Origin: Alphaproteobacteria bacterium
Lineage (GTDB): Bacteria; Pseudomonadota; Alphaproteobacteria; GCA-2731375
Length of the DNA: 64,000 nucleotides
NCBI GenBank assembly: GCA_965225945.1
Contig: CBDDBZ010000020.1
Coordinates: 32,001 to 96,000, forward strand
Direction of reading: 5' to 3'
Shown here one piece after another: positions 1 through 64,000 of the stretch; the first letter of the stretch is position 1; each line of letters begins with the position of its first letter. The translations under genes and the position numbers were made by a program. The notes under the pieces were generated by a model that was not told the origin of the DNA, did no database searches, and saw only the letters and a program-made list of their open reading frames with translations.

Positions 1-1094
1 CGTCCCGGCTGCGCTTCGAGAAGGCGCCGGATGCGGTCTCCGAGGTCACGAAGTTGCTCTGGGATCTGGCGCTCAGGGTGGAGGACGGCCGGCTTTCCCT
101 CGCCGAGCGGGAACTGCGCGAGCTGCAGCAGGCCTTGATGGACGCGCTCGCGCGCGATGCCACGGACGCCGAGCTGGATCGCCTGATGGACCAGCTCCAG
201 GCGGCCATGCAGCGCTATCTGCAAGCCTTGGCGGAGCAAGCGAAACGGATGGCGGAACAGGGCGTCGAGCCGGTGCCTTACGATCCCGAGGCCCAGGTCA
301 TGGAGGGCGAGGAACTCCAGCGCATGCTGGAGCGGGCGCGGGAGCTGGCCAAGCTCGGCGCGCGAGACGCGGCGCGCGAGCTGCTCGGCCAGTTGCAGCA
401 GATGCTGGAGAACCTGCAGACCGGGCGGATGATGGCGATGCCGCCGGAGTTGCGCGGCACCGACCAGGCTATTCGCGATCTCGGCAAGCTCATGGGCGAG
501 CAGCAGCGGCTGCTCGATCAGACCTTCCGCCGCTCGCCCGAGGGTGGCCGGATGCCCAGAGCGGGCCAACGGAGCCAGCGGGGCGCGCGCGGCCGGCAGA
601 TGCCGGGGCGCAGCGGCGAGCCCACCCTCTCCGAGATGGCCGAGGGGCAGGAGGCGCTGCGCCGCCGCCTCGGCGAGATCATGCGTCGCCTCGGCGAGGG
701 GCTGGGCGAGATTCCGGGCGCCCTCGGCCGGGCCGAGCGGGCCATGCGCGATGCCCGCGAAGCGCTCGGCGAGGGGCAGGCCGGCGCCGCCAGCGAGTCG
801 CAGGGCCGGGCCATCGATCAGATGGCCGAGGGCATGCGGGGCCTGGCGCAGGAACTCGCCCGCCAGCTCGGTCGCGGCCAGGGTGATCAGACCGTGTTCG
901 GCGGCGGCGAGGAGGATCCGCTCGGCCGTCCCTCGGCCCAGGGCGGGATGGACACCAGCACCGTCCGCATTCCCGAGAAGGCCGACCTGCAGCGCACCCG
1001 TCAGATCCTGGACGAGCTCCGCCGCCGCGCCGGCGAGCGCCGGCGCCCCTCCCTCGAGCGGCAATACATCGACCGCCTGTTGCAGCGCTTCTAG
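1..1094 (+). CDS. TIGR02302/DUF4175 family protein, C-terminal part (5' end lies outside the window)
   Basis: Coiled-coil ORF open from the window start. It contains LWDLALRVEDG and DPLGR and ends ILDELRRR...ERQYIDRLL, typical of this alphaproteobacterial family. Confidence 0.85.
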   Translation, partial: SRLRFEKAPDAVSEVTKLLWDLALRVEDGRLSLAERELRELQQALMDALARDATDAELDRLMDQLQAAMQRYLQALAEQAKRMAEQGVEPVPYDPEAQVMEGEELQRMLERARELAKLGARDAARELLGQLQQMLENLQTGRMMAMPPELRGTDQAIRDLGKLMGEQQRLLDQTFRRSPEGGRMPRAGQRSQRGARGRQMPGRSGEPTLSEMAEGQEALRRRLGEIMRRLGEGLGEIPGALGRAERAMRDAREALGEGQAGAASESQGRAIDQMAEGMRGLAQELARQLGRGQGDQTVFGGGEEDPLGRPSAQGGMDTSTVRIPEKADLQRTRQILDELRRRAGERRRPSLERQYIDRLLQRF

Positions 1095-1277
1095 GCGGGG
1101 CTCGCCGCCCTCGGGCGGGCTTTCGGGACCGCGCCGCGCCGGCAATAGATCTGGTGCGGGACGCGCGTCATTTTGTCGCTATATTGTAAGTCGTGATTCG
1201 CCGGCCTATGTTGTCGGCGCGCGCGGCCACTTTGGGACGGGCGCGGCGAACGGATGAGGTAGAGGCGAAAGGCAGTT

Positions 1278-1823
1278 ATGTTGGCGGAGGCAAGTCCCGC
1301 GCTGGTGTTGAACGCGGATTATCGGCCCTTGAGTTACTTCCCGCTTTCCCTCTGGCACTGGCAGGAAGTGGTGAAGGCGGTGTTTCTGGATCGCGTGAAC
1401 GTGATCTCGGAATACGACCGCGTCGTGCGCTCGCCCAGCCTCGAGATGCGGCTGCCGAGCGTCGTGGCCCTCAAGGGCTATGTCAAGCCGGCCAAATTCC
1501 CGGCCTTCACGCGCTTCAACCTGTTCCTGCGCGACCGCTTCGAGTGTCAGTATTGCGGCCGGCGGGGCGACCTGACCTTCGACCACGTGGTGCCGCGCAG
1601 TCAGGGTGGCCGCACGACCTGGGGCAACGTCACGACCGCCTGCGCCGCCTGCAACCTGCGCAAGGGTGGGCGAACGCCGCGCAAGTGCGGCCTGCACCCG
1701 AGGACGATGCCGTACCGGCCGACGGTGTTCGAATTGAACGAGCGCGGCCGCGCCTTCCCGCCCAACTTCCTGCATGAGAGTTGGCGCGACTATCTTTACT
1801 GGGATACCGAGCTGGAGCCGTAG
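1278..1823 (+). CDS. HNH endonuclease (McrA-like, conserved alphaproteobacterial type)
   Basis: Motifs PALVLNADYRPLSYFPLS, CQYCG, TFDHVVPRSQGG, CAACNLRKG. Confidence 0.9.
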   Translation: MLAEASPALVLNADYRPLSYFPLSLWHWQEVVKAVFLDRVNVISEYDRVVRSPSLEMRLPSVVALKGYVKPAKFPAFTRFNLFLRDRFECQYCGRRGDLTFDHVVPRSQGGRTTWGNVTTACAACNLRKGGRTPRKCGLHPRTMPYRPTVFELNERGRAFPPNFLHESWRDYLYWDTELEP

Positions 1824-2025
1824 GCGCTCGCCGGGACCCGTCCCGGGCTTGCGGGCCGCCGCGCCTCCGGTTTGGTCGCGTCGTGGGCGGGTTGTACAGT
1901 GACCCGGCTTTCAACTTGCCCAGGGCCCCCGGACCCGTCCGTTCTCCCCGCTGACCGATAGTGCTAGCGTTCTCGGCGAAATGTGAAATTCGCCTCGGTG
2001 CAGCGACGGCGAGGGAGGAAGAGGC

Positions 2026-2967
2026 ATGTCGATACTGGTGATTGGCGCGGCCGGCTTCATCGGCCGCCGCTTGGTGCCGCGCCTGGCCGCACGCGGCGAG
2101 CGGGTGACGGCCATGGATATCGACGCGGGCCGGGCGACGAGCGCCTTCGCCGAGCTTTCGGACGCGGTGGCGATCCGCAAGGGCGACGTCACCTGCTTCG
2201 ACGACGTCGTCGAGGCCATGCTCGAGGCAAAGGCGGATCGCGTGATCAACCTCTCCTATTTCATCGGGGACCTGGCGCCACGGAAAGCCTTCAAGCTCGA
2301 TATCCTCGGCATGGACAACTGTTTCGAGGCGGCCAGGCTGACGGGCGTGAAACATACGGTATTCGCCAGTTCCCTCGCCGTCAGCGGCCTGCAGAAGAAT
2401 TTCGGCGAGCGCCCGGTGAACGAGGACGATCCCCGCCACGGGAATAGCCAATATGCCGTCAACAAGATCTACAACGAATGGCAGGCGCATGATTACCGCC
2501 GCAAGTACGACATGACGATTACCGCCGTTCGGCCCGCCAACGTCACCGGTCCGGACAAGAAGTTCGGCTCGATCGATCATGTCGACTGCATGTGCGAGCC
2601 GGCGCGCGGCAAGACGGTAACCTTTCCCCACGCCGACGCCATGCGCTGCGTCATTCACGTGGAAGACATAGCCGAGGTTTTCGCCCGCGTGGTCCTGAGC
2701 GACAAGCCGAAACACGCGACCTACAACTCCGGCGGCACGACCGTCAGCATCGGCGAATTGGCGGGACTGGTGCGAGAGGTCGTGCCGGATGCGGACATTC
2801 GCTTCGACGCCGAGACCGGCGGGCGAGAGAAATCCGGCAATTATCTCGTCGACAACAGCCGGCTGGTCGAGGAATTCGAGGTCCAATACGCGCCGCTCGG
2901 GCAGCGGGTGAGGGACGTCGTCGACGAGCTTCGCCGCGATATGGAATGCTTGCCGAGAACGGATTGA
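2026..2967 (+). CDS. NAD-dependent epimerase/dehydratase (extended SDR)
   Basis: GAAGFIG Rossmann motif, YAVNK catalytic YxxxK, upstream GGAGG RBS. Confidence 0.85.
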   Translation: MSILVIGAAGFIGRRLVPRLAARGERVTAMDIDAGRATSAFAELSDAVAIRKGDVTCFDDVVEAMLEAKADRVINLSYFIGDLAPRKAFKLDILGMDNCFEAARLTGVKHTVFASSLAVSGLQKNFGERPVNEDDPRHGNSQYAVNKIYNEWQAHDYRRKYDMTITAVRPANVTGPDKKFGSIDHVDCMCEPARGKTVTFPHADAMRCVIHVEDIAEVFARVVLSDKPKHATYNSGGTTVSIGELAGLVREVVPDADIRFDAETGGREKSGNYLVDNSRLVEEFEVQYAPLGQRVRDVVDELRRDMECLPRTD

Positions 2968-3096
2968 ATAATTTCAGCGGAAGGGCGGCCGCGAGATAAA
3001 GATTCCGTGTGCCCTGGGCGCCCATCGCCCACCTCCTCCCGCCCGGTGCTTTCACGTTTCGTTAACCATCGTTGGGGATAGTTTGCGGGCCGAGGC

Positions 3097-3744
3097 ATGT
3101 GCGACGCCGAGGAAGTGGGAGCGATGTCGGACACGACAGTGCACAACGTGGCGATGGCGGGCGAGGCCCGCCAGGGGGCGCTCTTCGAGCGCAGTCCCGC
3201 GATGCTACACACCGTCGATCGCGAAGGTCGTTTGTTGACGGTGTCGGATCGATGGCTGGAGGTGATGGGCCGCCGCCGCGAGGATGTGGTCGGACAGCCC
3301 GCGACGATGTTCCTGACCGAACGCTCGCGACGCTAGGTGGCGGAGGAAATCCGCCCGCGTTTCCTCGAGACCGGTGAGTGTCGAGAGGTCTCGCTCGAGC
3401 TCGTCGCCAAGGGCGGCGCGATCATCGACGTCCTGCTCTCGGCCACGGCCGCGCTCGACGCGCGGGGCCGCCTCGAGCGGGCGCATGTCGCCTTGACCGA
3501 GGTCGGCGCGCTTCGCCAAGCCAACGAGGATCCGAACAATTCCGCCGATGTCGCCTCGCGAAATCTCGAATTGCGGCTAGGGCGAGGCGAGTCGTTGGTG
3601 AACATGCTGCGCGAGGGCTTGGACGGGCGACTGGACGAGGACACGCCTGGGCCTGGGCCCGAAGCCGGGCGACGGCGGTCGTGGAGTCACATTCCGCTTT
3701 ACTTGGCGCGCCGGTTGGTCGAGTTTCGCAATGCTGGAGGATGA
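3097..3744 (+). pseudogene. PAS-domain protein interrupted by an in-frame TAG at 3334-3336
   Basis: ORFs 3097-3336 and 3337-3744 are contiguous in one frame. The PAS fold runs through the stop (FERSPAMLHTVD...WLEVMG...FLTERSRR*VAEE...IIDVLLSA). Confidence 0.7.
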
Positions 3745-3780
3745 TCGCCCCCGGGCGGATACGGACTCGATGGCGACCTG

Positions 3781-4437
3781 ATGAGCGGCGCGACACTCGT
3801 CATCTTCGATTGTGACGGCGTCTTGATCGATAGCGAGATCATCGCCTGCCGCGTCGAGGCGCGGGGCTTCGCGCGCCTCGGCATCGAGATGTCGGTGGCG
3901 GAGGTGGCCCGCCGTTTCACCGGCGTCCGCACGTGCGACATGTACCAAATCATTACCGACGAGACCGGCATCGCCATTCCCGACCAGCACGGGCACGAGA
4001 TCAAGGACGAGATCCAGGCCTGCTTCGATACCGAGCTCAGGGCGCTTCCCGGCACGCACGCGCTGCTCGACCGCCTGGTGACGCCGGCTTGCGTCGCCTC
4101 CAGCTCCGATCCCGATTGGCTCGCCAAGGCGCTCGGGCTGGTCGGGCTGTACGACCGCCTGGCGAGCGCCATCTTCAACGGGCGCATGGTCGAGCACGGC
4201 AAGCCGGCGCCGGACCTGTTTCTGTTGGCGGCGGCGCGGATGGGCGCGCGGCCGCTCGATTGCCTGGTGGTCGAGGACAGCGTCGCCGGGGTCCGGGCAG
4301 GTCGCGCCGCCGGCATGCGGGTGCTCGGATTCGCTGGCGGTGGCCACTGCGCGCCGGGCCATGGTGAGATGCTGCGCGCGGAAGGCGCCGAGGCTATATA
4401 CCTCGATATGTCGAGCTTGGCCGAACGGCTCTGTTGA
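3781..4437 (+). CDS. HAD-superfamily hydrolase (subfamily IA)
   Basis: Motifs FDCDGVLIDSE, GKPAPDLF, VVEDSVAG. Confidence 0.9.
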   Translation: MSGATLVIFDCDGVLIDSEIIACRVEARGFARLGIEMSVAEVARRFTGVRTCDMYQIITDETGIAIPDQHGHEIKDEIQACFDTELRALPGTHALLDRLVTPACVASSSDPDWLAKALGLVGLYDRLASAIFNGRMVEHGKPAPDLFLLAAARMGARPLDCLVVEDSVAGVRAGRAAGMRVLGFAGGGHCAPGHGEMLRAEGAEAIYLDMSSLAERLC

Positions 4438-4450
4438 GCTGGGAGGCGCT

Positions 4451-6181
4451 TCAGGCGCCTCGCGCGCGTGCCGTGGCCTCGGCATCGACGGCGCCGGTGG
4501 CGGTCAGGATCACGCCGTAGTCCCGCGCCGCGGCTTCTGGGCTCACCAGGCCGTCGCGGACGTCGAGTGCCACCTTTTTCGCATCTCGCGCCATGGGATC
4601 GCCGTAGCCGCCGCCGCCCGGCATCGCCAGTGTCAGTTCGTGACCTTGGGCGACGCGCTGGCGGCCCTTGGCCCGCATTTCGATCTCCTCGCCCTCGGGC
4701 GCGGTGGCGTAGACGCGGCCGGCCATACCATCGCCGCCGCCGTTGCGACCGCGCGCCGGATGGCCCACGCGATCGAACATGGAGGACATGACGAAGGCCG
4801 CGTCTTCCTTGTTGGTGATCCGCATCACCTGGCCGAGTCCGCCGCGATGTTCGCCGGCGCCGCCGGAATCGGTCCGATATTCCTTCTCCCAGACGACGAT
4901 CGGCGAGATCGCCTCGTTGATCTCCACCGGCGTGTTGCGGACGCCGGAGGGGAAGGCGGTCGCCGAAAGGCCGTCCTTCCCGGGCCGCGCGCCGGTACCG
5001 CCGTTGTGGAACAGCGTCACGGTGAAGGTGCTCGCCTCGCCCTCGACCTTGCCGGCGACGCCGTGGCCGCCGTAAAGCACCGGGTTCCAGAGGCACGAGG
5101 TGCCCTCCGCAGGCGCGATGCCGGCGACCGCCTGGTGCAGGCAGCCGAGCATCACGTCGGGCAGCATCTGGCCGACGGCGTGGCGCGCGGCGACGGCGCA
5201 GGGGAAGGGCGCGTTCAGCAGCGAACCTTCCGGCGCCGTCACCCGGACCGGGCCGAGCGAGCCGGAGTTGTTCGGGATCGTCGAGCCGACCACGCAGCGC
5301 ACGCCGAAGGAGGCATAGGCTTCGGTATAGGTGACCGGCACGTTGATGCCGTATTCCGAGATGCCCGAGGTGCCGGTGAAGTCGATGTCGATGCCGTCCT
5401 CGGCGATGGTCATGGTGGCCACCAGATCGATCTCGTCGTTGTAGCCGTCGATCCGCATCCGGTATTCGTAGGTCCCGGAGGGGAGCTTGCGGATCTCCTC
5501 CAGCATGGCGCGGCGCGAGTTCTCGATGATGTGCGTGCCCAAATCGTCGATGCTCTCGAGCTCGAACTCCACCATCATCTCGACCAGGCGGCGGGCGCCG
5601 ATATCGTTGCAGGCGACGAGGGAGTAGATGTCGCCCTCGACCTGCACCGGCTCGCGCACGTTCCAGCGCACCATCTCCAGCAGGGTTTCGTTCATCACCC
5701 CTTGCTTGGCGAGGGGCATGATCGGGATGTAGAGTCCCTCCTCGAAGACTTGCCGGCCGTCCGGCCCGAAGCCGAGGCCGCCCACGTCCACGACATGGCT
5801 GGTGCAGGCGAAGAGCGCCACCATGCGGGCGTCCTTGAAGGTCGGCGTCACCACGGTGAGGTCGTGCAGATGGCCGGTCCCTTTCCAGGGATCGTTGGTG
5901 ATGTAGCAATTGCCGGGGCTCATCTCGGTGGCCGGATACTTCTCGAGGAAGAAATTGACCGAGGCCGCCATGGCGTTGACGTGGCCCGGCGTGCCGGTCA
6001 CCGCCTGGGCCAGCATGCGGCCACCGAGATCGAAGACGCCGGCGGAGAGATCGCCGGCCTCGCGCACCGTGTTGGAGAAGGCGGTCCGAATTAGGGTTTG
6101 CGCTTGCTCCTCGACCACGGCGATCAGACGGTTCCACATGATCTGCATGTGCAGGTCGGAGAGGGCGGAATTCTCGATCAT
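4451..6181 (-). CDS. Hydantoinase B/oxoprolinase family protein
   Basis: Motifs RTAFSNTVREAGDLSAG, TNDPWKGTGHLHD, GGAGEHRGG, PGGGGYGDP. Start taken at MIENSALS. Confidence 0.9.
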   Translation of the reverse strand: MIENSALSDLHMQIMWNRLIAVVEEQAQTLIRTAFSNTVREAGDLSAGVFDLGGRMLAQAVTGTPGHVNAMAASVNFFLEKYPATEMSPGNCYITNDPWKGTGHLHDLTVVTPTFKDARMVALFACTSHVVDVGGLGFGPDGRQVFEEGLYIPIMPLAKQGVMNETLLEMVRWNVREPVQVEGDIYSLVACNDIGARRLVEMMVEFELESIDDLGTHIIENSRRAMLEEIRKLPSGTYEYRMRIDGYNDEIDLVATMTIAEDGIDIDFTGTSGISEYGINVPVTYTEAYASFGVRCVVGSTIPNNSGSLGPVRVTAPEGSLLNAPFPCAVAARHAVGQMLPDVMLGCLHQAVAGIAPAEGTSCLWNPVLYGGHGVAGKVEGEASTFTVTLFHNGGTGARPGKDGLSATAFPSGVRNTPVEINEAISPIVVWEKEYRTDSGGAGEHRGGLGQVMRITNKEDAAFVMSSMFDRVGHPARGRNGGGDGMAGRVYATAPEGEEIEMRAKGRQRVAQGHELTLAMPGGGGYGDPMARDAKKVALDVRDGLVSPEAAARDYGVILTATGAVDAEATARARGA

Positions 6182-6206
6182 CGTCTGGTTTTCCCACTGT
6201 TCCGGG

Positions 6207-8291
6207 TCAGGCCCGGCGTTCGAGGCGAATGTAGCCCATCGCGTCGAGCCGCGCATCGAAGCCGGGGCCGACGATGGTGGTGGTCTGATGCTCGACGATC
6301 ATCGCCGGGCCCGGGATCCGCATCCCGGGGCCGAGCGCCTCGCGTCGGTAGAAGGGCACCTCGACATACTCGGTGCGCGCGGGATCGAACACTCGGCGTG
6401 TCGAGGCGGCCTCCGGCGGCGCCGCCTCGGCAGGCATGTCCAATTCGACCGTCGGGGCCGCCGGCGTCGACACGGTGACGGCCCAGGTCAGCACCTCGAC
6501 GTCGAGGTTCGGGATGACGCGGCCGTAAAGTTCCTCGTAGCGGGCATCGAAGGCCGCCTTGAGGGCCTCGACGTCGGCCTCGGTGAGCACGCGATTGGGC
6601 ACGGTGACGTCGATTTCGTGGCCCTGCCCGATGTAGCGCATGTAGGCGATGCGGGTCTCGGCCAGCTCCGCCCCGGGCGCGCCGAGGCGGACGACCTCGC
6701 GCGCCTCGGCCTGCATTTCGGCCAAGAGCGCGTTGATGGGGTCGCGCTCGAAGGCGGCGAAACGGGTATAGCGGCTGCGCACGACTTCGTAGGCCACGGG
6801 CGCGCGCAGGAAGCCGATTGCCGAGCCGACGCCGGCCCCGGTCGGGACCACGATGGTGTCGATCCCGAGCTTCTCGGCGAGGCGCGTGGCGTGCAGCGGC
6901 GCCGCCCCACCGAAGGCCACCATGGCGCGGCTGGTCAGGTCCTTGCCGCGCTCCACCGCGTGCACCCGGGCGGCGTTGGCCATGTTTTCGTCGACCACCT
7001 CACCGACCCCGAAGGCGGCGAGCGAGAGCTCGATGTCGAGCGCCTCGCCCACCGTTCCGGCAAGCGCGGCCTCGGACTTGGCGGGCGCCAGCGTGACCGT
7101 GCCGCCGGCGAAGGAGGCGGGGTCGATCCGGCCCAATACGACGTCGGCATCGGTGACGGTCGGTTGCGTGCCGCCCCGGTCGTAGCAGGCGGGGCCGGGC
7201 TCGGCGCCCGCGCTCTCCGGCCCGACGGTGATGCGGCGCATGGCGTCGACCCGGGCGATCGAGCCGCCGCCGGCGCCGATCTCCACCATCTCGATGACGG
7301 GAATGCGGAGCGGTAGGCCGCTCCCCTTGGTGAAGCGGTACATCCGGTCGACCTCGAAGGTGCGCGAGCTCTGCGGTTGGCCGTCGTCGATCAAGCAAAT
7401 CTTTGCCGTGGTCCCGCCCATGTCGTAGGACAGCACGGCGTCGAGGCCGCATTCGCGCGCCACGTGGCTGGCCAGGATGGCGCCGCCGGCGGGGCCGCTC
7501 TCGACCAGGCGGATGGGCGCGTGGACGGCGGTATCCACCGTGGCGAGCCCGCCGCCCGACATCATCAAGAAGAGCGGGCCGCCGAACCCGCTCTGCTTCA
7601 GTCCGGCCTCCAAATTGCGCAGGTAGCGCGCCATCAGCGGCTGCACATAGGCGTTGGCGGAGACGGTCGAATGGCGCTCGTATTCGCGGATCTCGGGGCA
7701 GACCTCCGAGGAAAGCGAGATCCAGAGATCGGGTAGGCCTGAGCGCAGGATCTCGGCCACGCGAATCTCGTGTTTCGCGTTGGCGTAGCTGTGGATCAGG
7801 CCGATTCCCAGGCTCTCGATTCCGTGGTGCTCGAGCTCCGGCACCAGCGCCTCGACCGAGGCCTCGTCGAGTGCCAGCAACACGCCGCCGTCGGCGTCCA
7901 GCCGCTCGGTGACCGGCAGCCTGAGGTAGCGCGGCACCAGGGGCACCGGCTTCTCGACGTTGATGTCGTACTGCTCGAAGCGGTTCTCGTAGGCCATCTC
8001 CACCGCGTCGCGGAAGCCGCGCGTGACCACCAGCGCGGTCTTGGCGCCCTTACGCTCGATGATCGCGTTGGTGGCGAGCGTGGTGCCGTGGATGACGAGG
8101 GAGACGGCGCTCGGCTCCACGCCGGCGCTCGGCAGCAGCTCGGCGACGCCCTGTAACACGCCCTCCTCGGGCGCGTTCTGCGTGGTCAGGACCTTGGAGG
8201 CGTGTATCTCGCCGCCGACTTCCAGCGCGAGATCGGTGAAGGTCCCGCCGATATCCACCGCGAGGCGGGCGCCGCCGGTCGGCTGCGTCAT
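6207..8291 (-). CDS. Hydantoinase A/oxoprolinase family protein
   Basis: Motifs DIGGTFTD, HGTTLATNA, ESGPAGG, DMGGTT, GAGGGSIA. Adjacent to the B subunit. Confidence 0.9.
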   Translation of the reverse strand: MTQPTGGARLAVDIGGTFTDLALEVGGEIHASKVLTTQNAPEEGVLQGVAELLPSAGVEPSAVSLVIHGTTLATNAIIERKGAKTALVVTRGFRDAVEMAYENRFEQYDINVEKPVPLVPRYLRLPVTERLDADGGVLLALDEASVEALVPELEHHGIESLGIGLIHSYANAKHEIRVAEILRSGLPDLWISLSSEVCPEIREYERHSTVSANAYVQPLMARYLRNLEAGLKQSGFGGPLFLMMSGGGLATVDTAVHAPIRLVESGPAGGAILASHVARECGLDAVLSYDMGGTTAKICLIDDGQPQSSRTFEVDRMYRFTKGSGLPLRIPVIEMVEIGAGGGSIARVDAMRRITVGPESAGAEPGPACYDRGGTQPTVTDADVVLGRIDPASFAGGTVTLAPAKSEAALAGTVGEALDIELSLAAFGVGEVVDENMANAARVHAVERGKDLTSRAMVAFGGAAPLHATRLAEKLGIDTIVVPTGAGVGSAIGFLRAPVAYEVVRSRYTRFAAFERDPINALLAEMQAEAREVVRLGAPGAELAETRIAYMRYIGQGHEIDVTVPNRVLTEADVEALKAAFDARYEELYGRVIPNLDVEVLTWAVTVSTPAAPTVELDMPAEAAPPEAASTRRVFDPARTEYVEVPFYRREALGPGMRIPGPAMIVEHQTTTIVGPGFDARLDAMGYIRLERRA

Positions 8292-8409
8292 GGTTCGATC
8301 CTCGAGTGGCGCGAATGGCTATGGCGCGGCGCAAACTAAGGAGTGCCTCCACCCGACGCAAGCACGCGGGGCGAGGGACCGGCGCGTCGATCGACGGGAT
8401 CGGCGAAGC

Positions 8410-8766
8410 TCAATCCTGCTCGATCGTGAAGCTTTCGCCGCAGCCGCAGCGGTCGGTCTCGTTGGGGTTGGTGAAGACGAAGCCGCTCTCGAACTTGCTC
8501 TCGCGATAGTCCATCTCGGCGCCGATCAGATACATCAGCGCCGTCGGATCGACGAAGACCTTGACCCCGCCGGTCTCGATGGTCTCCTCGAAGGGCTTCT
8601 GCTCCTGGGCGTATTCGACCTGGTACATCAGGCCCGAGCAACCGCCGGTACGAACACCGACGCGAAGCCCGACCACCTTGTCCTCGCCGCGCTCGACCAA
8701 TTGCTTGACGCGACGGGAGGCCGCGTCGGTCACCCGCAACACCGGTCCGAGGTTCATTCTTGGCAC
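8410..8766 (-). CDS. sufA: A-type Fe-S carrier (HesB/IscA/SufA)
   Basis: GGCSG and CGCGESF motifs; last gene of the suf operon. Confidence 0.85.
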   Translation of the reverse strand: MPRMNLGPVLRVTDAASRRVKQLVERGEDKVVGLRVGVRTGGCSGLMYQVEYAQEQKPFEETIETGGVKVFVDPTALMYLIGAEMDYRESKFESGFVFTNPNETDRCGCGESFTIEQD

Positions 8767-8787
8767 TCCTCCATGGTCACAGCCGAC

Positions 8788-9195
8788 TCAGAACATGTTC
8801 AGCTCGACCCGGGCCGCCTCGGACATCATCGACATGTCCCAGGTCGGATCCCAGGTGAGCCGAACCTCGACCTCGCCGACGCCGTCCACGTCGGCGAGGG
8901 TCTGGGCGAGCTTGCCCGGCAGCACGCCGGCGACCGGGCAGCCCGGCGCCGTCAACGTCATCGACACCACCACCTTGCCGCTCGCATCGATGTCGAGCTC
9001 GTAGACCAGTCCCAGCTCATAGATGTTCACCGGAATCTCCGGGTCATAGACAGTCTTGGCCGCATCGATCACGGCCTCGAGCGAGGCGACATCGCCGCCC
9101 GCGATCAGCGGCCCGACGGCGCGGGCGACGCCGTCGGCGTCCAGCTCCGGCACGCCCTCGAAGCCCTCGAACATCAAAGCATCGTCTTGCATCAT
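8788..9195 (-). CDS. sufT: SUF system Fe-S assembly protein (DUF59/SufT)
   Basis: VYDPEIPVNIYELGLVY, MTLTAPGCPVA, TWDPTW. Confidence 0.85.
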   Translation of the reverse strand: MMQDDALMFEGFEGVPELDADGVARAVGPLIAGGDVASLEAVIDAAKTVYDPEIPVNIYELGLVYELDIDASGKVVVSMTLTAPGCPVAGVLPGKLAQTLADVDGVGEVEVRLTWDPTWDMSMMSEAARVELNMF

Positions 9196-9221
9196 GGCCT
9201 GTTCGGTCCCTCGTGAAGCCT

Positions 9222-9692
9222 CTACTCGGTCGTCACCGTGCCGCCGCCCTCGACGGCCGCGTTCATCGTGTGCCAGGCGAGCGTCGCGCACTTGACCCGC
9301 ATGGGAAACTCGTGCACCCCGCCCATGACTTGCAGCCGCTCCATCGCTTCCTGGTCGGCCTCCGGATGCGCGGCGGGATCGTAATCGTCGCGGGTGCACA
9401 TTTCGTGAAAGCTTTCGAAGAGGCGTCGGGCTTCCTCGACCGTCTTGCCCCGGACGATCTCGGTCATCATCGAGGCCGAGGCCTGGCTGATGGCGCAGCC
9501 CCGGCCGATGAAGGCCGCGTCCTCGATCCGCCAATTCCCGTCGAGCTTCAGGTGGACGGTGATGCGGTCGCCACAGATCGGATTGTCGCCGTGCGCGGAA
9601 TGGCTCGCGTCCTCGGGCTCACGGTGATTGCGCGGGTTGCGCCCGTGGTCGAGGATCACCTCCTGGTAAAGCTCGCGCAGGTCTTCGAACAT
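9222..9692 (-). CDS. sufU: SUF NifU-family sulfur-transfer/scaffold protein
   Basis: LYQEVILDH, NPICGD, GCAISQAS, RVKCATLAW. Start overlaps the sufS stop. Confidence 0.9.
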   Translation of the reverse strand: MFEDLRELYQEVILDHGRNPRNHREPEDASHSAHGDNPICGDRITVHLKLDGNWRIEDAAFIGRGCAISQASASMMTEIVRGKTVEEARRLFESFHEMCTRDDYDPAAHPEADQEAMERLQVMGGVHEFPMRVKCATLAWHTMNAAVEGGGTVTTE

Positions 9693-10963
9693 CAGCCGAA
9701 GATCTCCTTTACGCTCTCTAGCGCCTCGGCCAGCACCTCGACCTCGGCCTTGGTGTTGTAAAGGCCGAAGGAGGCCCGCGCCGTCGCCGCCACGCCGAGC
9801 CGATCCATCAGCGGCTGGGCGCAGTGATGGCCGACCCGGACCGCGACGCCGGCCCTATCGACGATGGTGCCGACGTCGTGCGCGTGCACGCCTTCCAGCG
9901 TGAAGGAGACGATCGCCGACTTCTCGCGCGCCCTGCCATACATGGTGAACCCCGGCACCTCGGCCAAACGCCGGTGGGCATGGCCCAAGAGGTCCGCCTC
10001 GTGTGCCGCGATGTTCGCCATGCCGAGCCCGTCGACATAGTCGATCGCGGCGCCGAGGGCGATCGTCTCGGGAATCGCCACGGTGCCGGCCTCGAAGCGG
10101 AGCGGCGGCGCCAGATAGGTCGTCTCCTCGAAGCTAACATGGCTGATCATGCTGCCGCCCCCCTGGTAGGGCGGCATCTTCTCCAGCAGCTCATACTTGC
10201 CGTAGAGCACGCCGACGCCGCCAGGCCCATAGAGCTTGTGCGGCGCGAAGGCGTAGAAGTCGCAGTCCAGGTCCTGGACGTCGACGGCCATGTGGTTGAT
10301 GCCCTGACAGCCGTCGAGCAGGACCGGCACGCCGTGTTGGTGTGCCAGGCGGGCGATCTCCTTCACCGGCAGCACGGTACCGAGCACGTTGGAGACGTGG
10401 GCGACGGCGACGAGGCGCGTGCGCGGGCCGATCAGGGCGGCGAATTCGTCGAGCAGGAAATTACCGTCGTCGTCCATCGGCGCCACCTTCACGACGACGC
10501 CGATCTGATCGCGCAAGAGCTGCCAAGGCACGATGTTGGAGTGATGCTCCATCACCGAGAGAATGATCTCGTCGCCTTCCCGGAAGAAGTTTCGCCCATA
10601 ACTCTGCGCCACCAGGTTGATCGCCTCGGTGGCGCCGTGGGTGAAGACGATCTCTTCCTCGCAGGCGGCGTTCATGAAGCGCGCGACCTTGCCGCGCACC
10701 GCGTCGTAGCGTTGGGTCGAGATCTGGCTCAGATAGTGAAGGCCGCGATGGATGTTCGAGTATTCCTCCTCCATCACCTGGCGCATGGTGTCGATCACGA
10801 CGCGCGGCTTTTGCGCGCTGGCGCCTGAATCCAGGTAAACCAGCGGTCGGCCGTAGACCTCGCGGGCGAGCACCGGGAAGTCGCGCCGGACCCGCTCGAC
10901 GTCGAAGCCGAGAGCGGAATTGTGTCCGCTTTCGGGGCGAGGGGCGCCCGCCACGTCGTTCAT
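9692..10963 (-). CDS. sufS: Cysteine desulfurase
   Basis: YLDSGASAQKP, MEHHSNIVPWQ, HKLYGP, RVGHHCAQP. Start at MNDVAGAP. Confidence 0.95.
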   Translation of the reverse strand: MNDVAGAPRPESGHNSALGFDVERVRRDFPVLAREVYGRPLVYLDSGASAQKPRVVIDTMRQVMEEEYSNIHRGLHYLSQISTQRYDAVRGKVARFMNAACEEEIVFTHGATEAINLVAQSYGRNFFREGDEIILSVMEHHSNIVPWQLLRDQIGVVVKVAPMDDDGNFLLDEFAALIGPRTRLVAVAHVSNVLGTVLPVKEIARLAHQHGVPVLLDGCQGINHMAVDVQDLDCDFYAFAPHKLYGPGGVGVLYGKYELLEKMPPYQGGGSMISHVSFEETTYLAPPLRFEAGTVAIPETIALGAAIDYVDGLGMANIAAHEADLLGHAHRRLAEVPGFTMYGRAREKSAIVSFTLEGVHAHDVGTIVDRAGVAVRVGHHCAQPLMDRLGVAATARASFGLYNTKAEVEVLAEALESVKEIFG

Positions 10964-12282
10964 GTCGCGTCCTCCCCCTGGGCCCGCGCCGAGAATTCGG
11001 CGATCCGCGCCGCCAGGATTTCTCGCAATCCCGCGTCCTCGACCTCCGCCAGGGCGTCGACCAGGAAAGCCTCGACCAGGATCCGCCGTGCTGCTTCGAG
11101 CCCGATACCCCGGGTCCGGAGGTAGAACAGCGCATCCTCGTCCAGCGCGCCGGTGGTGGCGCCGTGGGCGCACTTCACGTCGTCGGCGAAGATCTCCAGC
11201 TCCGGCTTGGTGTCGATCTCGGCCCGGTCGGAAAGCAGCAGCGTCTTGTTGAGCTGGCGCCCGTCGGCCCCCTGGGCGCCCGGCGCCACGGTGACGCGGC
11301 CCTGGAAGACCGCCTTGGCCCGGTCGTCCAGCACGCCCTTGAAGACCTGCGCGCTGGTCGTCTTCTCGGCCCCGTGCGTCACCTCGGTGATGATGTCGCC
11401 CTGCTGGCGCTCGCGCAGCAGGTAGATCCCGCCGAGCCGGCAGTCCGCCGCCTCGCCGTCGAGCTCCGCGATCATCTCCTCGCGCGAGAGCCCGCCGCCC
11501 AGCAGCACGATGAAACCGTCGAGCCGGGCGCCCTCGCCCAGGCGGGCGAAGGTCTGATGGATCCGGTGGCAGTCGGGCGCCGTTTCGGCGAGACGGTGGA
11601 AGCTCAGCCGGGCGCGCGGGCCGAGATCGATTTCGCAAGCCTCGTTCACCAGTCGCGCGCCGCCGCCGAGATCGACCCGGTGCTCGACCAGGCTGGCGGC
11701 ACTGCCTTCCCCCAGCGCGATCAGATGGCGGAGATGATGGGCCTTGGTCTCGCCGTCGGCGATCGCCACGTGAACGCACTCGATCGGCTTCTCGACGACC
11801 ACGCCCGGCGCCAGGCGAAGGACGAAGCCGTCGCTCATCATCGCCGTGTTCAGGTCGAGGAACGGGCGCGTCGCATCCTCGTGATCGAGTGCCGCGATCG
11901 GCGCCGGCTTGGCCAGCGCCTCGGTGAGCGTGCCGAGCGCCGCCCCCTCCGGCAGGCCGGCGAAACTCGAGAGCGCGGCATTGAGCCGGCCGTTGACGAA
12001 GACCAGACGCGCCGCGACCGCTTCGCGAGCCAACAGTGTCGGTGCCCGGTCGAGCACCGGCGCCGAATTTGGCCGCTCGGGCGTCGGCTCCAGCTTCAGC
12101 AGCGTGTTGAGATTGGTATGACGCCAGGTCTCGGCCTTCGGCCTCGGCATGCCCTCGCGCGCCAGACGCTCTCGGGCCGCGCGGCGTAGGTCGGCCACCC
12201 ACGCGCCCTCGCCTTCGCCGAGCCAGGGGAGGCTCGGCGCCAGCGCCGTCGCGGCCCGGATTTGCCGCTGCGCCCGCACCAT
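10960..12282 (-). CDS. sufD: Fe-S cluster assembly protein SufD
   Basis: ETWRHTN, VFQGRV, KPELEIFADDVKCAHGAT, LFYLRTRG. Confidence 0.93.
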   Translation of the reverse strand: MVRAQRQIRAATALAPSLPWLGEGEGAWVADLRRAARERLAREGMPRPKAETWRHTNLNTLLKLEPTPERPNSAPVLDRAPTLLAREAVAARLVFVNGRLNAALSSFAGLPEGAALGTLTEALAKPAPIAALDHEDATRPFLDLNTAMMSDGFVLRLAPGVVVEKPIECVHVAIADGETKAHHLRHLIALGEGSAASLVEHRVDLGGGARLVNEACEIDLGPRARLSFHRLAETAPDCHRIHQTFARLGEGARLDGFIVLLGGGLSREEMIAELDGEAADCRLGGIYLLRERQQGDIITEVTHGAEKTTSAQVFKGVLDDRAKAVFQGRVTVAPGAQGADGRQLNKTLLLSDRAEIDTKPELEIFADDVKCAHGATTGALDEDALFYLRTRGIGLEAARRILVEAFLVDALAEVEDAGLREILAARIAEFSARAQGEDAT

Positions 12283-13034
12283 CAGGCCGCCTCGCCCACG
12301 CCGTAGGCGGCATAACCTTCCGCCTCCAGCTTCTCGGCCAGCTCGCACCCGCCGCTCTCGACGATGCGGCCATTTACCAGCACGTGCACCCGGTCCGGCA
12401 CGATGTGGTTCAACAGCCGCTGGTAATGCGTGATCACCAGCATCGAGCGATCGGGCGCGCGGAGCGCGTTCACGCCTTCCGCGACGATTCCCAGCGCGTC
12501 GATATCGAGCCCGCTGTCGGTCTCGTCCAGCACCGAGAGCTTGGGCTCCAGGACCGCCATCTGCAGCACCTCGTTGCGCTTCTTCTCGCCACCGGAGAAG
12601 CCGACGTTGACGGCGCGGCGCAGCATTTCGTCGGTGATGGCGAGCTGCTTGGTCTTGGCCCGGACGTGCTTCAGGAACTGCATGGCGTCGAGCGGCGATT
12701 CACCCCGCCGGCCGCGGATCGCGTTCACCGCTTCCTTGAGGAAGGTCATGTTGGCCACGCCCGGCAGCTCGACGGGGTACTGAAAGGCGAGGAACAGGCC
12801 GTCGGCCGCGCGGTCCTCCGGCGCGCGATCCAGGAGATCGGAACCCTCGAAGGTGACCCGGCCCTCCGTCACCTCGTAGCCCTCGCGGCCCGCCAGCACG
12901 TAAGCGAGCGTGCTCTTGCCCGAGCCGTTGGGACCCATGAGAGCGTGCACCTCTCCCGGATCGATCCCGAGATCGATCCCCTTCAGCACCGCCTTGTCGC
13001 CGACCGCGACGTGCAAGTTCTCGATACGCAACAT
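12282..13034 (-). CDS. sufC: Fe-S cluster assembly ATPase SufC
   Basis: GPNGSGKST, GFSGGEKKRNE, LDETDSGLDIDAL, ITHYQRLL. Confidence 0.96.
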   Translation of the reverse strand: MLRIENLHVAVGDKAVLKGIDLGIDPGEVHALMGPNGSGKSTLAYVLAGREGYEVTEGRVTFEGSDLLDRAPEDRAADGLFLAFQYPVELPGVANMTFLKEAVNAIRGRRGESPLDAMQFLKHVRAKTKQLAITDEMLRRAVNVGFSGGEKKRNEVLQMAVLEPKLSVLDETDSGLDIDALGIVAEGVNALRAPDRSMLVITHYQRLLNHIVPDRVHVLVNGRIVESGGCELAEKLEAEGYAAYGVGEAA

Positions 13035-13065
13035 GTCTCGACGTTCTCCTTCGCGCGGGCCGGCC

Positions 13066-14523
<1,458 letters not shown>

Positions 14524-14563
14524 GTCCGTCGTCGTCTCCCGAATAGGTTGCGCGGCGCGCCGC

Positions 14564-15013
14564 TCAGTGCGGCCGGGGGCCGAGCCCGGCCTGCCTCGAT
14601 GTGGGGATCACCGGTGCCGCCATCTCCTCCAGCGACACCTCTTCCAAGGCCCGACGGATCACCTGGTTGACCGGGTTCCAGTTGCCGCCCATGGGGCATA
14701 TGGCCTCGATGCCGCAGTGCTCGAGCGAGCCCTCGACGCACGCCGCGAGCGTGATCGGCCCCTCCAACGCGTCTATCACGCTCGCCACGCTGATCTCCCG
14801 CGAGGACCTCGCCAGCGCGTAGCCGCCCCCGGCGCCACGCCGCGACGCGACCAGTCCGGCGCCGCTCAACTGCTTCAACAGCTTGGCCACCGTGGGCCCG
14901 GGAACTCCCGACAATTTGGCGATTTCCGTCGCCGTCAAGACCTGGTCGCGGCGCCGCGCGAGCTGCGCCAGCACCACGACCCCATAGTCGGTCATCTTGT
15001 TCAATCGAACCAT
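14564..15013 (-). CDS. iscR: Rrf2/IscR-type SUF system regulator
   Basis: [20 protein letters not shown], three Cys (C-x7-C-x5-C); first gene of the suf operon. Confidence 0.8.
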
Positions 15014-15032
15014 TCTCGCCCGCCCTTCCGGA

Positions 15033-15084
15033 TATCGGACTAAATTGGTGCTGAATAAATGTGCCATACCCGCCGCCATGTCAA
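15033..15084 (-). promoter_or_regulatory. Candidate suf operon promoter and IscR-type operator
   Basis: TTGACA on the minus strand (15084-15079) and an imperfect dyad TATCGGACTAAATTGGTGCTGAATA just upstream of the regulator. The -10 element is weak. Confidence 0.4.
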
Positions 15085-15189
15085 GCGGAGAATTCGGCGA
15101 TTGCGGACAAGACCCCCCCCGGGGAGGTTTACGGCGAGGTTCACGCTGGCGGGGTCTTGTCGACGTGGTAGGCTTCGAGGCCGCGAACG

Positions 15190-16458
15190 GTGACCTCGAA
15201 TTCGGGGGATGGCGTGACGACGGGATTGATTCGTATCGCTTTTCTTTTGCTGGCGCTACCGCTCCTGGTGGCCGCGAGCGCGCCTCCGGGCTACCAATCC
15301 GGCAAGGCGGCATACGGCAGAAAGGACTACGAGAGCGCCGTTCGCGACTGGAAGACGTCGGCCGCGGCCGGCCATGTGCGCTCGCAATTCAACCTGGCGA
15401 CGATGTACTGGCGGGGGCGCGGCGTGCAACGCGACCGGAAAAAATCCTACGTCTGGTTCGAGCGCGCGGCCAACCGGGGGCATTTGACGTCGCAATACAT
15501 GGTGGGCCGGTCCTGGGAAACCGGCGCCGGGGTTTCCAAGCATCCCGGACGGGCCAAGGTTTGGTACGAAAAGGCGGCGGGTGCTGGTCACAAACTCGCG
15601 CAATACCGACTGGGCCGCATGATGATGCATGGTCTGGGCTTCGAGAAGGCGCCGAAGGATGGCGTCCTTTGGCTGCGGAAATCCGCCGCGCAGGGCGTTG
15701 CCGCCGCCTATTACGAGCTCGGACGGGCGTATGCGGCGGGCCGGGGCGTGCCCGAGAACGAGGAAGCGGCGGTCGAGTGGTACCGCAAGGCGGCCGAGGC
15801 CGATCATGCCCTCGGAAAGGAGAGGCTGGCGAGCGCGATGATGCGGGGTCTGGGCCTCGCCGCCGATCCCGAGGGCGCGGTCGCGCTCTATCTCGAGGCG
15901 ATCAAAGGCGGCAGCAAGCTGGCCATGATGGGCCTGGGCGATGCCTATATCCACGGAAAGGGCGGCCTGGAGAAGGCGCCGGAGGTGGGCGCGGCGTGGT
16001 ATGGCCGCGCCGCCGAGCTCGGCCATTGGAGCGCCGGATTGAAACTCGCCCGGATGTACGACCAGGGCAGGGGCCTGGCGAAGGACCCGGGCCGGGCGCT
16101 CCACTGGTACCAGGTCGCGGCCCGGGCCGGCAGCGCCGTGGCGGGCTACCAGGCCGGACGGCGCCATGAACTGGGACAAGGCACCCCGATCGACTACGTG
16201 GAGGCGATCGAGTGGTACTGGCGCGCCGCCAAGGGGGGACACGGGAAGGCGATGAAGAAGCTCGGCGGCCTGCTCGAGGCCGGACGAGGCGTCGCCGTCG
16301 ACCCGGTGGACGCGTTCTACTGGTACAGCCGCGCCGAGGCCCGAGGCGTATCGACGCTGACCGACCGACAACGGCTGATCGGCAAGATGAGCGCGGCCGA
16401 GATGGCGGCGGCCAAACGCAAGCTCGACAAGGCGCGGCGCCAGGGGCTCGTCAAGTAA
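15190..16458 (+). CDS. Exported Sel1-like repeat protein
   Basis: Signal peptide-like N-terminus followed by about 10 SEL1 repeats (AQYxLGxMY..GxG...A..WY.KAA..G). Confidence 0.9.
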   Translation: MTSNSGDGVTTGLIRIAFLLLALPLLVAASAPPGYQSGKAAYGRKDYESAVRDWKTSAAAGHVRSQFNLATMYWRGRGVQRDRKKSYVWFERAANRGHLTSQYMVGRSWETGAGVSKHPGRAKVWYEKAAGAGHKLAQYRLGRMMMHGLGFEKAPKDGVLWLRKSAAQGVAAAYYELGRAYAAGRGVPENEEAAVEWYRKAAEADHALGKERLASAMMRGLGLAADPEGAVALYLEAIKGGSKLAMMGLGDAYIHGKGGLEKAPEVGAAWYGRAAELGHWSAGLKLARMYDQGRGLAKDPGRALHWYQVAARAGSAVAGYQAGRRHELGQGTPIDYVEAIEWYWRAAKGGHGKAMKKLGGLLEAGRGVAVDPVDAFYWYSRAEARGVSTLTDRQRLIGKMSAAEMAAAKRKLDKARRQGLVK

Positions 16459-16720
16459 GGGCAGGCCGCGCCCGGCGCGCCTGCCCCAGAGGCCGATTTG
16501 CCGCCATCGAACGCTTCCATATGGTCGGATCGTGCTCTAGTCCAGCGGCTTCGGATCTCCGAGCCTGGTCGATAGTTCCCGGTTAAAAAATCCTTCGTCA
16601 GGTTCGCCCGAGAGTGTCCGATGACGGTGAGGGGGAAAATGCAAAAGTTTCCCATGCGCGACTTGGAGATCGAAGCGCGCAAGGGCGATGCCGCCTAGGA
16701 GCCGAGCGAAAGGAAGCATC

Positions 16721-17182
16721 ATGATGTTCTCGAAACCATCCCTGATGACACGAATCGTCGTGGGCAAGATCGTCGGGGCCGTCATCGGCCTCGCCGGCTT
16801 TCTCATGCTGCCCCTGTTCTGGCCCGAAGCCGATTGGCTGATCCGGTGGGGCGTGTTGCTGTGGTACACGACCGTCGGCGCCATCATCGGCGTGATGGGC
16901 GTCTATACGCGCCATCCGTTGCTGAATTTTCCCATGCCCTGGTGGCTGCGCGCGCCGGGGCTGGGGGCGTGGATGAACTTCGTGCTCGTCTTCTTCACTT
17001 ACGAGAAGATGGAGGCGATCCTCGTCTCCATGTTTGGCGTGGAGAGCGCTTGGACGTCACCGTTCTGGTTCGTCCTGGAGGGTGCGTTGGTGGGGCTGAT
17101 CATCGGCTTCCTCGCGACGCGCCTCGGCGGCGAGGGCGAGGCGGCGCTCCGCGCCGACCTGCGCGCGCGCGAAGGGCATTGA
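16721..17182 (+). CDS. Hypothetical integral membrane protein (about 4 TM)
   Basis: Several hydrophobic segments; AAGGAAG RBS before ATG. Confidence 0.7.
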   Translation: MMFSKPSLMTRIVVGKIVGAVIGLAGFLMLPLFWPEADWLIRWGVLLWYTTVGAIIGVMGVYTRHPLLNFPMPWWLRAPGLGAWMNFVLVFFTYEKMEAILVSMFGVESAWTSPFWFVLEGALVGLIIGFLATRLGGEGEAALRADLRAREGH

Positions 17183-17313
17183 GCGCCGCGCGTCCCGTGC
17201 CTTCCAGCTGCTCGAGCGGCCGCCGTTCGGGGGAGAAGCCGGGATCGCCAGACTCGTCTCGGCGTCGCTTGCGCGGCGATTGCGCCAGGGCCTGGGCGGC
17301 AGGCTCGGATCGA

Positions 17314-18465
17314 CTACGCCGCTTCGTCGAGCGCCTCCTGGATCGAGCGGTGGTAGAAGCCGAGCGCGGGCTCGTTGCGGCCGAAGACGACGTGCGGTTG
17401 TGCCTCGGTGTGGAAGCTCCGCTGAATGCCCTCGCCGAGGGGGAAGTCCTCGTTCTGAACCACTTCCATCAGCAAGTTCATGTTGTTGTCCCAGTGACGC
17501 CGAGCGCTGTCGGTGGACGTCGGCTCGGGCGTATAGAGTGAAATGTACATCCGGCTCGCGTCGGGGCCGCCCATCGGCTCCACCCGCCAGGTCTCCAGAT
17601 GGTCGCCCTGCACCAGGAACACGGTGTTGGGGAACAGCACGTAGACGATCGCGGTGTGGTGGATCAGATCCCAATCCGCTTCCGGGCGCTGGCGCATTTC
17701 GTCGAAGCTTGGGCGCACGTAGATGCCGCGCAAGTTGCGGCCGTAGCCGTCGAAGGTGGCGACGTTGGAGCGGATGATGCCGGTCAGCGTGTCCTTGTGC
17801 AGCACGTTCAGGTGGTAGGTCTCGAGGAAGGTGTCGACCACCAGCTTCCAGTTCATCTCCTGCTCCAGCACACGGGTCTCGAAGTGATGGTAGCTGGCCA
17901 GGTCGTAGGCGCGAAGCTCCTCCTCCAGGGGCGAGGTCAGATGGCCCTCGATGTCGATCTCGGCGCCGGGCGTCGCCACCACCCAGACCATGCCGTCCTT
18001 CTCCACCAGCGGCAGCGGAGTCAGGCCATACGTCGCCTGGTCGATCTGGTCGAAGCCCTCGAGGTGCGGGATCGCCACCAGGCGGCCCGAGCGGTCGTAG
18101 CTCCAGCCGTGGTAGGGGCAAGAGAACGATTTGCCGCACTCGCCCCGGCCCTCCAGCAGCATGGCGCCACGGTGGCGGCAGACGTTGAGGAAGGCGGCGA
18201 GCCGGCCCTCGTCGTCGCGCACGATCAGGATCGGCACCCCGTCGACGATCTCGGCCCGGTAGCCGCCGGGCTCCGGAAACTCGCAACCGAGCCCCATGAA
18301 GAGCGGGCCCTCGCGAAAGAAGGCCTTCCGCTCGCGCGCGAGGCGCGAGGGGCAGGTATAGCCCGCGACGGGGTTGCGATAGACCTCGTCGGCCATCGCC
18401 GTGGTGCGGTTGTCCAGATAGTCGCAAAGCCGGCGAGCCTGGGTGATCTGAACCTCTCGTCGCAT
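17314..18465 (-). CDS. Rieske aromatic ring-hydroxylating oxygenase alpha subunit
   Basis: Rieske ligands CRHRG and CPYHGW; mononuclear iron motif ETYHLNVLH. Confidence 0.9.
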   Translation of the reverse strand: MRREVQITQARRLCDYLDNRTTAMADEVYRNPVAGYTCPSRLARERKAFFREGPLFMGLGCEFPEPGGYRAEIVDGVPILIVRDDEGRLAAFLNVCRHRGAMLLEGRGECGKSFSCPYHGWSYDRSGRLVAIPHLEGFDQIDQATYGLTPLPLVEKDGMVWVVATPGAEIDIEGHLTSPLEEELRAYDLASYHHFETRVLEQEMNWKLVVDTFLETYHLNVLHKDTLTGIIRSNVATFDGYGRNLRGIYVRPSFDEMRQRPEADWDLIHHTAIVYVLFPNTVFLVQGDHLETWRVEPMGGPDASRMYISLYTPEPTSTDSARRHWDNNMNLLMEVVQNEDFPLGEGIQRSFHTEAQPHVVFGRNEPALGFYHRSIQEALDEAA

Positions 18466-18475
18466 CTTCGGATCC

Positions 18476-19633
18476 TCAAGCGTAAGGGACGGCCACCCGC
18501 CCGATCTTCTCGCGGGCGATGATCATTTTCTGAATTTGCTCCGTTCCATCGCCGATTTGAAGCCCCATCACGTCGCGCAGACGCTGTTCGTGCGGCAGAT
18601 CGGTGCTGTAGCCGTAATGGCCGTGGGTCAGCAGGCAGCGGTGAATGACCTGAAAGGCCAGTTGCGGACACCACCATTTGCACATCGCCGCCTGCGAGGT
18701 GTGCGCCATGTCCCGGTCGCGCAGCCAGAGCGTCTGGTAGCACAGCAGGCGGGCCGCCGTCATCTGCGTCTCCGCCTCCGCCAGCGGTTCCGTCACGCCC
18801 TGGAACTTGGCGATCGGCATGCCGAAGGCTTCCCGCTCGGTGATGTATTGCCAGGTCTCCTCCAGCGAGGCGAAGGCCGGCGCCAGGCACTGCAGGCCGA
18901 TGATCGCGCGGCTGTAGTCGAAGCCGTTCATGATCTGGCGAAAGCCCTCGCCCTCATCGCCGATCATCCTCTCGGGCGGGACCTCGACATCGTCGAAGAA
19001 GACCGAGCTGCGGCCGACCGCGCGGGTGCCGAGGTCGTCGAAGGTGGTGACGCTGATGCCGGGCGCGTCCATCGGCACGACGAAGGCGGTGACGCCGCGC
19101 GCCCGCTCCTCGACCGCGCCGGTTCGCGCCAGCACGACGATCTCGTCGGCCTGGTTGGCGAGCGAGATCGAGGTCTTCTCCCCGTTCAGCACGAAGCGGT
19201 TGCCCTCGCGTCGCGCCTTCAGGATCAGCCCGGCGGCGTCCGAGCCGCCGCGCGGCTCGGTCAGGCCGAGGGCCAACACGCTCTCGCCCTTGCACATCGG
19301 CTCCAGGATCTCCCGGGCCAGCCCCGGCGAGGCGTGGCGCGCGATCATCGAGCCCAAGAGCGAGCCGTTCAGCACCACGTAACAGACCGAATGGTCGGCG
19401 CGGCCGATCTCCTCGGCGATGATGCCGGTCGTGGTGGTATCGAGTCCGAGGCCGCCGAATTCCTCCGGCACGTCGGCGCCGACGAGGCCGAGCCCGCCCA
19501 TCTCGCGGGTCAGATCCTTGCCGATCACACCCGCCCCCTCGCGCGCCTTGTAGGTCGGCGCCAGGCGGTCGGCGGCGAAGCGCCGGGCCGTCTCGCGGAT
19601 GGCCTCCTGTTCCTCGCTGAAGGCGAAATCCAT
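18476..19633 (-). CDS. Acyl-CoA dehydrogenase (cyclohexanecarboxyl-CoA dehydrogenase-like)
   Basis: LTEPRGGSDA, NGEKTSIS, FQGV, GHYGY, IGDGTEQI. Confidence 0.85.
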   Translation of the reverse strand: MDFAFSEEQEAIRETARRFAADRLAPTYKAREGAGVIGKDLTREMGGLGLVGADVPEEFGGLGLDTTTTGIIAEEIGRADHSVCYVVLNGSLLGSMIARHASPGLAREILEPMCKGESVLALGLTEPRGGSDAAGLILKARREGNRFVLNGEKTSISLANQADEIVVLARTGAVEERARGVTAFVVPMDAPGISVTTFDDLGTRAVGRSSVFFDDVEVPPERMIGDEGEGFRQIMNGFDYSRAIIGLQCLAPAFASLEETWQYITEREAFGMPIAKFQGVTEPLAEAETQMTAARLLCYQTLWLRDRDMAHTSQAAMCKWWCPQLAFQVIHRCLLTHGHYGYSTDLPHEQRLRDVMGLQIGDGTEQIQKMIIAREKIGRVAVPYA

Positions 19634-19848
19634 AGTGGCGTTCCCTTGTCGTTGGGCCGGAGGAACTAGGACGTTGTCCGACCCGGTCCGGCCACCTGGC
19701 GATGGCGATTTTGCCTCATGACATGTGGCGGCGAAAGTCGGCCGCCCGCTTCTCGCCGAGGGCGGTGAAACCTTCCTTCGATTCCGCCGTGTCGCCATGG
19801 GTCATGGCCACGCTCTCGCCGTTTTCTGTTAGGGTGCGCACCATCCTC

Positions 19849-19876
19849 GAATTCTAACTAACGATCGTTGGAATTC
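19849..19876. promoter_or_regulatory. Candidate TetR operator
   Basis: 28-bp dyad GAATTCTAAC-N8-GTTGGAATTC (1 mismatch) between the divergent acyl-CoA dehydrogenase and tetR genes. Confidence 0.55.
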
Positions 19877-19910
19877 CCAGTTCCAATTGGCCGTGTTCCA
19901 CGGAGTTTCC

Positions 19911-20522
19911 ATGCCCGACGCCGCCCGCGCCGAAGCCACCAAGTCGGAGGTCAGCCGCCAACGCATTCTGGATGCGGCGGCCAAGACGTTTCGCGACAAG
20001 GGCTATGTCGCGACTCGGCTGCAGGATATCGCCGAGGTCGCCGGGCTCCGCGCCGGCAGCATCTACTATCACTTCGCCTCCAAGGAGCACATCCTGGAGG
20101 CGGTGCTGGCGATCGGCATCGTGCGTCTGCGCCAGGCTCTCTCGGACGCCCTCGCAGGCCTGCCCGCCGAGGCCAGCCACCGGGACCGGATCTTCGCCGC
20201 CGCCCGGGCGCATCTCTCGACCTTGCTGGCGCAAGGCGCCTACACCTCCGCCAATATCCGGATATTCGGTCAAATTCCGGAGGAAATTCGGACCCGCCAC
20301 CGCGAGGAGCGGCGCGAATACGAACAGGACTGGCGCGTCTTGCTGCGGGCGGCGCAAGAGGCCGGTGAGATACATGGCGGGGTCGACCTGCGGCTGATGC
20401 GCCTGTTTCTCCTGGGCGGGCTCAATTGGACGATAGAGTGGTACCAGGACGGTGGCGCCACTAGCATCGACACCATCGCCGAGAGTTGTTGCCGGGGCCT
20501 GTTCGAAGGCGTCCACGGCTGA
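19911..20522 (+). CDS. TetR/AcrR family regulator (KstR2-like)
   Basis: ILDAAAKTFRDKGY...IAEVAGLRAGSIYYHFASKE HTH; C-terminal GGLNWTIEWY. Confidence 0.9.
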   Translation: MPDAARAEATKSEVSRQRILDAAAKTFRDKGYVATRLQDIAEVAGLRAGSIYYHFASKEHILEAVLAIGIVRLRQALSDALAGLPAEASHRDRIFAAARAHLSTLLAQGAYTSANIRIFGQIPEEIRTRHREERREYEQDWRVLLRAAQEAGEIHGGVDLRLMRLFLLGGLNWTIEWYQDGGATSIDTIAESCCRGLFEGVHG

Positions 20523-20537
20523 CGGCGCGGGGCCGCC

Positions 20538-20569
20538 CGGAACTCACGAAATCAGGCCGAGCGCCTTCA
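20538..20569. repeat. 32-bp direct repeat, left copy (duplicate of the radC 3' end)
   Basis: CGGAACTCACGAAATCAGGCCGAGCGCCTTCA is identical to 28979-29010. Confidence 0.9.
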
Positions 20570-23299
20570 TATCTCGATCACGAGGCTGGTTTTTGGTCTC
20601 GCGCAACAGATCAGAATATGGCCCGGGCCAGGCTCGTCCAGAGGCTCTTCGAAATATTCGACCTCGCCCTCGGTTAATTCGGAGATGCAGGTGTTGCAGA
20701 TGCCCGACCGGCAGCTGTAGTCGGGGTTCAGGCCCTGCCTCTCGGCCAACTCCAGGATGCTGTCGCACGTCGGGTCCCAGCCGACGGTCAGGCCCGTACG
20801 CGCGAAGGCAACTTGGATCCCGCCGACGAGTTCCGCCTCGGCTGGCGGCATCTCTCCTTGACGGGCGGGTTCGGTGTCGTCTTGCAGGATCGAGCCCGGA
20901 CCGAAGAACTCGTAATGGATTCGCGCCTCGGAGACACTCAGAGACAGCAAGCCACAATAGAGTGTCTTCATGAAAGGCGGCGGCCCACACAGATAGAAGT
21001 CGTAATCATCGAACGGAAGCAATTGTTTCAACAGCCCGATATCGACGCGCCCCGGACTGTCATAGTCGCGGCCTTCGACGTCGTCCGGGTCGGGGTCGCT
21101 ATAGCGGATATGAGCGCAAATGTTGTTATTCTCTTCGGCGATCCTTCGAACATGCTGGCCCATGGCGTGCTCGCGGCCATTGCGCACGCCATGAATAAAC
21201 CATACCGGTTGCCCGGAGCGGCTCCGAACGATCGCGTTCATCATGGCGATCATCGGGGTCAGGCCGACGCCACCGCTCAGCAGGACGATCGCCCGTTCGC
21301 TCTCCTGGTGGAGATGGAATTTGCCACGCGGTGCACCGACACGCAGCTTTGTGCCGACCTCTACCCGGTCATGGAAATAATTGGACGATAGCCCAGGTGG
21401 CAAGTCGGGTTTTTCCCGAGGGGCGGGCTCGCGCTTTATGCTGACGCGATAATATTCGGGATTGGCACACTCGGAGAGAGAGTACGTGCGGATCACCGGC
21501 TTTTCGTGGCCCGGAATGTCGAGTTCGAATGTGAGGAACTGGCCGGGTCGGAAATCGGGCAGGGCCACGCCATCCTCCGGCAACAAATAGAAGGAGGTGA
21601 TGGTCTCGCTTTCCGGCTCCTTGCGCTCGACGATGAAATTCCGGATTCCCTGTCGACCCCGGATCGATCTCTCCGCCTTGGCGAGTCTCTCCTGAAACGA
21701 GCCCTTCCAGCCGTGCGAGAGCGCCGGAATTTGTAGCGCTTGCCTGGTGGCCTCCAGATCGTCCTTGTCGAAGAACAGAAGATTGCTGACTTTGCTCACC
21801 GTCAAGCGGCGTGGATCTCTCCTGACAAGTTCGATGGCGTCGCCGGCTCCAACCTCACCCTCTTCGAGGACGCGGAGATAGAACCCGACCCTGCCGCTTT
21901 TAAGGAACCGATTCTGAAACCCATCGCTTCCCATTTTGATCGCGAGCTTGTAGCAGGGGATGCGGGGCTGGCTCACTTCGACAAGTGCGTCGCCGATGCG
22001 GAACACATCGCCGATACAAATCTCATCGTCGAGCATGCCTTCGACGGTGAAATTCTCACCGAACTGCCCGAGGGTGAAATCGCCACGCCCGAGTTCGTGC
22101 TCCCAATAGGCGTAGTTCTCGAACGGATAGGCGTAGACCGCGCGGAAGGCACCCCCATGGCCCCAAAGATCCGCCTGCCCGTCCCCTTCCAAGTTGAGTC
22201 GCCGCAGCATGATCCGGCCGTCGACGGGCGCCTTGAAGATGCCCGTCGTCACGGCTTTGTTCTCGTGTTCGATATCCCTCGGCATGGATATGTTGACGGA
22301 CAGAAGCGACATCGGCGCGTGCGCCTCGGTCCCCGGGGTCTCGCAATCCACTGATTCGAACGCGTCGAAGACGGGGGAATAGTCCTGGAACCGCCACGTC
22401 AAGGGCAAGGCCACCTCGATGTGGATGACGTCCTCGAGCTGGAACGATACCACCCGCTTGGCGCCGGGGAACCTGCAAACATGCTCGGGCTCCCAGAGGA
22501 TCGCGGCTTCCCCTGTGAGCTGAAGGCAATCTCCGGTGTCAAAATCGATGAACAGGAGGCCGCATCTCGGATCGACCTCGATGTTGCCCAGCGTGTTGAA
22601 CATGCAGTTGCCGGCGTAATCGGGGAACAGAAGCAAACTTTCATGGGCCACGATGACGAATCCGGGCCGACCGCCACGGTGCGATACGTCGACCCCGTGG
22701 CTCCAGTCCTCGCTATCCTCGGAGAATTGGCTGGCGATGAACAGGGTGTCGGAGCGGGCGATGAGGGCCGCTTCGTCTTTCGTTAGCGCGGAACCGCGAT
22801 TCACCACCCTCTTATCGCCGATGTCCATGATGTCGTCTGTGAACTGGTATTGACGAGATTGGATGTATTTCGGGCAGTTGCCAAAACTCTGCGCCACCCG
22901 GATTTCGAACGCTTCTTCGCATGCGTGCGCGATCTTTCCGTTCGCCCGATTTCGCCGGCGGGTATCGAATTCAAGCCCGAGAACCCCGATCTCGGCACCC
23001 TCGACCAGCGCCTTGGCCAACGGATCGCCGTAGATCGGCCGCGCCGTGACCACGAGCGTCCGGGGATCGATCGCACGGACGAAGCCAGGGTTCCCCGCAA
23101 GGACCGATGCCCACGGCCGACCACAGGCGTCCACCGAACCGACCACCAAGAGTGGAAGCCGCGCAAAAAACGCCTGATGCTGTTCCGGCATGTGGTCGCG
23201 AATGACCCGACTCCCCAACGCCTCCATCCTGTCTTGTATTCCGAGCCGGGCCTGGATCGTTTTCTCGCCTCGGTGAAATGGTGACGTCCCGTTCGACAT
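20567..23299 (-). CDS. Multidomain oxidoreductase: PNPOx-like FMN-binding x2 + MOSC/3-alpha + FAD/NAD-binding + 2Fe-2S ferredoxin
   Basis: PFHRGE...RDHMPEQH, NCPKYIQ, DVSHRGG (PNPOx-like); TGIFK, GENFTVEG, QPRIPCYK (MOSC); RTYSLS, GGVGLTPM, YLCGP (FNR-like); CRSGICNTC...ICC (Fer2). Confidence 0.85.
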   Translation of the reverse strand: MSNGTSPFHRGEKTIQARLGIQDRMEALGSRVIRDHMPEQHQAFFARLPLLVVGSVDACGRPWASVLAGNPGFVRAIDPRTLVVTARPIYGDPLAKALVEGAEIGVLGLEFDTRRRNRANGKIAHACEEAFEIRVAQSFGNCPKYIQSRQYQFTDDIMDIGDKRVVNRGSALTKDEAALIARSDTLFIASQFSEDSEDWSHGVDVSHRGGRPGFVIVAHESLLLFPDYAGNCMFNTLGNIEVDPRCGLLFIDFDTGDCLQLTGEAAILWEPEHVCRFPGAKRVVSFQLEDVIHIEVALPLTWRFQDYSPVFDAFESVDCETPGTEAHAPMSLLSVNISMPRDIEHENKAVTTGIFKAPVDGRIMLRRLNLEGDGQADLWGHGGAFRAVYAYPFENYAYWEHELGRGDFTLGQFGENFTVEGMLDDEICIGDVFRIGDALVEVSQPRIPCYKLAIKMGSDGFQNRFLKSGRVGFYLRVLEEGEVGAGDAIELVRRDPRRLTVSKVSNLLFFDKDDLEATRQALQIPALSHGWKGSFQERLAKAERSIRGRQGIRNFIVERKEPESETITSFYLLPEDGVALPDFRPGQFLTFELDIPGHEKPVIRTYSLSECANPEYYRVSIKREPAPREKPDLPPGLSSNYFHDRVEVGTKLRVGAPRGKFHLHQESERAIVLLSGGVGLTPMIAMMNAIVRSRSGQPVWFIHGVRNGREHAMGQHVRRIAEENNNICAHIRYSDPDPDDVEGRDYDSPGRVDIGLLKQLLPFDDYDFYLCGPPPFMKTLYCGLLSLSVSEARIHYEFFGPGSILQDDTEPARQGEMPPAEAELVGGIQVAFARTGLTVGWDPTCDSILELAERQGLNPDYSCRSGICNTCISELTEGEVEYFEEPLDEPGPGHILICCARPKTSLVIEI

Positions 23300-23376
23300 A
23301 TCCGATCACTCCGCTTGTCCAAAAACGTTCAATCCAATCATTGCTCGCACGGGCGCCTCACGGTTCGATTTTTAGG

Positions 23377-24756
23377 CTATTCGAGGGGCTTCAGATCCCC
23401 CAGCATCGTCGGGATCAACTCGGTGACGGTGGGGTGGATATGCACGGCGCGCTGGATCACGGTGTAGGGCGCGTCGGCGTACATCACGTCGAGTAGGGAA
23501 TGGATGACCTCGTCGCCGCCGATCCCGAGGATCGCCGCCCCGAGGATCCTCTTGCTTTCGGCGTCGATCAAGACCTTCATGAAGCCCTGTGTCTCGCCGC
23601 GCTCCCGCGCGCGTCCGACGCGCGCCATCATCATCTTGCCGATCAATGCCTTGCGGCCCGACTCCCGGACCTCGCGCTCGGTCATCCCGGCGCGGCCGAG
23701 AGGCGGGTCGATGAAGAGCCCGTAGTTGGTGATCCGGTCGCTGACCCGGCGGGGATCGTCGTCGAACATGTTGGCGGCGAGAATTTCGTAATCATTGTAC
23801 GAGGTGTGGGTGAACGCCGCCCGCCCGTTCGCGTCGCCGATCGCCCAGATGCCGGTAACGTTGGTGCCAAGCTGATCGTCGACAACGATGAAGCCGCGCC
23901 CGTCGGTCTCGACGCCGGCCTTGTCGAGCCCGAGATCGTCGGTGTTGGGGCGGCGGCCGACCGCCAGCAGCAGGTGCGAGCCGACGACCTCTTCGGGGCC
24001 TGGATCGCAGCTCGCGGTTATCGCCACCTGGTCGCCGCGATTCTCCAGGCTCACGCACTCCGCGCCGAGGCGCACCTCGACGCCTTCGTTCTCCATGATC
24101 TCCTTCACCGCCTGGGAGACATCCTCGTCGTCGCGCGCGATCAGCCGGTCGCCCATCTCCACGACGGTGACGCGGCTGCCAAAGCGGCGGTACATCTGGG
24201 CGAACTCCAGCCCGATGTAGCTCCCGCCGATGATCACCAGATGCTCGGGCAGGAAGTCGACCTCCATCATGCTCGAGTTGGTCAGGTAGTCGACGGCGTT
24301 CACGCCCGGCATGTCGGGAATTCGCGCACGCGCGCCGACGTTGAGGATGATCCGCGCGGCCTCCAGCACCTCGCCGTCGACGCGGACCGAGTTGGCGCTC
24401 TCGAGGCGGCCATGGCCCTCGTACACGGTCAGGTTCTCCATGTTCTCGAGCCAATTCGTGACCCCTTCGTTGGATTGTTTGACGATGCCGTCCTTGCGTG
24501 CCTTGACCTGCTTCATATCGACCTTGATCCGCCCCTCGATGGTGACGCCGAAATCGCCGCCGCGCCGCGCCATGTGCGCGGCCCGCGCGCTTGCGACCAA
24601 AGTCTTGGTCGGGATACAGCCGACGTTGACGCAGGTGCCGCCAAATAGCTTCCGTTCGATGATCGCCACCTTCATGCCCTCTCGGGTCATCCGTTGCGCC
24701 AGCGACGGCCCCGCTTGGCCGGTGCCGATGATGATTGCATCGAATTTTTCAGCCAT
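23377..24756 (-). CDS. Pyridine nucleotide-disulfide oxidoreductase (MerA/RclA-like, no C-terminal Cys pair)
   Basis: GTGQAG, GGTCVNVGCIPTK, GGSYIGLE, HIHPT. Confidence 0.88.
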   Translation of the reverse strand: MAEKFDAIIIGTGQAGPSLAQRMTREGMKVAIIERKLFGGTCVNVGCIPTKTLVASARAAHMARRGGDFGVTIEGRIKVDMKQVKARKDGIVKQSNEGVTNWLENMENLTVYEGHGRLESANSVRVDGEVLEAARIILNVGARARIPDMPGVNAVDYLTNSSMMEVDFLPEHLVIIGGSYIGLEFAQMYRRFGSRVTVVEMGDRLIARDDEDVSQAVKEIMENEGVEVRLGAECVSLENRGDQVAITASCDPGPEEVVGSHLLLAVGRRPNTDDLGLDKAGVETDGRGFIVVDDQLGTNVTGIWAIGDANGRAAFTHTSYNDYEILAANMFDDDPRRVSDRITNYGLFIDPPLGRAGMTEREVRESGRKALIGKMMMARVGRARERGETQGFMKVLIDAESKRILGAAILGIGGDEVIHSLLDVMYADAPYTVIQRAVHIHPTVTELIPTMLGDLKPLE

Positions 24757-24784
24757 GTCCCACCCTCCAAATACCTAAAAATCG

Positions 24785-26371
24785 GTAACTGCCCAGGTAG
24801 CTGATTTCGATGAGGCTGCGGATTGGGTCTCTGGGGGCAGATTTTGTGGGTTTGGGGCGCTGACGGCCTAGATTTCGTTTGACAGAGGGTGGTTGATCGA
24901 TTCTAAGGATTCGATGGATAGGGATGTTCTTGTCTTTTTGTCGAAAGACGAGCTGATCGATGTGGTGCTGGCCCAAGGGTCGCGGCTCGCCGAGTTCGAA
25001 CTCCGGCTTGGTGAACTCGAGCGCCGGCTTGGCCTGAACAGCGGCAAGCCACCGTCGAGCGATGGATTGAACAAGCCACCGGCGGGTAAAAAGAAGCGCA
25101 CCAGGAGCCTCCGTAAGAAATCGGCCCGCAAGCCGGGCGGGCAAAAGGGCCACAAGGGCGAGACCCTGCGCCAAGTCGCCGATCCCGACGCCACCGTCGA
25201 CCATTATCCCGAGACGTGCCAGTGGTGTGGTTCGGGATTGACGCCGGATATGGCTACCGGCCATGGGGCCCGCCAGGTTTTCGATCTACCCGAGCCCCGG
25301 CCCCTGGTGGTCACGGAGCATCGGGCGCATCGCTGCCGTTGCGGGCATTGCGGCACGTACACTCGGGCTTCTTTTCCCGTCGCCATCACCGGCCCGGTTC
25401 AATACGGCGCTCGGATCGGAGCCATGGTGGTCTACCTGTCGCACTACCAACTCCTGCCCGAGGACCGCCTGGCTGAATTGATGAAGGATCTGTTCGGGGC
25501 GGAACTGTCTCCGGCGAGCCTCGCGCGGAGGGGCGGGAACAGCGCCGAGTCCGTCCAAGGCGTCGTCGATGTGATCCGCGAACTGGTGAAATCGGCGCCG
25601 GTCAAGCACATGGACGAGACCGGCTTGCGGATCGCCGGGCGGACCCAATGGTTGCACGTCGCCTCGACCGCGCGGTTGACCTTCTATCGGGTCTCGGAGC
25701 GACGCGGCAGCCTGCTCGGCGGAGTCGGCGGCATCGTCGTCCATGACCACTGGAAGCCGTACTTTACGATGGAGGGCGTACGGCACGCGCTGTGCAACGC
25801 CCATCACCTGCGCGAGTTGCAAGCCCTGATCGAGATCGAGAAGGAGGGCTGGGCACGCAAGATGCAGAGACTATTGCGCCGCGCCTGCCACGCGGTAAAT
25901 CTCGCCCGGGAGCGGGGCGTGGCGCTGAAACCAGGCCTCGTCGAGCGCTTCCGAGGGTGTTACGACGCGATCACGGCCGAGGGCATCGCCTTTCACGAGG
26001 CACAACCTCCTCTTGCGCCCAAATCGAGCAAGGCCAAGCGCCGGGGAAGCAAGCCGCGCCGCACCGGGCACAACCTTCTCCGGCGCCTTCAGACACACAA
26101 GGAAGACGCGCTGCGCTTCCTCATCAATTTCGCCGTGCCGTTCACCAACAATCAGGCCGAGCAGGACGGGCGCATGATGAAGGTCAAGCAGAAAATCTCC
26201 GGCGGCTTCCGCAGCCAGAAAGGCGCCGAAGATTTTGCCACCGTCCGCGGCTTCATCTCGACCGCTAGAAAACAGGGCTGGAACATCATCCAGGCGCTCA
26301 TGGAAAATCCCGAAACCCTGATCGAGCGTCTCCACGCCGCCTAAAAGGCCACCATGTACCTGGGCAGTTAC
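24785..26371 (+). mobile_element. IS66-family insertion sequence (single-ORF type)
   Basis: 15-bp terminal IR GTAACTGCCCAGGTA / TACCTGGGCAGTTAC; 8-bp TSD AAAAATCG at 24777-24784 and 26372-26379. Confidence 0.93.
24914..26344 (+). CDS. IS66 transposase
   Basis: KPPSSD, KPGGQKGHKG, zinc finger, HMDETG, CNAHHLREL, PFTNNQAEQDGR. Confidence 0.93.
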   Translation: MDRDVLVFLSKDELIDVVLAQGSRLAEFELRLGELERRLGLNSGKPPSSDGLNKPPAGKKKRTRSLRKKSARKPGGQKGHKGETLRQVADPDATVDHYPETCQWCGSGLTPDMATGHGARQVFDLPEPRPLVVTEHRAHRCRCGHCGTYTRASFPVAITGPVQYGARIGAMVVYLSHYQLLPEDRLAELMKDLFGAELSPASLARRGGNSAESVQGVVDVIRELVKSAPVKHMDETGLRIAGRTQWLHVASTARLTFYRVSERRGSLLGGVGGIVVHDHWKPYFTMEGVRHALCNAHHLRELQALIEIEKEGWARKMQRLLRRACHAVNLARERGVALKPGLVERFRGCYDAITAEGIAFHEAQPPLAPKSSKAKRRGSKPRRTGHNLLRRLQTHKEDALRFLINFAVPFTNNQAEQDGRMMKVKQKISGGFRSQKGAEDFATVRGFISTARKQGWNIIQALMENPETLIERLHAA

Positions 26372-26395
26372 AAAAATCGTATCATTCTTGTCAGG

Positions 26396-27537
26396 TATAC
26401 CCCGACTCCCCGCAGACCCGAAAAAGTTCTGGCAATCCGGCTGCGGATCGATTCTTCTCGCGGTCATGATTCGCGGTGGATTTCTGAGCATCGAGGAACG
26501 CGCGGCCCTGGAGGCGGTGATGGGGCATCCGAGCGAGACCCACGGGGTGGCGCGCCGCGCGAACGCCGTTCTGCTCTTGGATGACGGCTTGAGCTGCGTC
26601 GAGGTGGCGAAGGTGCTCTACCTCGACGACGACACGGTGCGGACGTGGCTGAAGCGCTACCGTGCGGGCGGCCTGGATGAAATGACGCTGTTCGACTGGC
26701 ATGGCCGGTCGGGCCATCTGAGCCGGGAGCAAGAGGCGGAGCTTTCGGCCCATCTGAGCCAACGGCTTTACCGCGATACCGGCGAGGTGGCGGCCCATAT
26801 CAAGGCGACCTACGGAGTGATCTACAGCCATTCGGGCTGCATCAAGGTGATGCATCGCCTGGGCTTCGAATACAAGCGCCCGAAAAGCCTGCCGGCTCAG
26901 GCCGATGAGGCCGAGCAGGCCGCCTTTATCGAGGCCTATGATAAGTTGCTCAACGGCTTGGCCGCCGACGAGGTGGTCTACTTCGCCGATGCGGTGCACC
27001 CGGAATTCCAGTCCCGCCCAGTCCATGGCTGGGTCAAGAAGGGCGACAAAGTGGCGTTACGCCGGACCTCGGGGCGCCAGCGCATCAATCTCCACGGCGC
27101 GCTCAACCTGGAAAACTTCCACTGCCCCTTGGTCCAGGCCGAGAGGATCAACGCCGCCTCGACGATCGCGCTGTTCGAGATGCTGGAGGCCACCAATCCC
27201 GGCAAGTCGCGGATCTATGTCTTCGCCGACAATGCCCGCTATCACCACGCCCGCCTGGTCCGACAATGGCTGGAGAGACCGGGTTGCCGCATCAAGCTCA
27301 TCTTCCAACCGTCCTACGCTCCCCACCTCAACGCCATCGAGCGATTATGGGGCGTCATGCATCGCGAGGTGACCCACAACAGCTTCTACGCCAGCTTCGC
27401 CCTCTTCACCGAAGCCATCGACGATTTCTTCCGCCGACGACTGCCACGAGAGTGGACGACGTGGCGCGACACCATCACCGACAATTTCCGAATCATCTCG
27501 CACAAGGATTTTCGGGTTCTGGGGTGAGGCGAGTATA
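26396..27537 (+). mobile_element. IS630-family insertion sequence
   Basis: Imperfect IRs (TATACCCCGACTCCCCGCAGACCCGAAAA vs reverse complement TATACTCGCCTCACCCCAGAACCCGAAAA) with TA at both ends. Confidence 0.8.
26466..27527 (+). CDS. IS630 transposase
   Basis: N-terminal HTH, YFADAVHP, DNARYH, PSYAPHLNAIERLW. Confidence 0.92.
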   Translation: MIRGGFLSIEERAALEAVMGHPSETHGVARRANAVLLLDDGLSCVEVAKVLYLDDDTVRTWLKRYRAGGLDEMTLFDWHGRSGHLSREQEAELSAHLSQRLYRDTGEVAAHIKATYGVIYSHSGCIKVMHRLGFEYKRPKSLPAQADEAEQAAFIEAYDKLLNGLAADEVVYFADAVHPEFQSRPVHGWVKKGDKVALRRTSGRQRINLHGALNLENFHCPLVQAERINAASTIALFEMLEATNPGKSRIYVFADNARYHHARLVRQWLERPGCRIKLIFQPSYAPHLNAIERLWGVMHREVTHNSFYASFALFTEAIDDFFRRRLPREWTTWRDTITDNFRIISHKDFRVLG

Positions 27538-27569
27538 TTTGCATCTGAGTTGGCGTTTATGGCGGCAAC

Positions 27570-28792
27570 CATGGTACACGACGGCATTTACGTAGGACGT
27601 TGAAAAGGTTGTAGGATTCCCGATTCACTCCACGACGAGTCAAGAGGGAAATCATGCGAGACAACCCGATCAACGCCCTGCGTGAGACGCTACGATGCGG
27701 CTTCGCCTTTCGCAAGAGCCGTCTGGAGAGCCTTTGCGTCTTGGTCTTCGGCGTGTTCGTCGCCCGGACGGTGAACCTCTCTCACTTGGCCTGCCATTTT
27801 CCGGGGCGCGCGCGATCCAGCTCCAACTATCGGCGCCTGCAACGGTTTTTCGAGCAAGTCGATTTCGATTACGATCGCCTCGCCGAGTTCCTGGTCGCGA
27901 TGATGGGGCTCCAGGCGGGGCCGTGGCGGCTGACCATGGACCGGACCAACTGGCGGCTGGGTCGCCGCGACGTCAACATCTTGATGATCGGCATCGTCAA
28001 CCGCGCCATCGCCATTCCCGTGTGCTGGCGGGTGCTCGACAAGGCGGGCAATTCCAATACCAAGGAGCGGATCGCGATCCTCGAACACGTCCTCCGGCTC
28101 TTCGGGGTCGACAAGATCGCCAGCCTCCTGGCCGACCGGGAATTCATCGGCGACGCCTGGCTGGCATGGTTGCAGGAAAAGGCCATCCCCTTTCACATCC
28201 GCATCCGATCCAACATCAAGATCGCCAACACGCGTGGTCGCATGGTCAAGGCGAGGGAGCTGTTTCGCGACCTCAAACCCGGGGAAAGCCGCATCCTCTC
28301 CAACGCCAGGCGCCTCTCGGAGGCCAGAAAACCCAAGGCCAGGCCCGTCTTCGTCGCCGCGCTCCATCTCAAGACCGGCGAACTGTTGATCGTCGTGACC
28401 AACGACGCGCCCGAGGAGGCCTTGGCCATCTACGCCCAGCGCTGGCAAATCGAGACCCTCTTCGCCGCCTTGAAAACCCGTGGCTTCAACCTCGAAGACA
28501 CCCACATGACCGACCCGGAGCGCATCTCCAAGCTCACCGCCGTCCTTTCCATCACCTTCTGCTGGGCGCACAAAGTCGGCGATTGGCTCCACGAGGCCGA
28601 GCCGATCCGCCTCAAAACCCACAAAAGGATGGCAAAATCCATCTTCCGATACGGTTTCGAGTGGATAAGGCGACAGCTCGTCAATCCTATCGACAGGCGT
28701 CAAGCCATTGAGCTGATTCGTTTCCTCGTCCCCGGAAAACCACCAGTCCAGGTGCCCAGGCCAAAGCCAGCATGAACGAGTCGTGTACTGTG
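27570..28792 (+). mobile_element. IS4-family insertion sequence, copy 1 (1223 bp)
   Basis: IRs CATGGTACACGAC / GTCGTGTACTGTG; 9-bp TSD GGCGGCAAC at 27561-27569 and 28793-28801. Confidence 0.93.
27654..28775 (+). CDS. IS4 (IS10-like) transposase
   Basis: MDRTNW, ADREFIG, YAQRWQIETLFAALKTRGFNLEDTH (YREK signature). Confidence 0.93.
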   Translation: MRDNPINALRETLRCGFAFRKSRLESLCVLVFGVFVARTVNLSHLACHFPGRARSSSNYRRLQRFFEQVDFDYDRLAEFLVAMMGLQAGPWRLTMDRTNWRLGRRDVNILMIGIVNRAIAIPVCWRVLDKAGNSNTKERIAILEHVLRLFGVDKIASLLADREFIGDAWLAWLQEKAIPFHIRIRSNIKIANTRGRMVKARELFRDLKPGESRILSNARRLSEARKPKARPVFVAALHLKTGELLIVVTNDAPEEALAIYAQRWQIETLFAALKTRGFNLEDTHMTDPERISKLTAVLSITFCWAHKVGDWLHEAEPIRLKTHKRMAKSIFRYGFEWIRRQLVNPIDRRQAIELIRFLVPGKPPVQVPRPKPA

Positions 28793-28885
28793 GGCGGCAA
28801 CAATGTTCACATGCATTCGGGCTGTCGAAGCTGGCCATCCGTTTTCGGCGGACGCCCGCTCTTGGCTACGAGTGACCGAATCCGC

Positions 28886-28956
28886 CACCTCCGCCCCAAT
28901 CCGAATTATCGGTCAAATGCCGGAGGAATTTCGGACCCGCCACTGCGAGGCGCGGG
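28886..28956 (+). repeat. Degenerate copy of an internal tetR segment
   Basis: About 60/71 identity by manual alignment to 20243-20313. Confidence 0.75.
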
Positions 28957-28984
28957 GCGGCTTCGGGGGCTTTCGAGTCGGAAC

Positions 28985-29667
28985 TCACGAAATCAGGCCG
29001 AGCGCCTTCAAGCTCGCGTGCTGGCCGTGGCCGACGATCACGTGGTCGTGCACCGCGATGTCCATCGCCTTCGCGCCTCGACCACCAGCTTGGTCATGTC
29101 GATATCGGCGCGGCTCGGCGTCGGATCGCCCGAGGGGTGGTTGTGTACCAGGATGATCGCGGTGGCGCCGAGCTCGAGGGCCCGCTTCACCACCTCTCGG
29201 GGATAGACCGGCGTGTGATCGACGGTGCCGCGCTGCTGCTCCTCGTCGGCGATCAGGTAATTGCGGCGATCAAGGAAGAGGACGCGGAAGCTCTCGGTGC
29301 GTTCATGGCCCATGGCGATCTGCAGATAGTCCTGCAGCGCGGTCCAGGAACTGAGGGTGGGTCGCTCCCTGAGGCGTCCCCGCGCCAGCCGACGGGCGCC
29401 GGCGTCGACCGCCTTCAGGATCGCCACCGCGCCCTCGCCGATGCCGGCGACGCGACGAAGTTGCCTGGGCGGCGCGCTGACCACGGCAGCGAAATCTCCG
29501 AACTCCGTCAATAGACGCTTGGCCAGCGGCTTCACGTCGCCCCTGGGATTGGCGCCGAAGAGCAGCAGCTCCAGCAGTTCGTAGTCCGGCAAGGCGTCCG
29601 GATCGGCGGCGAGGAAGCGCTCTCGCAACCGCCGGCGATGACCGTGATAGTGGGGTTTCTCGGCCAT
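28985..29667 (-). pseudogene. radC: DNA repair protein RadC with a 1-bp frameshift near 29073
   Basis: [27 protein letters not shown]. Restoring one G gives [17 protein letters not shown]...SLKALGLIS*. May be a sequencing error. Confidence 0.85.
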
Positions 29668-29676
29668 GGCGCGGGC

Positions 29677-30498
29677 TCACTCGAACGGAGGCTGGTGCTT
29701 TCCGGCGGGCGAGGTGGTGAAGATCTCAACACCGTCGGCGGTGACGCCGACGCTGTGCTCGAACTGTGCCGAGAGCGAACGGTCCTTGGTCACGGCGGTC
29801 CAGCCGTCGCTCAATATCTTCACCTGCCATTTGCCCAGGTTGATCATCGGCTCGACGGTGAAGAACATCCCCTCCTTGAGCGTGATGCCGCTGCCGGCCT
29901 CGCCGTAATGCAGGACGTTCGGCGCGTCGTGAAAGACCCGGCCGAGGCCGTGGCCGCAGAAATCCCGGACCACCGAATAGCGCCGCGCCTCGGCGAAGCT
30001 CTGGATCGCGTGGCCGATGTCGCCGAGGCGCGCGCCGGGCTCGATTTGCCCGATTCCCAGCATCATCGCCTCGTATGTGGTCTCGACCAGCCTGCGGGCC
30101 TTCAGGGCGACGTCGCCGAGGAGGAACATCCGGCTGGAATCGCCGTGCCAACCGTCCAGGATGACCGTGATGTCGATGTTGCAGATGTCGCCGTTCTTCA
30201 GCACGCGATCGCCCGGAATGCCGTGACAGACGACGTGATTGATCGAGGTGCAGATCGACTTCGGGAAGCCGCGATAGTTGAGCGGCGCCGCGATCGCCTG
30301 GTGATCGAGGATGAATTCGTGGCAGATCCGGTCCAATTCGCCGGTCGTGACGCCCGGGTGGACGTGGGCGATGAGCATGTCGAGGACTTCCGCGGCGAGC
30401 CGTCCGGCCCGCCGCATCGCCTCGAATTCCCCGGCGCCGTGCAACTTGATAAGTCCGGTATTGCGCTCCGGCGCCTCGGTCGCCGTGACATAGTTCAT
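29677..30498 (-). CDS. map: Type I methionine aminopeptidase
   Basis: VVCHGIP, DGWHGDSSR, GHGLG, FTVEPMIN, SAQFEH. Confidence 0.96.
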   Translation of the reverse strand: MNYVTATEAPERNTGLIKLHGAGEFEAMRRAGRLAAEVLDMLIAHVHPGVTTGELDRICHEFILDHQAIAAPLNYRGFPKSICTSINHVVCHGIPGDRVLKNGDICNIDITVILDGWHGDSSRMFLLGDVALKARRLVETTYEAMMLGIGQIEPGARLGDIGHAIQSFAEARRYSVVRDFCGHGLGRVFHDAPNVLHYGEAGSGITLKEGMFFTVEPMINLGKWQVKILSDGWTAVTKDRSLSAQFEHSVGVTADGVEIFTTSPAGKHQPPFE

Positions 30499-30516
30499 GC
30501 CCTGCGTTCCTCGGCT

Positions 30517-31218
30517 TCAGACGTTGATATCGAGGCGGGAAGCCAGCTCGATCCCCGCCGTGGTCATCATACAGGAATAGCAAAGTGCCTCAACGCCGCG
30601 GCCGCGCGCCTCCTCGAAGCTTCGGGCATACTCGGGGTCGATGTCACCGGCGAGCGCGAAGCGCCGGCAATCCGCGCGCTGCACCAGATAGAACATCACC
30701 GCGCGCCCGCCGACATCCACGACATCCGCCAACTCCGCCAAATGCTTGGCGCCGCGCAAAGTGACGGAATCGGGAAACTCCGCCAGCTCCGGCGCGCGCC
30801 TGAGGTGAACGTTCTTCACCTCGACATAGCAGGCCGGCAGCACCTCGTCCTCCAGCAGGATATCGATCCGGCTGTTCCGTCCGTAGCGCACTTCTCGACG
30901 GAGATGCGCGTAGCCAGCGAGCTCCGGCACCCGGGCGATCCCGATCGCCTCGGCGACGATCCCGTTTGGATGCGCGGTATTGATGCCCACCAAGCCGCCG
31001 TCGGCGCTGATCAGCTCGAGCGTGTATTTCAGCTTGCGCTTCGGGTTTCGCGCCGGCGATAGCCAGACGTCGGAGCCGGGCTCGACCAGGCCCAGCATCG
31101 AGCCGGGATTGGCGCAATGGGCGGTGACGATCTCGCCGTCGGCCAGTTCCACGTCGGCGAGAAAGCGCTTGTAACGCCGGACCAGGCGTCCAGGCACGAG
31201 GGGATCGGGAAATCGCAC
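30517..31218 (-). CDS. sfsA: DNA/RNA nuclease SfsA
   Basis: [38 protein letters not shown]. Confidence 0.93.
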
Positions 31219-31248
31219 CGTGGCCTTGCCCAAATCCGCCGCTGACGC

Positions 31249-31398
31249 CTAAAAGAGCGTGTAGATGAACGGCGCCACCGCGGAGCCTTCAGCGAAGACG
31301 ATCAGGCCGCCCAGGATCAGCGTCATGATGACGATGGGCAACAGCCAATATTTCTTGCGCATCCGCATGAACGCCCAAAACTCGACCAGGAACGCCAT
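31249..31398 (-). CDS. DUF5989/SxtK-like 49-aa membrane peptide (absent from the ORF track)
   Basis: Translates as MAFLVEFWAFMRMRKKYWLLPIVIMTLILGGLIVFAEGSAVAPFIYTLF*. Confidence 0.85.
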   Translation of the reverse strand: MAFLVEFWAFMRMRKKYWLLPIVIMTLILGGLIVFAEGSAVAPFIYTLF

Positions 31399-31442
31399 GA
31401 CGCCACGCCTTCTCCGCGATTGTTGTCGGCTCGGCGGCTGGT

Positions 31443-31770
31443 TTACTGCGTGAAGGCATTCTTGCCAAGCCTCTTCGCCACCGCTTCGGCGATCAGCTCA
31501 TGGCCATGCGGATCGGGGTGACCGTCACCGTCGCCGAAATAGGGCTGGCGCGAGGTGGCGGCCGAGCTCCGCGCGCAGCCGCCGTCCCGTGCTCGCCTGG
31601 CGTTCCAGATCGACGTGGGATTGCCGATTCGCGATACGGGGAAGGAACACACTCTCCTTCGTCGGGACCAGCAAGAGCAGAAAGCCCACCCCGCGCCGTG
31701 CCAGCCGGCGCGCCATTTCGACCAGCGCGCGCTTGATCGCCTCGATGTCGGCGCGAATGCAGGGGTGCGC
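31443..31770 (-). pseudogene. C-terminal remnant of an SGNH/AlgJ-like hydrolase (frameshifted)
   Basis: GVGFLLLLVPTKESV in one frame; YFGDGDGHPDPHGHELIAEAVA (DxH motif) in another. Confidence 0.55.
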
Positions 31771-31774
31771 GGCT

Positions 31775-32200
31775 TCAGCCGAGCGCCGCGCGAATGGTCT
31801 CGGCGTGCGCCGCGATCCGGTCCATGTCGCCCGCTTCAATGCCCCAGTTCAGCATCGCGCCATCGTCCTCGGCGCGGGGGAACACGTGGATGTGGAAATG
31901 GAAGACGCTTTGTCCGGCGCCCGCTCCGTTGGCCTGGACGAGGTTGATGCCGTCGGGCGCGAGGCATTCCGCGATGGCCCGGGCGATCCGCTTGGCGGCG
32001 GCGATGCAGGCGGCGAGGTCGGCGTCGTCGGCCGCGTAGAGATTTTCCGCGTGCGCCTTGGTGATCACCAGGCAGTGGCCGTCGTTGAAGGGGTTGATGT
32101 CCATGAAGCACAGCACGCGATCGTCCTCGTGGATCTTGAAACAGGGAATCTCGCCGGCGACGATCTTGCAGAAGATGCAGTCGCTCTCGTGATCGGTCAT
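31775..32200 (-). CDS. HIT family protein
   Basis: DCIFCKIVAGEIP, GQSVFHFHIHVFPR. Confidence 0.93.
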   Translation of the reverse strand: MTDHESDCIFCKIVAGEIPCFKIHEDDRVLCFMDINPFNDGHCLVITKAHAENLYAADDADLAACIAAAKRIARAIAECLAPDGINLVQANGAGAGQSVFHFHIHVFPRAEDDGAMLNWGIEAGDMDRIAAHAETIRAALG

Positions 32201-32332
32201 CGTCTCCTCCCATGGGGCAGTTGCTCGCGTCCGGGACAAGCTATGCCACGAGCTGGCGCTCGCGTTAGCCATCGCGGAGGTGATTTGGCTCGGGCCTGAG
32301 CATCGCGTAATGTCATCCCAGAGGTATACGAT

Positions 32333-32749
32333 TTGCCCGAAGCCTTGATCTGGATCGTGTTCGCGAGTTTCGTCGTCGCGCCGATCCTCGCCGCCGCCAT
32401 GCTCGGTCTGTTGGGGCGCGGCATGAATCGGCGGCGCGACGCCATCGCCGAGTGGCACAACCGCGGCATGGCGCAGCGACCGCCGGCGACGCTTCGCGAC
32501 CTCTCGCGCATGGCCGAGTTCGACCGCCGTCACCGCCGCTGTCTCGTCTGGTGCTGGAGTGGTTGGATCGTGGGCGCGGTCATGGTCGCGCTCTCGCTTC
32601 CGTTGAGCGGTATCGCCATCGCCACGCTGACCTCGATATGGGCCCGCCGCGCTCATCTGCGCTGCCCGGAATGCGATACCTCGCCGGGCTTTCGCGGGCT
32701 CGAGTGGGGCTGGGGCTGTCGCGGGTGCGGGGCCAAGCTCCGGCCCTGA
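32333..32749 (+). CDS. Hypothetical membrane protein with a C-terminal Zn-ribbon
   Basis: TM segments plus CPEC...CRGCG. Confidence 0.55.
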   Translation: MPEALIWIVFASFVVAPILAAAMLGLLGRGMNRRRDAIAEWHNRGMAQRPPATLRDLSRMAEFDRRHRRCLVWCWSGWIVGAVMVALSLPLSGIAIATLTSIWARRAHLRCPECDTSPGFRGLEWGWGCRGCGAKLRP

Positions 32750-32758
32750 ATCCCTCGT

Positions 32759-33961
32759 TCAATCCCGCTCCAAGCGACGGATCGCCAACGCCAGGACGAT
32801 CGACATCGCGCTCGCCACGATGAAAAGGCTGCTCGCGCGTTGCCAGTCGCCGGCCTCGCCCACCAGCCAGGCGAGGATCGGGGGTCCGAGCAGACTGCCG
32901 CATTGGGCCGCCTGCATGACCACGCCGTTGCTGGCCGAGACGTCGCCGGCGCTGGGCGCGTGGCGCACCGCGCCGGTCAACGCGGCGGCGGGTGTCACGC
33001 CGTTGATCAGGCTGTAGAGGAAGGCGGCGAGGATCTTCCACGCATCGTCGACCGCGTCGGAATAGATCACGCTTCCGGCGATGGCCGCGGTGATCGCGGC
33101 GAGCGCGATCAGCCGCCAACCCGGCACGCCGCGCCGCAACAGCCAGGCGCCGCCGAGATTGCCGCCGACGTTGATCATCACCACCATCGCCGTGACGAAG
33201 GCGGCGAACTCGGCGCCGTGGCCCAGGCGCTCGATCAACAAGGTCGGCAGCCAGGCCATGATCGCGAACCATTGCAGGGTGTAGAGCGCGAAGCAGAAGC
33301 CGAGCAGCCACGGTCCCGGCACTCGGAGGACGGCGAGGATGGCGGCGCGGTCGCGTCGGGGTCCGCGCACCGCGCCCGCCGGCCATCGCGCCCTTGTCGT
33401 CAGCGCCACGAACAGGGCGGCGTAGGCGGCGGCGAGGAGGGCATTGGCGAGCCAGAGGCCGCGCCAGCCGACGGCGGCGAGGACCAGGGGCGCCGCCAGC
33501 AGCATGAGCGAGACGCCGGCCGGCAGATAGGCGCTCCACAGGCCGATGGCGAGGTTGCGGTCGTCGGCTCGAGTGGCACGGACGATCTGCGCCGGCGCGG
33601 CGACGACCACGGCGACGAAGCCGAGGCTTTCCAGCAGGCGGGCGGCGAGCAGCGGCGCGATGCCCTGGGCGATGCCGCCGAGCGCACCACCGGCGGCCAT
33701 CGCGCCCAAGGCGGCGAGCAATGTCGATCTCGGTCCGACCCGGTCCGCCGCCAGGCCGAAGGCGATGCCGAGGCCGGCAGCCACCAGGTTCAGCAGCGAG
33801 GCGAGCCAGCCGCCGGTCACCATCGAGACACCCAACTCGGCCCTGAGCGCCGGTAGCGCCGGTGGCACCTTGCCGAACTGGAAGGCGGCGATCAGGCCGA
33901 CGCCGAGCGCCAGCGCCACGATGTCCCAACGGGTCTCGGGTGGCGCCGGCGGGGCGGTCAC
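32759..33961 (-). CDS. MFS transporter (CynX-like)
   Basis: About 12 TM helices; GLAADRVGPR MFS motif A. Confidence 0.85.
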   Translation of the reverse strand: MTAPPAPPETRWDIVALALGVGLIAAFQFGKVPPALPALRAELGVSMVTGGWLASLLNLVAAGLGIAFGLAADRVGPRSTLLAALGAMAAGGALGGIAQGIAPLLAARLLESLGFVAVVVAAPAQIVRATRADDRNLAIGLWSAYLPAGVSLMLLAAPLVLAAVGWRGLWLANALLAAAYAALFVALTTRARWPAGAVRGPRRDRAAILAVLRVPGPWLLGFCFALYTLQWFAIMAWLPTLLIERLGHGAEFAAFVTAMVVMINVGGNLGGAWLLRRGVPGWRLIALAAITAAIAGSVIYSDAVDDAWKILAAFLYSLINGVTPAAALTGAVRHAPSAGDVSASNGVVMQAAQCGSLLGPPILAWLVGEAGDWQRASSLFIVASAMSIVLALAIRRLERD

Positions 33962-34301
33962 GAATTGCCTGCCCCCTGGTCGGGTGGCCGCCGCTCGGCA
34001 AGGGCGAGTTGGCCGTCGGTCGCGTCCGGCTCCCTCGTCGCATATCGGTGGACGTAGTCGCGTTCCCCTATCTGGCCGTCGTGCGGGCTCATGGTCGCGG
34101 GCTTCCGTTCCAGGGCTCTGGTCACTAGCCTTACCGAACTCGGCGCGACGTTCGCAACCCGGGCGCGCCGGAGGAGGGGAGTCGCACGCCATGCAGGGCC
34201 TCGGCGAGATACTGCCCGCCTCCCGTGTCGCGGCGATGCGGCGGGCTGGTGGCGAGAGCGGGCGCGGGCGCTCGCATCGGAAGCTGTGATGGAGTGAGGC
34301 G

Positions 34302-34799
34302 ATGAACGACGACATGGCGGCCCGGCTGGCGGCGCTGGAAGCGAAGGTGGGGGAGCTCGACGACATCGAGCAAATCCGTCGTCTCCGCAACGACTACCAC
34401 CAGGCGATCAACGAGGGACGCTACGACGAGATCCCGGCGATGTGGACCGAGGACGGCAGCCTCGATTTTAACTATATCGGCAAGGCCCAGGGGCGCGAGA
34501 CGATCCACAAGTTCTTCGCCGCGACGCCCAAGGTGCTGCCCTTCATCAAGCAGTTCATCCACAATCATGTCGTCGATCTCGACGGCGACCGGGCCAAGGG
34601 CTACAGCTACATGGAGGCGCGCACCGTCAACAAGGGCGAAGCCTATATGGTCGCCGGCCGCTACGACGACGACTATGTGCGCCAGGGCGGTGTGTGGAAA
34701 TTCAGCCACATGAACTTCCTCGCCTACTTCACCGTGCCGTTCAATGAAGGCTGGGCGCAGGAGGACCTCTTGAAGATGAACCGTCGCGACCCGAATTAG
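34302..34799 (+). CDS. NTF2/SnoaL-like (LinA-like) protein
   Basis: LDDIEQIRRL..Y, HNHVVDLDGDRA, GRYDDDYVRQGGVWKF. Confidence 0.8.
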   Translation: MNDDMAARLAALEAKVGELDDIEQIRRLRNDYHQAINEGRYDEIPAMWTEDGSLDFNYIGKAQGRETIHKFFAATPKVLPFIKQFIHNHVVDLDGDRAKGYSYMEARTVNKGEAYMVAGRYDDDYVRQGGVWKFSHMNFLAYFTVPFNEGWAQEDLLKMNRRDPN

Positions 34800-34871
34800 G
34801 GAGGTGGGCATGGGCAGGCCGCGCGAGGAAACGGCGTGGCGCGCGATGGTTAGGCGTGCCGGAGTGCCCTG

Positions 34872-37800
34872 GTGACCGATAGTCAATTCGAGCTTCTGCG
34901 AAGCCGCCGATTCCTGCCACTCTTCGTGACGCAGTTCCTCGGCGCGTTCAACGACAACGCGTTCAAGAACGCGCTGATCATCCTGGTGACCTTCCGGGGT
35001 GCCGATGCGCTCGGTCTCGACGCCGGCATCATGGTGGCGTTGGCCGCCGGGATCTTCATCCTGCCGTTCTTCCTCTGCTCCGCGACCGCGGGCCAACTCG
35101 CCGACAAGCACGAGAAGGCGAAGCTGATTCGCATCATCAAATTCGCCGAAATCGTCGCCATGGCGTTGGCGGTCGTCGGCCTCTTCCGCCAGGACGTCTG
35201 GATGCTGATGGGCGTGCTCTTCCTGATGGGGACGCAGTCCGCCTTCTTCGGCCCGCTCAAGTACGCGATCCTGCCCGACCACGTGGCACGCGAGCGTCTG
35301 CTCGCCGCCAACGGTCTGATCGAAGCCGCGACCTTCATCGCCATCCTGCTCGGCACCATCGCCGGCGGCGTGCTGATCTTGCTTGCCCAGGGCACGCTCT
35401 ACATCTCGGTCCTGGTGGTGGGGCTTGCGGTTCTGGGCTTCGTCGCGAGTTGCTTCATCCCGAGCGCCGGCCCGGCGATCCCCGACCTCGCGATCAACCC
35501 CAACTTCCCCGCCGAAATCGGCAACATCATCGGCCACGCGCGGACCCGCCGCGAGGTCTTCCTCTCGATCATGGGAATTTCATGGTTCTGGCTGGTGGGC
35601 GCCGTCTATCTCGCCGAGTTGCCGACCTACGCCAAGGACGTGCTGGGTGCCAACGAGCACGTCGTGACGCTCTTCCTCGCGACCTTCGCGATCGGCATCG
35701 CCGTCGGCTCGGTGCTCTGCAACCGGGCACTGCGCGGCGATATCAGCGCCAAGTTCGTGCCCGTGGGCGCGATCGCAATGACCGTCTTCGCCCTCGATCT
35801 GGTAGCGGCCAGCACCGGCGTCCCGACCCCCGCCGGTGGTGCGGCGATGAGCATCGGCCACATCATCACGAGTTTCGCGGGCGTGCGGATCCTCGTCGAT
35901 CTCTTCCTGATGGCGCTGGCGGGCGGCTTCTATACGGTACCGCTCTACGTCATCCTGCAAGCGGCGAGCAGCGCCGAACACCGGGCGCGCAACATCGCCG
36001 CCAACAACATCCTGAACGCCCTCTTCATGGTTTTGGGTGCCGGCGCGACGATCGTGCTGCTCGCCCTCGGCAGCTCGGTACCGGACATCTTCCTCTATAT
36101 CGCGATCCTGAACGCAGCTGTCGCCGCCTATATTTGCAAACTGCTGCCGCGCGAGGTGGTGAACGCGGTGGCCAGGTGGATCCTCGGGCTGCTGTACCGG
36201 GTCGAGGTCCGGGGCGAGGCGAATTTCCGCGCGGCCGGAAACCGCGTGGTCATCGTCGCCAACCACACCAGCTACCTCGACGGCGCCTTGCTCTGCGCCT
36301 ATCTGCCGCGCACGCCGACCTTCGCCATCAACAGCCATGTCGCGAGCAAGTGGTGGGCCAAGCCCGCGTTCCTGCTGTTCGAACTGTTGCCGCTCGATCC
36401 CACCAACCCGATGGCGGCGAAGACCCTGGTAGGGGCGGTGAAGGCGGGGAAACGCTGTCTGATATTCCCGGAAGGGCGGATCACGACCACCGGCTCTTTG
36501 ATGAAGGTCTACGAAGGGCCGGGCACGATCGCCGATCTGGCCGGCGCCAAGATTCTGCCGATCCGCATCGAGGGCGCGCAGTACACACCCTTCTCGCGGC
36601 TCGGCGACAAGCTTCGGCTGCGCTGGTTCCCGCGCATCACGCTCACCATCCTGGAGCCCCGAGCGCTGGAGGCGCCGGCGGAGCTCAAGGGGCGGGCCAG
36701 GCGACGCCTGCTGGGCGAACAGCTCTACGACATCATGGCGAGCATGATGTTCCTGACCGCCGACACCGAGCGGACGCTGTTCCAGGCGCTCTGCGACGCG
36801 CGCGCGATGCATGGTGGGTCCAAGACGGTGCTGGAGGATGTCGAGCGCATTCCCGTCAGCTACCGCCGATTGATCCTGGGCGCGCTCGTGCTGGGCCGCC
36901 GGCTCGCCCGCTCGTCCAAGGTCGGCGATCATGTCGCCCTGATGTTGCCCAACGCCAACGGCGCCGTGGTGGCCTTCTTCGCGTTTCAGGCCTTCGGCCG
37001 GATCCCGGCGATGCTGAACTATACGGCGGGCGTCGACAACATACGGTCCGCCTGCCGCGCGGCTCGCGCCGAAACGGTGCTCACCTCGCGTCGCTTCGTG
37101 GAGCTGGCCAAGCTGGAAGATGTGATAGCCGGCCTGGAGGCGGAGGCGAAGGTTACCTACCTGGAGGACATCGGGGCCGAGATCTCCATCCTGGACAAGC
37201 TCTTCGGCCTGGCCGTCCGGCCGGTGGCGCGCTTCGTCGCCGGGCTCCTTTCCGAGCGCGCGACACCGAGTGACCCCGCCGCGGTGCTCTTCACCTCGGG
37301 CTCCGAGGGCAAGCCGAAAGGCGTCGTGCTCAGCCACCGCAACCTGCTCTCCAACCATTACCAGCTTTCCGCCCGCGTCGATTTCAACCCCACGGACAAG
37401 GTCTTCAACGCGCTGCCGCTGTTTCATTCCGTCGGGCTGTCGAGCGGACTGCTGTTGCCGGTGCTCTCGGGCGTCGAGGTCTTCCTCTATCCCTCGCCGC
37501 TGCATTACCGCATCGTGCCGGAGCTGTTCTACGACACCAACGCCACCATCCTCTTCGGCACCGATACCTTCCTCGCCGGCTACGCGCGCGCGGCCCACCC
37601 CTACGACTTTTATAATCTACGCCACGTCTTCGCCGGCGCGGAGAAATTGCGGGCCGAAACCCGGCGGGCCTGGGCCGAGAAGTTTGGCAAGCGGATCCTC
37701 GAGGGCTATGGCGCCACCGAGACCTCGCCCGTCATCTCCACCAACACGGCGATGCACTACCGCGCCGGAACGGTCGGTCGGCTCTTGCCCGAGATCGAGG

Positions 37801-38303
37801 CGGAACTGGAACCGGTACCGGGGATCGAGGTCGGCAGCCGTCTCTTCGTCTCCGGCCCCAACGTGATGCTCGGCTATCTGCGTGAGGGCGGCTTCGGCCG
37901 TATCGAGGCGCCGCACGAGGGCTGGTACGACACCGGCGACATCGTCGAGATCGACAGCGACGGCTTCATCACCATTGTCGGGCGGGTCAAGCGCTTCGCC
38001 AAGATCGGTGGCGAGATGGTCTCGCTGACCCAGGTCGAGCAGCGCGCGGCGGAGCTCTGGCCCGAGACCCGGCACGCGGCGGTCGCGCTGCCGGACCCGA
38101 GGCGAGGGGAGCAGATCATCCTGCTGACCGAACAGCTCGATGCCGAGCGCGCCGATATCCAGGCCCACATGCAGGGCATGGGCGATGCCGAGATCACGAT
38201 TCCCCGAGCCGTGGTGAAGCTGGCGGAACTGCCGCTCCATGGTAGCGGCAAGGTCGACTATGTGACGAGCGAGACGCTCGCCGGCGCGGCGCTCGCGGAC
38301 TGA
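34872..38303 (+). CDS. aas: Acyl-[ACP]-phospholipid O-acyltransferase (LplT-type MFS + PlsC + AMP-binding fusion)
   Basis: TQFLGAFNDN, NHTSYLD, FPEGRIT, FTSGSEGKPKG, GYGATE, YDTGD. Confidence 0.9.
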   Translation: MTDSQFELLRSRRFLPLFVTQFLGAFNDNAFKNALIILVTFRGADALGLDAGIMVALAAGIFILPFFLCSATAGQLADKHEKAKLIRIIKFAEIVAMALAVVGLFRQDVWMLMGVLFLMGTQSAFFGPLKYAILPDHVARERLLAANGLIEAATFIAILLGTIAGGVLILLAQGTLYISVLVVGLAVLGFVASCFIPSAGPAIPDLAINPNFPAEIGNIIGHARTRREVFLSIMGISWFWLVGAVYLAELPTYAKDVLGANEHVVTLFLATFAIGIAVGSVLCNRALRGDISAKFVPVGAIAMTVFALDLVAASTGVPTPAGGAAMSIGHIITSFAGVRILVDLFLMALAGGFYTVPLYVILQAASSAEHRARNIAANNILNALFMVLGAGATIVLLALGSSVPDIFLYIAILNAAVAAYICKLLPREVVNAVARWILGLLYRVEVRGEANFRAAGNRVVIVANHTSYLDGALLCAYLPRTPTFAINSHVASKWWAKPAFLLFELLPLDPTNPMAAKTLVGAVKAGKRCLIFPEGRITTTGSLMKVYEGPGTIADLAGAKILPIRIEGAQYTPFSRLGDKLRLRWFPRITLTILEPRALEAPAELKGRARRRLLGEQLYDIMASMMFLTADTERTLFQALCDARAMHGGSKTVLEDVERIPVSYRRLILGALVLGRRLARSSKVGDHVALMLPNANGAVVAFFAFQAFGRIPAMLNYTAGVDNIRSACRAARAETVLTSRRFVELAKLEDVIAGLEAEAKVTYLEDIGAEISILDKLFGLAVRPVARFVAGLLSERATPSDPAAVLFTSGSEGKPKGVVLSHRNLLSNHYQLSARVDFNPTDKVFNALPLFHSVGLSSGLLLPVLSGVEVFLYPSPLHYRIVPELFYDTNATILFGTDTFLAGYARAAHPYDFYNLRHVFAGAEKLRAETRRAWAEKFGKRILEGYGATETSPVISTNTAMHYRAGTVGRLLPEIEAELEPVPGIEVGSRLFVSGPNVMLGYLREGGFGRIEAPHEGWYDTGDIVEIDSDGFITIVGRVKRFAKIGGEMVSLTQVEQRAAELWPETRHAAVALPDPRRGEQIILLTEQLDAERADIQAHMQGMGDAEITIPRAVVKLAELPLHGSGKVDYVTSETLAGAALAD

Positions 38304-38385
38304 GGTGCATGCTCCGTTTGGGTTGACAATTCCCGCCCGCCCGGAAAACATCGGGCCGCCCCCAACAGACAACGTGGAACGACGC

Positions 38386-40437
38386 ATGGCGGTGCATATC
38401 GGAGTGGATGTCGGCGGCACCTTCACCGACATCGCCATCGCCGTGGGGGAGGAGAATCGCCTCGTCCTCTATAAAACGCCCTCGACGCCAGATGAGCCCG
38501 ATCGGGCCATCGTCGAGGGCCTTTCCCGCGCGCTGGCGGAGAACGCCATAAGTGCGGCGGACGTCGTGCTGTTGGCGCACGGCACCACGGTCGGCACCAA
38601 CGCGCTTATCCAGCGCCGGGTCGGCAAGGTCGCGGTGGTGACGGGACGGGGCTATCGCGACCTTCTGGAAATCGGCCGGCAGATCCGCCCGAAGGTCTAC
38701 GACATGCACACCGACTTCCCCGACCCGCTGGTCCCGCGCAAGCTCCGGCTGGAGGTCGGAGAGCGGATGCGCGCCGACGGCATCGTCCACCGGCCGCTCG
38801 CCGAGGATGAAGTGCGCGAGGCCGGCGAATGGCTGCGGGCGGAGGGAGCGGACTGCGTCGTCGTCTGCTTCCTGCATTCCCATCTCTACCCCGCCAACGA
38901 GCGACGCGCGGCCGAGATCCTGCGCGAAGTCATGAGCGACACGACGCGTATCATCGCCTCCTCCGACGTGTACCCTGAGTTTCGTGAGTACGAGCGCTTC
39001 TCGACGGCGGTGCTGAACGGCGCCTTGCTGACCGTGATGGACGCCTATCTGGACCGTTTCACCCGGGCCGTCGGCGACCTCGGCATCGGAATCGAGCCGA
39101 CCGTCAGCCAGAGCGCGGGCGGCTTGATGTCGGTGGGCATGTCACGGGAATTTCCGGTCCGCTCGGCGCTCTCGGGCCCGGCGGCGGGTGTCATCGGGGC
39201 GGCCCAACGAGCCGGCCTGGCGGGCTTTGGCGATGTCATCACCCTCGATGTCGGCGGCACCAGCACCGACGTCAGTCTGCTTTCGGGCGGCGAGCCGTCG
39301 CTCGTCGGGAGCCGCCGGCTCGCCGGTTTCCCGTTGCGGCTACCGACGCTCGACGTCAACGCCGTCGGCGCCGGCGGCGGTTCGATCGCCTGGATCGACC
39401 GCGACGGCCTGTTGAAGGTGGGACCGGGGAGCGCCGGCGCCGATCCGGGCCCCGCCTGTTACGGCCGGGGTGGCGAGGCGGCGACGGTGACGGACGCCAA
39501 CGTACTGCTCGGACGCTTGCCGGGCGATTCGCTGCTCGACGGTCGGATGGCGATCCGCCGAGACCTCGCGGAAGCCGCGGTGGATGCACTGGCCGCGGCG
39601 CTCGGGCTCGAGCGGATGGAGACGGCGCACGGCATCGTCCGCGTCACCTCGGCCGTGATCGTCAAGGCGATCCGCACCATCTCCATCGAGCGGGGCTTTG
39701 ATCCGACCGGCTTCACCCTCTTCGCCTTCGGCGGCGCCGGGCCCTTGCACGCGATCGACGTCGCGCGCGAACTCGCCATCGAGCGGGTGGTGGTCCCGCC
39801 GAACCCGGGCATCCTCTGCGCCGAGGGACTGCTGGCCTCCGACCTGGCCGCGGATTTCATCCGTTTCGACCTGAACCGCTTCGACGCCGGCATCGTCGAT
39901 GGTCTGCGAGGCCGAATCGCCGAGTTGGAGGCTCAAGTCGCTGGCTGGGCCCGACGCGAGACGGTGGCCGACGGCGATCTCGCCGTCTCCTGGGGCGCCG
40001 ACATGCGCTACGTCGGACAGAACTTCGAGTTGACCATTCCCTTCGAGGCGGTGGACTTCGGCGCCGCCACGATCGCTCGGCTGGCCACTGACTTCCATCT
40101 GGCGCACGAACGCGCCTACGGCTTCGCCCAGGACGGCGAACCGATGGAGTTGGTCAGCGTCCGGGTGAGGGCGGTCGGCCGGTTGGAGAAGCCGCGCCTG
40201 CCGGAGCTGCCGAGGGGCGAGGCGCCGGGCGCACCCAGCGGCGAGCGACAAGTGATGTTCGAGGGGGCCGAATGGTCCACGGCCGCGATCTATCGCCGCG
40301 ACGCCCTGGTCCGCGATCAGCTGGTCGCGGGGCCGGCGGTGATCGAACAGATGGACTCCACGGTGCCGATCTCCCCCGGCGACCGGGCTCGAGTCGACGC
40401 CTGGGGCAACCTGAACATCGAGCGCGCGGCCGAGTGA
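38386..40437 (+). CDS. Hydantoinase A/oxoprolinase family protein
   Basis: DVGGTFTD, HGTTVGTNA, SGPAAG, DVGGTSTD, GAGGGSIA. Confidence 0.9.
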   Translation: MAVHIGVDVGGTFTDIAIAVGEENRLVLYKTPSTPDEPDRAIVEGLSRALAENAISAADVVLLAHGTTVGTNALIQRRVGKVAVVTGRGYRDLLEIGRQIRPKVYDMHTDFPDPLVPRKLRLEVGERMRADGIVHRPLAEDEVREAGEWLRAEGADCVVVCFLHSHLYPANERRAAEILREVMSDTTRIIASSDVYPEFREYERFSTAVLNGALLTVMDAYLDRFTRAVGDLGIGIEPTVSQSAGGLMSVGMSREFPVRSALSGPAAGVIGAAQRAGLAGFGDVITLDVGGTSTDVSLLSGGEPSLVGSRRLAGFPLRLPTLDVNAVGAGGGSIAWIDRDGLLKVGPGSAGADPGPACYGRGGEAATVTDANVLLGRLPGDSLLDGRMAIRRDLAEAAVDALAAALGLERMETAHGIVRVTSAVIVKAIRTISIERGFDPTGFTLFAFGGAGPLHAIDVARELAIERVVVPPNPGILCAEGLLASDLAADFIRFDLNRFDAGIVDGLRGRIAELEAQVAGWARRETVADGDLAVSWGADMRYVGQNFELTIPFEAVDFGAATIARLATDFHLAHERAYGFAQDGEPMELVSVRVRAVGRLEKPRLPELPRGEAPGAPSGERQVMFEGAEWSTAAIYRRDALVRDQLVAGPAVIEQMDSTVPISPGDRARVDAWGNLNIERAAE

Positions 40438-40452
40438 ACCGGCCGTCGGCCT

Positions 40453-42111
40453 TCAGAGCGGCGCGCCCGCCGGGTCGGTGATCGCCATGGTCACCGCCCG
40501 AGTGGTGCCGAAGGAGAACAACAGGCAGGAGTGGCGGCCGGCGGCGCCGGCGACCGCGATCTGCAACTCCTCCGGCGCCGAGAGGATGCGAGATCCATTC
40601 CGCCAGTCCTCGCCGATGAAGCGGTCCGGAACCCTGGCGGCCATGGCGCGGCCCTGGGCTTCCGAGATGTGGTGGCCGGGGATGATCGCGCGTTCCAGCA
40701 GGAATTGCTGCACGTCGCGGCGCGAGAAACCGTCGGCGGCGATCACCTCGGCGTGCTCCGGCCCCAGGATCAGCATGATCTCGCCGCCGAGGTAGCAATT
40801 GTTGCAGCCCGTCGTCGCCATGGAGCCGGCGATGGTCAACAGGATCTCCTCGGCGTTGCGGCCGAAATGGTCGTTGACATTGTGTGGCCCCTCGACGCCG
40901 GCGAGCGTCACCGTGCTGTGCCCGGCTTCGTATCCGCGCGTCGTGTGAAAGCCACCCCAGGGATTGTCGGCTTCGTTCTCGGCGAAGCTGAAGGCGAACT
41001 TGGCCGGCGAGCCCTGGGTCGAGCGGTCGAGCACGCCGGGCGCCGCACCGCCGATGTTCAGGAGCACGAAGCGAAGCGCGCGGCCGAGCGCGGCGTTGGC
41101 GAGACGGCCCTGGCCCATGGCGTTGTAAGTGGCGTTGAGGCCCGCGCTTTCCGCCGCCGGGCCGTTCACCATCACCATCACGGTCGCGGGATGCGTCGTC
41201 GTCTGTAGCGCCTTCAGGTTGAGCGGCGCCTCCCCCAGCGCCCGCGTCGCCGCCAGCACGATCGGAAACTGCGCGGGCTCGAGGCCGGCCATCACCGCGT
41301 TCGCCGCGACCTTGGCCACCGTCGCCCGGCCGAGCTTCGGCTCGACCAGGCTCAGGAGTTCGCCGCTCTCCCAGCCCTCGAGCATGGCCTCGACGCGGGC
41401 CGACGTCGGCGGCACCACTGGCAGGCCGTCGGTCCAGCCGCGCCGGTACACGAGCGCGTTGATGGCGTCCAGCGTCTCCGGCGCGTTGAAGCTCTCGGGC
41501 GCGTCGGGGCCGTTGAAGTTGCCCTCGAAGAGGGAGTGGTAGCGCAGCCGGCCCTTGGCCTCGGGCTGGCGCTGTTGGTGGAACGCCCGGAGTCGTTTCG
41601 CGTCGCCGCTCCAGCATTCGACGATCTCGTCGAGCGCCGCCGCTGCGATTCTCCCGACCTCGGCATCCGAGCGCTTGGCCATGGGGTGCGGCAGGATCAC
41701 CAGCGGCAGCCCCGACATGCCGAGGATCTCCGCCTCCGACTTGGCGAGGGCGTGGAATTCATCCGTGCAGAGCACCACCGTGGCGATGCCCCGTTGCTCC
41801 AGCTTGATGGCGTCATGGATACACCACGACGTACAGGAGCCTCAATCCGCGAGCGCGGCCAGCACCACGTCGCATTGCTCGAGAAAACCCGAGGTGAAGT
41901 TGGCCGGCTGGCTCGCCTCCTTGGAGAAGCGGGCGAACTCGATCCCGCCGTTGCGGGCCGCCAACAGCTCAGCCACCTTCTCTACCACCGTGTCGGCGTT
42001 CTTCTTGGAGTTGTTGACGAGACCGATGGTGATGCCCCGGGCCAGCCCCGGCCGGGCCGCCAGCGGCGTCACCTCGTGGCTGAATTCCCCGCAGGGGTTG
42101 ATCAGTTCCAT
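40453..42111 (-). CDS. UGSC-family selenoprotein fused to a TDGLP-motif domain (552 aa, Sec90 = TGA at 41842-41844)
   Basis: ORFs 41842-42111 and 40453-41778 are in frame. Read-through gives [27 protein letters not shown]. A SECIS-like hairpin follows the UGA. Confidence 0.8.
41807..41841 (-). promoter_or_regulatory. Candidate bacterial SECIS element
   Basis: mRNA UGA-GGCUCCUGUA-CGUCGUGG-UGUAU-CCAUGACG: 8-bp stem, loop 18 nt after the UGA, G at loop position 2. Confidence 0.65.
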
Positions 42112-42404
42112 CGCTGTCGGCTCCCTCGCGACGTCGTTCGGGCGAGCGCCATTGCAGCAAAATCGGGCGGGCCGGGCAAGCCGGCGCGCTCGGCCCGGCG
42201 CGCTCGGGCCGCGCCATCAGGCCATGGTGATGGCGCTGCCCATGGCCTTGGTGCCTTCGGCGTTGCGGATTGGCGGCGGCGCCTCGACGCCGCCGCGTGG
42301 AGATCGATCATCGAGGCCTCGGGAGTGATGGTGTAGAAAGCATCGATAGGCCGTTATCGCGACCGAATTCAAACGCCGTATTCCGTAACGCAGGAGGAAC
42401 ACCC

Positions 42405-44446
42405 GTGGCCGATCTCGAACTCACCCTCGACGGCGCCGTCGCCACGCTGACCATGAACCGGCCCGAGGCCAGAAATGCGCTGTCCATGGAGATGCGCCAA
42501 GGGATGGACGAGGCCTTCCACCAGGTCGAGTTCGACGCTTCGATCCGCTGCGTCGTGTTGACCGGCGCGGGCGAACATTTCATGGCCGGCGGCGACGTCA
42601 AGAAACTGCACGCCCACAGTACACGACTCGTTCATGCTGGCTTTGGCCTGGGCACCTGGACTGGTGGTTTTCCGGGGACGAGGAAACGAATCAGCTCAAT
42701 GGCTTGACGCCTGTCGATAGGATTGACGAGCTGTCGCCTTATCCACTCGAAACCGTATCGGAAGATGGATTTTGCCATCCTTTTGTGGGTTTTGAGGCGG
42801 ATCGGCTCGGCCTCGTGGAGCCAATCGCCGACTTTGTGCGCCCAGCAGAAGGTGATGGAAAGGACGGCGGTGAGCTTGGAGATGCGCTCCGGGTCGGTCA
42901 TGTGGGTGTCTTCGAGGTTGAAGCCACGGGTTTTCAAGGCGGCGAAGAGGGTCTCGATTTGCCAGTGCTGGGCGTAGATGGCCAAGGCCTCCTCGGGCGC
43001 GTCGTTGGTCACGACGATCAACAGTTCGCCGGTCTTGAGATGGAGCGCGGCGACGAAGACGGGCCTGGCCTTGGGTTTTCTGGCCTCCGAGAGGCGCCTG
43101 GCGTTGGAGAGGATGCGGCTTTCCCCGGGTTTGAGGTCGCGAAACAGCTCCCTCGCCTTGACCATGCGACCACGCGTGTTGGCGATCTTGATGTTGGATC
43201 GGATGCGGATGTGAAAGGGGATGGCCTTTTCCTGCAACCATGCCAGCCAGGCGTCGCCGATGAATTCCCGGTCGGCCAGGAGGCTGGCGATCTTGTCGAC
43301 CCCGAAGAGCCGGAGGACGTGTTCGAGGATCGCGATCCGCTCCTTGGTATTGGAATTGCCCGCCTTGTCGAGCACCCGCCAGCACACGGGAATGGCGATG
43401 GCGCGGTTGACGATGCCGATCATCAAGATGTTGACGTCGCGGCGACCCAGCCGCCAGTTGGTCCGGTCCATGGTCAGCCGCCACGGCCCCGCCTGGAGCC
43501 CCATCATCGCGACCAGGAACTCGGCGAGGCGATCGTAATCGAAATCGACTTGCTCGAAAAACCGTTGCAGGCGCCGATAGTTGGAGCTGGATCGCGCGCG
43601 CCCCGGAAAGTGGCAGGCCAAGTGAGAGAGGTTCACCGTCCGGGCGACGAACACGCCGAAGACCAAGACGCAAAGGCTCTCCAGACGGCTCTTGCGAAAG
43701 GCGAAGCCGCATCGTAGCGTCTCACGCAGGGCGTTGATCGGGTTGTCTCGCATGATTTCCCTCTTGACTCGTCGTGGAGTGAATCGGGAATCCTACAACC
43801 TTTTCAACGTCCTACGTAAATGCCGTCGTGTACCATGCTGCACGCCTATCTTTCGAGCCACGAAGGGCCCGGGGTGCAAAGCTACTTCCTGCACCGTATC
43901 CACGACCTGCATGTCATGATGTTCTCGATGCGCCGGATGGCGAAGCCGATCGTCGCCAAGGTCAGGGGTGCGGCAGCCGGTGCGGCAGCCGGTGCCGGCG
44001 TCTCGCTCGCCGCGGCTTGCGATCTGGTCATCGCCTCGGAAGACGCCTTCTTCACGCTGGCCTATTGCCACATCGGCACCACCCCCGACGGCTCCGCCAG
44101 CTTCCATCTGCCGCGCGCCATCGGCATCAAGCGGGCGATGGAAATGATGCTCTTGGGCGATCGCCATACGGCCCGCCGGATGGCCGACATGGGCCTGGTC
44201 AACTTCATCGTCCCCGGGGCCGAACTCGACGCCGAATGCGACAAGCTCGTCGCTCGTCTCGCCGCCGGTCCGACCCATGTCCATGGCATGGGCAAAAAAC
44301 TGATGTATCGCAGCCTGGAGAACGAGTTCGAAGCGCAATTGCAGTTGGAAGCCGAATGCTTCGCCGACTGCGCCGCCCGCAACGACTATCGCGAGGGCGT
44401 CGCCGCCTTCGTCGAAAAGCGCAAGGCGAATTTCACGGGGACTTGA
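42405..44446 (+). pseudogene. Enoyl-CoA hydratase/isomerase disrupted by IS4 copy 2
   Basis: 5' part NRPEARNAL...FMAGGDVK; 3' part KPIVAKVRGAAAG...DYREGVAAFVEKR. A TSD links the halves; AGGAGG RBS upstream. Confidence 0.9.
42615..43837 (-). mobile_element. IS4-family insertion sequence, copy 2 (transposase 42632-43753)
   Basis: Near-identical inverted copy of 27570-28792; 9-bp TSD CTGCACGCC at 42606-42614 and 43838-43846. Confidence 0.95.
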
Positions 44447-44894
44447 GGGAACGAATGCATCCGACCTTCCTCAGCGCCGAATAGATCATGGCGCCGCCGA
44501 AGGCGGCGAACAGGAGGCCGATCGCGCACATGATGTAGAAGAACAGATCGTCCCACGAGCCCTCGATGGCGTGGGTGCTCGGGTCGCCGGGCAGGTAGAG
44601 CACGCCGATGTCGCTCCGCCCCGCCACCAGGTCGCGCCAGACGTCTTCCTTCAGCGAGGTCTCGCCCTCGAGACGCTGGCCGGCGCGGGTCTCGAACTCG
44701 TAAGCGATCCAATAGGAGGTGCCGTCCTCGTCGTCGTAGTCCTCCCATTTATCGCTGACGAAGGCCCGGCCCGGCTCGCCGTTCTCCTCGATATTCAGCT
44801 GATGCAGCTTGGCCCAGATGCCGCCGACGATGACGCCGATGCCGAGCAGGCCGAAGATCAGGCCGGGAACGATGGCGCCCTTCGATTCGGCCAT
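44433..44894 (-). CDS. DUF3592-like membrane protein
   Basis: TM - beta domain (YWIAYEF...VLYLPGDP) - TM. Confidence 0.65.
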   Translation of the reverse strand: MAESKGAIVPGLIFGLLGIGVIVGGIWAKLHQLNIEENGEPGRAFVSDKWEDYDDEDGTSYWIAYEFETRAGQRLEGETSLKEDVWRDLVAGRSDIGVLYLPGDPSTHAIEGSWDDLFFYIMCAIGLLFAAFGGAMIYSALRKVGCIRSLKSP

Positions 44895-45718
44895 CAGCGG
44901 GCCTCGGCGTGGCCGACGTCGAAGTCGTTGAGGCCCGAACGGTCGACGCCCCGCATCAGGAAGAGGGGGCGGCGGCCGATGTCGCTCGGCCTTACCCGTT
45001 CGGCCAGTTCGGCGCCCCAGGCGTGGTCGTAGTGCGAGGTGGTCGGCATGAAGCGCATGATGAAGGCGGCGCGCCGGTGGCCCGAGCGGTTGGCGTTGGA
45101 GCCATGCACCATGTAAACGTCGAAGATCGCCATCTGGCCGGCTTCCAGCGTCAGGTCGCGGGCCTCGGCCTCGTCGAACTCGCTTCCGTCCAGGGCCAGC
45201 TCCAGCAGCACTTCGGTCTGATCGGTCGGCACGTGGCGGCCGGTCCTGCCCATCCTGTGGGAACCCGGAATGTAGCGCAGACAGCCATTCTCGAGCGTGC
45301 TGTCGTCGAGGGCGAGCCAGACCGTGGTGTTGGCGAGCGGGCGGATCGGCCAGAACTCGCCGTCTCGATGCCAGGGAATCGTCTTGCCCGATCCCGCCGG
45401 CTTGCCGAAGATCGTCGTGCCCCAGAGCAGGAAGTCGGGGCCGATGCATTGCGCCACCATGTCGAGGATCGGCTCGAGGCGGGCGAAGTCCATCCATTCC
45501 TCGTCGCCGACGGTGCCCTGCGCCACGCCCCGGCGGAGGTGCGGCGTGAACATCTGATCGCGCGGCACGTCGGGGTTCTCGGCGAGGAAGCGGTCGAGCA
45601 TATCGCACATGCGGGCCAGCATAGCGTCGGGCAGCCGGTAGCTCGGCACCACCAGGCCCTCGTCCCGGTAACGGGCGACTTCCTCCGCGCTCAACACGTT
45701 GGAACCGCTGTTCGTCAT
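44894..45718 (-). CDS. Phytanoyl-CoA dioxygenase (PhyH) family protein
   Basis: PWHRD, WLALDD..ENGCL..IPGSH, HGSNANRS..RR. Confidence 0.9.
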   Translation of the reverse strand: MTNSGSNVLSAEEVARYRDEGLVVPSYRLPDAMLARMCDMLDRFLAENPDVPRDQMFTPHLRRGVAQGTVGDEEWMDFARLEPILDMVAQCIGPDFLLWGTTIFGKPAGSGKTIPWHRDGEFWPIRPLANTTVWLALDDSTLENGCLRYIPGSHRMGRTGRHVPTDQTEVLLELALDGSEFDEAEARDLTLEAGQMAIFDVYMVHGSNANRSGHRRAAFIMRFMPTTSHYDHAWGAELAERVRPSDIGRRPLFLMRGVDRSGLNDFDVGHAEAR

Positions 45719-45744
45719 CTTATCGACTCCCGGCGCGCAGTTTA

Positions 45745-46146
45745 TCATGCATCGAGCTGGCGGCGCAGGTCCTCGAGGTCGCCGAGGACCCAAAGCTCGG
45801 CGATCCGCCCCTCGGCGAGGGCGAAGAACGCCGCGCCCGCCCAGGTGACCTGGCGGCCCGTGGCCGCGACGCCTTGAAAGACCTCGCGGTGAACGCCGGT
45901 GAAGTGCATCCGTGCCGCCGCCCGATCTCCCTCCACCAACAATTCGTCGATGATGCACCGGTAGTGGCCAAGGGCGCGATGGACGCCGCGCATATAGTCG
46001 ATGAAACTGTCCGCTCCCGTCCGCGTCTGGCCGAGCGAGCCGCGAAATCGGAAGTCGGGACTCAGGATCTCGCGCACCAGCCTCTCGTCGGCCCGGTTCC
46101 AGACCTCGACATAGAATTGCTCGACCAATTCGCGGGGCGTCGTCAC
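45745..46146 (-). CDS. SnoaL-like ester cyclase
   Basis: VEQFYVEVWN, EGDRAAAR..FTGVH, GVAATGR. Confidence 0.8.
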   Translation of the reverse strand: MTTPRELVEQFYVEVWNRADERLVREILSPDFRFRGSLGQTRTGADSFIDYMRGVHRALGHYRCIIDELLVEGDRAAARMHFTGVHREVFQGVAATGRQVTWAGAAFFALAEGRIAELWVLGDLEDLRRQLDA

Positions 46147-46371
46147 GGCGTCACCAGGCCCTTGAGCGGGCAGCCTCGAAAAGCGCCGGCAGAGCCGCCT
46201 TCCGGACCTTGCCAGTGCTGGTCGGCGGCAAGCGGTTCGTTCAGCAAGGCCGGTACGGTCCGGCTCGGGGGTTTCCGCATGGCTCTCGCATCTCCCGTCG
46301 GCGTCGTCCACGGGAGGGGAGGTTACATGGCTTCGCCGAGCGCTGGCGAGCCCGGTGCAAAGGCACGGCCC

Positions 46372-46938
46372 TCAGGTGGCCACGGCGGAGAAATCCCGCT
46401 GACCGAAGGTGCCGAAGATGTAGCCGGCGCCGTCCGGCGTCGATCTCGTCGAGCGTGCCGGCATGAAGACCGAGCGAAACCGAATTTCGCACCCGTTCCG
46501 GCGGCGATAATCGCCCTCGCAAGCAACCGGTCGACTTTCGGTGCGCGCGTGCTGGATCGCTTGCTTGATCTTGCGGATAATTTCGCGAGGTATCGCCTCG
46601 CCGAGCGTGAGTCCCACCGGATTGTCGGGGAACGCCATTCGGACGGCATCGCCACAGAGCACGAACACCGATAGCTCGACCATTTCGTCTTCACGCAGCA
46701 GGAAGCTCACGTCCTCGAGTTCGGCGTTCCGCCCGAGATCGAGATCCGCGAGGGAGGGCACATCGTCGCCTTCGGCCTTGACGCGGCTCCAATGATCCTG
46801 GACGCGCCAACCGGCCCGCCGCTCGTTCGGGAGTTTGACGACACCATGGGGAGAATCCGGACCAGCCGATGCATGGGACATGGACACGCGAACCTCTGAC
46901 GATAACATGGCGAACCGCGCGATCCTTAAGAGCCTCAA
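46372..46938 (-). CDS. PAS-like (PAS_5-type) hypothetical protein
   Basis: DHWSRVK...VPSLADLD, RFRSVFMP pattern; start uncertain. Confidence 0.5.
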   Translation of the reverse strand: MRLLRIARFAMLSSEVRVSMSHASAGPDSPHGVVKLPNERRAGWRVQDHWSRVKAEGDDVPSLADLDLGRNAELEDVSFLLREDEMVELSVFVLCGDAVRMAFPDNPVGLTLGEAIPREIIRKIKQAIQHARTESRPVACEGDYRRRNGCEIRFRSVFMPARSTRSTPDGAGYIFGTFGQRDFSAVAT

Positions 46939-46962
46939 CCCACTTATAATCGTTGGTCCATC

Positions 46963-46978
46963 GTTAATATATACTTAA
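46963..46978 (-). promoter_or_regulatory. CtrA-type binding box
   Basis: Minus strand reads TTAA-GTATATA-TTAAC, matching the consensus TTAA-N7-TTAAC, upstream of the PAS-like gene. Confidence 0.6.
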
Positions 46979-47031
46979 TACGAAACCGAAAACAAGATCT
47001 CTACGCGCGGCCTTTCGAAGAATCGGACGAA

Positions 47032-47469
47032 GTGCATGTCATGCGGGCGAGGGGGGACGAAGTCGCGGCCATGGCGAGGGCGGTGGACGAAACGCGGCTC
47101 TGGACGACGTTGATGGAGATGGCGAGGGATCCGGACGATGCCGTGCGTTTCACCGTCGGGCGCCTCGACGTCAGCCCCAATTCAGCCAATGGCGTTCCCA
47201 ATCGCGTGCGCTTCTCGATCGATCTCCGCCATCGCGATGCCGAGAGGCTGATAGGTCTGGGCGATGCGATCGCGCCGCTCGTCGACAAAACCGTCGCACC
47301 CGCATTCCATGATGCCGCCTTCTACGCCGAGCATTGCCCCACGGCGATGGTCTTCGTGCCCTGCGAGCGCGGCGTCAGTCACCATCGGAGCGAAAACGCG
47401 AAGCCCGGCGAACTCGCCACCGGGGTCAGGGTCGTGGCGATGGCCCTCCTCGCCGCCGCCGAGGTCTGA
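47032..47469 (+). pseudogene. Internally deleted M20 Zn-amidohydrolase (allantoate/N-carbamoylase type)
   Basis: N-terminal (RLWTTLMEMAR), dimerisation (TVGRLDVSPNS...IDLRH) and C-terminal (HDA...AMVFVPC..GVSH) pieces in only 145 aa. Confidence 0.65.
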
Positions 47470-47739
47470 AATTCCGACTCGAACACGGCGTGGCGGGCGT
47501 TCGCCGCCCGCGCCCGGCTCGGCGGCTGGACCGGTTACCAAGGTAAGCCCGGACCCGTGGTCATGCTCCGAGGCTTGTACCAATTCAGAGCCATACGTCA
47601 CGGCCGGGGCCTCGCACGATATGTGTGGATCTCGTAGCCAACCACCGCGAGGGTACGCTCCCATGGGTGGCTTGGCCGGGGGAGCGGGTGGCCCGGCAAT
47701 TCGGTTTTAACCTGAAGCGCTCTAAGTTCTGGAAGTCGT

Positions 47740-47784
47740 TGGAGGCGCGGACCGGATTCGAACCGGTGTGAACGGATTTGCAGT
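47740..47784 (-). tRNA. 3' 45-nt fragment of tRNA-Cys(GCA); probable att site, not a full tRNA
   Basis: Minus strand ACTGCAAATCCGTTCACACCGGTTCGAATCCGGTCCGCGCCTCCA gives anticodon loop, T-arm and CCA. The 5' half is absent. Confidence 0.85.
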
Positions 47785-48590
47785 TTCAAATTGCCAGTTT
47801 TCCAAGCCTTTGACGCGTAAGAGATTTTTGGATCGCTGGCGCTCGACCCTATATTTTTCAAAGTATTGACTGTCATTTTAAGAAGACGCTTGCAGTCATA
47901 GGGCGACACTGGTACCTTATTTTCCTGTTGACATAAATTTGACGGGAGAGTGTGTACGGATGACGAGCGAGCGACAACCCAACCTCCAGCCGGGGACCAT
48001 GAGGGACAAGGCCGCGACGGCGGTTCCTATCCCGGCGACAGGCCAACGAATTTATTTCTGGCAAGAGGATCTGGGCGGGTTCGTGATGTATGATTTTATA
48101 CCATTGATTTAATTGATAATTTATATGTTATCATTTCTCCCGTAAGCGAAACGCAAGCGAATTCAGTCAAACTCCAGCGCTTGCGGGCGCATCTCTGACG
48201 TAGCTCCCGCCCGCCCCTCTTGAAGATACCTCGGCGGCCCACCGGGGGTTGCGGAAGCAGGCCGGGATCGAGGGGGTACACGAATTCACGATCTGAGACA
48301 CACTTGTGCCGCACCACCGTATCTTCTAGCTGCATAAATTATCGTAAACCATTGTAATTACGTTTCTTTTACTTTCCCTCTCTCGTCGGCCAGATTTCGC
48401 CAATTTCCAATCCGTGTACAAGCGGTCAGCGGATTGGAGTCAATGCGTGTCGTGACAGGTCCGTCTGAAACTATGATTCGCCGGCTCACCGGCCTTCACC
48501 AGTAACGATTCGGTCGTCGCGGGAGGTCGTCGCCAAGGCGGACGGAGTTTCCTTGTGTATCGCACCCGGTTCCTTGGACACAAGTTTGTC

Positions 48591-49502
48591 TCATGCGGCG
48601 GGCCTGAGTGACATCGCGGTGTGCCACGCCTGACGAGCTTGAGCGGGGCTCAGGTAGCCGTTCTTCTCCACGATCCACTGGGCATTGTACTGTTCGACGA
48701 ACCCGCGGACGGCGTTCCGCAGCTCCGCGATGTTGCGGTAGATGCGGCCATGGATGATCTGTTCCTTGAGCGTGCGATTGAACCTCTCGGCGACGCCGTT
48801 GGTCTGGGGCTGTTCGACGAAGGCGTAGGACGGCTGGATGCCCCAGAACTTGATCTGGTTGGTGAAGTGGTCCGACAGATACTGGGAGCCGTGATCCATC
48901 CGCAAGGCCAGCCCCCGCGCCGCACCGGCGGAGGTCGAGGCATACAGCCTCGCAAGCCCCATGGAGATCGGCTGAAGGGCGGCGAAGCGGTCGCCTCGCT
49001 TGCACACATGCCAGCCGACGCACTCGGCGTTCCAATGCTCGATGGCGGTGAATATCCAGCCCCAGCCGTCGTCCACCGTGAACACCCGAACGCCGTCCGT
49101 GCCCCACATGAGGTTGGGGGCATGGGTGATGATCTCACCGACATGGGGATTTCCGCCACGGCGGCGGCAGCGATGGGGCGAGAGCAGGTTGTTCTCGCGC
49201 ATCACCCGGAGCACCCGCTTGCGGGAAACACGGATGCCACGACAGACCCGAAGCCGAGCCCAGACCTTGCGGTGTCCCTCGCCCTCCCAGGGGGATGCCT
49301 CCAGGTCGGCCTCGATGGCCACCAGCAGAGCCTCGTCCGAGATCGAGGGCTTCGGTCCCCGGCGCTTTGCTGGTGGGCGCTCAGCGGTGGCCTGCTGCCG
49401 GGATTTCATGGCGTAGAACGAGGAACGGGCAAAACCCCAGGCCGCACAGACCCGCTGGAGGCCGTAGGCCAAACCCGTGCCGGGAGAGGTGGCGGCACTC
49501 AT
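48591..49502 (-). CDS. IS3-family transposase OrfB (rve/DDE)
   Basis: GHRKVW, WGTDG, DHGSQY, NGVAERFNRTLKE. Confidence 0.9.
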   Translation of the reverse strand: MSAATSPGTGLAYGLQRVCAAWGFARSSFYAMKSRQQATAERPPAKRRGPKPSISDEALLVAIEADLEASPWEGEGHRKVWARLRVCRGIRVSRKRVLRVMRENNLLSPHRCRRRGGNPHVGEIITHAPNLMWGTDGVRVFTVDDGWGWIFTAIEHWNAECVGWHVCKRGDRFAALQPISMGLARLYASTSAGAARGLALRMDHGSQYLSDHFTNQIKFWGIQPSYAFVEQPQTNGVAERFNRTLKEQIIHGRIYRNIAELRNAVRGFVEQYNAQWIVEKNGYLSPAQARQAWHTAMSLRPAA

Positions 49503-49909
49503 CGCCGCGACCTCCGCCGCCCCAAAGGGCCGGACGTCTCCGTCTTGGCCTCCAGCAGTTCCACCTGCATGATCAACTCCCCGATCCGCTTCATGGCGAT
49601 GTCCAGTTCCGCCTTTACCGGATCGCCCTTGCGTTCCTTGAGCGAGGCATCGATCCCGGCGATCGCCTTCTCACGCCACTGCTCGAGCCGGAAAATCTCC
49701 ACGCCCAACTGCCGCGACAAAAGTTCCACCGGCTCGCCACGCAAAAGCCGCAGGGCAACCTCACGCTTGCGCGTCACCGTCCACCGCTGGCCAAGTCCCA
49801 GCGGGCCTGCCGGCGAAACCTGGCCCGGGGAAAACGTGGACGAGCCAAGCTCGCCCTCGTTTACCACAGGCCCATCAACAGCAACTTTGTTCTCAAAATT
49901 GTCGGTCAT
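49499..49909 (-). CDS. IS3-family transposase OrfA (HTH)
   Basis: RKREVALRLLRGE...LEQWRE; ATGA overlap with OrfB. Confidence 0.8.
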   Translation of the reverse strand: MTDNFENKVAVDGPVVNEGELGSSTFSPGQVSPAGPLGLGQRWTVTRKREVALRLLRGEPVELLSRQLGVEIFRLEQWREKAIAGIDASLKERKGDPVKAELDIAMKRIGELIMQVELLEAKTETSGPLGRRRSRR

Positions 49910-50449
49910 GTTCCGGTCCTCCTTGGACACTTCGATTAAGCCAATTCTGTGTCCAAGGAAATCGGGTCCGACTCACCACGATGGCCGGAATGCCTGCGCC
50001 GGGGGGGGGGGGGGCGCGAGTGGTGCGGGCGCAGGGAGCGGAGCGACTGAGCCACGGTCGCGTATTGCACCGGCGCTAGCCGCGCAGCGGCGTGGCATTG
50101 CGCGCTATCGCCGTAACGGAGCGTGAGCGGAGTGGAGGACCCCGCAGGGGTTGGCGCAGTGAGAACGTGTGGGACAATGAGACATCATGACGGGATGATT
50201 ATTCTCCCACTCCCACGCCTCTCTTCCACCGTAACCGCGGGCTGGGTGCTGGCAATAGGGGGCACAATCCGGGTCGCGAGGGTGCCCGCACCGATGGCAA
50301 TGAGGTCGTCGTTTAAATCAGACAGGTCGGGATGATCATGATTTAGGGATTGCGGCGTTCCGCATAACGGCGCCAAATGCGGATTGCGGAGCATTCGCCC
50401 AACGCTTTCGGTATGGGATGTATTTCCTGGACTCGAAGAGCACAGCATG

Positions 50450-50489
50450 AAAAAAGGCCGGTCCCACGCCAATCTGGCGGGAACCGGCC
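50450..50489 (-). terminator. Intrinsic terminator downstream of ssb
   Basis: Minus strand GGCCGGTTCCCGCCAGATTGGCGTGGGACCGGCC hairpin followed by T6. Confidence 0.7.
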
Positions 50490-50517
50490 CTGGGGTATGC
50501 GGGAGAAGAAAACCAGC

Positions 50518-50756
50518 TTAGAAGGGGATCTCGCTGTCATCCACCGTCGTGGCGGTTTCGGCGGCCGGCGCGGCGTCGCCGTTCGGCTTGTCGAGAAACT
50601 GGACCCTGCCGCCGGGGACTAGGAGGATCTCGGTCGAGAACCGGTCGCTGTCCTCGCCGTCCTTGCGCCACTTGCGGGTCTGCAGCTTGCCCGAGACGTA
50701 GACCAGGCGGCCCTTCTTCGCGTGCTTCTCCAGCATCTCCACCAGGCCGTCCTGGA
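50518..50756 (-). pseudogene. ssb: ssb 3' part (split by the integrated element)
   Basis: QDGLVEMLEKHAKKGRLVYVSGKLQTRKW...DDSEIPF acidic tip. Confidence 0.9.
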
Positions 50757-50878
50757 CTCGAACTCTCCAATGAAATCAACGTCTTAGGTCGTCCAACCCC
50801 CCCCCCCCCCCCCCCCCCCCAACCGGGGCATTGATTCCAAAAGGGAATTTTCCCGGTTGTCCAACCCGATTCGCGGCG

Positions 50879-51856
50879 ATGAGCGCCCAGCTTGAGCACC
50901 CGCTCGACTCCGTGCCTGAGCCGGTGCGGTCGCACGGTCTGCGGGCCGCGCACGTCGCTCCGCTGGTCGGCAGGCGGGTCGGGCCGGGGAAGCAATTCTG
51001 GGCGAGGCGCGTTCCCGCGCCGCACGCGTGGGCCTATCCGTACATCGCCATGGCCGATGCCGGCGCGACCTGGGCAACGCTCACCTACGACTGCGACAAC
51101 CGCCAAGCGATGGCTTTGGGCCTGAGCGAGCTGCCGTCGTGGAACTGGTTTGCGGAGACGACACGCGGGGCGCACGTGACCTGGGCGCTGGCCGTTCCGG
51201 TCGCGAAGCACGCAGCAGCACGGGCTGCACCAGAGAGATACCTGTCGCACGTGGCCGAATATTATCATGCGGCGCTGGGTGCGGACCCAGCGTTCAATGG
51301 GCTCGGTAGGAACCCTGCGCATCCGGACGCCAAGGTGCTGTGGGGCGCGCCAAGGCCCTACACCCTCGATCAATTGGCGAGCATCTTGCCGTTCAACTGG
51401 CGGCGCCCGAAGGTGGCGACAACGGGGATTGGAAGGAACAACGACCTGTTCCGCACGGGCCTGCGCTGGGCCGGCCGGGAGGCGAACGCGGGCCTCGCCG
51501 TGTTGCCCGCCCTGCATGCCGTGAACGCGGAGGTCGCGGCGTTGCACGGCAAGCCGCCCCTGCCGGACGCAGAGGTCGCCGGCATCGCCCGGTCAATCGA
51601 ACGTTACCGCGAGAGATGGGCGCGCCAAGGCCACAAGCCGTCATGGTTGGCGAGGCAAGCGGCGCGAGGGCGCAAGGGTGGACGGCCGCGCTTGTATGAG
51701 CCCGGCCGGGAGCCATGGGTGCTGGAGGGCATCAGCCGGGCCAGCTGGTATAGACGGCGGCGTGAGACAAAAGCCAATACAGATATTCCCCCCCTCGGGG
51801 GGCCTTGCTCTCCCCCTCCGTCTGCTCTACCTGAACCAAGATCGCTGGCGAGCTGA
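50879..51856 (+). CDS. ColE2/pAL5000-type replicase (Replicase + PriCT + HTH)
   Basis: LTYDCD, GAHVTWAL, LGADPAFNG.GRNP.H, YTLDQL, GRNNDLF, PLPDAEVAGIARSI, PWVLEGISRASWYR. Confidence 0.8.
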   Translation: MSAQLEHPLDSVPEPVRSHGLRAAHVAPLVGRRVGPGKQFWARRVPAPHAWAYPYIAMADAGATWATLTYDCDNRQAMALGLSELPSWNWFAETTRGAHVTWALAVPVAKHAAARAAPERYLSHVAEYYHAALGADPAFNGLGRNPAHPDAKVLWGAPRPYTLDQLASILPFNWRRPKVATTGIGRNNDLFRTGLRWAGREANAGLAVLPALHAVNAEVAALHGKPPLPDAEVAGIARSIERYRERWARQGHKPSWLARQAARGRKGGRPRLYEPGREPWVLEGISRASWYRRRRETKANTDIPPLGGPCSPPPSALPEPRSLAS

Positions 51857-51868
51857 AGGACACAGAGC

Positions 51869-52057
51869 ATGACGGAGCGCAAGGTAATCCTGGAACTCAC
51901 GCCACGGGAGGCGCGCGCACTCGCGAGCTTGCTCGGTCAACTCCGCGCGGCGTTCGAGGGAATCGACCGTGGGGGCTACAAAGGCACGGACCCGCTGTCC
52001 GGCTTGCAAAGCCGCCTTGAGGATGCGATCCGCGCTGCGGCGGATGATGACGGCTGA
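51869..52057 (+). CDS. Small hypothetical protein
   Basis: GAAGGA RBS; co-oriented in the satellite (LELTPREARALA). Confidence 0.5.
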   Translation: MTERKVILELTPREARALASLLGQLRAAFEGIDRGGYKGTDPLSGLQSRLEDAIRAAADDDG

Positions 52058-52165
52058 CCCCCCCCCCTTATGGCACCGCCCAAATCGCCCGTGGGAGGGG
52101 CAGGATCGGGGTGGGGAGTCGCGAACTCCATGAAGACACCGGGCCATGAAGGAAGGGATCGAAGA

Positions 52166-52372
52166 ATGAAAAGAGACTGCGCAACATGCATGTTCTTTGA
52201 CGGTGACTATCCTGGATTGAAAAGCCTTGAGGGGGTTTGCCGAGCCGTGCCACCGACTGTGGTCCTTGATGAAAACCAGTGGCAAACGGGTTGGCCAACC
52301 GTCTACGTGGGTGAGTGGTGCGGTGCGTGGCAGGCTGCGGATGACAAGCGGCAATCACAATCGGCTAATTGA
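52166..52372 (+). CDS. Small Cys-rich phage-type protein
   Basis: CATC...GVCRAVPP...WPTV...WCG pattern common in phage genomes. Confidence 0.6.
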   Translation: MKRDCATCMFFDGDYPGLKSLEGVCRAVPPTVVLDENQWQTGWPTVYVGEWCGAWQAADDKRQSQSAN

Positions 52373-53849
52373 TTACCTGTCCAGCTTAACCGTCTCGCAA
52401 GGCCGTCTCGCCGGACAGGCGTTCGCCGTGCTGCCGTGGCAACGGCGGTTTGTGCGCGGCGCCTTCTCGCCGGGCATCCAGGCGGCGGCCCTGAGCATCG
52501 GCCGAGGCAACGGCAAGACCACGTTGCTCGCGGGGATCGCGGCGGCGACCCTGGATGGACCGCTCGCGGTGCCGCGTGGCGAGACCGTGATCGTGGCTTC
52601 AAGCTTCGAGCAAGCGAGAATCGGCTTTGAGCATGTTCTCGCATTCATGGGCGAGAAGCTGGACGATCACGCGCGCTGGAAAGTTTGGAATACAGCGCAA
52701 CAAGCCCGAATCGAGGATCGCAAGACAGGCGCCAGGGTGCGGTGCATCGGCTCCGATCCGCGCCGGGCGCATGGTCTGGCGCCGGTGCTGGTACTGGCCG
52801 ACGAACCGGCCCAATGGCCAGAGAGCACGGGGGAGCGGATGGTTGCGGCGCTTCGGACGGCGGCGGGCAAGCAACCGCACTCGCGCTTTGTGGCGCTCGG
52901 CACCCGGCCGGCCGATGCCGAACACTGGTTCTCAAAGTTGTTGGTTGGTGGATGCGACTATGCGCAATGCCATGCGGCGCGGGCGAGCGACCCCCCGTTT
53001 CAGCGGCGGACCTGGGCGAAGGCGAATCCCTCCCTCGCGCATATGCCGGATCTGGAGTCGGCGATCCGCACCGAGGCGAAACAAGCCCGCCAGGACCCGG
53101 CCTTGCTTGCCAGTTTCGAGGCGTTGCGGCTCAATCTCGGCACCGAGGATGCGGCGGTTTCCACGCTGCTCGACGCGGGCTTGTGGCGAGCGATCGAAGG
53201 CGTTGCCGAGCTGGACGGGCCGGCGGTTTGGGGCGTCGATTTGGGCACCAGCGCGGCACAGTCCGCGGTGGCCTGCTATCACCCTCAGACGGGCGCGCTG
53301 GCCTGTCTGGCGGCATTCCCTGCGGAGCCGACCCTTGCCGAGCGGGGCTTGCGGGATGGCGTCGGCGGGCTCTATGCCGAGTGCGCGCGGCGCGGCGAGC
53401 TGCTCACCCTGGGGCGGCATACCGTCGACGTGACGGCACTGCTACAGGCGGCGCTCGACCGATTCGGCCGGCCCGCTCGGATCGTCGCCGACCGATGGCG
53501 CGAGGCGGATTTGCGCGAGGCCCTGGAATCCGCCGGCGTGCCGCTCGCCGCGCTCGAATTTCGGGGCATGGGCTTCCGCGACGGGGCGGAAGACGTGCGC
53601 GGCTTCAGGAAGGCGTGCGCCGACCGGCGGGTGACGCCGCAACCGTCGCTCTTGCTCCGGTCGGCGATGGCTGAGGCCCGCACGGTCTCCGACCCGAGCG
53701 GCAACGCGAAGCTATCGAAGGGCTCGCAAGGCGGACGGCGGGCCCGGGCTCGCGACGATGCGGCGGCGGCGGCGATCTTAGCGGTTGCGGCTGGCATCCG
53801 GAACCGCGCCCCGCCGAAACGCCGGTGGCGATATGCCGGGATGGCGTGA
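52341..53849 (+). CDS. terL: Terminase large subunit
   Basis: Q-motif LPWQRRF, Walker A GRGNGKTT, Walker B VLVLADE, nuclease GVDLG, DRWR, DDAAAAAILA. Confidence 0.88.
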   Translation: MTSGNHNRLIDYLSSLTVSQGRLAGQAFAVLPWQRRFVRGAFSPGIQAAALSIGRGNGKTTLLAGIAAATLDGPLAVPRGETVIVASSFEQARIGFEHVLAFMGEKLDDHARWKVWNTAQQARIEDRKTGARVRCIGSDPRRAHGLAPVLVLADEPAQWPESTGERMVAALRTAAGKQPHSRFVALGTRPADAEHWFSKLLVGGCDYAQCHAARASDPPFQRRTWAKANPSLAHMPDLESAIRTEAKQARQDPALLASFEALRLNLGTEDAAVSTLLDAGLWRAIEGVAELDGPAVWGVDLGTSAAQSAVACYHPQTGALACLAAFPAEPTLAERGLRDGVGGLYAECARRGELLTLGRHTVDVTALLQAALDRFGRPARIVADRWREADLREALESAGVPLAALEFRGMGFRDGAEDVRGFRKACADRRVTPQPSLLLRSAMAEARTVSDPSGNAKLSKGSQGGRRARARDDAAAAAILAVAAGIRNRAPPKRRWRYAGMA

Positions 53850-53914
53850 GTCGGCCGCATCCGCGGTTAGAAGATCGACGCTATAATTGCCACCGGATAG
53901 TCTGACATCTCACA

Positions 53915-54409
53915 TTGGCAGGGGAAACAACCGTGAATAATTTATGGACAGCAATCTGCACCGGTGTGGTTGGAGGTGTAGCAGCCGGCCTTATTTTAGC
54001 CTTGTTTTTTTCGCTCCAAAGAAAATGCATAAGGTGGCCGGACCGTAAAGAACAGACCAAGTACCTTGCGGCGTTTATCGAAGATGCAAGGAAAAAGATA
54101 CTCGAAGTCTAAAAACTGCGGTTGCCTGATCCACCAATGCCGGCGGTGGATTCGCGCATATTCGAGGATATCCGTAGCTCTTATCATAAGAAATTTAGAG
54201 TCGAACTAACCTCGATGCTGTCTAATCGTTGCACTCGAATGACCTACGACGAAAAAGAACAAGTGAGTGAGATTTTCCTTCGGCACCATGAATTATTTCC
54301 AGTCTCTCACTTTTCGAGAGCTCAACACGTTGAGAGATTCTCAATGGCCGAGTCGATCACGTGGCTAGGTCTGAAGCCTACGAAACGTGACTTTCTCGAT
54401 ACCAAATGA
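53915..54409 (+). pseudogene. AT-rich moron with an N-terminal TM, interrupted by TAA at 54110-54112
   Basis: ORFs 53915-54112 and 54122-54409 share a frame; visibly lower GC than the flanks. Confidence 0.5.
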
Positions 54410-54699
54410 AGGGTTCTCAACATCATAGACGGCTTAGTTACAAGCGCTGGCAATCGACCCGCCACGCCGTTTTCCGCCGCGACGGCTACCGTTGCCGCGC
54501 GTGCGGCCGGGCCGGTCGACTTGAGTGCGATCACATTGTCCCGCTGCATGTCGACGCCGGGCAAAATCCCTACGACCCGGACGGTTGCCAGGCGCTTTGC
54601 CGACGATGCCATATCGAGAAAACCCGGCAGGAAAACCGCCGCGAGCCGACCCCTGCCGAGTCCGCATGGCGCGAGCTGGTAGCGGAAATGCTGGATTAA
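54406..54699 (+). CDS. Phage packaging-type HNH endonuclease
   Basis: RW...R..VFRRDGYRCRACG...ECDHIVP...CQALCRRCHIEKT. Confidence 0.85.
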   Translation: MKGSQHHRRLSYKRWQSTRHAVFRRDGYRCRACGRAGRLECDHIVPLHVDAGQNPYDPDGCQALCRRCHIEKTRQENRREPTPAESAWRELVAEMLD

Positions 54700-54823
54700 T
54701 CCTCGATATTGCGCCGCGCCGCGTAATACCGAGCAATATCAGGGGCTTATCTGGGTTTTTCGTTGACTTCTCACACTCGACACCCCCAACTAGTACTCGA
54801 TTTGTTCTTCTCCGGGGGTTCCC

Positions 54824-56110
54824 ATGACCGATGCCCAGCGCCGTCTCCGCGAGCTTCGCGACCGCCAATCGAAAGAGCGCGGCCGGATGGCCGAGCTTTC
54901 CCGCGTCGATAGCCTGACAGATGAGACTCGCGCCGAACTCGATCAGCTCGAGTCGGGCACCGCGGATTTGGAACGGCTGCTCCGTGCGGCGCGAACCGCT
55001 GTTGAGACCGAGGAGTCCGAACAGCGCGCGGCCGGCGCTGCGGCGCGGGCGCCGGAGGGCGATGCCGAGACCCGCGAGCGGGCCGAGCTGCGCGGCAAGG
55101 TGAAGCTGACCGGCTACGTCGCGGCGGCGGTCGAACAGCGCGGCGCGGACGGCGCCGAGGCCGAATACAACGCGGCGCTCGGCATCGCCGGTAACCGCTT
55201 CCCCCTGGAGCTTCTGGCGCCGCCCGAGAAACGCGCGTCGGTCGAGCAGCGCGCGACCACGGACGTTGACACCCAGACGATGCCGCGCCGCTGGTTGGAT
55301 CGGCTGTTCGCCGGCACGGCCGCGATGCGGCTTGGCATCAGCATGGAAAGCGTGCCGGTCGGGGTGGCGAGCTTCCCTGTCACCACGGCGGGCGCCAGCG
55401 CGGCCCAGCGCCAACGGTCGAGCGATGCCGCCGCCGATGCCGCCTGGACGGTCGGCGTCACCGAAATGAAACCAAAAAGAAACGCCGTCCGGTTGCTGTT
55501 CTCGATCGAGGACGCGGCGCGAATTCCGGGACTCGAAAGCGCGTTGACCCGCGATCTTCGAATGGCGCTGACCGAGGGCGTCGACCGGGCAATTTTCCTT
55601 GGCGATGCGGCCGCGACAGGCACGGACGCGGATATCGTCGGGCTAAACACGGCGGCGATCACCGAGGTTTCAGTCACACAAGCGAACAAGGTTCTTGGGC
55701 CCGGCACCCTTGCCGCCTTCACCGGGCTGGTCGATGGCGTTCATGCGAACATGCTGGGCGACCTCAACGTGGTCGCGGCGGTCGGCGCATGGCGATTGTG
55801 GGAAGACACGATCGTCAACAGCGCCGCCGACAACATGACGCTGGCCGCGTTCTTGCGGATGGCCGGGTTGTCGTGGGCGGCGCGCGGCGAGATCGAAACC
55901 GCAACCGATGACGGCGACTTTGCGGCCTTCGTCGGGCGCGGCATGGGCATCGACGGCGCGGGCGTCTCAGCGATTTGGCAAGCCGGCGAACTGGTTCGAG
56001 ATCCGTATTCAGCTGCGGCGAAGGGCGAAGTCGCGCTGACGCTAATATATCTTTGGGATTTCGCTTTGCCGCGCGCGTCCAATTTCGCCCGGATCGTCTT
56101 CGACGCCTGA
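54824..56110 (+). CDS. HK97-fold major capsid protein with an N-terminal coiled-coil (delta) domain
   Basis: Coiled-coil N-terminus; SIEDAARIPGLESALTRDLRMALTEGVDRAIFLGD; RDPYS..AKGEV; C-terminal DFALPRASNFA. Confidence 0.8.
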   Translation: MTDAQRRLRELRDRQSKERGRMAELSRVDSLTDETRAELDQLESGTADLERLLRAARTAVETEESEQRAAGAAARAPEGDAETRERAELRGKVKLTGYVAAAVEQRGADGAEAEYNAALGIAGNRFPLELLAPPEKRASVEQRATTDVDTQTMPRRWLDRLFAGTAAMRLGISMESVPVGVASFPVTTAGASAAQRQRSSDAAADAAWTVGVTEMKPKRNAVRLLFSIEDAARIPGLESALTRDLRMALTEGVDRAIFLGDAAATGTDADIVGLNTAAITEVSVTQANKVLGPGTLAAFTGLVDGVHANMLGDLNVVAAVGAWRLWEDTIVNSAADNMTLAAFLRMAGLSWAARGEIETATDDGDFAAFVGRGMGIDGAGVSAIWQAGELVRDPYSAAAKGEVALTLIYLWDFALPRASNFARIVFDA

Positions 56111-56209
56111 CGGAATAGGGTGGCGCCGTACCCCCGCCGCCGCCCTCAAGCTGGCCGGGAGCGCCCGACCTCCATCGCCCCCGGCCGGCGCCCCCTTCGG
56201 AGGCGATCG

Positions 56210-57169
56210 ATGATGGAATTTGAGCGCCGCGTTTCAGGGATCGAGCTTCGAGCCGAGGGCCGGCGGCTGTCCGGCATCGTCATGAAATACGGCGACGTTT
56301 CTCCCTCGCACCGGGAGCGGTTTGAGCCGCGCGCGATTCGGCTGGCCGAATCGGTTCACCTCGACCTGCATCATGATCCCGAGCGCGCCATCGCCTGGCA
56401 CCCCGGCGGCGGGCTCACCCTGGCCAACGGCCGCGCCGAGCTGAAAATGACGGCCGTGTTGCCGCCGATCCCTGCGGCTAATCGTGCCTTGGACGAGATC
56501 CGCGCCGGCCGCGTCGGCGGTCTGTCGGTCGAATTCCGCGCCGTGAAAGAGCGGCGGGACGGCGATATTCGGGTGATCGAGGATGCGATCCTGAGCGGCA
56601 TCGCGATCGTGAAGGCCCCGAGCTACGGCGGCTCGCGAGTCGAGGCGCGGCGGCGGTCGGGCCGGACCATGCGGGCGCGCATCCCTGCCGACCGGAGTGT
56701 CGAGTGCCGGTGCAGCGGAGCCGAGTGCAAATTCGCGAAGATGGTGAAGGAGGGCATGGAACAGGCGTTCAATTCGGCATTCCGGCAATTCGAGCGCGAG
56801 GTGATCGCCGGTTTCGGGAGCTACGACATGCCCCTTGCCTCGGCATCGTCCGGCACGCTTCGCGGGCGAATTCTCCTCAACGGCGATGGCGAGGTCGAGA
56901 TAGACCTGCCGGCCGATAGCGTCGGCGCTGCGACCCTGGCCGCGCATGAAGCCGCCGGCGTGATCGTGCGGCCCCATATCGACGCGGCGGCGGCCGAGTC
57001 GACGGTCGAGGGCGGGACCCGCGTCTATCAGACCATGCCGATTCGCGCCTTCCTCGTTTCGGCGACAGATGCCCGCGAGGGCTGGCCGGCGCCGGTGCTT
57101 ACCGCCACGCCCGAAGAGCTTGCGAGCGCCGAGGCGCCCCGAAGCCGGAGGCTCGCGCGGTGGCTGTAA
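56210..57169 (+). CDS. HK97-family prohead protease with a second degenerate protease-like domain
   Basis: LSGIVMKYG, ERFEPRA, LHHD, GGLSVEF, IAIVKAPSY; second half REVIAG...PLASASSGTLR...EIDLP. Confidence 0.8.
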   Translation: MMEFERRVSGIELRAEGRRLSGIVMKYGDVSPSHRERFEPRAIRLAESVHLDLHHDPERAIAWHPGGGLTLANGRAELKMTAVLPPIPAANRALDEIRAGRVGGLSVEFRAVKERRDGDIRVIEDAILSGIAIVKAPSYGGSRVEARRRSGRTMRARIPADRSVECRCSGAECKFAKMVKEGMEQAFNSAFRQFEREVIAGFGSYDMPLASASSGTLRGRILLNGDGEVEIDLPADSVGAATLAAHEAAGVIVRPHIDAAAAESTVEGGTRVYQTMPIRAFLVSATDAREGWPAPVLTATPEELASAEAPRSRRLARWL

Positions 57170-57471
57170 CCCTCACCGCGGCCGAGCTGGCCGAAGCTGT
57201 CGGCACCGACTCGGCGACGGCGACGCGGCTGCTGGTCGTGGCGACCGAGCTTGTGAACCGATACGCGCCGGACGCCCCGGCCGCGATCAGCAATGAAGCC
57301 GTGATCCGCACGGCCGGCTGGCTTGCGGAGCAACCGGCCGCGTCGATCACGGGCGAGACCGAAGGCGATGTTCGGACGTTCTACGCGCCGACGATGCAAT
57401 CGGCGCTTCGGCACTCCGGGGCGATGGCGCTTTTGACTTACTGGCGGGTCCGCCGGGCGGGGGCGATATGA
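57160..57471 (+). CDS. Putative head-tail connector (gp6/gp15-like)
   Basis: About 100-aa helical protein directly after the protease; ends GAMALLTYWRVRR (cf. A..LL.PYR). Confidence 0.6.
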   Translation: MAVTLTAAELAEAVGTDSATATRLLVVATELVNRYAPDAPAAISNEAVIRTAGWLAEQPAASITGETEGDVRTFYAPTMQSALRHSGAMALLTYWRVRRAGAI

Positions 57472-57926
57472 CGCGGCGGCTTGCCTTGCGGCGTTTCCCG
57501 AACGAGGTCGTTCGCCGGCGCCAGGCGCCGGGCGGCTTTAATCAATTTGGCGAATTCGAGCCGGGCCCGGTTGTGGAAACGATTTTCCCGGCACGGGTTT
57601 TGCCGCTGTTGCTTTCGGACTCGGATTTTGTCGGCGGGGTGTCCCTCGTAGAGCGCCTAAAGATTTTCGTGCCGCGCGGGATCGCGCGCCGCCGGGGCCA
57701 AGGTGACGCGCTTGCTTGGCATGGCGCCGCGCTTGCTTGGAACGGCGATCCGCTGCGATGGGGCGGCGGCGACGGGGCGCTGATCGAGGATGATTCGATT
57801 CCGTTCCTGGCCGCGTTCGAGGACCGGCAGGCCGACGTGTTGGTCTATGCGGGGATCGAGTATGTCGTGGAGGAAAGCCAGGATTGGCCGCGCTACACGC
57901 GAGCAATTGCGCTAAGGGAAACTTAA
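57468..57926 (+). CDS. Putative head closure/stopper protein
   Basis: RRQAPGGFNQFGEF...; D.LVYAGIEYVV beta pattern; position after the connector. Confidence 0.5.
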   Translation: MTRRLALRRFPNEVVRRRQAPGGFNQFGEFEPGPVVETIFPARVLPLLLSDSDFVGGVSLVERLKIFVPRGIARRRGQGDALAWHGAALAWNGDPLRWGGGDGALIEDDSIPFLAAFEDRQADVLVYAGIEYVVEESQDWPRYTRAIALRET

Positions 57927-57929
57927 ATC

Positions 57930-58988
57930 ATGCGTTGGCCATGGCAACGGGAAACCCGCGAGGCGACGGGCGGCTATACCGAGATCATATCCCGGTTGGT
58001 GGAGGCGCAGGCGGCTGGAACCACCCAGCAAGCGAGCGCCACGGCCGCCACCGAGGCCGTGGCGGGCCTGCTGTCGAGGTCCTTTGCGGCGGCGATGGTC
58101 GAGGGTCCGGGCGACGTCGCCGGGATCGTGACGCCGCGGTGTCTGGCGCAGATCGGCCGCGACTTGGTTCGCGTCGGCGAATCGCTTCACGTTATCCGAT
58201 ACATGGGCGGGCGCATGATGCTGGTGCCGGCGTCAACATGGTATTTCGAGGGCGGCGCCGACCCGGACGCATGGCTTTGCACGGCAACCGCCTACGGGCC
58301 TTCCGGCTCGTCGACATGGCGGGTGCCGCAATCGTCGGTTGTGTTCGTCACATGGGGCTCGCCGACCGCCCGGCCCTATCACGGGCTCTCGCCGTCGAGC
58401 TGGGCGGCCGACACAGCACGGCTGAACGCGAACACCGAGAAATCGCTTGCCGACGAAGCGGGCGGGCCCGTCGCCCAGCTCTTGCCGGTTCCCCAAGACG
58501 GCGGCGACGATGGCGACGAGGACCCGCTCGCCATGCTCCGCAAGGATATCCGGGACGCCAAGGGCAAGGCCCTGTTGGTCGAAACCGTCGCGAGCGGCTG
58601 GGGCGAAGGCAAAACCGCCGCGCCGCAGTCCGATTGGCAGCAACGGCGCCTGGGGCCGCAACCGACCGAGGCGATGGTGAAGCTCGCGGACTCGGCCTTC
58701 GCCAGGGTGCTCGCCGCGTGCGGGTGCTCCCCGGCGCTGTTCGACGATAGCGACGGAACGAGCAAACGAGAGGCGCTTCGCCAGTGGCACCTCGGCACCG
58801 TCCAGCCGCTCGCGCGGCAGCTGGAACATGAACTATCGACGAAATTCGAGGTCCCGGTGACGCTCCGCTTCGACCTCTACAACGTCGATCTGGCCGGCCG
58901 GGCGCAAGCGTTCCAGAAACTCGTTGCCGGCGGCGTGGCCGTGGACCAGGCGTTGGCAACGACCGGGCTGCTGGTGTTTGACGAGTGA
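57930..58988 (+). CDS. Phage portal protein (short HK97-like)
   Basis: DLVRVGESL, YHGLSP, VLAACGCSPALF, TVQPLARQLEHELSTKF, DLAGRAQAFQKLVAGG. Confidence 0.75.
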   Translation: MRWPWQRETREATGGYTEIISRLVEAQAAGTTQQASATAATEAVAGLLSRSFAAAMVEGPGDVAGIVTPRCLAQIGRDLVRVGESLHVIRYMGGRMMLVPASTWYFEGGADPDAWLCTATAYGPSGSSTWRVPQSSVVFVTWGSPTARPYHGLSPSSWAADTARLNANTEKSLADEAGGPVAQLLPVPQDGGDDGDEDPLAMLRKDIRDAKGKALLVETVASGWGEGKTAAPQSDWQQRRLGPQPTEAMVKLADSAFARVLAACGCSPALFDDSDGTSKREALRQWHLGTVQPLARQLEHELSTKFEVPVTLRFDLYNVDLAGRAQAFQKLVAGGVAVDQALATTGLLVFDE

Positions 58989-59215
58989 CCAAGTCTGCCC
59001 GGACTGCGGCCGGCCGCGCGCCCGCTCTTGATCGAGGAATAGAGTTCCGGCCGGTTTCCCACCCGGTCCGGCCGGATTAGGGTGCGGCCCGGTTTCCCCC
59101 GATTCCGGGCCGCACTCGCGTCCGGCGGCACACGAAGGGGGGGGCTGCATTTTGCGCCCCCCCCCCCCCTCGCCGGTGTCGGGGTGCCAGGTTGGCACCC
59201 TTCCCCTTTTGAACG

Positions 59216-59260
59216 AACCAAGAAAACTTGGTTGACGTATCAATATTTTTGGTTTACCAT
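59216..59260 (+). promoter_or_regulatory. Sigma70 promoter with an overlapping palindromic operator
   Basis: TTGACG (59232-59237) - 17 bp - TACCAT (59255-59260); AACCAAG-AAAA-CTTGGTT (59216-59233) overlaps the -35. Confidence 0.7.
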
Positions 59261-59285
59261 TCTTTCAGAACCAACGGAGCGCGAA

Positions 59286-59681
59286 ATGCCCAAGCGGGAC
59301 GATAGACGACTGGTTTCCGTGCCCATCGAAACCTTCAAGGCGATTCAGCAATTGCAGCGTGAGCTGGCGGCGGTCACGGGGCAGAGGGTGACTATCGGCG
59401 ACGTGGTCGCGCGTGGCGCGCAGTGCCTTTGCGATGCGCACGCGGGGCAGGCATGGCTGTCTCCCGCCGAACAGGAAAAACCTCTACGGGAGCGGGTTCG
59501 AACGGCGGTGATGTCGAATCTCATTGCTCTGCGTGAGCTGGTTCCGGGGATCGGCATCGGCGAAATCGGGTACGACGCGGAACACGATGCCGTGTTGGTG
59601 GCCGTCGAGGGCGAAGATGACCCGGTGCCCCTCTATCCCGACTCGCCGACCACTTGGGCGGCGAGGCGCCGGCTGAACTGA
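59286..59681 (+). CDS. Hypothetical protein, possible ribbon-helix-helix regulator
   Basis: GGAG RBS; LVSVPIETFKAIQQLQ...TIGDVVARG beta-alpha-alpha pattern. Confidence 0.5.
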   Translation: MPKRDDRRLVSVPIETFKAIQQLQRELAAVTGQRVTIGDVVARGAQCLCDAHAGQAWLSPAEQEKPLRERVRTAVMSNLIALRELVPGIGIGEIGYDAEHDAVLVAVEGEDDPVPLYPDSPTTWAARRRLN

Positions 59682-59698
59682 GGGATGGGCCGCGGCTG

Positions 59699-59908
59699 AT
59701 GGCGAATCAGAAAGCCACCGTCCGACAATCCGAGTTGACGCGCTACCTGAAGGCCATGCGCGACGCGGGCATCGCGGAGGGCCGGCTTGAGATTACGAAG
59801 CCTGACGGGACACGAATCGCAATCACCTCGGGCAAGGCTTCCGAGATCGCCGACGCCAGCGATGACATCGACGCGATGATCGAAAAGGTGCCGCATGCGA
59901 TACCGTAA
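59699..59908 (+). CDS. Putative excisionase/recombination directionality factor
   Basis: ATVRQSELTRYLKAMRDAG...EI.PDG; overlaps the integrase start. Confidence 0.55.
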   Translation: MANQKATVRQSELTRYLKAMRDAGIAEGRLEITKPDGTRIAITSGKASEIADASDDIDAMIEKVPHAIP

Positions 59909-60965
59909 GGAATTCCCCGGCGTGACGGTTGTACGGGATCGGCACGGCCGGCTGCGGTACCGGCTGCGCCGCACGACCGACGGCCGCAAGATTGACGGCT
60001 ACTTGCCGGGCGTCATTGGATCGACGGAATTCCGCGCGGCATACCATGAGGCGACCGAGGGCGTCCGGGCCGCGGGCCGGCGGGCACAGCCCGGCACCGT
60101 CGGCTATCTGATCGAGGCGTATCTGGCCGGCACCGCATTTCGGAACTTGGCGGATAGGACGCGAGCGGACAAACGCTGGCGCCAGGACTGGATCAAGGAA
60201 GCCATCGGGAGCGCCCGGTACGCTTCCATCCAGCCGCGCCACATCGAGGCGTTGATGTCGAAGAAAGGCGGGCCGGCCGCGGCGAACCGACTCAAGAAGG
60301 ACCTCTCTCAGCTGTTCCGATTCGCCGCGAAACGATTCGGCTACCAAGGCCAAAATCCCGCCGCGCTGGCGGATACGCACAAGGAGAGGTCGGAGGGTTA
60401 TCACACCTGGACTGACGACGAGATCGAGGTATTCCGGGCCAAGTTTCCGACTGGAACGAAGGCACGGCTGGCGCTTGAGATTTTCCTAGGGACGGGTGCT
60501 GCCCGGCAAGACGCGGCGACGCTCACCCGGGCGAGCATACGCGGCCTTCGCCTCTTCTATCGACGCGGGAAGACCGGCCAGGAAGTGGACCTGCCAATCG
60601 TGGCCGAGTTGGCGAAGGAACTGGCGTATCTGCCGCCGGACCAAATGATGCTGCTGGCGCACGGGGAGAGAGCGAAGGCCTACAGCGCCTCACCGCTCGG
60701 CAACTGGTTCAGGGACAGGTGCGAAGAAGCCGGCTTACCGCACTGTTCGGCGCACGGGCTGCGGAAGGCCGGCGCCCGGCGCTTGGCTGAGGCCGGTGCG
60801 ACCGAATGGGAGGTGATGGCCTTCCTCGCCCACCGGACCGCCAAGGAGGCGAGCCGCTATACCGCAGCGGCGAATAGGTCGATGCTCACGACGAGAGGTA
60901 TGGCGAGACTCAGCACGAAACCCGAACAAATCTTGTCCAACCTTCCGTCGAGGTTGGACAAATAG
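59895..60965 (+). CDS. int: Tyrosine recombinase/integrase
   Basis: DRHGRLRYR arm domain, WTDDEI, TGAAR, KTG, SAHGLRKA, LAH, RYT catalytic set; abuts the right att. Confidence 0.92.
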   Translation: MRYRKEFPGVTVVRDRHGRLRYRLRRTTDGRKIDGYLPGVIGSTEFRAAYHEATEGVRAAGRRAQPGTVGYLIEAYLAGTAFRNLADRTRADKRWRQDWIKEAIGSARYASIQPRHIEALMSKKGGPAAANRLKKDLSQLFRFAAKRFGYQGQNPAALADTHKERSEGYHTWTDDEIEVFRAKFPTGTKARLALEIFLGTGAARQDAATLTRASIRGLRLFYRRGKTGQEVDLPIVAELAKELAYLPPDQMMLLAHGERAKAYSASPLGNWFRDRCEEAGLPHCSAHGLRKAGARRLAEAGATEWEVMAFLAHRTAKEASRYTAAANRSMLTTRGMARLSTKPEQILSNLPSRLDK

Positions 60966-61013
60966 GGAGATTAAGTCATTGATATACAACGACGAAAAAC
61001 AACGGGTGACTGT

Positions 61014-61198
61014 CCGTCCTGGAAGGTGACGATGCGGTGCCATTCGGTGCGGTCCACCTTATCGCCCGAGTTTTTGTCGAGGTAGCTTTCGTCGGTCGCG
61101 ATCGAGACGTTGGCGACACGGCCGCCGTTGGTGAGATGGCTGATGGTGGCGTCGGCGCCGAGGCGTCCGATCAGCTGGGCGTTATTCAATCCGAACAT
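61014..61198 (-). pseudogene. ssb: ssb 5' part
   Basis: MFGLNNAQLIGRLGAD...ATDESY...RTEWHRIVTFQDG. Confidence 0.9.
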
Positions 61199-61305
61199 GA
61201 TCAATCTCCTATGATCCGGGTTATGACATCGGGTTAGCGAACGGGAACCGGTCTCTCTCGATTCCTTCCCCCTTCACACTTCTCTAAGCCCCCCTCTTCC
61301 TCTAT

Positions 61306-61497
61306 TCAGCCGTCCGCGCCGGTATATGTCCGGGAGCCGAGAACCTCGCGGATCGCGTGGGCCGGCAATCCGGCCGCGGCCAGCAGCGCGCCGGCATCGG
61401 GAAGCGGTGCGGTGAAGCCGGGATCGGCATCGTTTGTGCTATCGGGATTGAAAAGGGTGTCGTTGGACTCGGTCGAGGTATGTCTGGAATCGAACAT
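61306..61497 (-). CDS. Small hypothetical protein (island)
   Basis: GGAGG RBS before MFDSRH. Confidence 0.4.
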   Translation of the reverse strand: MFDSRHTSTESNDTLFNPDSTNDADPGFTAPLPDAGALLAAAGLPAHAIREVLGSRTYTGADG

Positions 61498-61658
61498 CTG
61501 GCACCTCCGGTTGATGGGGTTGAGACACCGCCCGGAGGGGACTCTCTTTTCCCTTGGGCGCGTCGCCCTTCTCTTTGCCTTCCTCAAACTCTCTTGCACG
61601 TTGGTCGAGGCAGGCCGGAGAGTTCGGGGGCATTGCCCGGCAATCGCCGCGCGGTTCA

Positions 61659-61973
61659 TCAAAGGGCCGCGTCGTTGGCGTCCATGATGGCGATGATGAC
61701 GTCGTCGAGGCTGCCCCTGGCGCTCATCAAGGTGTGTTCCAGATGGAGAAGCTGGTGGCGGAGCCCGGCGCGGTCGTCGCAGGACGGGTTGTTGGGCAGA
61801 CGCATGATGGCGTTCCGCAACTCGGCGAAGCGCTCCGCCAGATCCTTCATGTGAGCTGCAGCTTCGCGTGCGCCGGTCCGGGCTTCCTGCAGGAACCCGC
61901 CGGGATCGGGACGGGTGCCGGCCATGGTCTCGAAATCGCCGGTCGTGGAGTGTGGTGTGAGGGTGTCAAACAT
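61659..61973 (-). CDS. Hypothetical coiled-coil protein (island)
   Basis: GGAGG RBS before MFDTLT. Confidence 0.5.
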   Translation of the reverse strand: MFDTLTPHSTTGDFETMAGTRPDPGGFLQEARTGAREAAAHMKDLAERFAELRNAIMRLPNNPSCDDRAGLRHQLLHLEHTLMSARGSLDDVIIAIMDANDAAL

Positions 61974-62181
61974 CGGGTTCCTCCGTGGATTGCAAGACAG
62001 AATGGCGGCGATGCCGGAATTGCCTCCCGCGCACCCCCCGAACCGCCCCTGCCGTGCTGCCCTCGACCTCCATGTGCCGCAACGTGCGGGTGGGAGGGCC
62101 TCACTCAAAACGTTGCCGTGGCCTGCTCCTGGCCCATCATGCCGGGTGGCAAGTTACCGGGTGTAAACCGGCCTGCCCGGT

Positions 62182-62439
62182 TCAATGGGTGGTTTCATCG
62201 CGGGCGGCGGACATGGACCGGCCGGCGATGGCGGACCAGGCATCCCGGTCGAGTCCGAGCTTGGCGTTCAGGCGATCGCAGATCCTCAGAGCATCGTCGA
62301 GTGTGAGCCCAACCAACGCTGTGGGGACGTAGCCCGGCATCGAATCGAACACGATTCGGATCTGCTGTGGCATGTTGTCGAAGTCATAAGCTGGACAAAA
62401 CGCGTAGACGGGATCGTCGGGCAGCGTATGAGATGTCAT
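62182..62439 (-). CDS. Hypothetical protein (island)
   Basis: RBS-like GGAAG; plausible globular sequence. Confidence 0.5.
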   Translation of the reverse strand: MTSHTLPDDPVYAFCPAYDFDNMPQQIRIVFDSMPGYVPTALVGLTLDDALRICDRLNAKLGLDRDAWSAIAGRSMSAARDETTH

Positions 62440-62616
62440 GACGATATCTTCCATATGGCGGATTGGACTGTTCGTGCCTGTGAGCGGCGCAAAGGCGCAA
62501 TTTCCCGGATGTGGGTGTCTTCGTGGAGTGAAGAATCCTACAACCTTTTGCGCGTAGCGGGCGGTAGCAAGGTTTGGCACGCCCCCGCGCCGGATACCGG
62601 ACGGGAGCGTGCGGGT

Positions 62617-64000
62617 TTACACCGGGCTCGCAGCCGCGAGCGGCCAGCGTTCGAGGATGCGGCCGAGGTCGATGTATTCGGGCACGAATACACGGGTCCG
62701 CCACGAGACGATCTCGGTGGCGCAGCCCATGCGCTTGAGCGCGGCGAGGTCGCCGTCGGCCGGCCCCTCGATCTCGACGCGCACGGCGCCCATCAGGCGC
62801 CGCCTTGCGAGGCGCCAGCCGTTGGCGAGATCGAAGGACGCGCCGCGGGTAAGGATCGCCTCGTGCATCTCGGCCGAACTCATGAGCGGTCCGCAGGCCA
62901 GTCCGAAGGCGTCGTGGAAGGCGTACGCCTGCTCGGGCGTCAGAACCCGGCCGAGCAGGCTTTCCCCGGCGTCGGTCGCAAGCCGGCGCACCCGCATGTT
63001 TTCGCCCGGCAGGCGGTCCCAGATGGGGAGCAGCAGGCCGGTGACCAGCCACAGGCGGGATTCGGTGTGGCTGGGCAGCCCCTCGATCTCCGCATCCCAC
63101 GACGCGCGCCAACGATCTTCGCCTGCCTCCTCCCAGTTCGAGGCGGCAAGCTCCTCCGCGGCCATGGGCTCGCGGGCGGCGGGACGGACCAGGCGGACCC
63201 GGGCTTCGACTCCACCGTCCTCGAACATCCGCGACGGCGCGGGCAGAACCACGGCGGCGCGCTTCGAGCGGGTGTTGATGACGGGCCGCCCGTCGCGCAA
63301 GGCGAGGGCATCGCCGGCCGTCAGCGGCACGAGCCGGTCGCGGCGGACGATCTCGACAAGCTCGGTGGCGGCGCCCGAGGCTTCATGAACGTGAACCGTC
63401 TCGCGCGAGGCCACGGTGAGCGAGTCGGCCCGGATGGTCTCGACGCCCTGCTCATGGGTCCCGGCCTCGATGGCCTGCTCGATGTTGGCCTCGATGCGGG
63501 TTTCCAACTCGGCGAACAGTTCGTTCTGTTCGGCGATGGGCAGGGCCAGCAGGCGATTGAGGAACCGGGGCATCGGCGGCAGGTCTTCCTTGAGGGAGCC
63601 TTCCCAAATCAGCTTCAGACCGGTGGCCTCCTCGAAGCGGTCCATGGACCAGCCCGTTATGTTGCCGCGCCACAGTGCGATGTAGAACTGGCGCAGCGCC
63701 ACCTTGGCGTAGGGGCTTTCCAGATTGTCGCTGGCCCGGAACATGGTGGCGTCGCCGCCGCCCATGGCGGTCTGCGAATCGCGCTGGCCCCGGGTGATGG
63801 CGCCGAGGCTGTCGAGACGCCGGGCGATGGTGGCGATGAAGCGGCGCTCGCCCTTCACATCCGTGGTGACCGGGTCGGAACAGGGGGGCCGAGGCCTGGT
63901 GCGTTCGATGGGTGCGGCCCAGCCCCTGGATCGCCTGGTCGGCCCGCCAGCCCGGTTCCAGCAGGTAATGGATACGCCGCGCTGTATTGCCGCAGCCGAG
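62617..64000 (-). CDS. Strawberry-notch family helicase/methylase, C-terminal part (+1 frameshift near 63872; 5' end outside the window)
   Basis: HYLLEPGWRADQAIQGLGRTHRTHQ, then in the shifted frame TTDVKGERRFIATIARRLDSLGAITRGQR, FLNRLLAL, LVTGLLLPIW. Confidence 0.85.
   Translation of the reverse strand, partial: SAAAIQRGVSITCWNRAGGPTRRSRGWAAPIERTRPRPPCSDPVTTDVKGERRFIATIARRLDSLGAITRGQRDSQTAMGGGDATMFRASDNLESPYAKVALRQFYIALWRGNITGWSMDRFEEATGLKLIWEGSLKEDLPPMPRFLNRLLALPIAEQNELFAELETRIEANIEQAIEAGTHEQGVETIRADSLTVASRETVHVHEASGAATELVEIVRRDRLVPLTAGDALALRDGRPVINTRSKRAAVVLPAPSRMFEDGGVEARVRLVRPAAREPMAAEELAASNWEEAGEDRWRASWDAEIEGLPSHTESRLWLVTGLLLPIWDRLPGENMRVRRLATDAGESLLGRVLTPEQAYAFHDAFGLACGPLMSSAEMHEAILTRGASFDLANGWRLARRRLMGAVRVEIEGPADGDLAALKRMGCATEIVSWRTRVFVPEYIDLGRILERWPLAAASPV

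What the first reader, a model, noticed from the sequence alone, without database searches (positions are those of the whole stretch)
50747..61023. 10.3-kb tail-less, capsid-forming phage satellite with an unconventional architecture in an alphaproteobacterium
Seen: a precisely bounded 10,267-bp element with all genes on one strand, in the order rep - 2 small ORFs - terL - moron - HNH - MCP - protease - connector - closure - portal - regulator? - xis - int. No recognisable tail, tape-measure, lysis, cI/cro or TerS gene is present, and both att ends are intact, which argues against simple prophage decay. Known: capsid-forming PICIs build their own small HK97-type heads and borrow tails from helper phages. 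They were described mainly in Gammaproteobacteria and Firmicutes, with primase/helicase replication modules. Inference: this is a distinct satellite lineage with a plasmid-type replicase and a permuted head module (TerL first, portal last).
Basis: partly seen in the sequence, partly recalled or inferred. Interest (0 to 1): 0.92.

Follow-up and report, generated by a model that had tools for sequence, protein, structure and literature searches.

The report
Tail-less capsid-forming satellite in an alphaproteobacterium
A 10.3-kb mobile element sits inside a spare DNA-binding-protein gene and encodes its own virus head and DNA-packaging motor but no tail, so it most likely spreads by borrowing tails from a helper phage, a lifestyle known in other bacteria.

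Summary
A 10,267-bp element (50747-61023) is bounded by a 10-bp direct repeat. It splits a second, non-housekeeping ssb gene. One metagenome contig joins the two ssb halves exactly across it, which is the empty site.

All genes lie on the + strand:
- replicase, TerL, HNH and an S78 protease;
- an HK97-fold capsid protein with a delta domain;
- a probable gp6-like adaptor, a head-closure protein and an HK97-type portal;
- a xis-like gene and a tyrosine integrase.

No tail, lysis or TerS gene was found.

A second 10.9-kb element in the same genome has the same head module but another integrase, att site (tRNA-Lys) and replication initiator. Seven loci in five genomes carry whole head modules without recognisable tail genes. 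dN/dS is 0.11-0.43.

This is best read as a capsid-forming, tail-stealing satellite of the cf-PICI kind. In a 21-sequence TerL tree the alphaproteobacterial elements form their own deep clade, apart from EcCIEDL933.

The capsid-protease-portal order is not unconventional: it is the published order of proteobacterial cf-PICIs. The replicase type is not a family trait.

Helper phage, TerS, induction and particles remain unshown. Verdict: a new variant of a known kind.

The parts
50747..50756 (.). attL core, left copy of the 10-bp direct repeat CCGTCCTGGA
   Evidence: The empty-site joint 50751->61019 skips 10,267 bases.
61014..61023 (.). attR core, right copy of the 10-bp direct repeat
50518..50756 (-). 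C-terminal fragment of the split ssb target gene; it ends in the acidic ...SEIPF tail
   Evidence: PHROG 44 SSB, E 1.6e-11. Translation.
60971..61204 (-). N-terminal fragment of the split ssb gene. It runs 13 codons into the element and then stops.
   Evidence: PHROG 44 SSB, E 1.1e-16. Translation. A second ssb, 41% identical, lies on contig C22.
50789..50866 (+). Left-end cluster: two TTGTCCAACC-type motifs (50789-50798 with one mismatch, 50857-50866 exact) flanking a C24 tract (50797-50820). Inferred integrase-binding sites.
   Evidence: 8 matches at up to 1 mismatch against 1.81 expected, and 0 of 100 shuffles reach 8. All 3 exact copies lie within about 120 bp of the element ends. C tract.
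60933..60961 (.). Right-end inverted pair of exact TTGTCCAACC motifs (60933-60942 on +, 60952-60961 on -), at the 3' end of int
   Evidence: The same motif sits at both ends of the related element in L024.
50831..51856 (+). Replication protein: Replicase family plus PriCT_1, with no helicase domain. The likely true start is the ATG at 50879.
   Evidence: PF03090 E 7e-11 and PF08708 E 2e-4. The start is inferred from the translation.
51869..52372 (+). Two small ORFs (62 aa at 51869-52057; 100 aa, Cys-rich, at 52070-52372) just upstream of and overlapping TerL. They are the only positional candidates for TerS; function unknown.
   Evidence: No Pfam, PHROG or PADLOC family. No homologue in related loci by tblastn.
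52227..53849 (+). Large terminase. Homologues align from about residue 36-50, so the likely start is the ATG at 52341.
   Evidence: PHROG 9 E 1.4e-56; Pfam Terminase_6N and TerL_nuclease. The best phage relatives are HK97-like, at 28% identity and E 3e-21.
53850..54405 (+). Low-GC (about 0.55-0.57) variable slot between TerL and HNH, holding a 65-aa hydrophobic ORF and a 95-aa ORF. Accessory cargo of unknown function.
   Evidence: Composition. No family in Pfam, PHROGs or PADLOC. The slot is about 1 kb in L004, about 0.3 kb in L003, and absent in L001 and L024.
54406..54699 (+). HNH endonuclease, the packaging-associated type
   Evidence: PF01844 E 4e-8; PHROG 589 and 144 at E 1e-19.
54824..56110 (+). 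Major capsid protein: HK97 fold with an N-terminal helical delta (scaffolding) domain of about 130 aa
   Evidence: AF2 mean pLDDT 90.8. The Foldseek PDB listing is almost all tailed-phage or GTA capsid proteins plus three encapsulin-type cages; best E 4.8e-12, and HK97 itself 2e-9. No Pfam hit for this copy; the C34 paralogue has a weak Phage_capsid hit.
56120..57169 (+). Prohead serine protease (S78 domain at residues 46-185) with a C-terminal extension of about 165 aa of unknown function
   Evidence: PF04586 E 7e-12; PHROG 80. The extension is conserved in L003 and L004 but absent in L001, L024 and L025.
57160..57471 (+). Probable gp6-like head-tail adaptor (103 aa)
   Evidence: Atlas features score 0.96 to clusters named head-tail connector; 19 of 30 hits carry PF05135. 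This is a lead only: there was no Pfam or PDB sequence hit. The protein is conserved in 6 related loci.
57468..57926 (+). Head-closure (stopper) protein (152 aa)
   Evidence: AF2 pLDDT 80.3. The top 18 Foldseek PDB hits are all phage or GTA neck chains, including SaPI1 neck, SPP1 connector and RcGTA; best E 6.5e-4. The Atlas lead agrees.
57930..58988 (+). Portal protein, HK97 family (352 aa)
   Evidence: PF04860 E 9e-9 at 35.3 bits, below the 39.1 cut-off. The family profile hits solved portals: 9lbn_H at 2.5e-20, HK97 8cez_A at 1.7e-16, RcGTA at 2.4e-8. hhalign to the EcCIEDL933 portal gives probability 99.2 and E 1e-19.
59082..59681 (+). Uncertain ORF, possibly only 59286-59681, in a 665-bp spacer that also holds a C13 tract (59157-59169). 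A possible regulator, unproven.
   Evidence: No family. Not called by the GC3 filter.
59654..59908 (+). 84-aa xis-like gene overlapping the int start
   Evidence: Homologues sit next to the same integrase type in L005 (57%) and L024 (40%). The only family hit is a weak PHROG of unknown function. The role is inferred from position.
59895..60965 (+). Tyrosine integrase
   Evidence: PF00589 E 1.4e-9; PHROG 1 E 1.3e-30.

Best explanation
This is an integrated, capsid-forming phage satellite, a cf-PICI-like element of an alphaproteobacterial lineage.

**Shown**
- It is a discrete 10,267-bp unit inserted by a tyrosine integrase at a 10-bp core inside a spare ssb gene.
- It encodes a replication protein and a complete HK97-type head and packaging set: TerL, HNH, a capsid protein with a delta domain, an S78 protease, a portal, a head-closure protein and a probable adaptor.
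- It carries no recognisable tail or lysis gene.

**Inferred life cycle**
1. On infection or induction of a helper phage, xis and int excise the element.
2. The replicase amplifies it.
3. The capsid protein assembles on the portal. The protease removes the delta domain.
4. TerL with HNH packages a unit genome of about 10 kb by an HK97-like cos mechanism. The small-terminase function comes either from an unrecognised small ORF or from the helper.
5. The adaptor and closure proteins finish the portal vertex, so preformed helper tails can dock.
6. Helper lysis releases the particles.
For: **Discrete and mobile**
- Exact boundaries, and an empty site seen in one contig.
- Repeated end motifs.

**Head and packaging genes verified**
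- Capsid fold.
- Portal profile.
- Protease, TerL, HNH and integrase families.
- Head-closure fold.
- Adaptor, as a lead only.

**No tail or lysis genes**
- All ORFs of the 10.3 kb were screened without any tail or lysis hit.

**Same design elsewhere**
- A second element in the same genome (C34, 10.87 kb) lies between 52-nt repeats of the tRNA-Lys 3' half. It carries the same head module at about 69% identity but a different integrase and an O-like initiator with iterons.
- Of 12 places with this capsid gene, 7 have whole head modules with both flanks in view (window, L001, L003, L004, L007, L024, L025). None shows a recognisable tail gene or a tape-measure-sized gene inside the element.

**Genes under selection**
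- dN/dS is 0.11-0.43 in 14 of 14 gene comparisons.

**Distance from known phages**
- Capsid and portal have no tblastn match in 50,697 phage records.
- The TerL relatives in those records are HK97-type phages, which use HNH-dependent cos packaging (the mechanism was read in passages of the preprint).
Against: - No TerS was found. TerS is a core cf-PICI component.
- No regulator or repressor was identified.
- No helper is known. In this 96.6%-complete assembly, four Pfam searches (capsid PF05065, tape measure PF10145, sheath PF04984, portal PF04860) found no other head or tail gene except a broken portal on C4.
- No circular attP junction appeared among the joints shown (79 further joints were not shown).
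- The adaptor assignment rests on a language-model lead only.
- Three of the 12 places are decayed copies (L005, L008, G191:C3), so individual copies can be dead.
- Capsid and closure proteins show no detectable sequence similarity to those of EcCIEDL933.
Confidence: 0.72

Rival explanations
1. It is a remnant of an HK97-like prophage that lost its tail, lysis and immunity modules by deletion and is now inert.
For: Decayed copies of the family exist: L005, L008 and G191:C3, with split capsid genes or a TGA stop. No TerS or regulator was recognised.
Against: - Both att ends are intact, and the empty site differs by exactly the element.
- Seven loci in five genomes share the same content of about 8.5-11 kb with different integrases, att sites and replication modules.
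- All seven head genes are under purifying selection, with dS about 0.7-3.7.
- The gene order differs from that of every phage fetched. Of the 8 phage records fetched, the 7 annotated ones show TerL followed by portal (by the prohead protease in Burkholderia phage vB_FUBS1).
Confidence: 0.06
2. It is a helper-independent agent: a minimal tail-less virus or a GTA-like particle producer. Its capsids would leave the cell and deliver DNA without any phage tail.
For: No candidate helper prophage or GTA tail cluster was found in the genome with four Pfam families. The head module is very far from cultured phages.
Against: - Conserved head-closure and adaptor-like genes make sense only if a tail docks.
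- There is no lysis or receptor-binding gene.
- The element carries integrase, att and replication modules, and occurs in only 4 of 401 sampled genomes of the class. That is the pattern of a mobile element, not of a domesticated GTA.
- Only four families were searched for helpers, and a helper can be an incoming phage.
Confidence: 0.1
3. It is a complete but tiny temperate phage, and its tail genes are among the unannotated small ORFs.
For: Six ORFs or ORF-like stretches have no family: 62, 100, 65, 95, about 131-199 and 84 aa.
Against: These ORFs total under 2 kb. They are not conserved in relatives that share the head module at 73-85% identity, whereas tail genes would co-vary with the head. 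Their positions, upstream of TerL and in the TerL-HNH slot, fit regulation, TerS or cargo.
Confidence: 0.04

Closest known systems
Capsid-forming PICIs of Proteobacteria, prototype EcCIEDL933 (E. coli O157:H7 EDL933, NZ_CP008957 1680329-1694760; bioRxiv 10.1101/2022.09.08.507074, passages read)
   Same: - It is an integrative island with int, a replication gene, HNH, TerL, capsid, S78 protease, portal and head-completion genes, and no tail or lysis genes.
- The morphogenetic genes run capsid, then protease, then portal.
- The portal is homologous (hhalign probability 99.2). TerL and protease are weakly similar (21.6% at E 8e-7; 24.7% at E 6e-6).
   Different: - It is 10.3 kb against 15.4 kb.
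- TerL-HNH lie upstream of the capsid gene, not downstream of the connectors. The connectors precede the portal. int is at the far end.
- There is no P27-type TerS, no AlpA and no DUF927 primase.
- Capsid and closure proteins have no detectable sequence similarity.
- TerL lies outside the EcCIEDL933 branch.
- The host is an alphaproteobacterium.
Small capsid-protease-portal-...-TerL elements of Xanthomonadales and Burkholderiales (L010-L012) and IMG/VR contigs of 6-11 kb (L033-L042)
   Same: They are the nearest non-alphaproteobacterial relatives of the capsid protein (25-29% identity over most of its length). Their protease is 27-30% and their TerL 27-28% identical. They also lie in small contexts without visible tails.
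   Different: Their portal and protease are clearly of EcCIEDL933 type (35-48% identity). Their TerL groups with HK97 and a Burkholderia phage (97/98 support), not with the alphaproteobacterial clade. Their gene order is the canonical cf-PICI order.
Phage HK97 and HK97-like temperate siphoviruses
   Same: HK97-fold capsid protein with a delta domain, S78 protease, HK97-family portal, an HNH-associated terminase, and gp6- and gp7-like head completion.
   Different: HK97 is about 40 kb with the order TerS-TerL-portal-protease-capsid-connectors-tail-lysis. Here there is no tail, lysis or recognisable TerS, and the order is different.
Classical PICIs/SaPIs and P4-like satellites (recalled general knowledge, plus passages of PMC10085698)
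   Same: Integrase, a replication module and small size. The module swapping among relatives seen here is a feature I recall for PICIs.
   Different: Those satellites remodel helper-encoded capsids. This element encodes its own capsid, portal, protease and TerL.
Streptomyces satellites MulchRoom and MiniFlayer (PMC10690885, passages read)
   Same: Satellites unrelated to cf-PICIs by sequence that still carry a full capsid and packaging set. They are a precedent for independent origins of this lifestyle.
   Different: Their hosts are Actinomycetota, their helpers are virulent phages, they have direct terminal repeats and no obvious replicase. No sequence comparison was made here.
RcGTA-type gene transfer agents of Alphaproteobacteria
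   Same: Small HK97-type heads in the same bacterial class. The RcGTA portal and stopper appear among the profile and fold hits.
   Different: As I recall it, a GTA is a fixed chromosomal cluster with tail genes and no integrase, att or replicon, and it packages host DNA. This element is mobile, patchy (4 of 401 genomes) and tail-less.

Membership tests
cfPICI (SatelliteFinder definition, PMC10085698: 11 core components; tails and holins forbidden) | Integrase | tested here: met
   PF00589 and PHROG 1.
cfPICI | Transcriptional regulator of AlpA, MerR or Stl type | tested here: not met
   No such family in any ORF. The 84-aa xis-like ORF and the 59286-59681 ORF remain unassigned.
cfPICI | Primase-replicase | tested here: inconclusive
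   A replication protein is present (PF03090 plus PriCT_1), but of a different type from the DUF927 primase of EcCIEDL933. SatelliteFinder's own profiles could not be run.
cfPICI | HNH endonuclease | tested here: met
cfPICI | Small terminase (TerS) | tested here: not met
   No TerS family. The small ORFs upstream of TerL are not conserved in relatives.
cfPICI | Large terminase (TerL) | tested here: met
   PHROG 9 at E 1.4e-56.
cfPICI | Portal | tested here: met
cfPICI | Prohead serine protease | tested here: met
   PF04586.
cfPICI | Major capsid protein | tested here: met
   HK97 fold.
cfPICI | Head-tail adaptor | tested here: inconclusive
   Atlas lead at 0.96 to PF05135-type clusters. No Pfam, PDB or hhalign support.
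cfPICI | Head-tail connector (head closure) | tested here: met
   The predicted fold matches phage neck stopper chains.
cfPICI | No tail or holin genes inside the element | tested here: met
   No such family in any ORF of the 10,267 bp.
cfPICI | Packaging-module similarity of 50-90% to EcCIEDL933, which the preprint gives for the proteobacterial family | tested here: not met
   TerL 21.6%, protease 24.7%, portal 16% (profile only), capsid none.
cfPICI | Helper-dependent induction, small satellite-made capsids, and transfer on helper tails | not testable with these tools
   Needs a cultured carrier and a helper phage.
Intact HK97-like prophage | Tail, tape-measure and lysis modules contiguous with the head module | tested here: not met
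   Absent within the att-bounded element, and absent in the 7 whole relatives inspected.
RcGTA-like gene transfer agent | A vertically inherited cluster with tail genes and without integrase or att | tested here: not met
   Integrase, att and an empty site are present. The capsid gene is found in 4 of 401 sampled genomes of the class.

The most novel reading that the evidence does not exclude
The alphaproteobacterial elements are an independently evolved, fourth lineage of capsid-forming satellites. They are abundant in sponge-associated metagenomes. They work without a satellite TerS, using the helper's TerS or an unrecognised specificity factor. They persist in hosts with no resident tailed prophage, so their tails come from incoming, possibly virulent, phages. 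Their replication and integration modules are swapped freely around a fixed TerL-HNH-capsid-protease-connector-portal core.
Probability: 0.3. Interest if true: 0.75.

Novelty: new variant of a known kind. Interest (0 to 1): 0.6.

Why it matters
Capsid-forming satellites were described in 2022-2023 from Enterobacteriaceae, Pasteurellaceae and Firmicutes. In the papers I could read they are not reported from Alphaproteobacteria.

This family would extend the tail-stealing strategy to that class:
- capsid homologues number at least 1,340 proteins in one search and 2,099 cluster representatives at 50% identity in another;
- many sit on contigs of roughly 8-12 kb;
- the TerL clade stands on its own.

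The family also offers a compact, att-defined 10-kb unit, with two different copies in one genome, for testing three things: how a head built by one element docks onto another element's tail; how small a T number such capsids use; and how packaging specificity is set without a recognisable TerS.

Insertion into a spare ssb gene in a neighbourhood rich in mobile elements is also an example of nested mobile elements.

Tried and rejected
**Searches that found nothing or failed**
- tRNA and Rfam scans of the window found nothing at the ends, so this att site is not a tRNA.
- Sequence searches of capsid and portal against PDB chains gave nothing as single sequences. The portal succeeded only as a profile.
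- The adaptor profile against the PDB, and hhalign to the EcCIEDL933 connector, gave nothing.
- The closure-protein profile against the EcCIEDL933 closure protein gave nothing.
- PADLOC on 7 small or unassigned ORFs gave no defence family.
- The IMG/VR scan with alignment A1 failed for lack of a conserved stretch. The single capsid protein then found only 25-29% relatives, and the portal none. These scans use exact peptide patterns, so close relatives may have been missed.

**ICE hypothesis for the ssb neighbourhood**
- A strawberry-notch-type helicase gene and IS3 and IS4-type transposases flank it.
- No VirD4/TraG family was found in the assembly, and the helicase gene reads as two overlapping frames.
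- I therefore say only that this is a mobile-element-like neighbourhood.

**Helper search in the genome**
- PF05065, PF10145 and PF04984 gave nothing. PF04860 gave only a broken portal on C4.
- This covers four families only and is not proof of absence.

**Reads and contigs**
- No RNA holder was listed for the element.
- No back-joining (circular) joint appeared among the 15 joints shown; 79 more were not shown.

**Other**
- The ssb core repeat is not reused by relatives. The related integrase in L024 sits at another site, with a candidate 14-bp repeat at L024 6771 and 16945.
- Earlier-findings look-ups by place and by sequence were empty.

Full report

Yes. The 10-base string CCGTCCTGGA stands at 50747-50756 and again at 61014-61023. 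Counted between equivalent positions, the insert is 10,267 bp.

The DNA outside the repeats is one gene cut in two. On the minus strand, 60971-61204 encodes the N-terminal part of a single-stranded-DNA-binding protein, and 50518-50742 encodes its C-terminal part, ending in the acidic ...SEIPF tail. Both hit PHROG 44 (SSB), at E 1e-16 and 2e-11. The two parts abut in frame at the repeat. In the occupied state the N-terminal fragment runs 13 codons into the element and stops, so the gene is inactivated. A second ssb, 41% identical, lies on contig C22. The interrupted copy is therefore a spare one.

Independent support for the boundaries comes from public metagenome contigs. In run X5, one contig joins position 50751 to 61019, skipping exactly 10,267 bases (table 5). 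That is the unoccupied site. In all four runs laid, contigs matching the ssb flanks carry summed depths two to three orders of magnitude above those matching the element (table 2). These are summed contig depths, not copy numbers. They do show that the flanking sequence is far more common than the insert.

The window has no tRNA or Rfam match.

The motif TTGTCCAACC occurs 8 times in the window at up to one mismatch, against 1.8 expected; 0 of 100 shuffles reach 8. All three exact copies, and one one-mismatch copy, lie within about 120 bp inside the two ends. I read these as integrase-binding sites, which is an inference. The same motif sits at both ends of a related element in L024.

**2. Anatomy**

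Every gene called by ORF listing and a GC3 filter is on the + strand. In order:

| Gene | Coordinates | Evidence |
|---|---|---|
| Replication protein (Replicase family plus PriCT_1, no helicase) | 50831-51856 | |
| Two small ORFs with no family | 51869-52372 | |
| TerL | 52227-53849 | PHROG 9, E 1.4e-56; homologues align from about residue 36-50, so the start is probably 52341 |
| Low-GC slot with two small ORFs of no known family | 53850-54405 | |
| HNH | 54406-54699 | |
| 428-aa protein (capsid, see below) | 54824-56110 | no family hit |
| S78 prohead protease with an unexplained C-terminal extension of about 165 aa | 56120-57169 | |
| 103-aa ORF | 57160-57471 | see below |
| 152-aa ORF | 57468-57926 | see below |
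| 352-aa protein with a sub-threshold Phage_portal hit | 57930-58988 | |
| 665-bp spacer with a doubtful ORF | 58989-59653 | |
| 84-aa xis-like ORF | 59654-59908 | |
| Tyrosine integrase | 59895-60965 | |

**3. Testing the doubtful calls**

*Capsid protein.* I aligned 69 sequences of the 428-aa family and folded the window protein. The model has mean pLDDT 90.8, with an N-terminal helical region followed by an alpha/beta body. Foldseek against the PDB gave at least 343 matches at E <= 0.001. The listing is almost entirely capsid proteins of tailed phages and of the RcGTA particle. HK97 itself is included, as are three encapsulin-type cages that share the fold. The best E is 4.8e-12. It is an HK97-fold major capsid protein with a delta-type scaffolding domain.

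*Portal.* A 25-sequence profile of the 352-aa family hit solved HK97-family portals: 9lbn_H at 2.5e-20, the HK97 portal 8cez_A at 1.7e-16, and the RcGTA portal at 2.4e-8. It aligned end to end with the EcCIEDL933 portal (hhalign probability 99.2, E 1e-19).

*Head closure.* The 152-aa protein was folded from 28 sequences (pLDDT 80.3). Its top 18 Foldseek hits are all chains of phage or GTA necks, including the SaPI1 neck, the SPP1 connector and RcGTA. The E-values are modest, 6.5e-4 at best. The Atlas lead agrees.

*Adaptor.* The 103-aa protein has only an Atlas lead. It scores 0.96 to clusters named head-tail connector, and 19 of 30 hits carry PF05135. Sequence and profile tests were blank.

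**4. Is it a deleted prophage?**

The same genome holds a second element on contig C34:

- Its order is int, an O-like replication initiator with five 22-nt iterons, two small ORFs, TerL, HNH, capsid, a short protease, an adaptor-like gene, portal, and three more small genes.
- It is bounded by a 52-nt repeat of the 3' half of tRNA-Lys, with 10,868 bp between repeat copies.
- Head proteins are 55-69% identical to the window's over most of their length (the adaptor-like gene 41%). The integrase, the att site and the replication module are unrelated.

I inspected 12 places carrying this capsid gene: the window, L001, L003-L009, L024, L025 and G191:C3.

- **Seven have whole head modules with both flanks in view** (window, L001, L003, L004, L007, L024, L025). 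They span five genomes. Each is roughly 8.5-11 kb from integrase to the last conserved gene.
- **Two are cut by contig ends** (L006, L009).
- **Three are decayed** (L005, L008, G191:C3).

None of the 12 shows a recognisable tail gene. None of the seven whole elements holds a tape-measure-sized gene. Pfam or PHROG scans covered the unassigned ORFs of L001 and ten ORFs of L003, L004 and L007. Not every ORF of every locus was scanned.

Replication modules differ among members: Replicase/PriCT_1 in the window, an O-like initiator in C34, and a primase/helicase in L025. The window-type integrase also occurs with the other head subtype, in L024 at 60% identity.

For the seven head and packaging genes, dN/dS between the window and L003 or L004 is 0.11-0.43 in 14 of 14 comparisons, with dS about 0.7-3.7.

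Exact ends, an empty site, modular relatives and purifying selection together argue strongly against simple decay.

**5. Relation to known systems**

The cf-PICI preprint (passages read) says proteobacterial cf-PICIs have a conserved order. [quoted passage not shown] I located EcCIEDL933 in the EDL933 chromosome, and its annotation shows exactly that order.

Three things are different here:

- TerL-HNH lie upstream of the capsid gene.
- The two connector genes precede the portal.
- int/xis lie downstream of the portal.

By sequence the link to EcCIEDL933 is remote:

| Protein | Similarity to EcCIEDL933 |
|---|---|
| Portal | by profile only |
| TerL | 21.6% identity, E 8e-7 |
| Protease | 24.7% identity, E 6e-6 |
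| Capsid | none detectable |
| Closure | none detectable |

The capsid's nearest relatives outside the class are small elements of Xanthomonadales and Burkholderiales (L010-L012) and IMG/VR contigs of 5,974-11,120 bp, at 25-29% identity. The portal and protease of L010 and L011 are clearly of EcCIEDL933 type, at 35-48% identity.

Against 50,697 phage records, the capsid and the portal have no tblastn match at E <= 1e-3. TerL matches 259 records, all below 60% identity. The best are HK97-like phages at 28%.

I built a TerL tree of 21 sequences:

- 7 alphaproteobacterial elements;
- 6 gamma/beta small elements and small records;
- EcCIEDL933;
- 7 phages.

The tree used IQ-TREE and was rooted on three Firmicutes/Actinobacteria phages. 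It puts the 7 alphaproteobacterial elements in one clade (100/100) on a long branch. That clade is sister (99/99) to a group holding HK97, a Burkholderia phage and the gamma/beta small elements. EcCIEDL933 falls outside.

The sampling is small and several branches are long. The safe statement is that this is a distinct TerL lineage, not nested in the sampled cf-PICI or phage groups. Whether the whole module had an independent origin needs larger trees.

**6. Distribution**

- The capsid protein has 1,340 homologues at E <= 0.001 among the 8,000 candidates scored. The best 120 are all at least 73% identical, and many sit on contigs of roughly 8-12 kb.
- It matches 2,099 cluster representatives at 50% identity.
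- Named hits are MAGs of Alphaproteobacteria.
- In an even sample of the class, only 4 of 401 genomes (3 of 336 high-quality ones) have it at E <= 1e-20, and none of 3 genomes of the same family does.
- The runs that hold the element include sponge metagenomes.
- G000 is in the same class as G006. G006 has the coordinates of the record titled 'MAG: Alphaproteobacteria bacterium'.

**7. Mechanism**

The shown facts and the six inferred steps are set out under Best explanation. Two inferences carry the argument:

- TerL of HK97 type, together with HNH, implies cos-type packaging.
- A conserved closure protein and an adaptor-like protein imply that a tail docks on the portal vertex, and the element encodes none.

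Open points:

- **No TerS.** The only positional candidates, the 62-aa and 100-aa ORFs, are not conserved even in L003, whose TerL is 83% identical.
- **No recognised regulator.**
- **No helper.** Four Pfam searches of the 96.6%-complete assembly found only a broken portal on C4.

**8. Literature**

I read passages, not whole texts, of four papers:

- PMC10085698;
- the cf-PICI preprint;
- PMC9618062;
- PMC10690885.

What they and the searches show:

- PMC10085698 lists cfPICI hosts in Enterobacteriaceae, Pasteurellaceae, Morganellaceae, several Firmicutes families, and genera such as Bordetella, Pseudomonas and Xanthomonas. Its main text has no occurrence of 'Alphaproteobacteria', 'Rhizobi', 'Rhodobacter' or 'Caulobacter'.
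- No paper in the library holds both 'SatelliteFinder' and 'Alphaproteobacteria'.
- A search for capsid-forming, PICI, satellite and Alphaproteobacteria found one paper with all four terms. There, 'Alphaproteobacteria' occurs only in a reference title.
- The marine VEIMEs of Alphaproteobacteria encode no major capsid genes (PMC9618062).
- Supplementary tables were closed. The host lists of SatelliteFinder could contain alphaproteobacterial cfPICIs that I cannot see.
A look-up by sequence found no look-alike of this capsid, and I did not test that note.

**9. Verdict**

It is corrected on two points: the gene order is largely the known cf-PICI order, and the replicase is a swappable module.

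The element works like a cf-PICI. Membership in the described cf-PICI family fails on TerS, on the regulator and on sequence relatedness. I therefore file it as a new variant of a known kind, with moderate to good interest.

Noticed in passing
G000:C34:26289-37208 (L001 8289-19208): A second, paralogous capsid-forming element of 10.87 kb at tRNA-Lys, bounded by 52-nt att repeats. It has an O-like initiator whose ORF contains five 22-nt iterons (L001 10856-10989), and three extra conserved small genes after the portal.
   Followed up: partly
window 50001-50014, 50797-50820, 59157-59169: Long G/C homopolymers: G14, C24 and C13. The genome has only 15 tracts of 12 or more, and 3 of them lie in this 9-kb stretch. 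Another (C14) sits just upstream of the other ssb on C22. Contigs of three runs show the G14 tract 5 bases shorter, and contigs seem cut at the C24 tract. This could be phase-variable expression of rep and int, or a lineage-specific promoter feature.
   Followed up: partly
window 49500-50800 and 60784-62500: The ssb flanks and the adjacent IS3-type transposase reach summed contig depths of 10^4-10^5 in four metagenome runs, against 10-400 for the element. The flanking sequence is a very abundant or repeated unit in those communities.
   Followed up: no
window 62617-63999 and beyond (G000:C20:95436-96225): A strawberry-notch-type helicase gene lies next to ssb and reads as two overlapping open frames, so it may be frameshifted. 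No VirD4/TraG family was found in the assembly. The neighbourhood looks like a decayed conjugative-element leading region studded with IS elements (transposases at 42632-43753 and 48591-49930).
   Followed up: partly
window 56675-57169 (protease residues about 186-349): The prohead protease carries a C-terminal extension of about 165 aa. It is conserved in L003 and L004 but absent from the other head subtype (L001, L024, L025). No family was found and the fold was not predicted.
   Followed up: no
G000:C4:3500-6192: A remnant of another head module: a terminase-sized ORF followed by an HK97-family portal split by a TAG stop, with nothing phage-like downstream. It is possibly a decayed GTA or prophage.
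   Followed up: partly
L005, L008 (G006) and G191:C3:120516-123240: Decayed copies of the same family: split capsid genes, an in-frame TGA, and missing portal or TerL. They sit beside intact copies in the same genomes. One chromosome (OZ253470.1) holds three copies.
   Followed up: partly
L044 (ON170310.1, 'Ralstonia phage YO182_2', 18.7 kb, unannotated): This small 'phage' record has a TerL 66% identical to that of the Luteimonas small element L010. Its TerL groups with a Burkholderia phage. It may be a satellite-like or partial record filed as a phage.
   Followed up: no

Follow-up and report, generated by a model that had tools for sequence, protein, structure and literature searches.

The window, a 64-kb stretch of DNA from the genome designated G000, contains an accessory ssb gene divided by a 10,257-bp element (50757..61013, plus strand) that lies between two copies of a 10-bp direct repeat. 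Exactly two copies of this repeat, CCGTCCTGGA, are present in the window (attL at 50747..50756 and attR at 61014..61023, both plus strand), compared with a mean of 0.17 in shuffled sequence, in which two copies were reached in one of 100 shuffles. The N-terminal half of ssb is located in a minus-strand ORF (60971..61204) which reads ...HRIVTFQDG, continues through 13 element-derived codons (QSPVVFRRCISMT) and then stops, and the C-terminal half (LVEMLEKH...DDSEIPF) occupies 50518..50745 on the same strand, with its ORF at 50518..50742. When searched with PF00436, the N half matched profile positions 1-58 (E 8.9e-12) and the C half positions 60-98 (E 3.9e-7), so that one SSB OB fold is covered by both halves without overlap or gap, the intact protein of G037 spanning positions 1-98.

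Uninterrupted ssb genes in the relatives G037, G221 and G186 read TEWHRIVTFQDGLVEMMEKH across the position of the junction, and it was from such intact homologues, rather than by joining the window's two halves, that the continuity of the gene was judged. Because these homologues are continuous across the junction, and because the N half is 98% identical to that of G037 and the C half 82-86% identical to those of L140-L142, both halves are assigned to one ssb lineage, and not to the different lineages that the preliminary description had named as an alternative origin. Its proposals that the element splits an otherwise uninterrupted SSB, and that it supplies no replacement half, were likewise upheld by the complementary profile matches, the homologues that read through, and the 13 element codons plus stop that follow the N half. 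The search for an empty attB and a circular attP was successful in its first part: an empty site was recovered in one public contig of run X10 (four runs were examined), in which exactly 10,267 bases are skipped, and public contigs matching within one mismatch over 318-705 bases were present in four runs. No circular attP junction was found among the 15 joints listed of the 88. A full housekeeping ssb is retained in G000 on contig C22.

Both ends of the element carry short repeats belonging to the arms of the att region. The left arm (50791..50866, plus strand) consists of two direct copies of GTCCAACC (50791 and 50859) around a run of 24 C (50797-50820), and the right arm (60935..60959) of an inverted pair at the int end; none of the window's four GTCCAACC sites is farther than 120 bp from an end of the element, and relatives show the same layout. 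Within the element, all genes described here are read on the plus strand, beginning with a primase-replicase (50831..51856; PF03090 Replicase, E 7.4e-11; PriCT_1, E 2e-4) and a large terminase, TerL (52227..53849; Terminase_6N and TerL_nuclease; phrog_9, E 1.4e-56), the real start of which may be farther downstream than 52227. A 100-aa ORF at 52070-52372 is a possible candidate for TerS; neither the small ORFs at 51869-52372 nor that at 59654-59908 gave any match by which a TerS or an AlpA-type regulator could be named. Two further small ORFs of 65 and 95 aa (53915..54409), with no Pfam family match, form a low-GC cargo segment, the GC content being 0.552 in 54001-55000 and about 0.67 in the surroundings; the gap between TerL and HNH in the relative L019 is only 87 bp. 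The 65-aa ORF at 53915 was hydrophobic-looking by eye.

An HNH endonuclease (54406..54699; PF01844, E 4.3e-8) is followed by the major capsid protein of HK97 type (54824..56110), which was assigned via its homologues: the window's own protein matched nothing in Pfam or PHROG, 22 of 23 sequences in the corresponding alignment (A2) matched PF05065 Phage_capsid (best E 5.8e-17), and the A2 profile matched PDB 8gta_A, 'Major capsid protein' (E 1.5e-7). Thereafter come a prohead serine protease (56120..57169; PF04586 Peptidase_S78, E 7.1e-12; phrog_80), two small ORFs of 103 and 152 aa (57160..57926) with no Pfam or PHROG match which, from position only, are candidates for a head-tail adaptor and a connector, and a portal protein (57930..58988) whose PF04860 match (E 9.3e-9) scored 35.3 bits, below the 39.1-bit cut-off, and whose counterparts in the same position in relatives are 26-61% identical. 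Two conserved ORFs upstream of int (59082..59908; 199 and 84 aa) gave no Pfam or PHROG match and were recovered by tblastn at 30-68% in many relatives; the 84-aa ORF (59654-59908), which overlaps the start of int, may be an excisionase or regulator. The element ends with a tyrosine integrase (59895..60965; PF00589, E 1.4e-9). Tyrosine recombinases share the catalytic motif H-x-x-R ... H ... Y, and in this enzyme H287, R290, H313 and Y322 are invariant across 52 homologues.

Judged by gene content only, the insert is a capsid-forming phage satellite of cfPICI-like type. Of the features by which cfPICIs are recognised (PMC10085698), the integrase, primase-replicase, TerL with HNH, and capsid with prohead protease were found, and no tail or holin gene was detected among 15 scanned ORFs (all against Pfam, ten also against PHROGs), these being the called genes of the 10.26 kb as chosen by GC3 together with the named small ORFs. 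As far as the cited descriptions extend, the likeness includes the HK97 type of the capsid, the serine class of the protease, the presence of a portal, and the form of a small integrated element, its 10.3 kb being near the reported cfPICI median of 14 kb (PMC10085698; bioRxiv 10.1101/2025.02.11.637232). By the same descriptions, it differs in gene order (TerL-HNH-capsid-protease-two small ORFs-portal, with int at the far end), in that no match identifies a TerS, an AlpA-type regulator, a head-tail adaptor or a connector, and in its alphaproteobacterial host, a word absent from the main text of PMC10085698. A decayed prophage that had lost its tail and lysis genes would present similarly, given that the structural genes are all phage-like and that neither a helper phage nor induction was seen. 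Such an origin is nevertheless highly improbable: the larger, named ORFs are all open, 10.26 kb leaves no room for a tail module, and the compact tail-less layout recurs, TerL, capsid and portal also being present in 29 of 132 integrase-matching loci, with a TerL-to-int span of 7.1-9.2 kb (median 8.2) in 28 of those 29, and many of those loci being IMG/VR records of about 10 kb.

The DNA on either side of this satellite is what remains in G000 of a conjugative element, amounting to only about 5.8 kb between an IS3-family insertion sequence and a 4.1-kb transposon. The IS3 copy (48555..49975, minus strand; orfA 49499-49930, orfB 48591-49502; rve, HTH_21 and rve_3), which belongs to a set of about 50 nearly identical 1.42-kb copies in this genome, cuts the left side of the relic. 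There, downstream of ssb, the segment 49976..50517 (minus strand) retains remnants of toprim (residues 298-345 at 50331-50188) and YAcAr/DUF2493 (residues 1-52 at 50178-50032), as found by tblastn with G037 proteins, and has 83.6% DNA identity to the G037 element. To the right, three hypothetical backbone genes (61306..62580, minus strand; 118, 149 and 132 aa) without Pfam match, conserved in order and at 69-92% identity in G037, G221 and G186, lie between ssb and the C-terminal part of a strawberry-notch helicase, Sno (62617..64000, minus strand; PF13871 at 62617-63999, E 3.5e-36). The latter is 91% identical to G037 Sno in two pieces in different frames, apparently through a frameshift near 63850-63945, and is cut by the 4.1-kb transposon at window coordinate 66047. 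No match to T4CP (PF02534), TrbI (PF03743) or TrwC (PF08751) was obtained in G000, which is 96.5% complete, and since the element is reduced to this relic, no conjugative function is left that could act on the satellite at present.

The preliminary description had placed ssb near Sno within an island bounded by tRNA-Cys, and of these only the proximity to Sno was confirmed. What lies at 47739..47784 (minus strand) is a 46-nt 3' fragment of tRNA-Cys(GCA) and not a gene; the single tRNA-Cys gene of the genome matches it at 97.8% identity in its 3' part (C38:98935-98980). ARAGORN and Rfam found no tRNA gene in the window, and none is present on the 122-kb contig. The fragment shows no link to the conjugative element, being separated from its DNA by the IS3 copy plus about 770 bp which share no match of at least 150 bp with the G037 copy, the one match found being of 39 bp (48546-48584).

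The character of the interrupted gene is clearer in the relatives, where the accessory ssb adjoins Sno, toprim and a TrwC relaxase and, by this gene neighbourhood, belongs to the backbone of a conjugative element. In G037, the TrwC relaxase (5e-69) is about 3.5 kb from ssb and is accompanied by a Sno of 1528 aa, toprim, a T4CP (1.9e-37) with TraG-D_C, a T2SSE ATPase and a weak TrbI match, and in both G037 and G221 ssb and the T4CP are 14-27 kb apart. Two copies of the G037 element, about 91% identical over some 70 kb aligned, are present within that genome's single 5.03-Mb contig, and the backbone DNA, which is multi-copy, is 84-93% identical among three bacterial families.

The flanks of integrase relatives, which had been proposed to be split ssb genes at the TFQDG codons, conformed to that pattern in part. 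Flanks were readable in 56 relatives (at least 43% identity, with 90 bp or more of flanking DNA): in 37 the neighbour is a complete tRNA gene (27 Glu, 7 Arg and 3 Met), in 13 it is a tRNA 3' fragment by manual reading, and six lie elsewhere, so that the refuting condition named in the preliminary description, insertion of relatives at unrelated sites, holds in part. As most relatives thus use tRNA genes, chiefly tRNA-Glu, the ssb target represents a shift within a sub-lineage. In the group of at least 73% identity, two of the four informative DNA junctions are in ssb, and those of L003 and the remnant L014 are not. The second ssb user, L004, represents an independent insertion: its integrase is 73% identical to that of the window, its cargo is different, with no match to rep, TerL, capsid or portal, and its ssb is split at the same codon and is followed by toprim (65%) and YAcAr (64%). 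Its contig stops 111 bp beyond the integrase match, about 50 bp past the attR core. The two ssb users do not pair in trees: L004 is placed with L016 and L017, which use tRNA-Glu, at 94/98.

Because the same junction recurs across many public assemblies, the accessory ssb is, as read from those sequences, the regular attB of this integrase sub-lineage. Chimeric ORFs joining an ssb N-half to a satellite end (...TFQDG+QSP[VI]VF[RH]R[SC]ISMT) were recovered as ten distinct public ORFs in 28 contigs from 54 short ssb-like proteins examined; they fall into three 90%-identity clusters and are 74-95% identical to the window N half, the presence of a satellite being deduced in each case from the 13-residue tail. 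The attB sequence ACCTTCCAGGACGG was found in eight of nine accessory ssb loci and in none of eight housekeeping-type ssb genes. With up to 12 copies per genome (12 in G221, 3 in G037 and 4 in G186), this ssb clade therefore offers many landing sites; all 19 of these copies are unoccupied, even though integrase relatives of 59-66% are present elsewhere in G037 and G221. The earlier claim that the integrase targets a conserved ICE backbone gene accordingly applies to the sub-lineage, by virtue of L004, the ten chimeric ORFs, the specificity of ACCTTCCAGGACGG and the conjugative neighbours, and not to the family as a whole, which mostly uses tRNA genes.

Recognition of a quasi-palindromic core (TCCWGGA plus AAGGTGA), with ssb merely its commonest look-alike, would make the association a coincidence of sequence. 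Several sites are compatible with this: in L003 and L014 this element end joins sequences outside ssb that have TGGAAGG(TGA) in common, the G028 relatives carry the core TCCAGGA within istB, again 45 nt from the int stop, and the window attP agrees with the 3' end of tRNA-Glu in 14 of 21 positions, a post-hoc manual alignment that serves as a lead only. Such a coincidence is, however, quite unlikely, as at least four ssb alleles (74-100% identity) are split at one and the same codon, two integrases only 73% identical both use it, and the off-site insertion was found in a genome without the ssb attB. This was L003, whose integrase is 94% identical and which lies within a saccharopine-dehydrogenase-like gene at GCATGGAAGGTGA; no attB copy, TrwC or T4CP match was found in its genome. 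This is how a primary site accompanied by secondary ones behaves.

It is thus probable that a capsid-forming satellite of cfPICI type integrated site-specifically into the ssb of a conjugative-element backbone, this ssb being the regular attB of its sub-lineage. In the proposed mechanism, the tyrosine integrase would recombine at the TFQD|G codon, with the exchange core within CCGTCCTGGA and a likely 7-bp overlap of TCCTGGA; the accessory ssb clade with conserved ACCTTCCAGGACGG would offer attB and, where such an ssb is absent, the satellite would land in look-alike sequences. Integration cuts ssb short halfway through the OB fold, and precise excision would restore it. The anatomy of the insertion, its recurrence, the empty site and the conjugative setting in relatives are direct observations; the overlap position, satellite activity, dependence on the tails of a helper phage and any effect on the conjugative element are what we infer.

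A stronger reading, that targeting of the conjugative element is an adaptation by which the satellite rides conjugation as well as virions, excision acting as a switch that restores SSB upon induction of transfer, seems rather unlikely. In its favour, the gene that is hit belongs to the backbone of a multi-copy element shared between families, at about 3.5 kb from the relaxase, precise excision would restore the frame, and other non-tRNA sites in the integrase family likewise fall in mobile-element genes (an ssb-like gene in L074, IS21 istB in G028). Against this, the relic in G000 is the one host element visible at both flanks of a satellite, and in the three genomes whose elements look complete all 19 ssb copies are unoccupied. 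As the G000 element is without transfer genes, the conjugative hitchhiking and the excision switch proposed in the preliminary description find no support there and are conjectural. Conjugation can, moreover, usually proceed without a plasmid ssb gene, and this makes a switch less convincing.

Related systems are known. Active lysogeny, in which prophages serve as regulatory switches in genes such as comK, sigK and mutL, likewise involves a gene that is reversibly interrupted and restored on excision; the window element differs in that the interrupted gene is that of another mobile element and not of the host core genome. IMEs of Firmicutes sit in conserved genes or oriT of Tn5252, Tn916 and ICESt3 group ICEs, and in the account consulted (PMC5704250) their cis-mobilisation and the restoration of function by excision are presented as proposals. 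As there described, they resemble the window element in having a site-specific integrase and an internal site in a conserved gene that is disrupted, and differ in being conjugation-mobilisable, with relaxases and mostly serine recombinases, whereas the window element, by its genes a virion-forming satellite, resides in Alphaproteobacteria, encodes a tyrosine integrase and has ssb as its target.

A broader view, that the TFQDG(L) codon is a landing pad for several unrelated mobile elements, and that one capsid-forming satellite lineage moved from tRNA to mobile-element genes (ICE ssb and IS21 istB), so gaining multi-copy targets and a conjugation route, with excision restoring the host element's gene, is put forward tentatively and on balance seems unlikely. 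The satellites at tRNA-Glu, tRNA-Arg and tRNA-Met (L005-L087) have integrases 39-75% identical to that of the window element and share its head module, its GTCCAACC arm repeats and its distance from the int stop to the core; their attB is the tRNA 3' end, where they form tandem arrays, in contrast to the protein-coding site used by the window lineage.

The 10-mer CCGTCCTGGA had its sole occurrences in the 64 kb at 50747-50756 and 61014-61023, against a chance expectation of 0.17 per window, with an incomplete ssb reading frame at each. The N-half ORF on the minus strand (start 61204 or 61198) ran MFGLNN...TEWHRIVTFQDG, followed by 13 foreign codons (QSPVVFRRCISMT) and a stop, and the C-half ORF, (L)VEMLEKHAKKGRL...DDSEIPF, ended at 50518; they covered positions 1-58 and 60-98, respectively, of the Pfam SSB profile. 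Natural intact homologues were compared with the two halves: in three other genomes (loci L140, L141 and L142), sequences 98% identical to the N half and 82-86% identical to the C half were contiguous (...TEWHRIVTFQDGLVEMMEKH...), and both halves therefore represent one gene of one lineage. The split of ssb by the satellite, as claimed in the preliminary description, was thus confirmed by complementary SSB halves, a repeat at both junctions, and homologues contiguous across the junction. The gene is cut in mid OB fold and the satellite brings no replacement half; since an intact housekeeping ssb is present on a different contig of the genome (G000), the interrupted gene is an accessory one.

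Contigs from four public sequencing runs were aligned to the region and inspected for junctions. Contigs matching the insert (no more than 1 mismatch over 318-705 bases) were present in all four runs, which were labelled as sponge metagenome wherever a label was given. The preliminary description had proposed a search for both an empty attB and a circular attP: the former was recorded in a single contig of run X10, which joined 50751 to 61019 and skipped exactly 10,267 bases (shorter side 36 letters), while no example of the latter was present among the 15 of 88 joints listed. Other joints with fewer than 30 letters on one side (e.g., 54951 to 61370) were disregarded as too short. Depth summed over the four runs was 263-34,634 for the ssb flanks versus 1-423 for the satellite, a contrast compatible with many unoccupied ssb copies, although summed contig depth is not a copy number and was not used as evidence.

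Upstream of the split ssb lay three hypothetical genes and a strawberry-notch helicase gene (Sno), and the 1.6 kb between the junction and Sno was matched, at 84-93% DNA identity, in two other families (genomes G037 and G221; G186), each genome containing several copies of the region. In G037 it formed part of a chromosomal element, aligned over ~70 kb between two copies at ~91% identity, that contained Sno (1528 aa), ssb (147 aa) and the three hypothetical genes, as well as toprim and YAcAr/DUF2493 genes. It also encoded a TrwC relaxase-helicase, at ~3.5 kb from ssb, a coupling protein of VirD4 type (TraG-D_C domain), a T2SSE ATPase and a protein with a weak resemblance to TrbI; the coupling protein was 14-27 kb from ssb in both G037 and G221. 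Sno homologues were common on alphaproteobacterial plasmids, 280 of the 459 matched plasmids being predicted to be conjugative, and one Methylobacterium plasmid carried Sno-toprim-DUF2493 near traG, traD and traC. Because this context is conserved in relatives equipped with a relaxase and a coupling protein, the split ssb belongs to the backbone of a conjugative element that crosses family boundaries. Elements of the family with this ssb are present in many copies per genome (G221, G435 and G037): in G221, the attB-bearing ssb occurred 12 times and TrwC was matched 16 times, and G435 gave 13 TrwC and 7 T4CP matches. Such multi-copy elements may account for the great depth, summed over the four runs, at the ssb flanks.

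The representative of this element in G000 was reduced to ~5.8 kb (49976-50756 plus 61014-66046), cut at its left edge by one of ~50 copies of an IS3 and at its right edge by one of ~20 copies of a 4.1-kb transposon. Its toprim gene was mostly deleted, and comparison with the G037 Sno yielded two overlapping pieces in different frames at 63850-63945, which suggests a putative frameshift in Sno in addition to its truncation. No T4CP, TrbI or TrwC match was detected anywhere in G000. The preliminary description had also placed ssb within a tRNA-Cys-bounded island, a border role that was not established. The tRNA-Cys trace proved to be a 46-nt 3' fragment (47739-47784), and since this lies beyond the IS3 in DNA with no match of at least 150 bp to the G037 element (the only match being one of 39 bp at 48546-48584), it cannot be called an island border. 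Rfam searches of the window, both at the gathering threshold and at E ≤ 1, returned no tRNA or other credible RNA, two miRNA-family matches scoring far under their cut-offs. As a side observation, another contig of this genome (C31:1-9306) repeats the chromosomal flank, tRNA-Cys fragment and IS3 of C20:77054-105740 at 99.8% identity, and then jumps to C20:101725, leaving out both the relic and the satellite along with the greater part of the 4.1-kb transposon; this contig reflects a population variant carrying a deletion, or else a duplication of the flank. G000 is extremely rich in mobile DNA, with ~50 copies of the 1.42-kb IS3 (C20:80555-81975), ~20 copies of the 4.1-kb element with DUF3991/Toprim and a Mu-like transposase (C20:98047-102181), and many copies of repeats of 0.9, 1.0, 1.3 and 1.9 kb, a group II intron RT among them.

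The satellite itself (50757-61013) comprised 10,257 bp between the repeats and had all its genes in plus-strand orientation. These encoded a primase-replicase with PF03090 and PriCT_1 matches, the large terminase TerL (phrog_9, E 1.4e-56) and an HNH nuclease, followed by a capsid protein of 428 aa, a prohead protease of the S78 type, two small ORFs, a portal scoring under the Pfam cut-off, two conserved small ORFs, and a tyrosine integrase (int) adjoining the right junction. The capsid protein gave no family match itself and was assigned via its homologues, 22 of the 23 members of whose alignment matched PF05065 and whose profile matched a solved major capsid protein (E 1.5e-7); an AlphaFold2 model (mean pLDDT 53.4, pTM 0.29) was too poor for use. 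No tail or lysis genes were found in the satellite, for which 10,257 bp leaves no room, and megablast of the whole satellite against phage records returned no match. TerL, capsid and portal were also present together in 29 of the 132 fetched loci with an integrase match, and 28 of these, in which TerL lay upstream of int, spanned 7.1-9.2 kb from the one gene to the other, so that the compact layout is a family trait. As far as capsid-forming PICIs are defined in the available portions of PMC10085698 and 10.1101/2025.02.11.637232, the satellite agrees with that definition, with TerS, regulator and head-tail adaptors unmatched. All four GTCCAACC sites of the window lay within 120 bp of the satellite ends, as two direct repeats on the left side and, at the int end, an inverted pair, an arrangement compatible with putative arm-type integrase sites. 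Two features of the DNA were additionally noted. In the left att arm, 24 consecutive C (50797-50820) separate two GTCCAACC repeats; contigs of the public runs break around them, across 50787-50832, and the tract may be either genuinely hypervariable or an artefact of long reads. Between TerL and HNH, 53880-54410 is a 0.5-kb low-GC insert (~0.55) with two orphan ORFs, one of 65 aa and hydrophobic by eye, which is missing from relative L019 and is possibly accessory cargo.

The proposal in the preliminary description that the integrase targets a conserved gene of a conjugative element gained support from three sources. Firstly, in a Rhodospirillales MAG (L004) encoding an integrase 73% identical to that of the window, an ssb of ~70% identity was split at the codon used in the window (junctions ...CCCGTTCTGGA|... 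and ...CCATCCTGGA|AGGTGAC) and was followed by toprim (65%) and YAcAr (64%); no rep, TerL, capsid or portal match was detected at this locus. Secondly, of 54 short ssb-like proteins found by searching a protein collection with the 77-aa chimeric ORF and then read, ten (P0121, P0242, P0243, P0244, P0250, P0254, P0126, P0255, P0256 and P0146) closed with the satellite's own end, QSP[VI]VF[RH]R[SC]ISMT after ...TFQDG. These formed three clusters at 90% identity on 28 contigs, with N halves 95%, 75% and 74% identical to that of the window, and the count is a lower bound, 40 of 65 and 40 of 75 cluster members having been read. Thirdly, ACCTTCCAGGACGG was present in 8 of 9 accessory ssb loci (66-100% protein identity) versus none of 8 of housekeeping type. 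The ssb of the conjugative element is hence the attB of this satellite lineage. All 19 copies of the site in G037, G221 and G186 were unoccupied, a scan of a viral contig collection for the ssb-side att pattern gave 0 matches, and a search of that collection with the 77-aa chimeric ORF returned only one unrelated ssb (52% identity).

Extension of the flank survey to 56 integrase relatives (at least 43% identity and at least 90 bp of flank) showed tRNA genes to be the target of the integrase family overall. A complete tRNA gene adjoined the integrase in 37 (27 Glu, 7 Arg, 3 Met) and, on our reading, a tRNA 3' fragment in a further 13, often followed by another element in tandem; the possibility that relatives insert at sites unrelated to ssb was thus partly borne out, ssb being targeted by a sub-lineage of the family. 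Tandem arrays were observed at ten tRNA-site loci (L029, L033, L035-L037, L039, L050, L054, L063 and L081), a 16-17-nt tRNA 3' fragment being directly followed by the left arm of another family member.

The remaining six relatives, L004 included, occupied non-tRNA sites. In L003, an integrase 94% identical to that of the window and an identical element end lay inside a saccharopine-dehydrogenase-like gene at GCATGGAAGGTGA; this genome gave no ssb attB copy and no TrwC or T4CP match, and because the primary ssb attB is missing from it, the insertion is compatible with secondary-site integration. L014 was a remnant that kept CCGTCCTGGAAGG among ordinary chromosomal genes. L137 and L138, decayed copies in G028, a genome of the window's genus (int 64-66% identical), shared one junction in an IS21 istB, which indicates that another mobile-element gene serves as a target; their core TCCAGGA lay 45 nt from the int stop, the same distance as in the window, and the adjoining sequence was seen to encode the C-terminal 60 residues of IstB (PF01695, E 5e-14; L168:15639-15821). 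Across the 33 genomes of the window's own order, integrase relatives beyond G000 were found only in G028. Finally, the integrase of L074, an IMG/VR record, was 43% identical and adjoined, in opposite orientation, an SSB-like C half at 4998-5258 (PF00436, E 4.8e-5, 23.8 bits, under the cut-off; profile positions 48-102), with the break ~10 codons from the window's site, and may represent a second, independent use of an ssb-family gene. The integrase relatives in G037 and G221 comprised one at tRNA-Met, one at another site and one truncated copy.

A careful tree separated the window and L004 clades, the latter lying beside tRNA-Glu users (support 94/98). A first AU test, in which only the window, L003 and L004 were grouped (p 5.9e-47), was ill-posed, with rows of unknown att type nesting inside the clades, and was discarded. 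A second, with groups chosen after seeing the tree, failed to reject a single ssb-using clade (p-AU 0.164), and consequently both one and two origins of ssb use are possible.

The insertion is site-specific, with a 10-bp duplication in a quasi-palindromic core and arm repeats at both ends. Judged by the L003 and L004 junctions, strand exchange would span ~7 bp (TCCTGGA), and recognition would probably also involve AAGGTGA, the right-hand arm of attB. By family resemblance, the satellite would replicate via its primase-replicase, be packaged by an HNH- and TerL-dependent route into HK97-type capsids of its own, and be transferred with helper-phage tails. The further suggestion of the preliminary description, that the satellite hitchhikes by conjugation and that its excision acts as a switch restoring SSB, is moot in G000, where the host element survives only as a relic.

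Gene transfer by phage satellites is generally regarded as a route distinct from that by conjugative elements. Here, a predicted virion-forming satellite has as its regular chromosomal address a gene of a conjugative element that is multi-copy and crosses bacterial families. If occupied elements still transfer, satellites could spread past the host range of their helper phages, and could affect the establishment of conjugative DNA via loss of SSB. Precedent for elements that 'hunt' conjugative elements is provided by the IMEs in conserved genes of Tn5252-type ICEs, as described in the available part of PMC5704250. No report of a phage satellite in the ssb of an ICE or plasmid was found in the literature searched, the supplements of satellite surveys, which may list alphaproteobacterial cfPICIs, lying outside its coverage. 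In addition, the specificity of the integrase has shifted in this case from a tRNA gene to a site in protein-coding sequence, with secondary-site behaviour.

In public assemblies, the same ssb family was also interrupted by other foreign sequence. In one group of proteins (P0122, P0130, P0133-P0135, P0156, P0158, P0247, P0248 and P0271-P0273), ...TFQ(D/P)GL was followed by (V/A/E)YIS(A/V)ISTRI...FLRYF.LS; in a second (P0149, P0241, P0245 and P0269), ...TFQDGW preceded a stop, P0241 alone being present on 12 contigs; and in a third (P0171, P0173, P0186, P0167, P0177 and P0188), the break fell ~8 codons later, after ...MLEKH or MLENH. On the strength of these sequences, the ssb site looks like a hotspot for several types of element.
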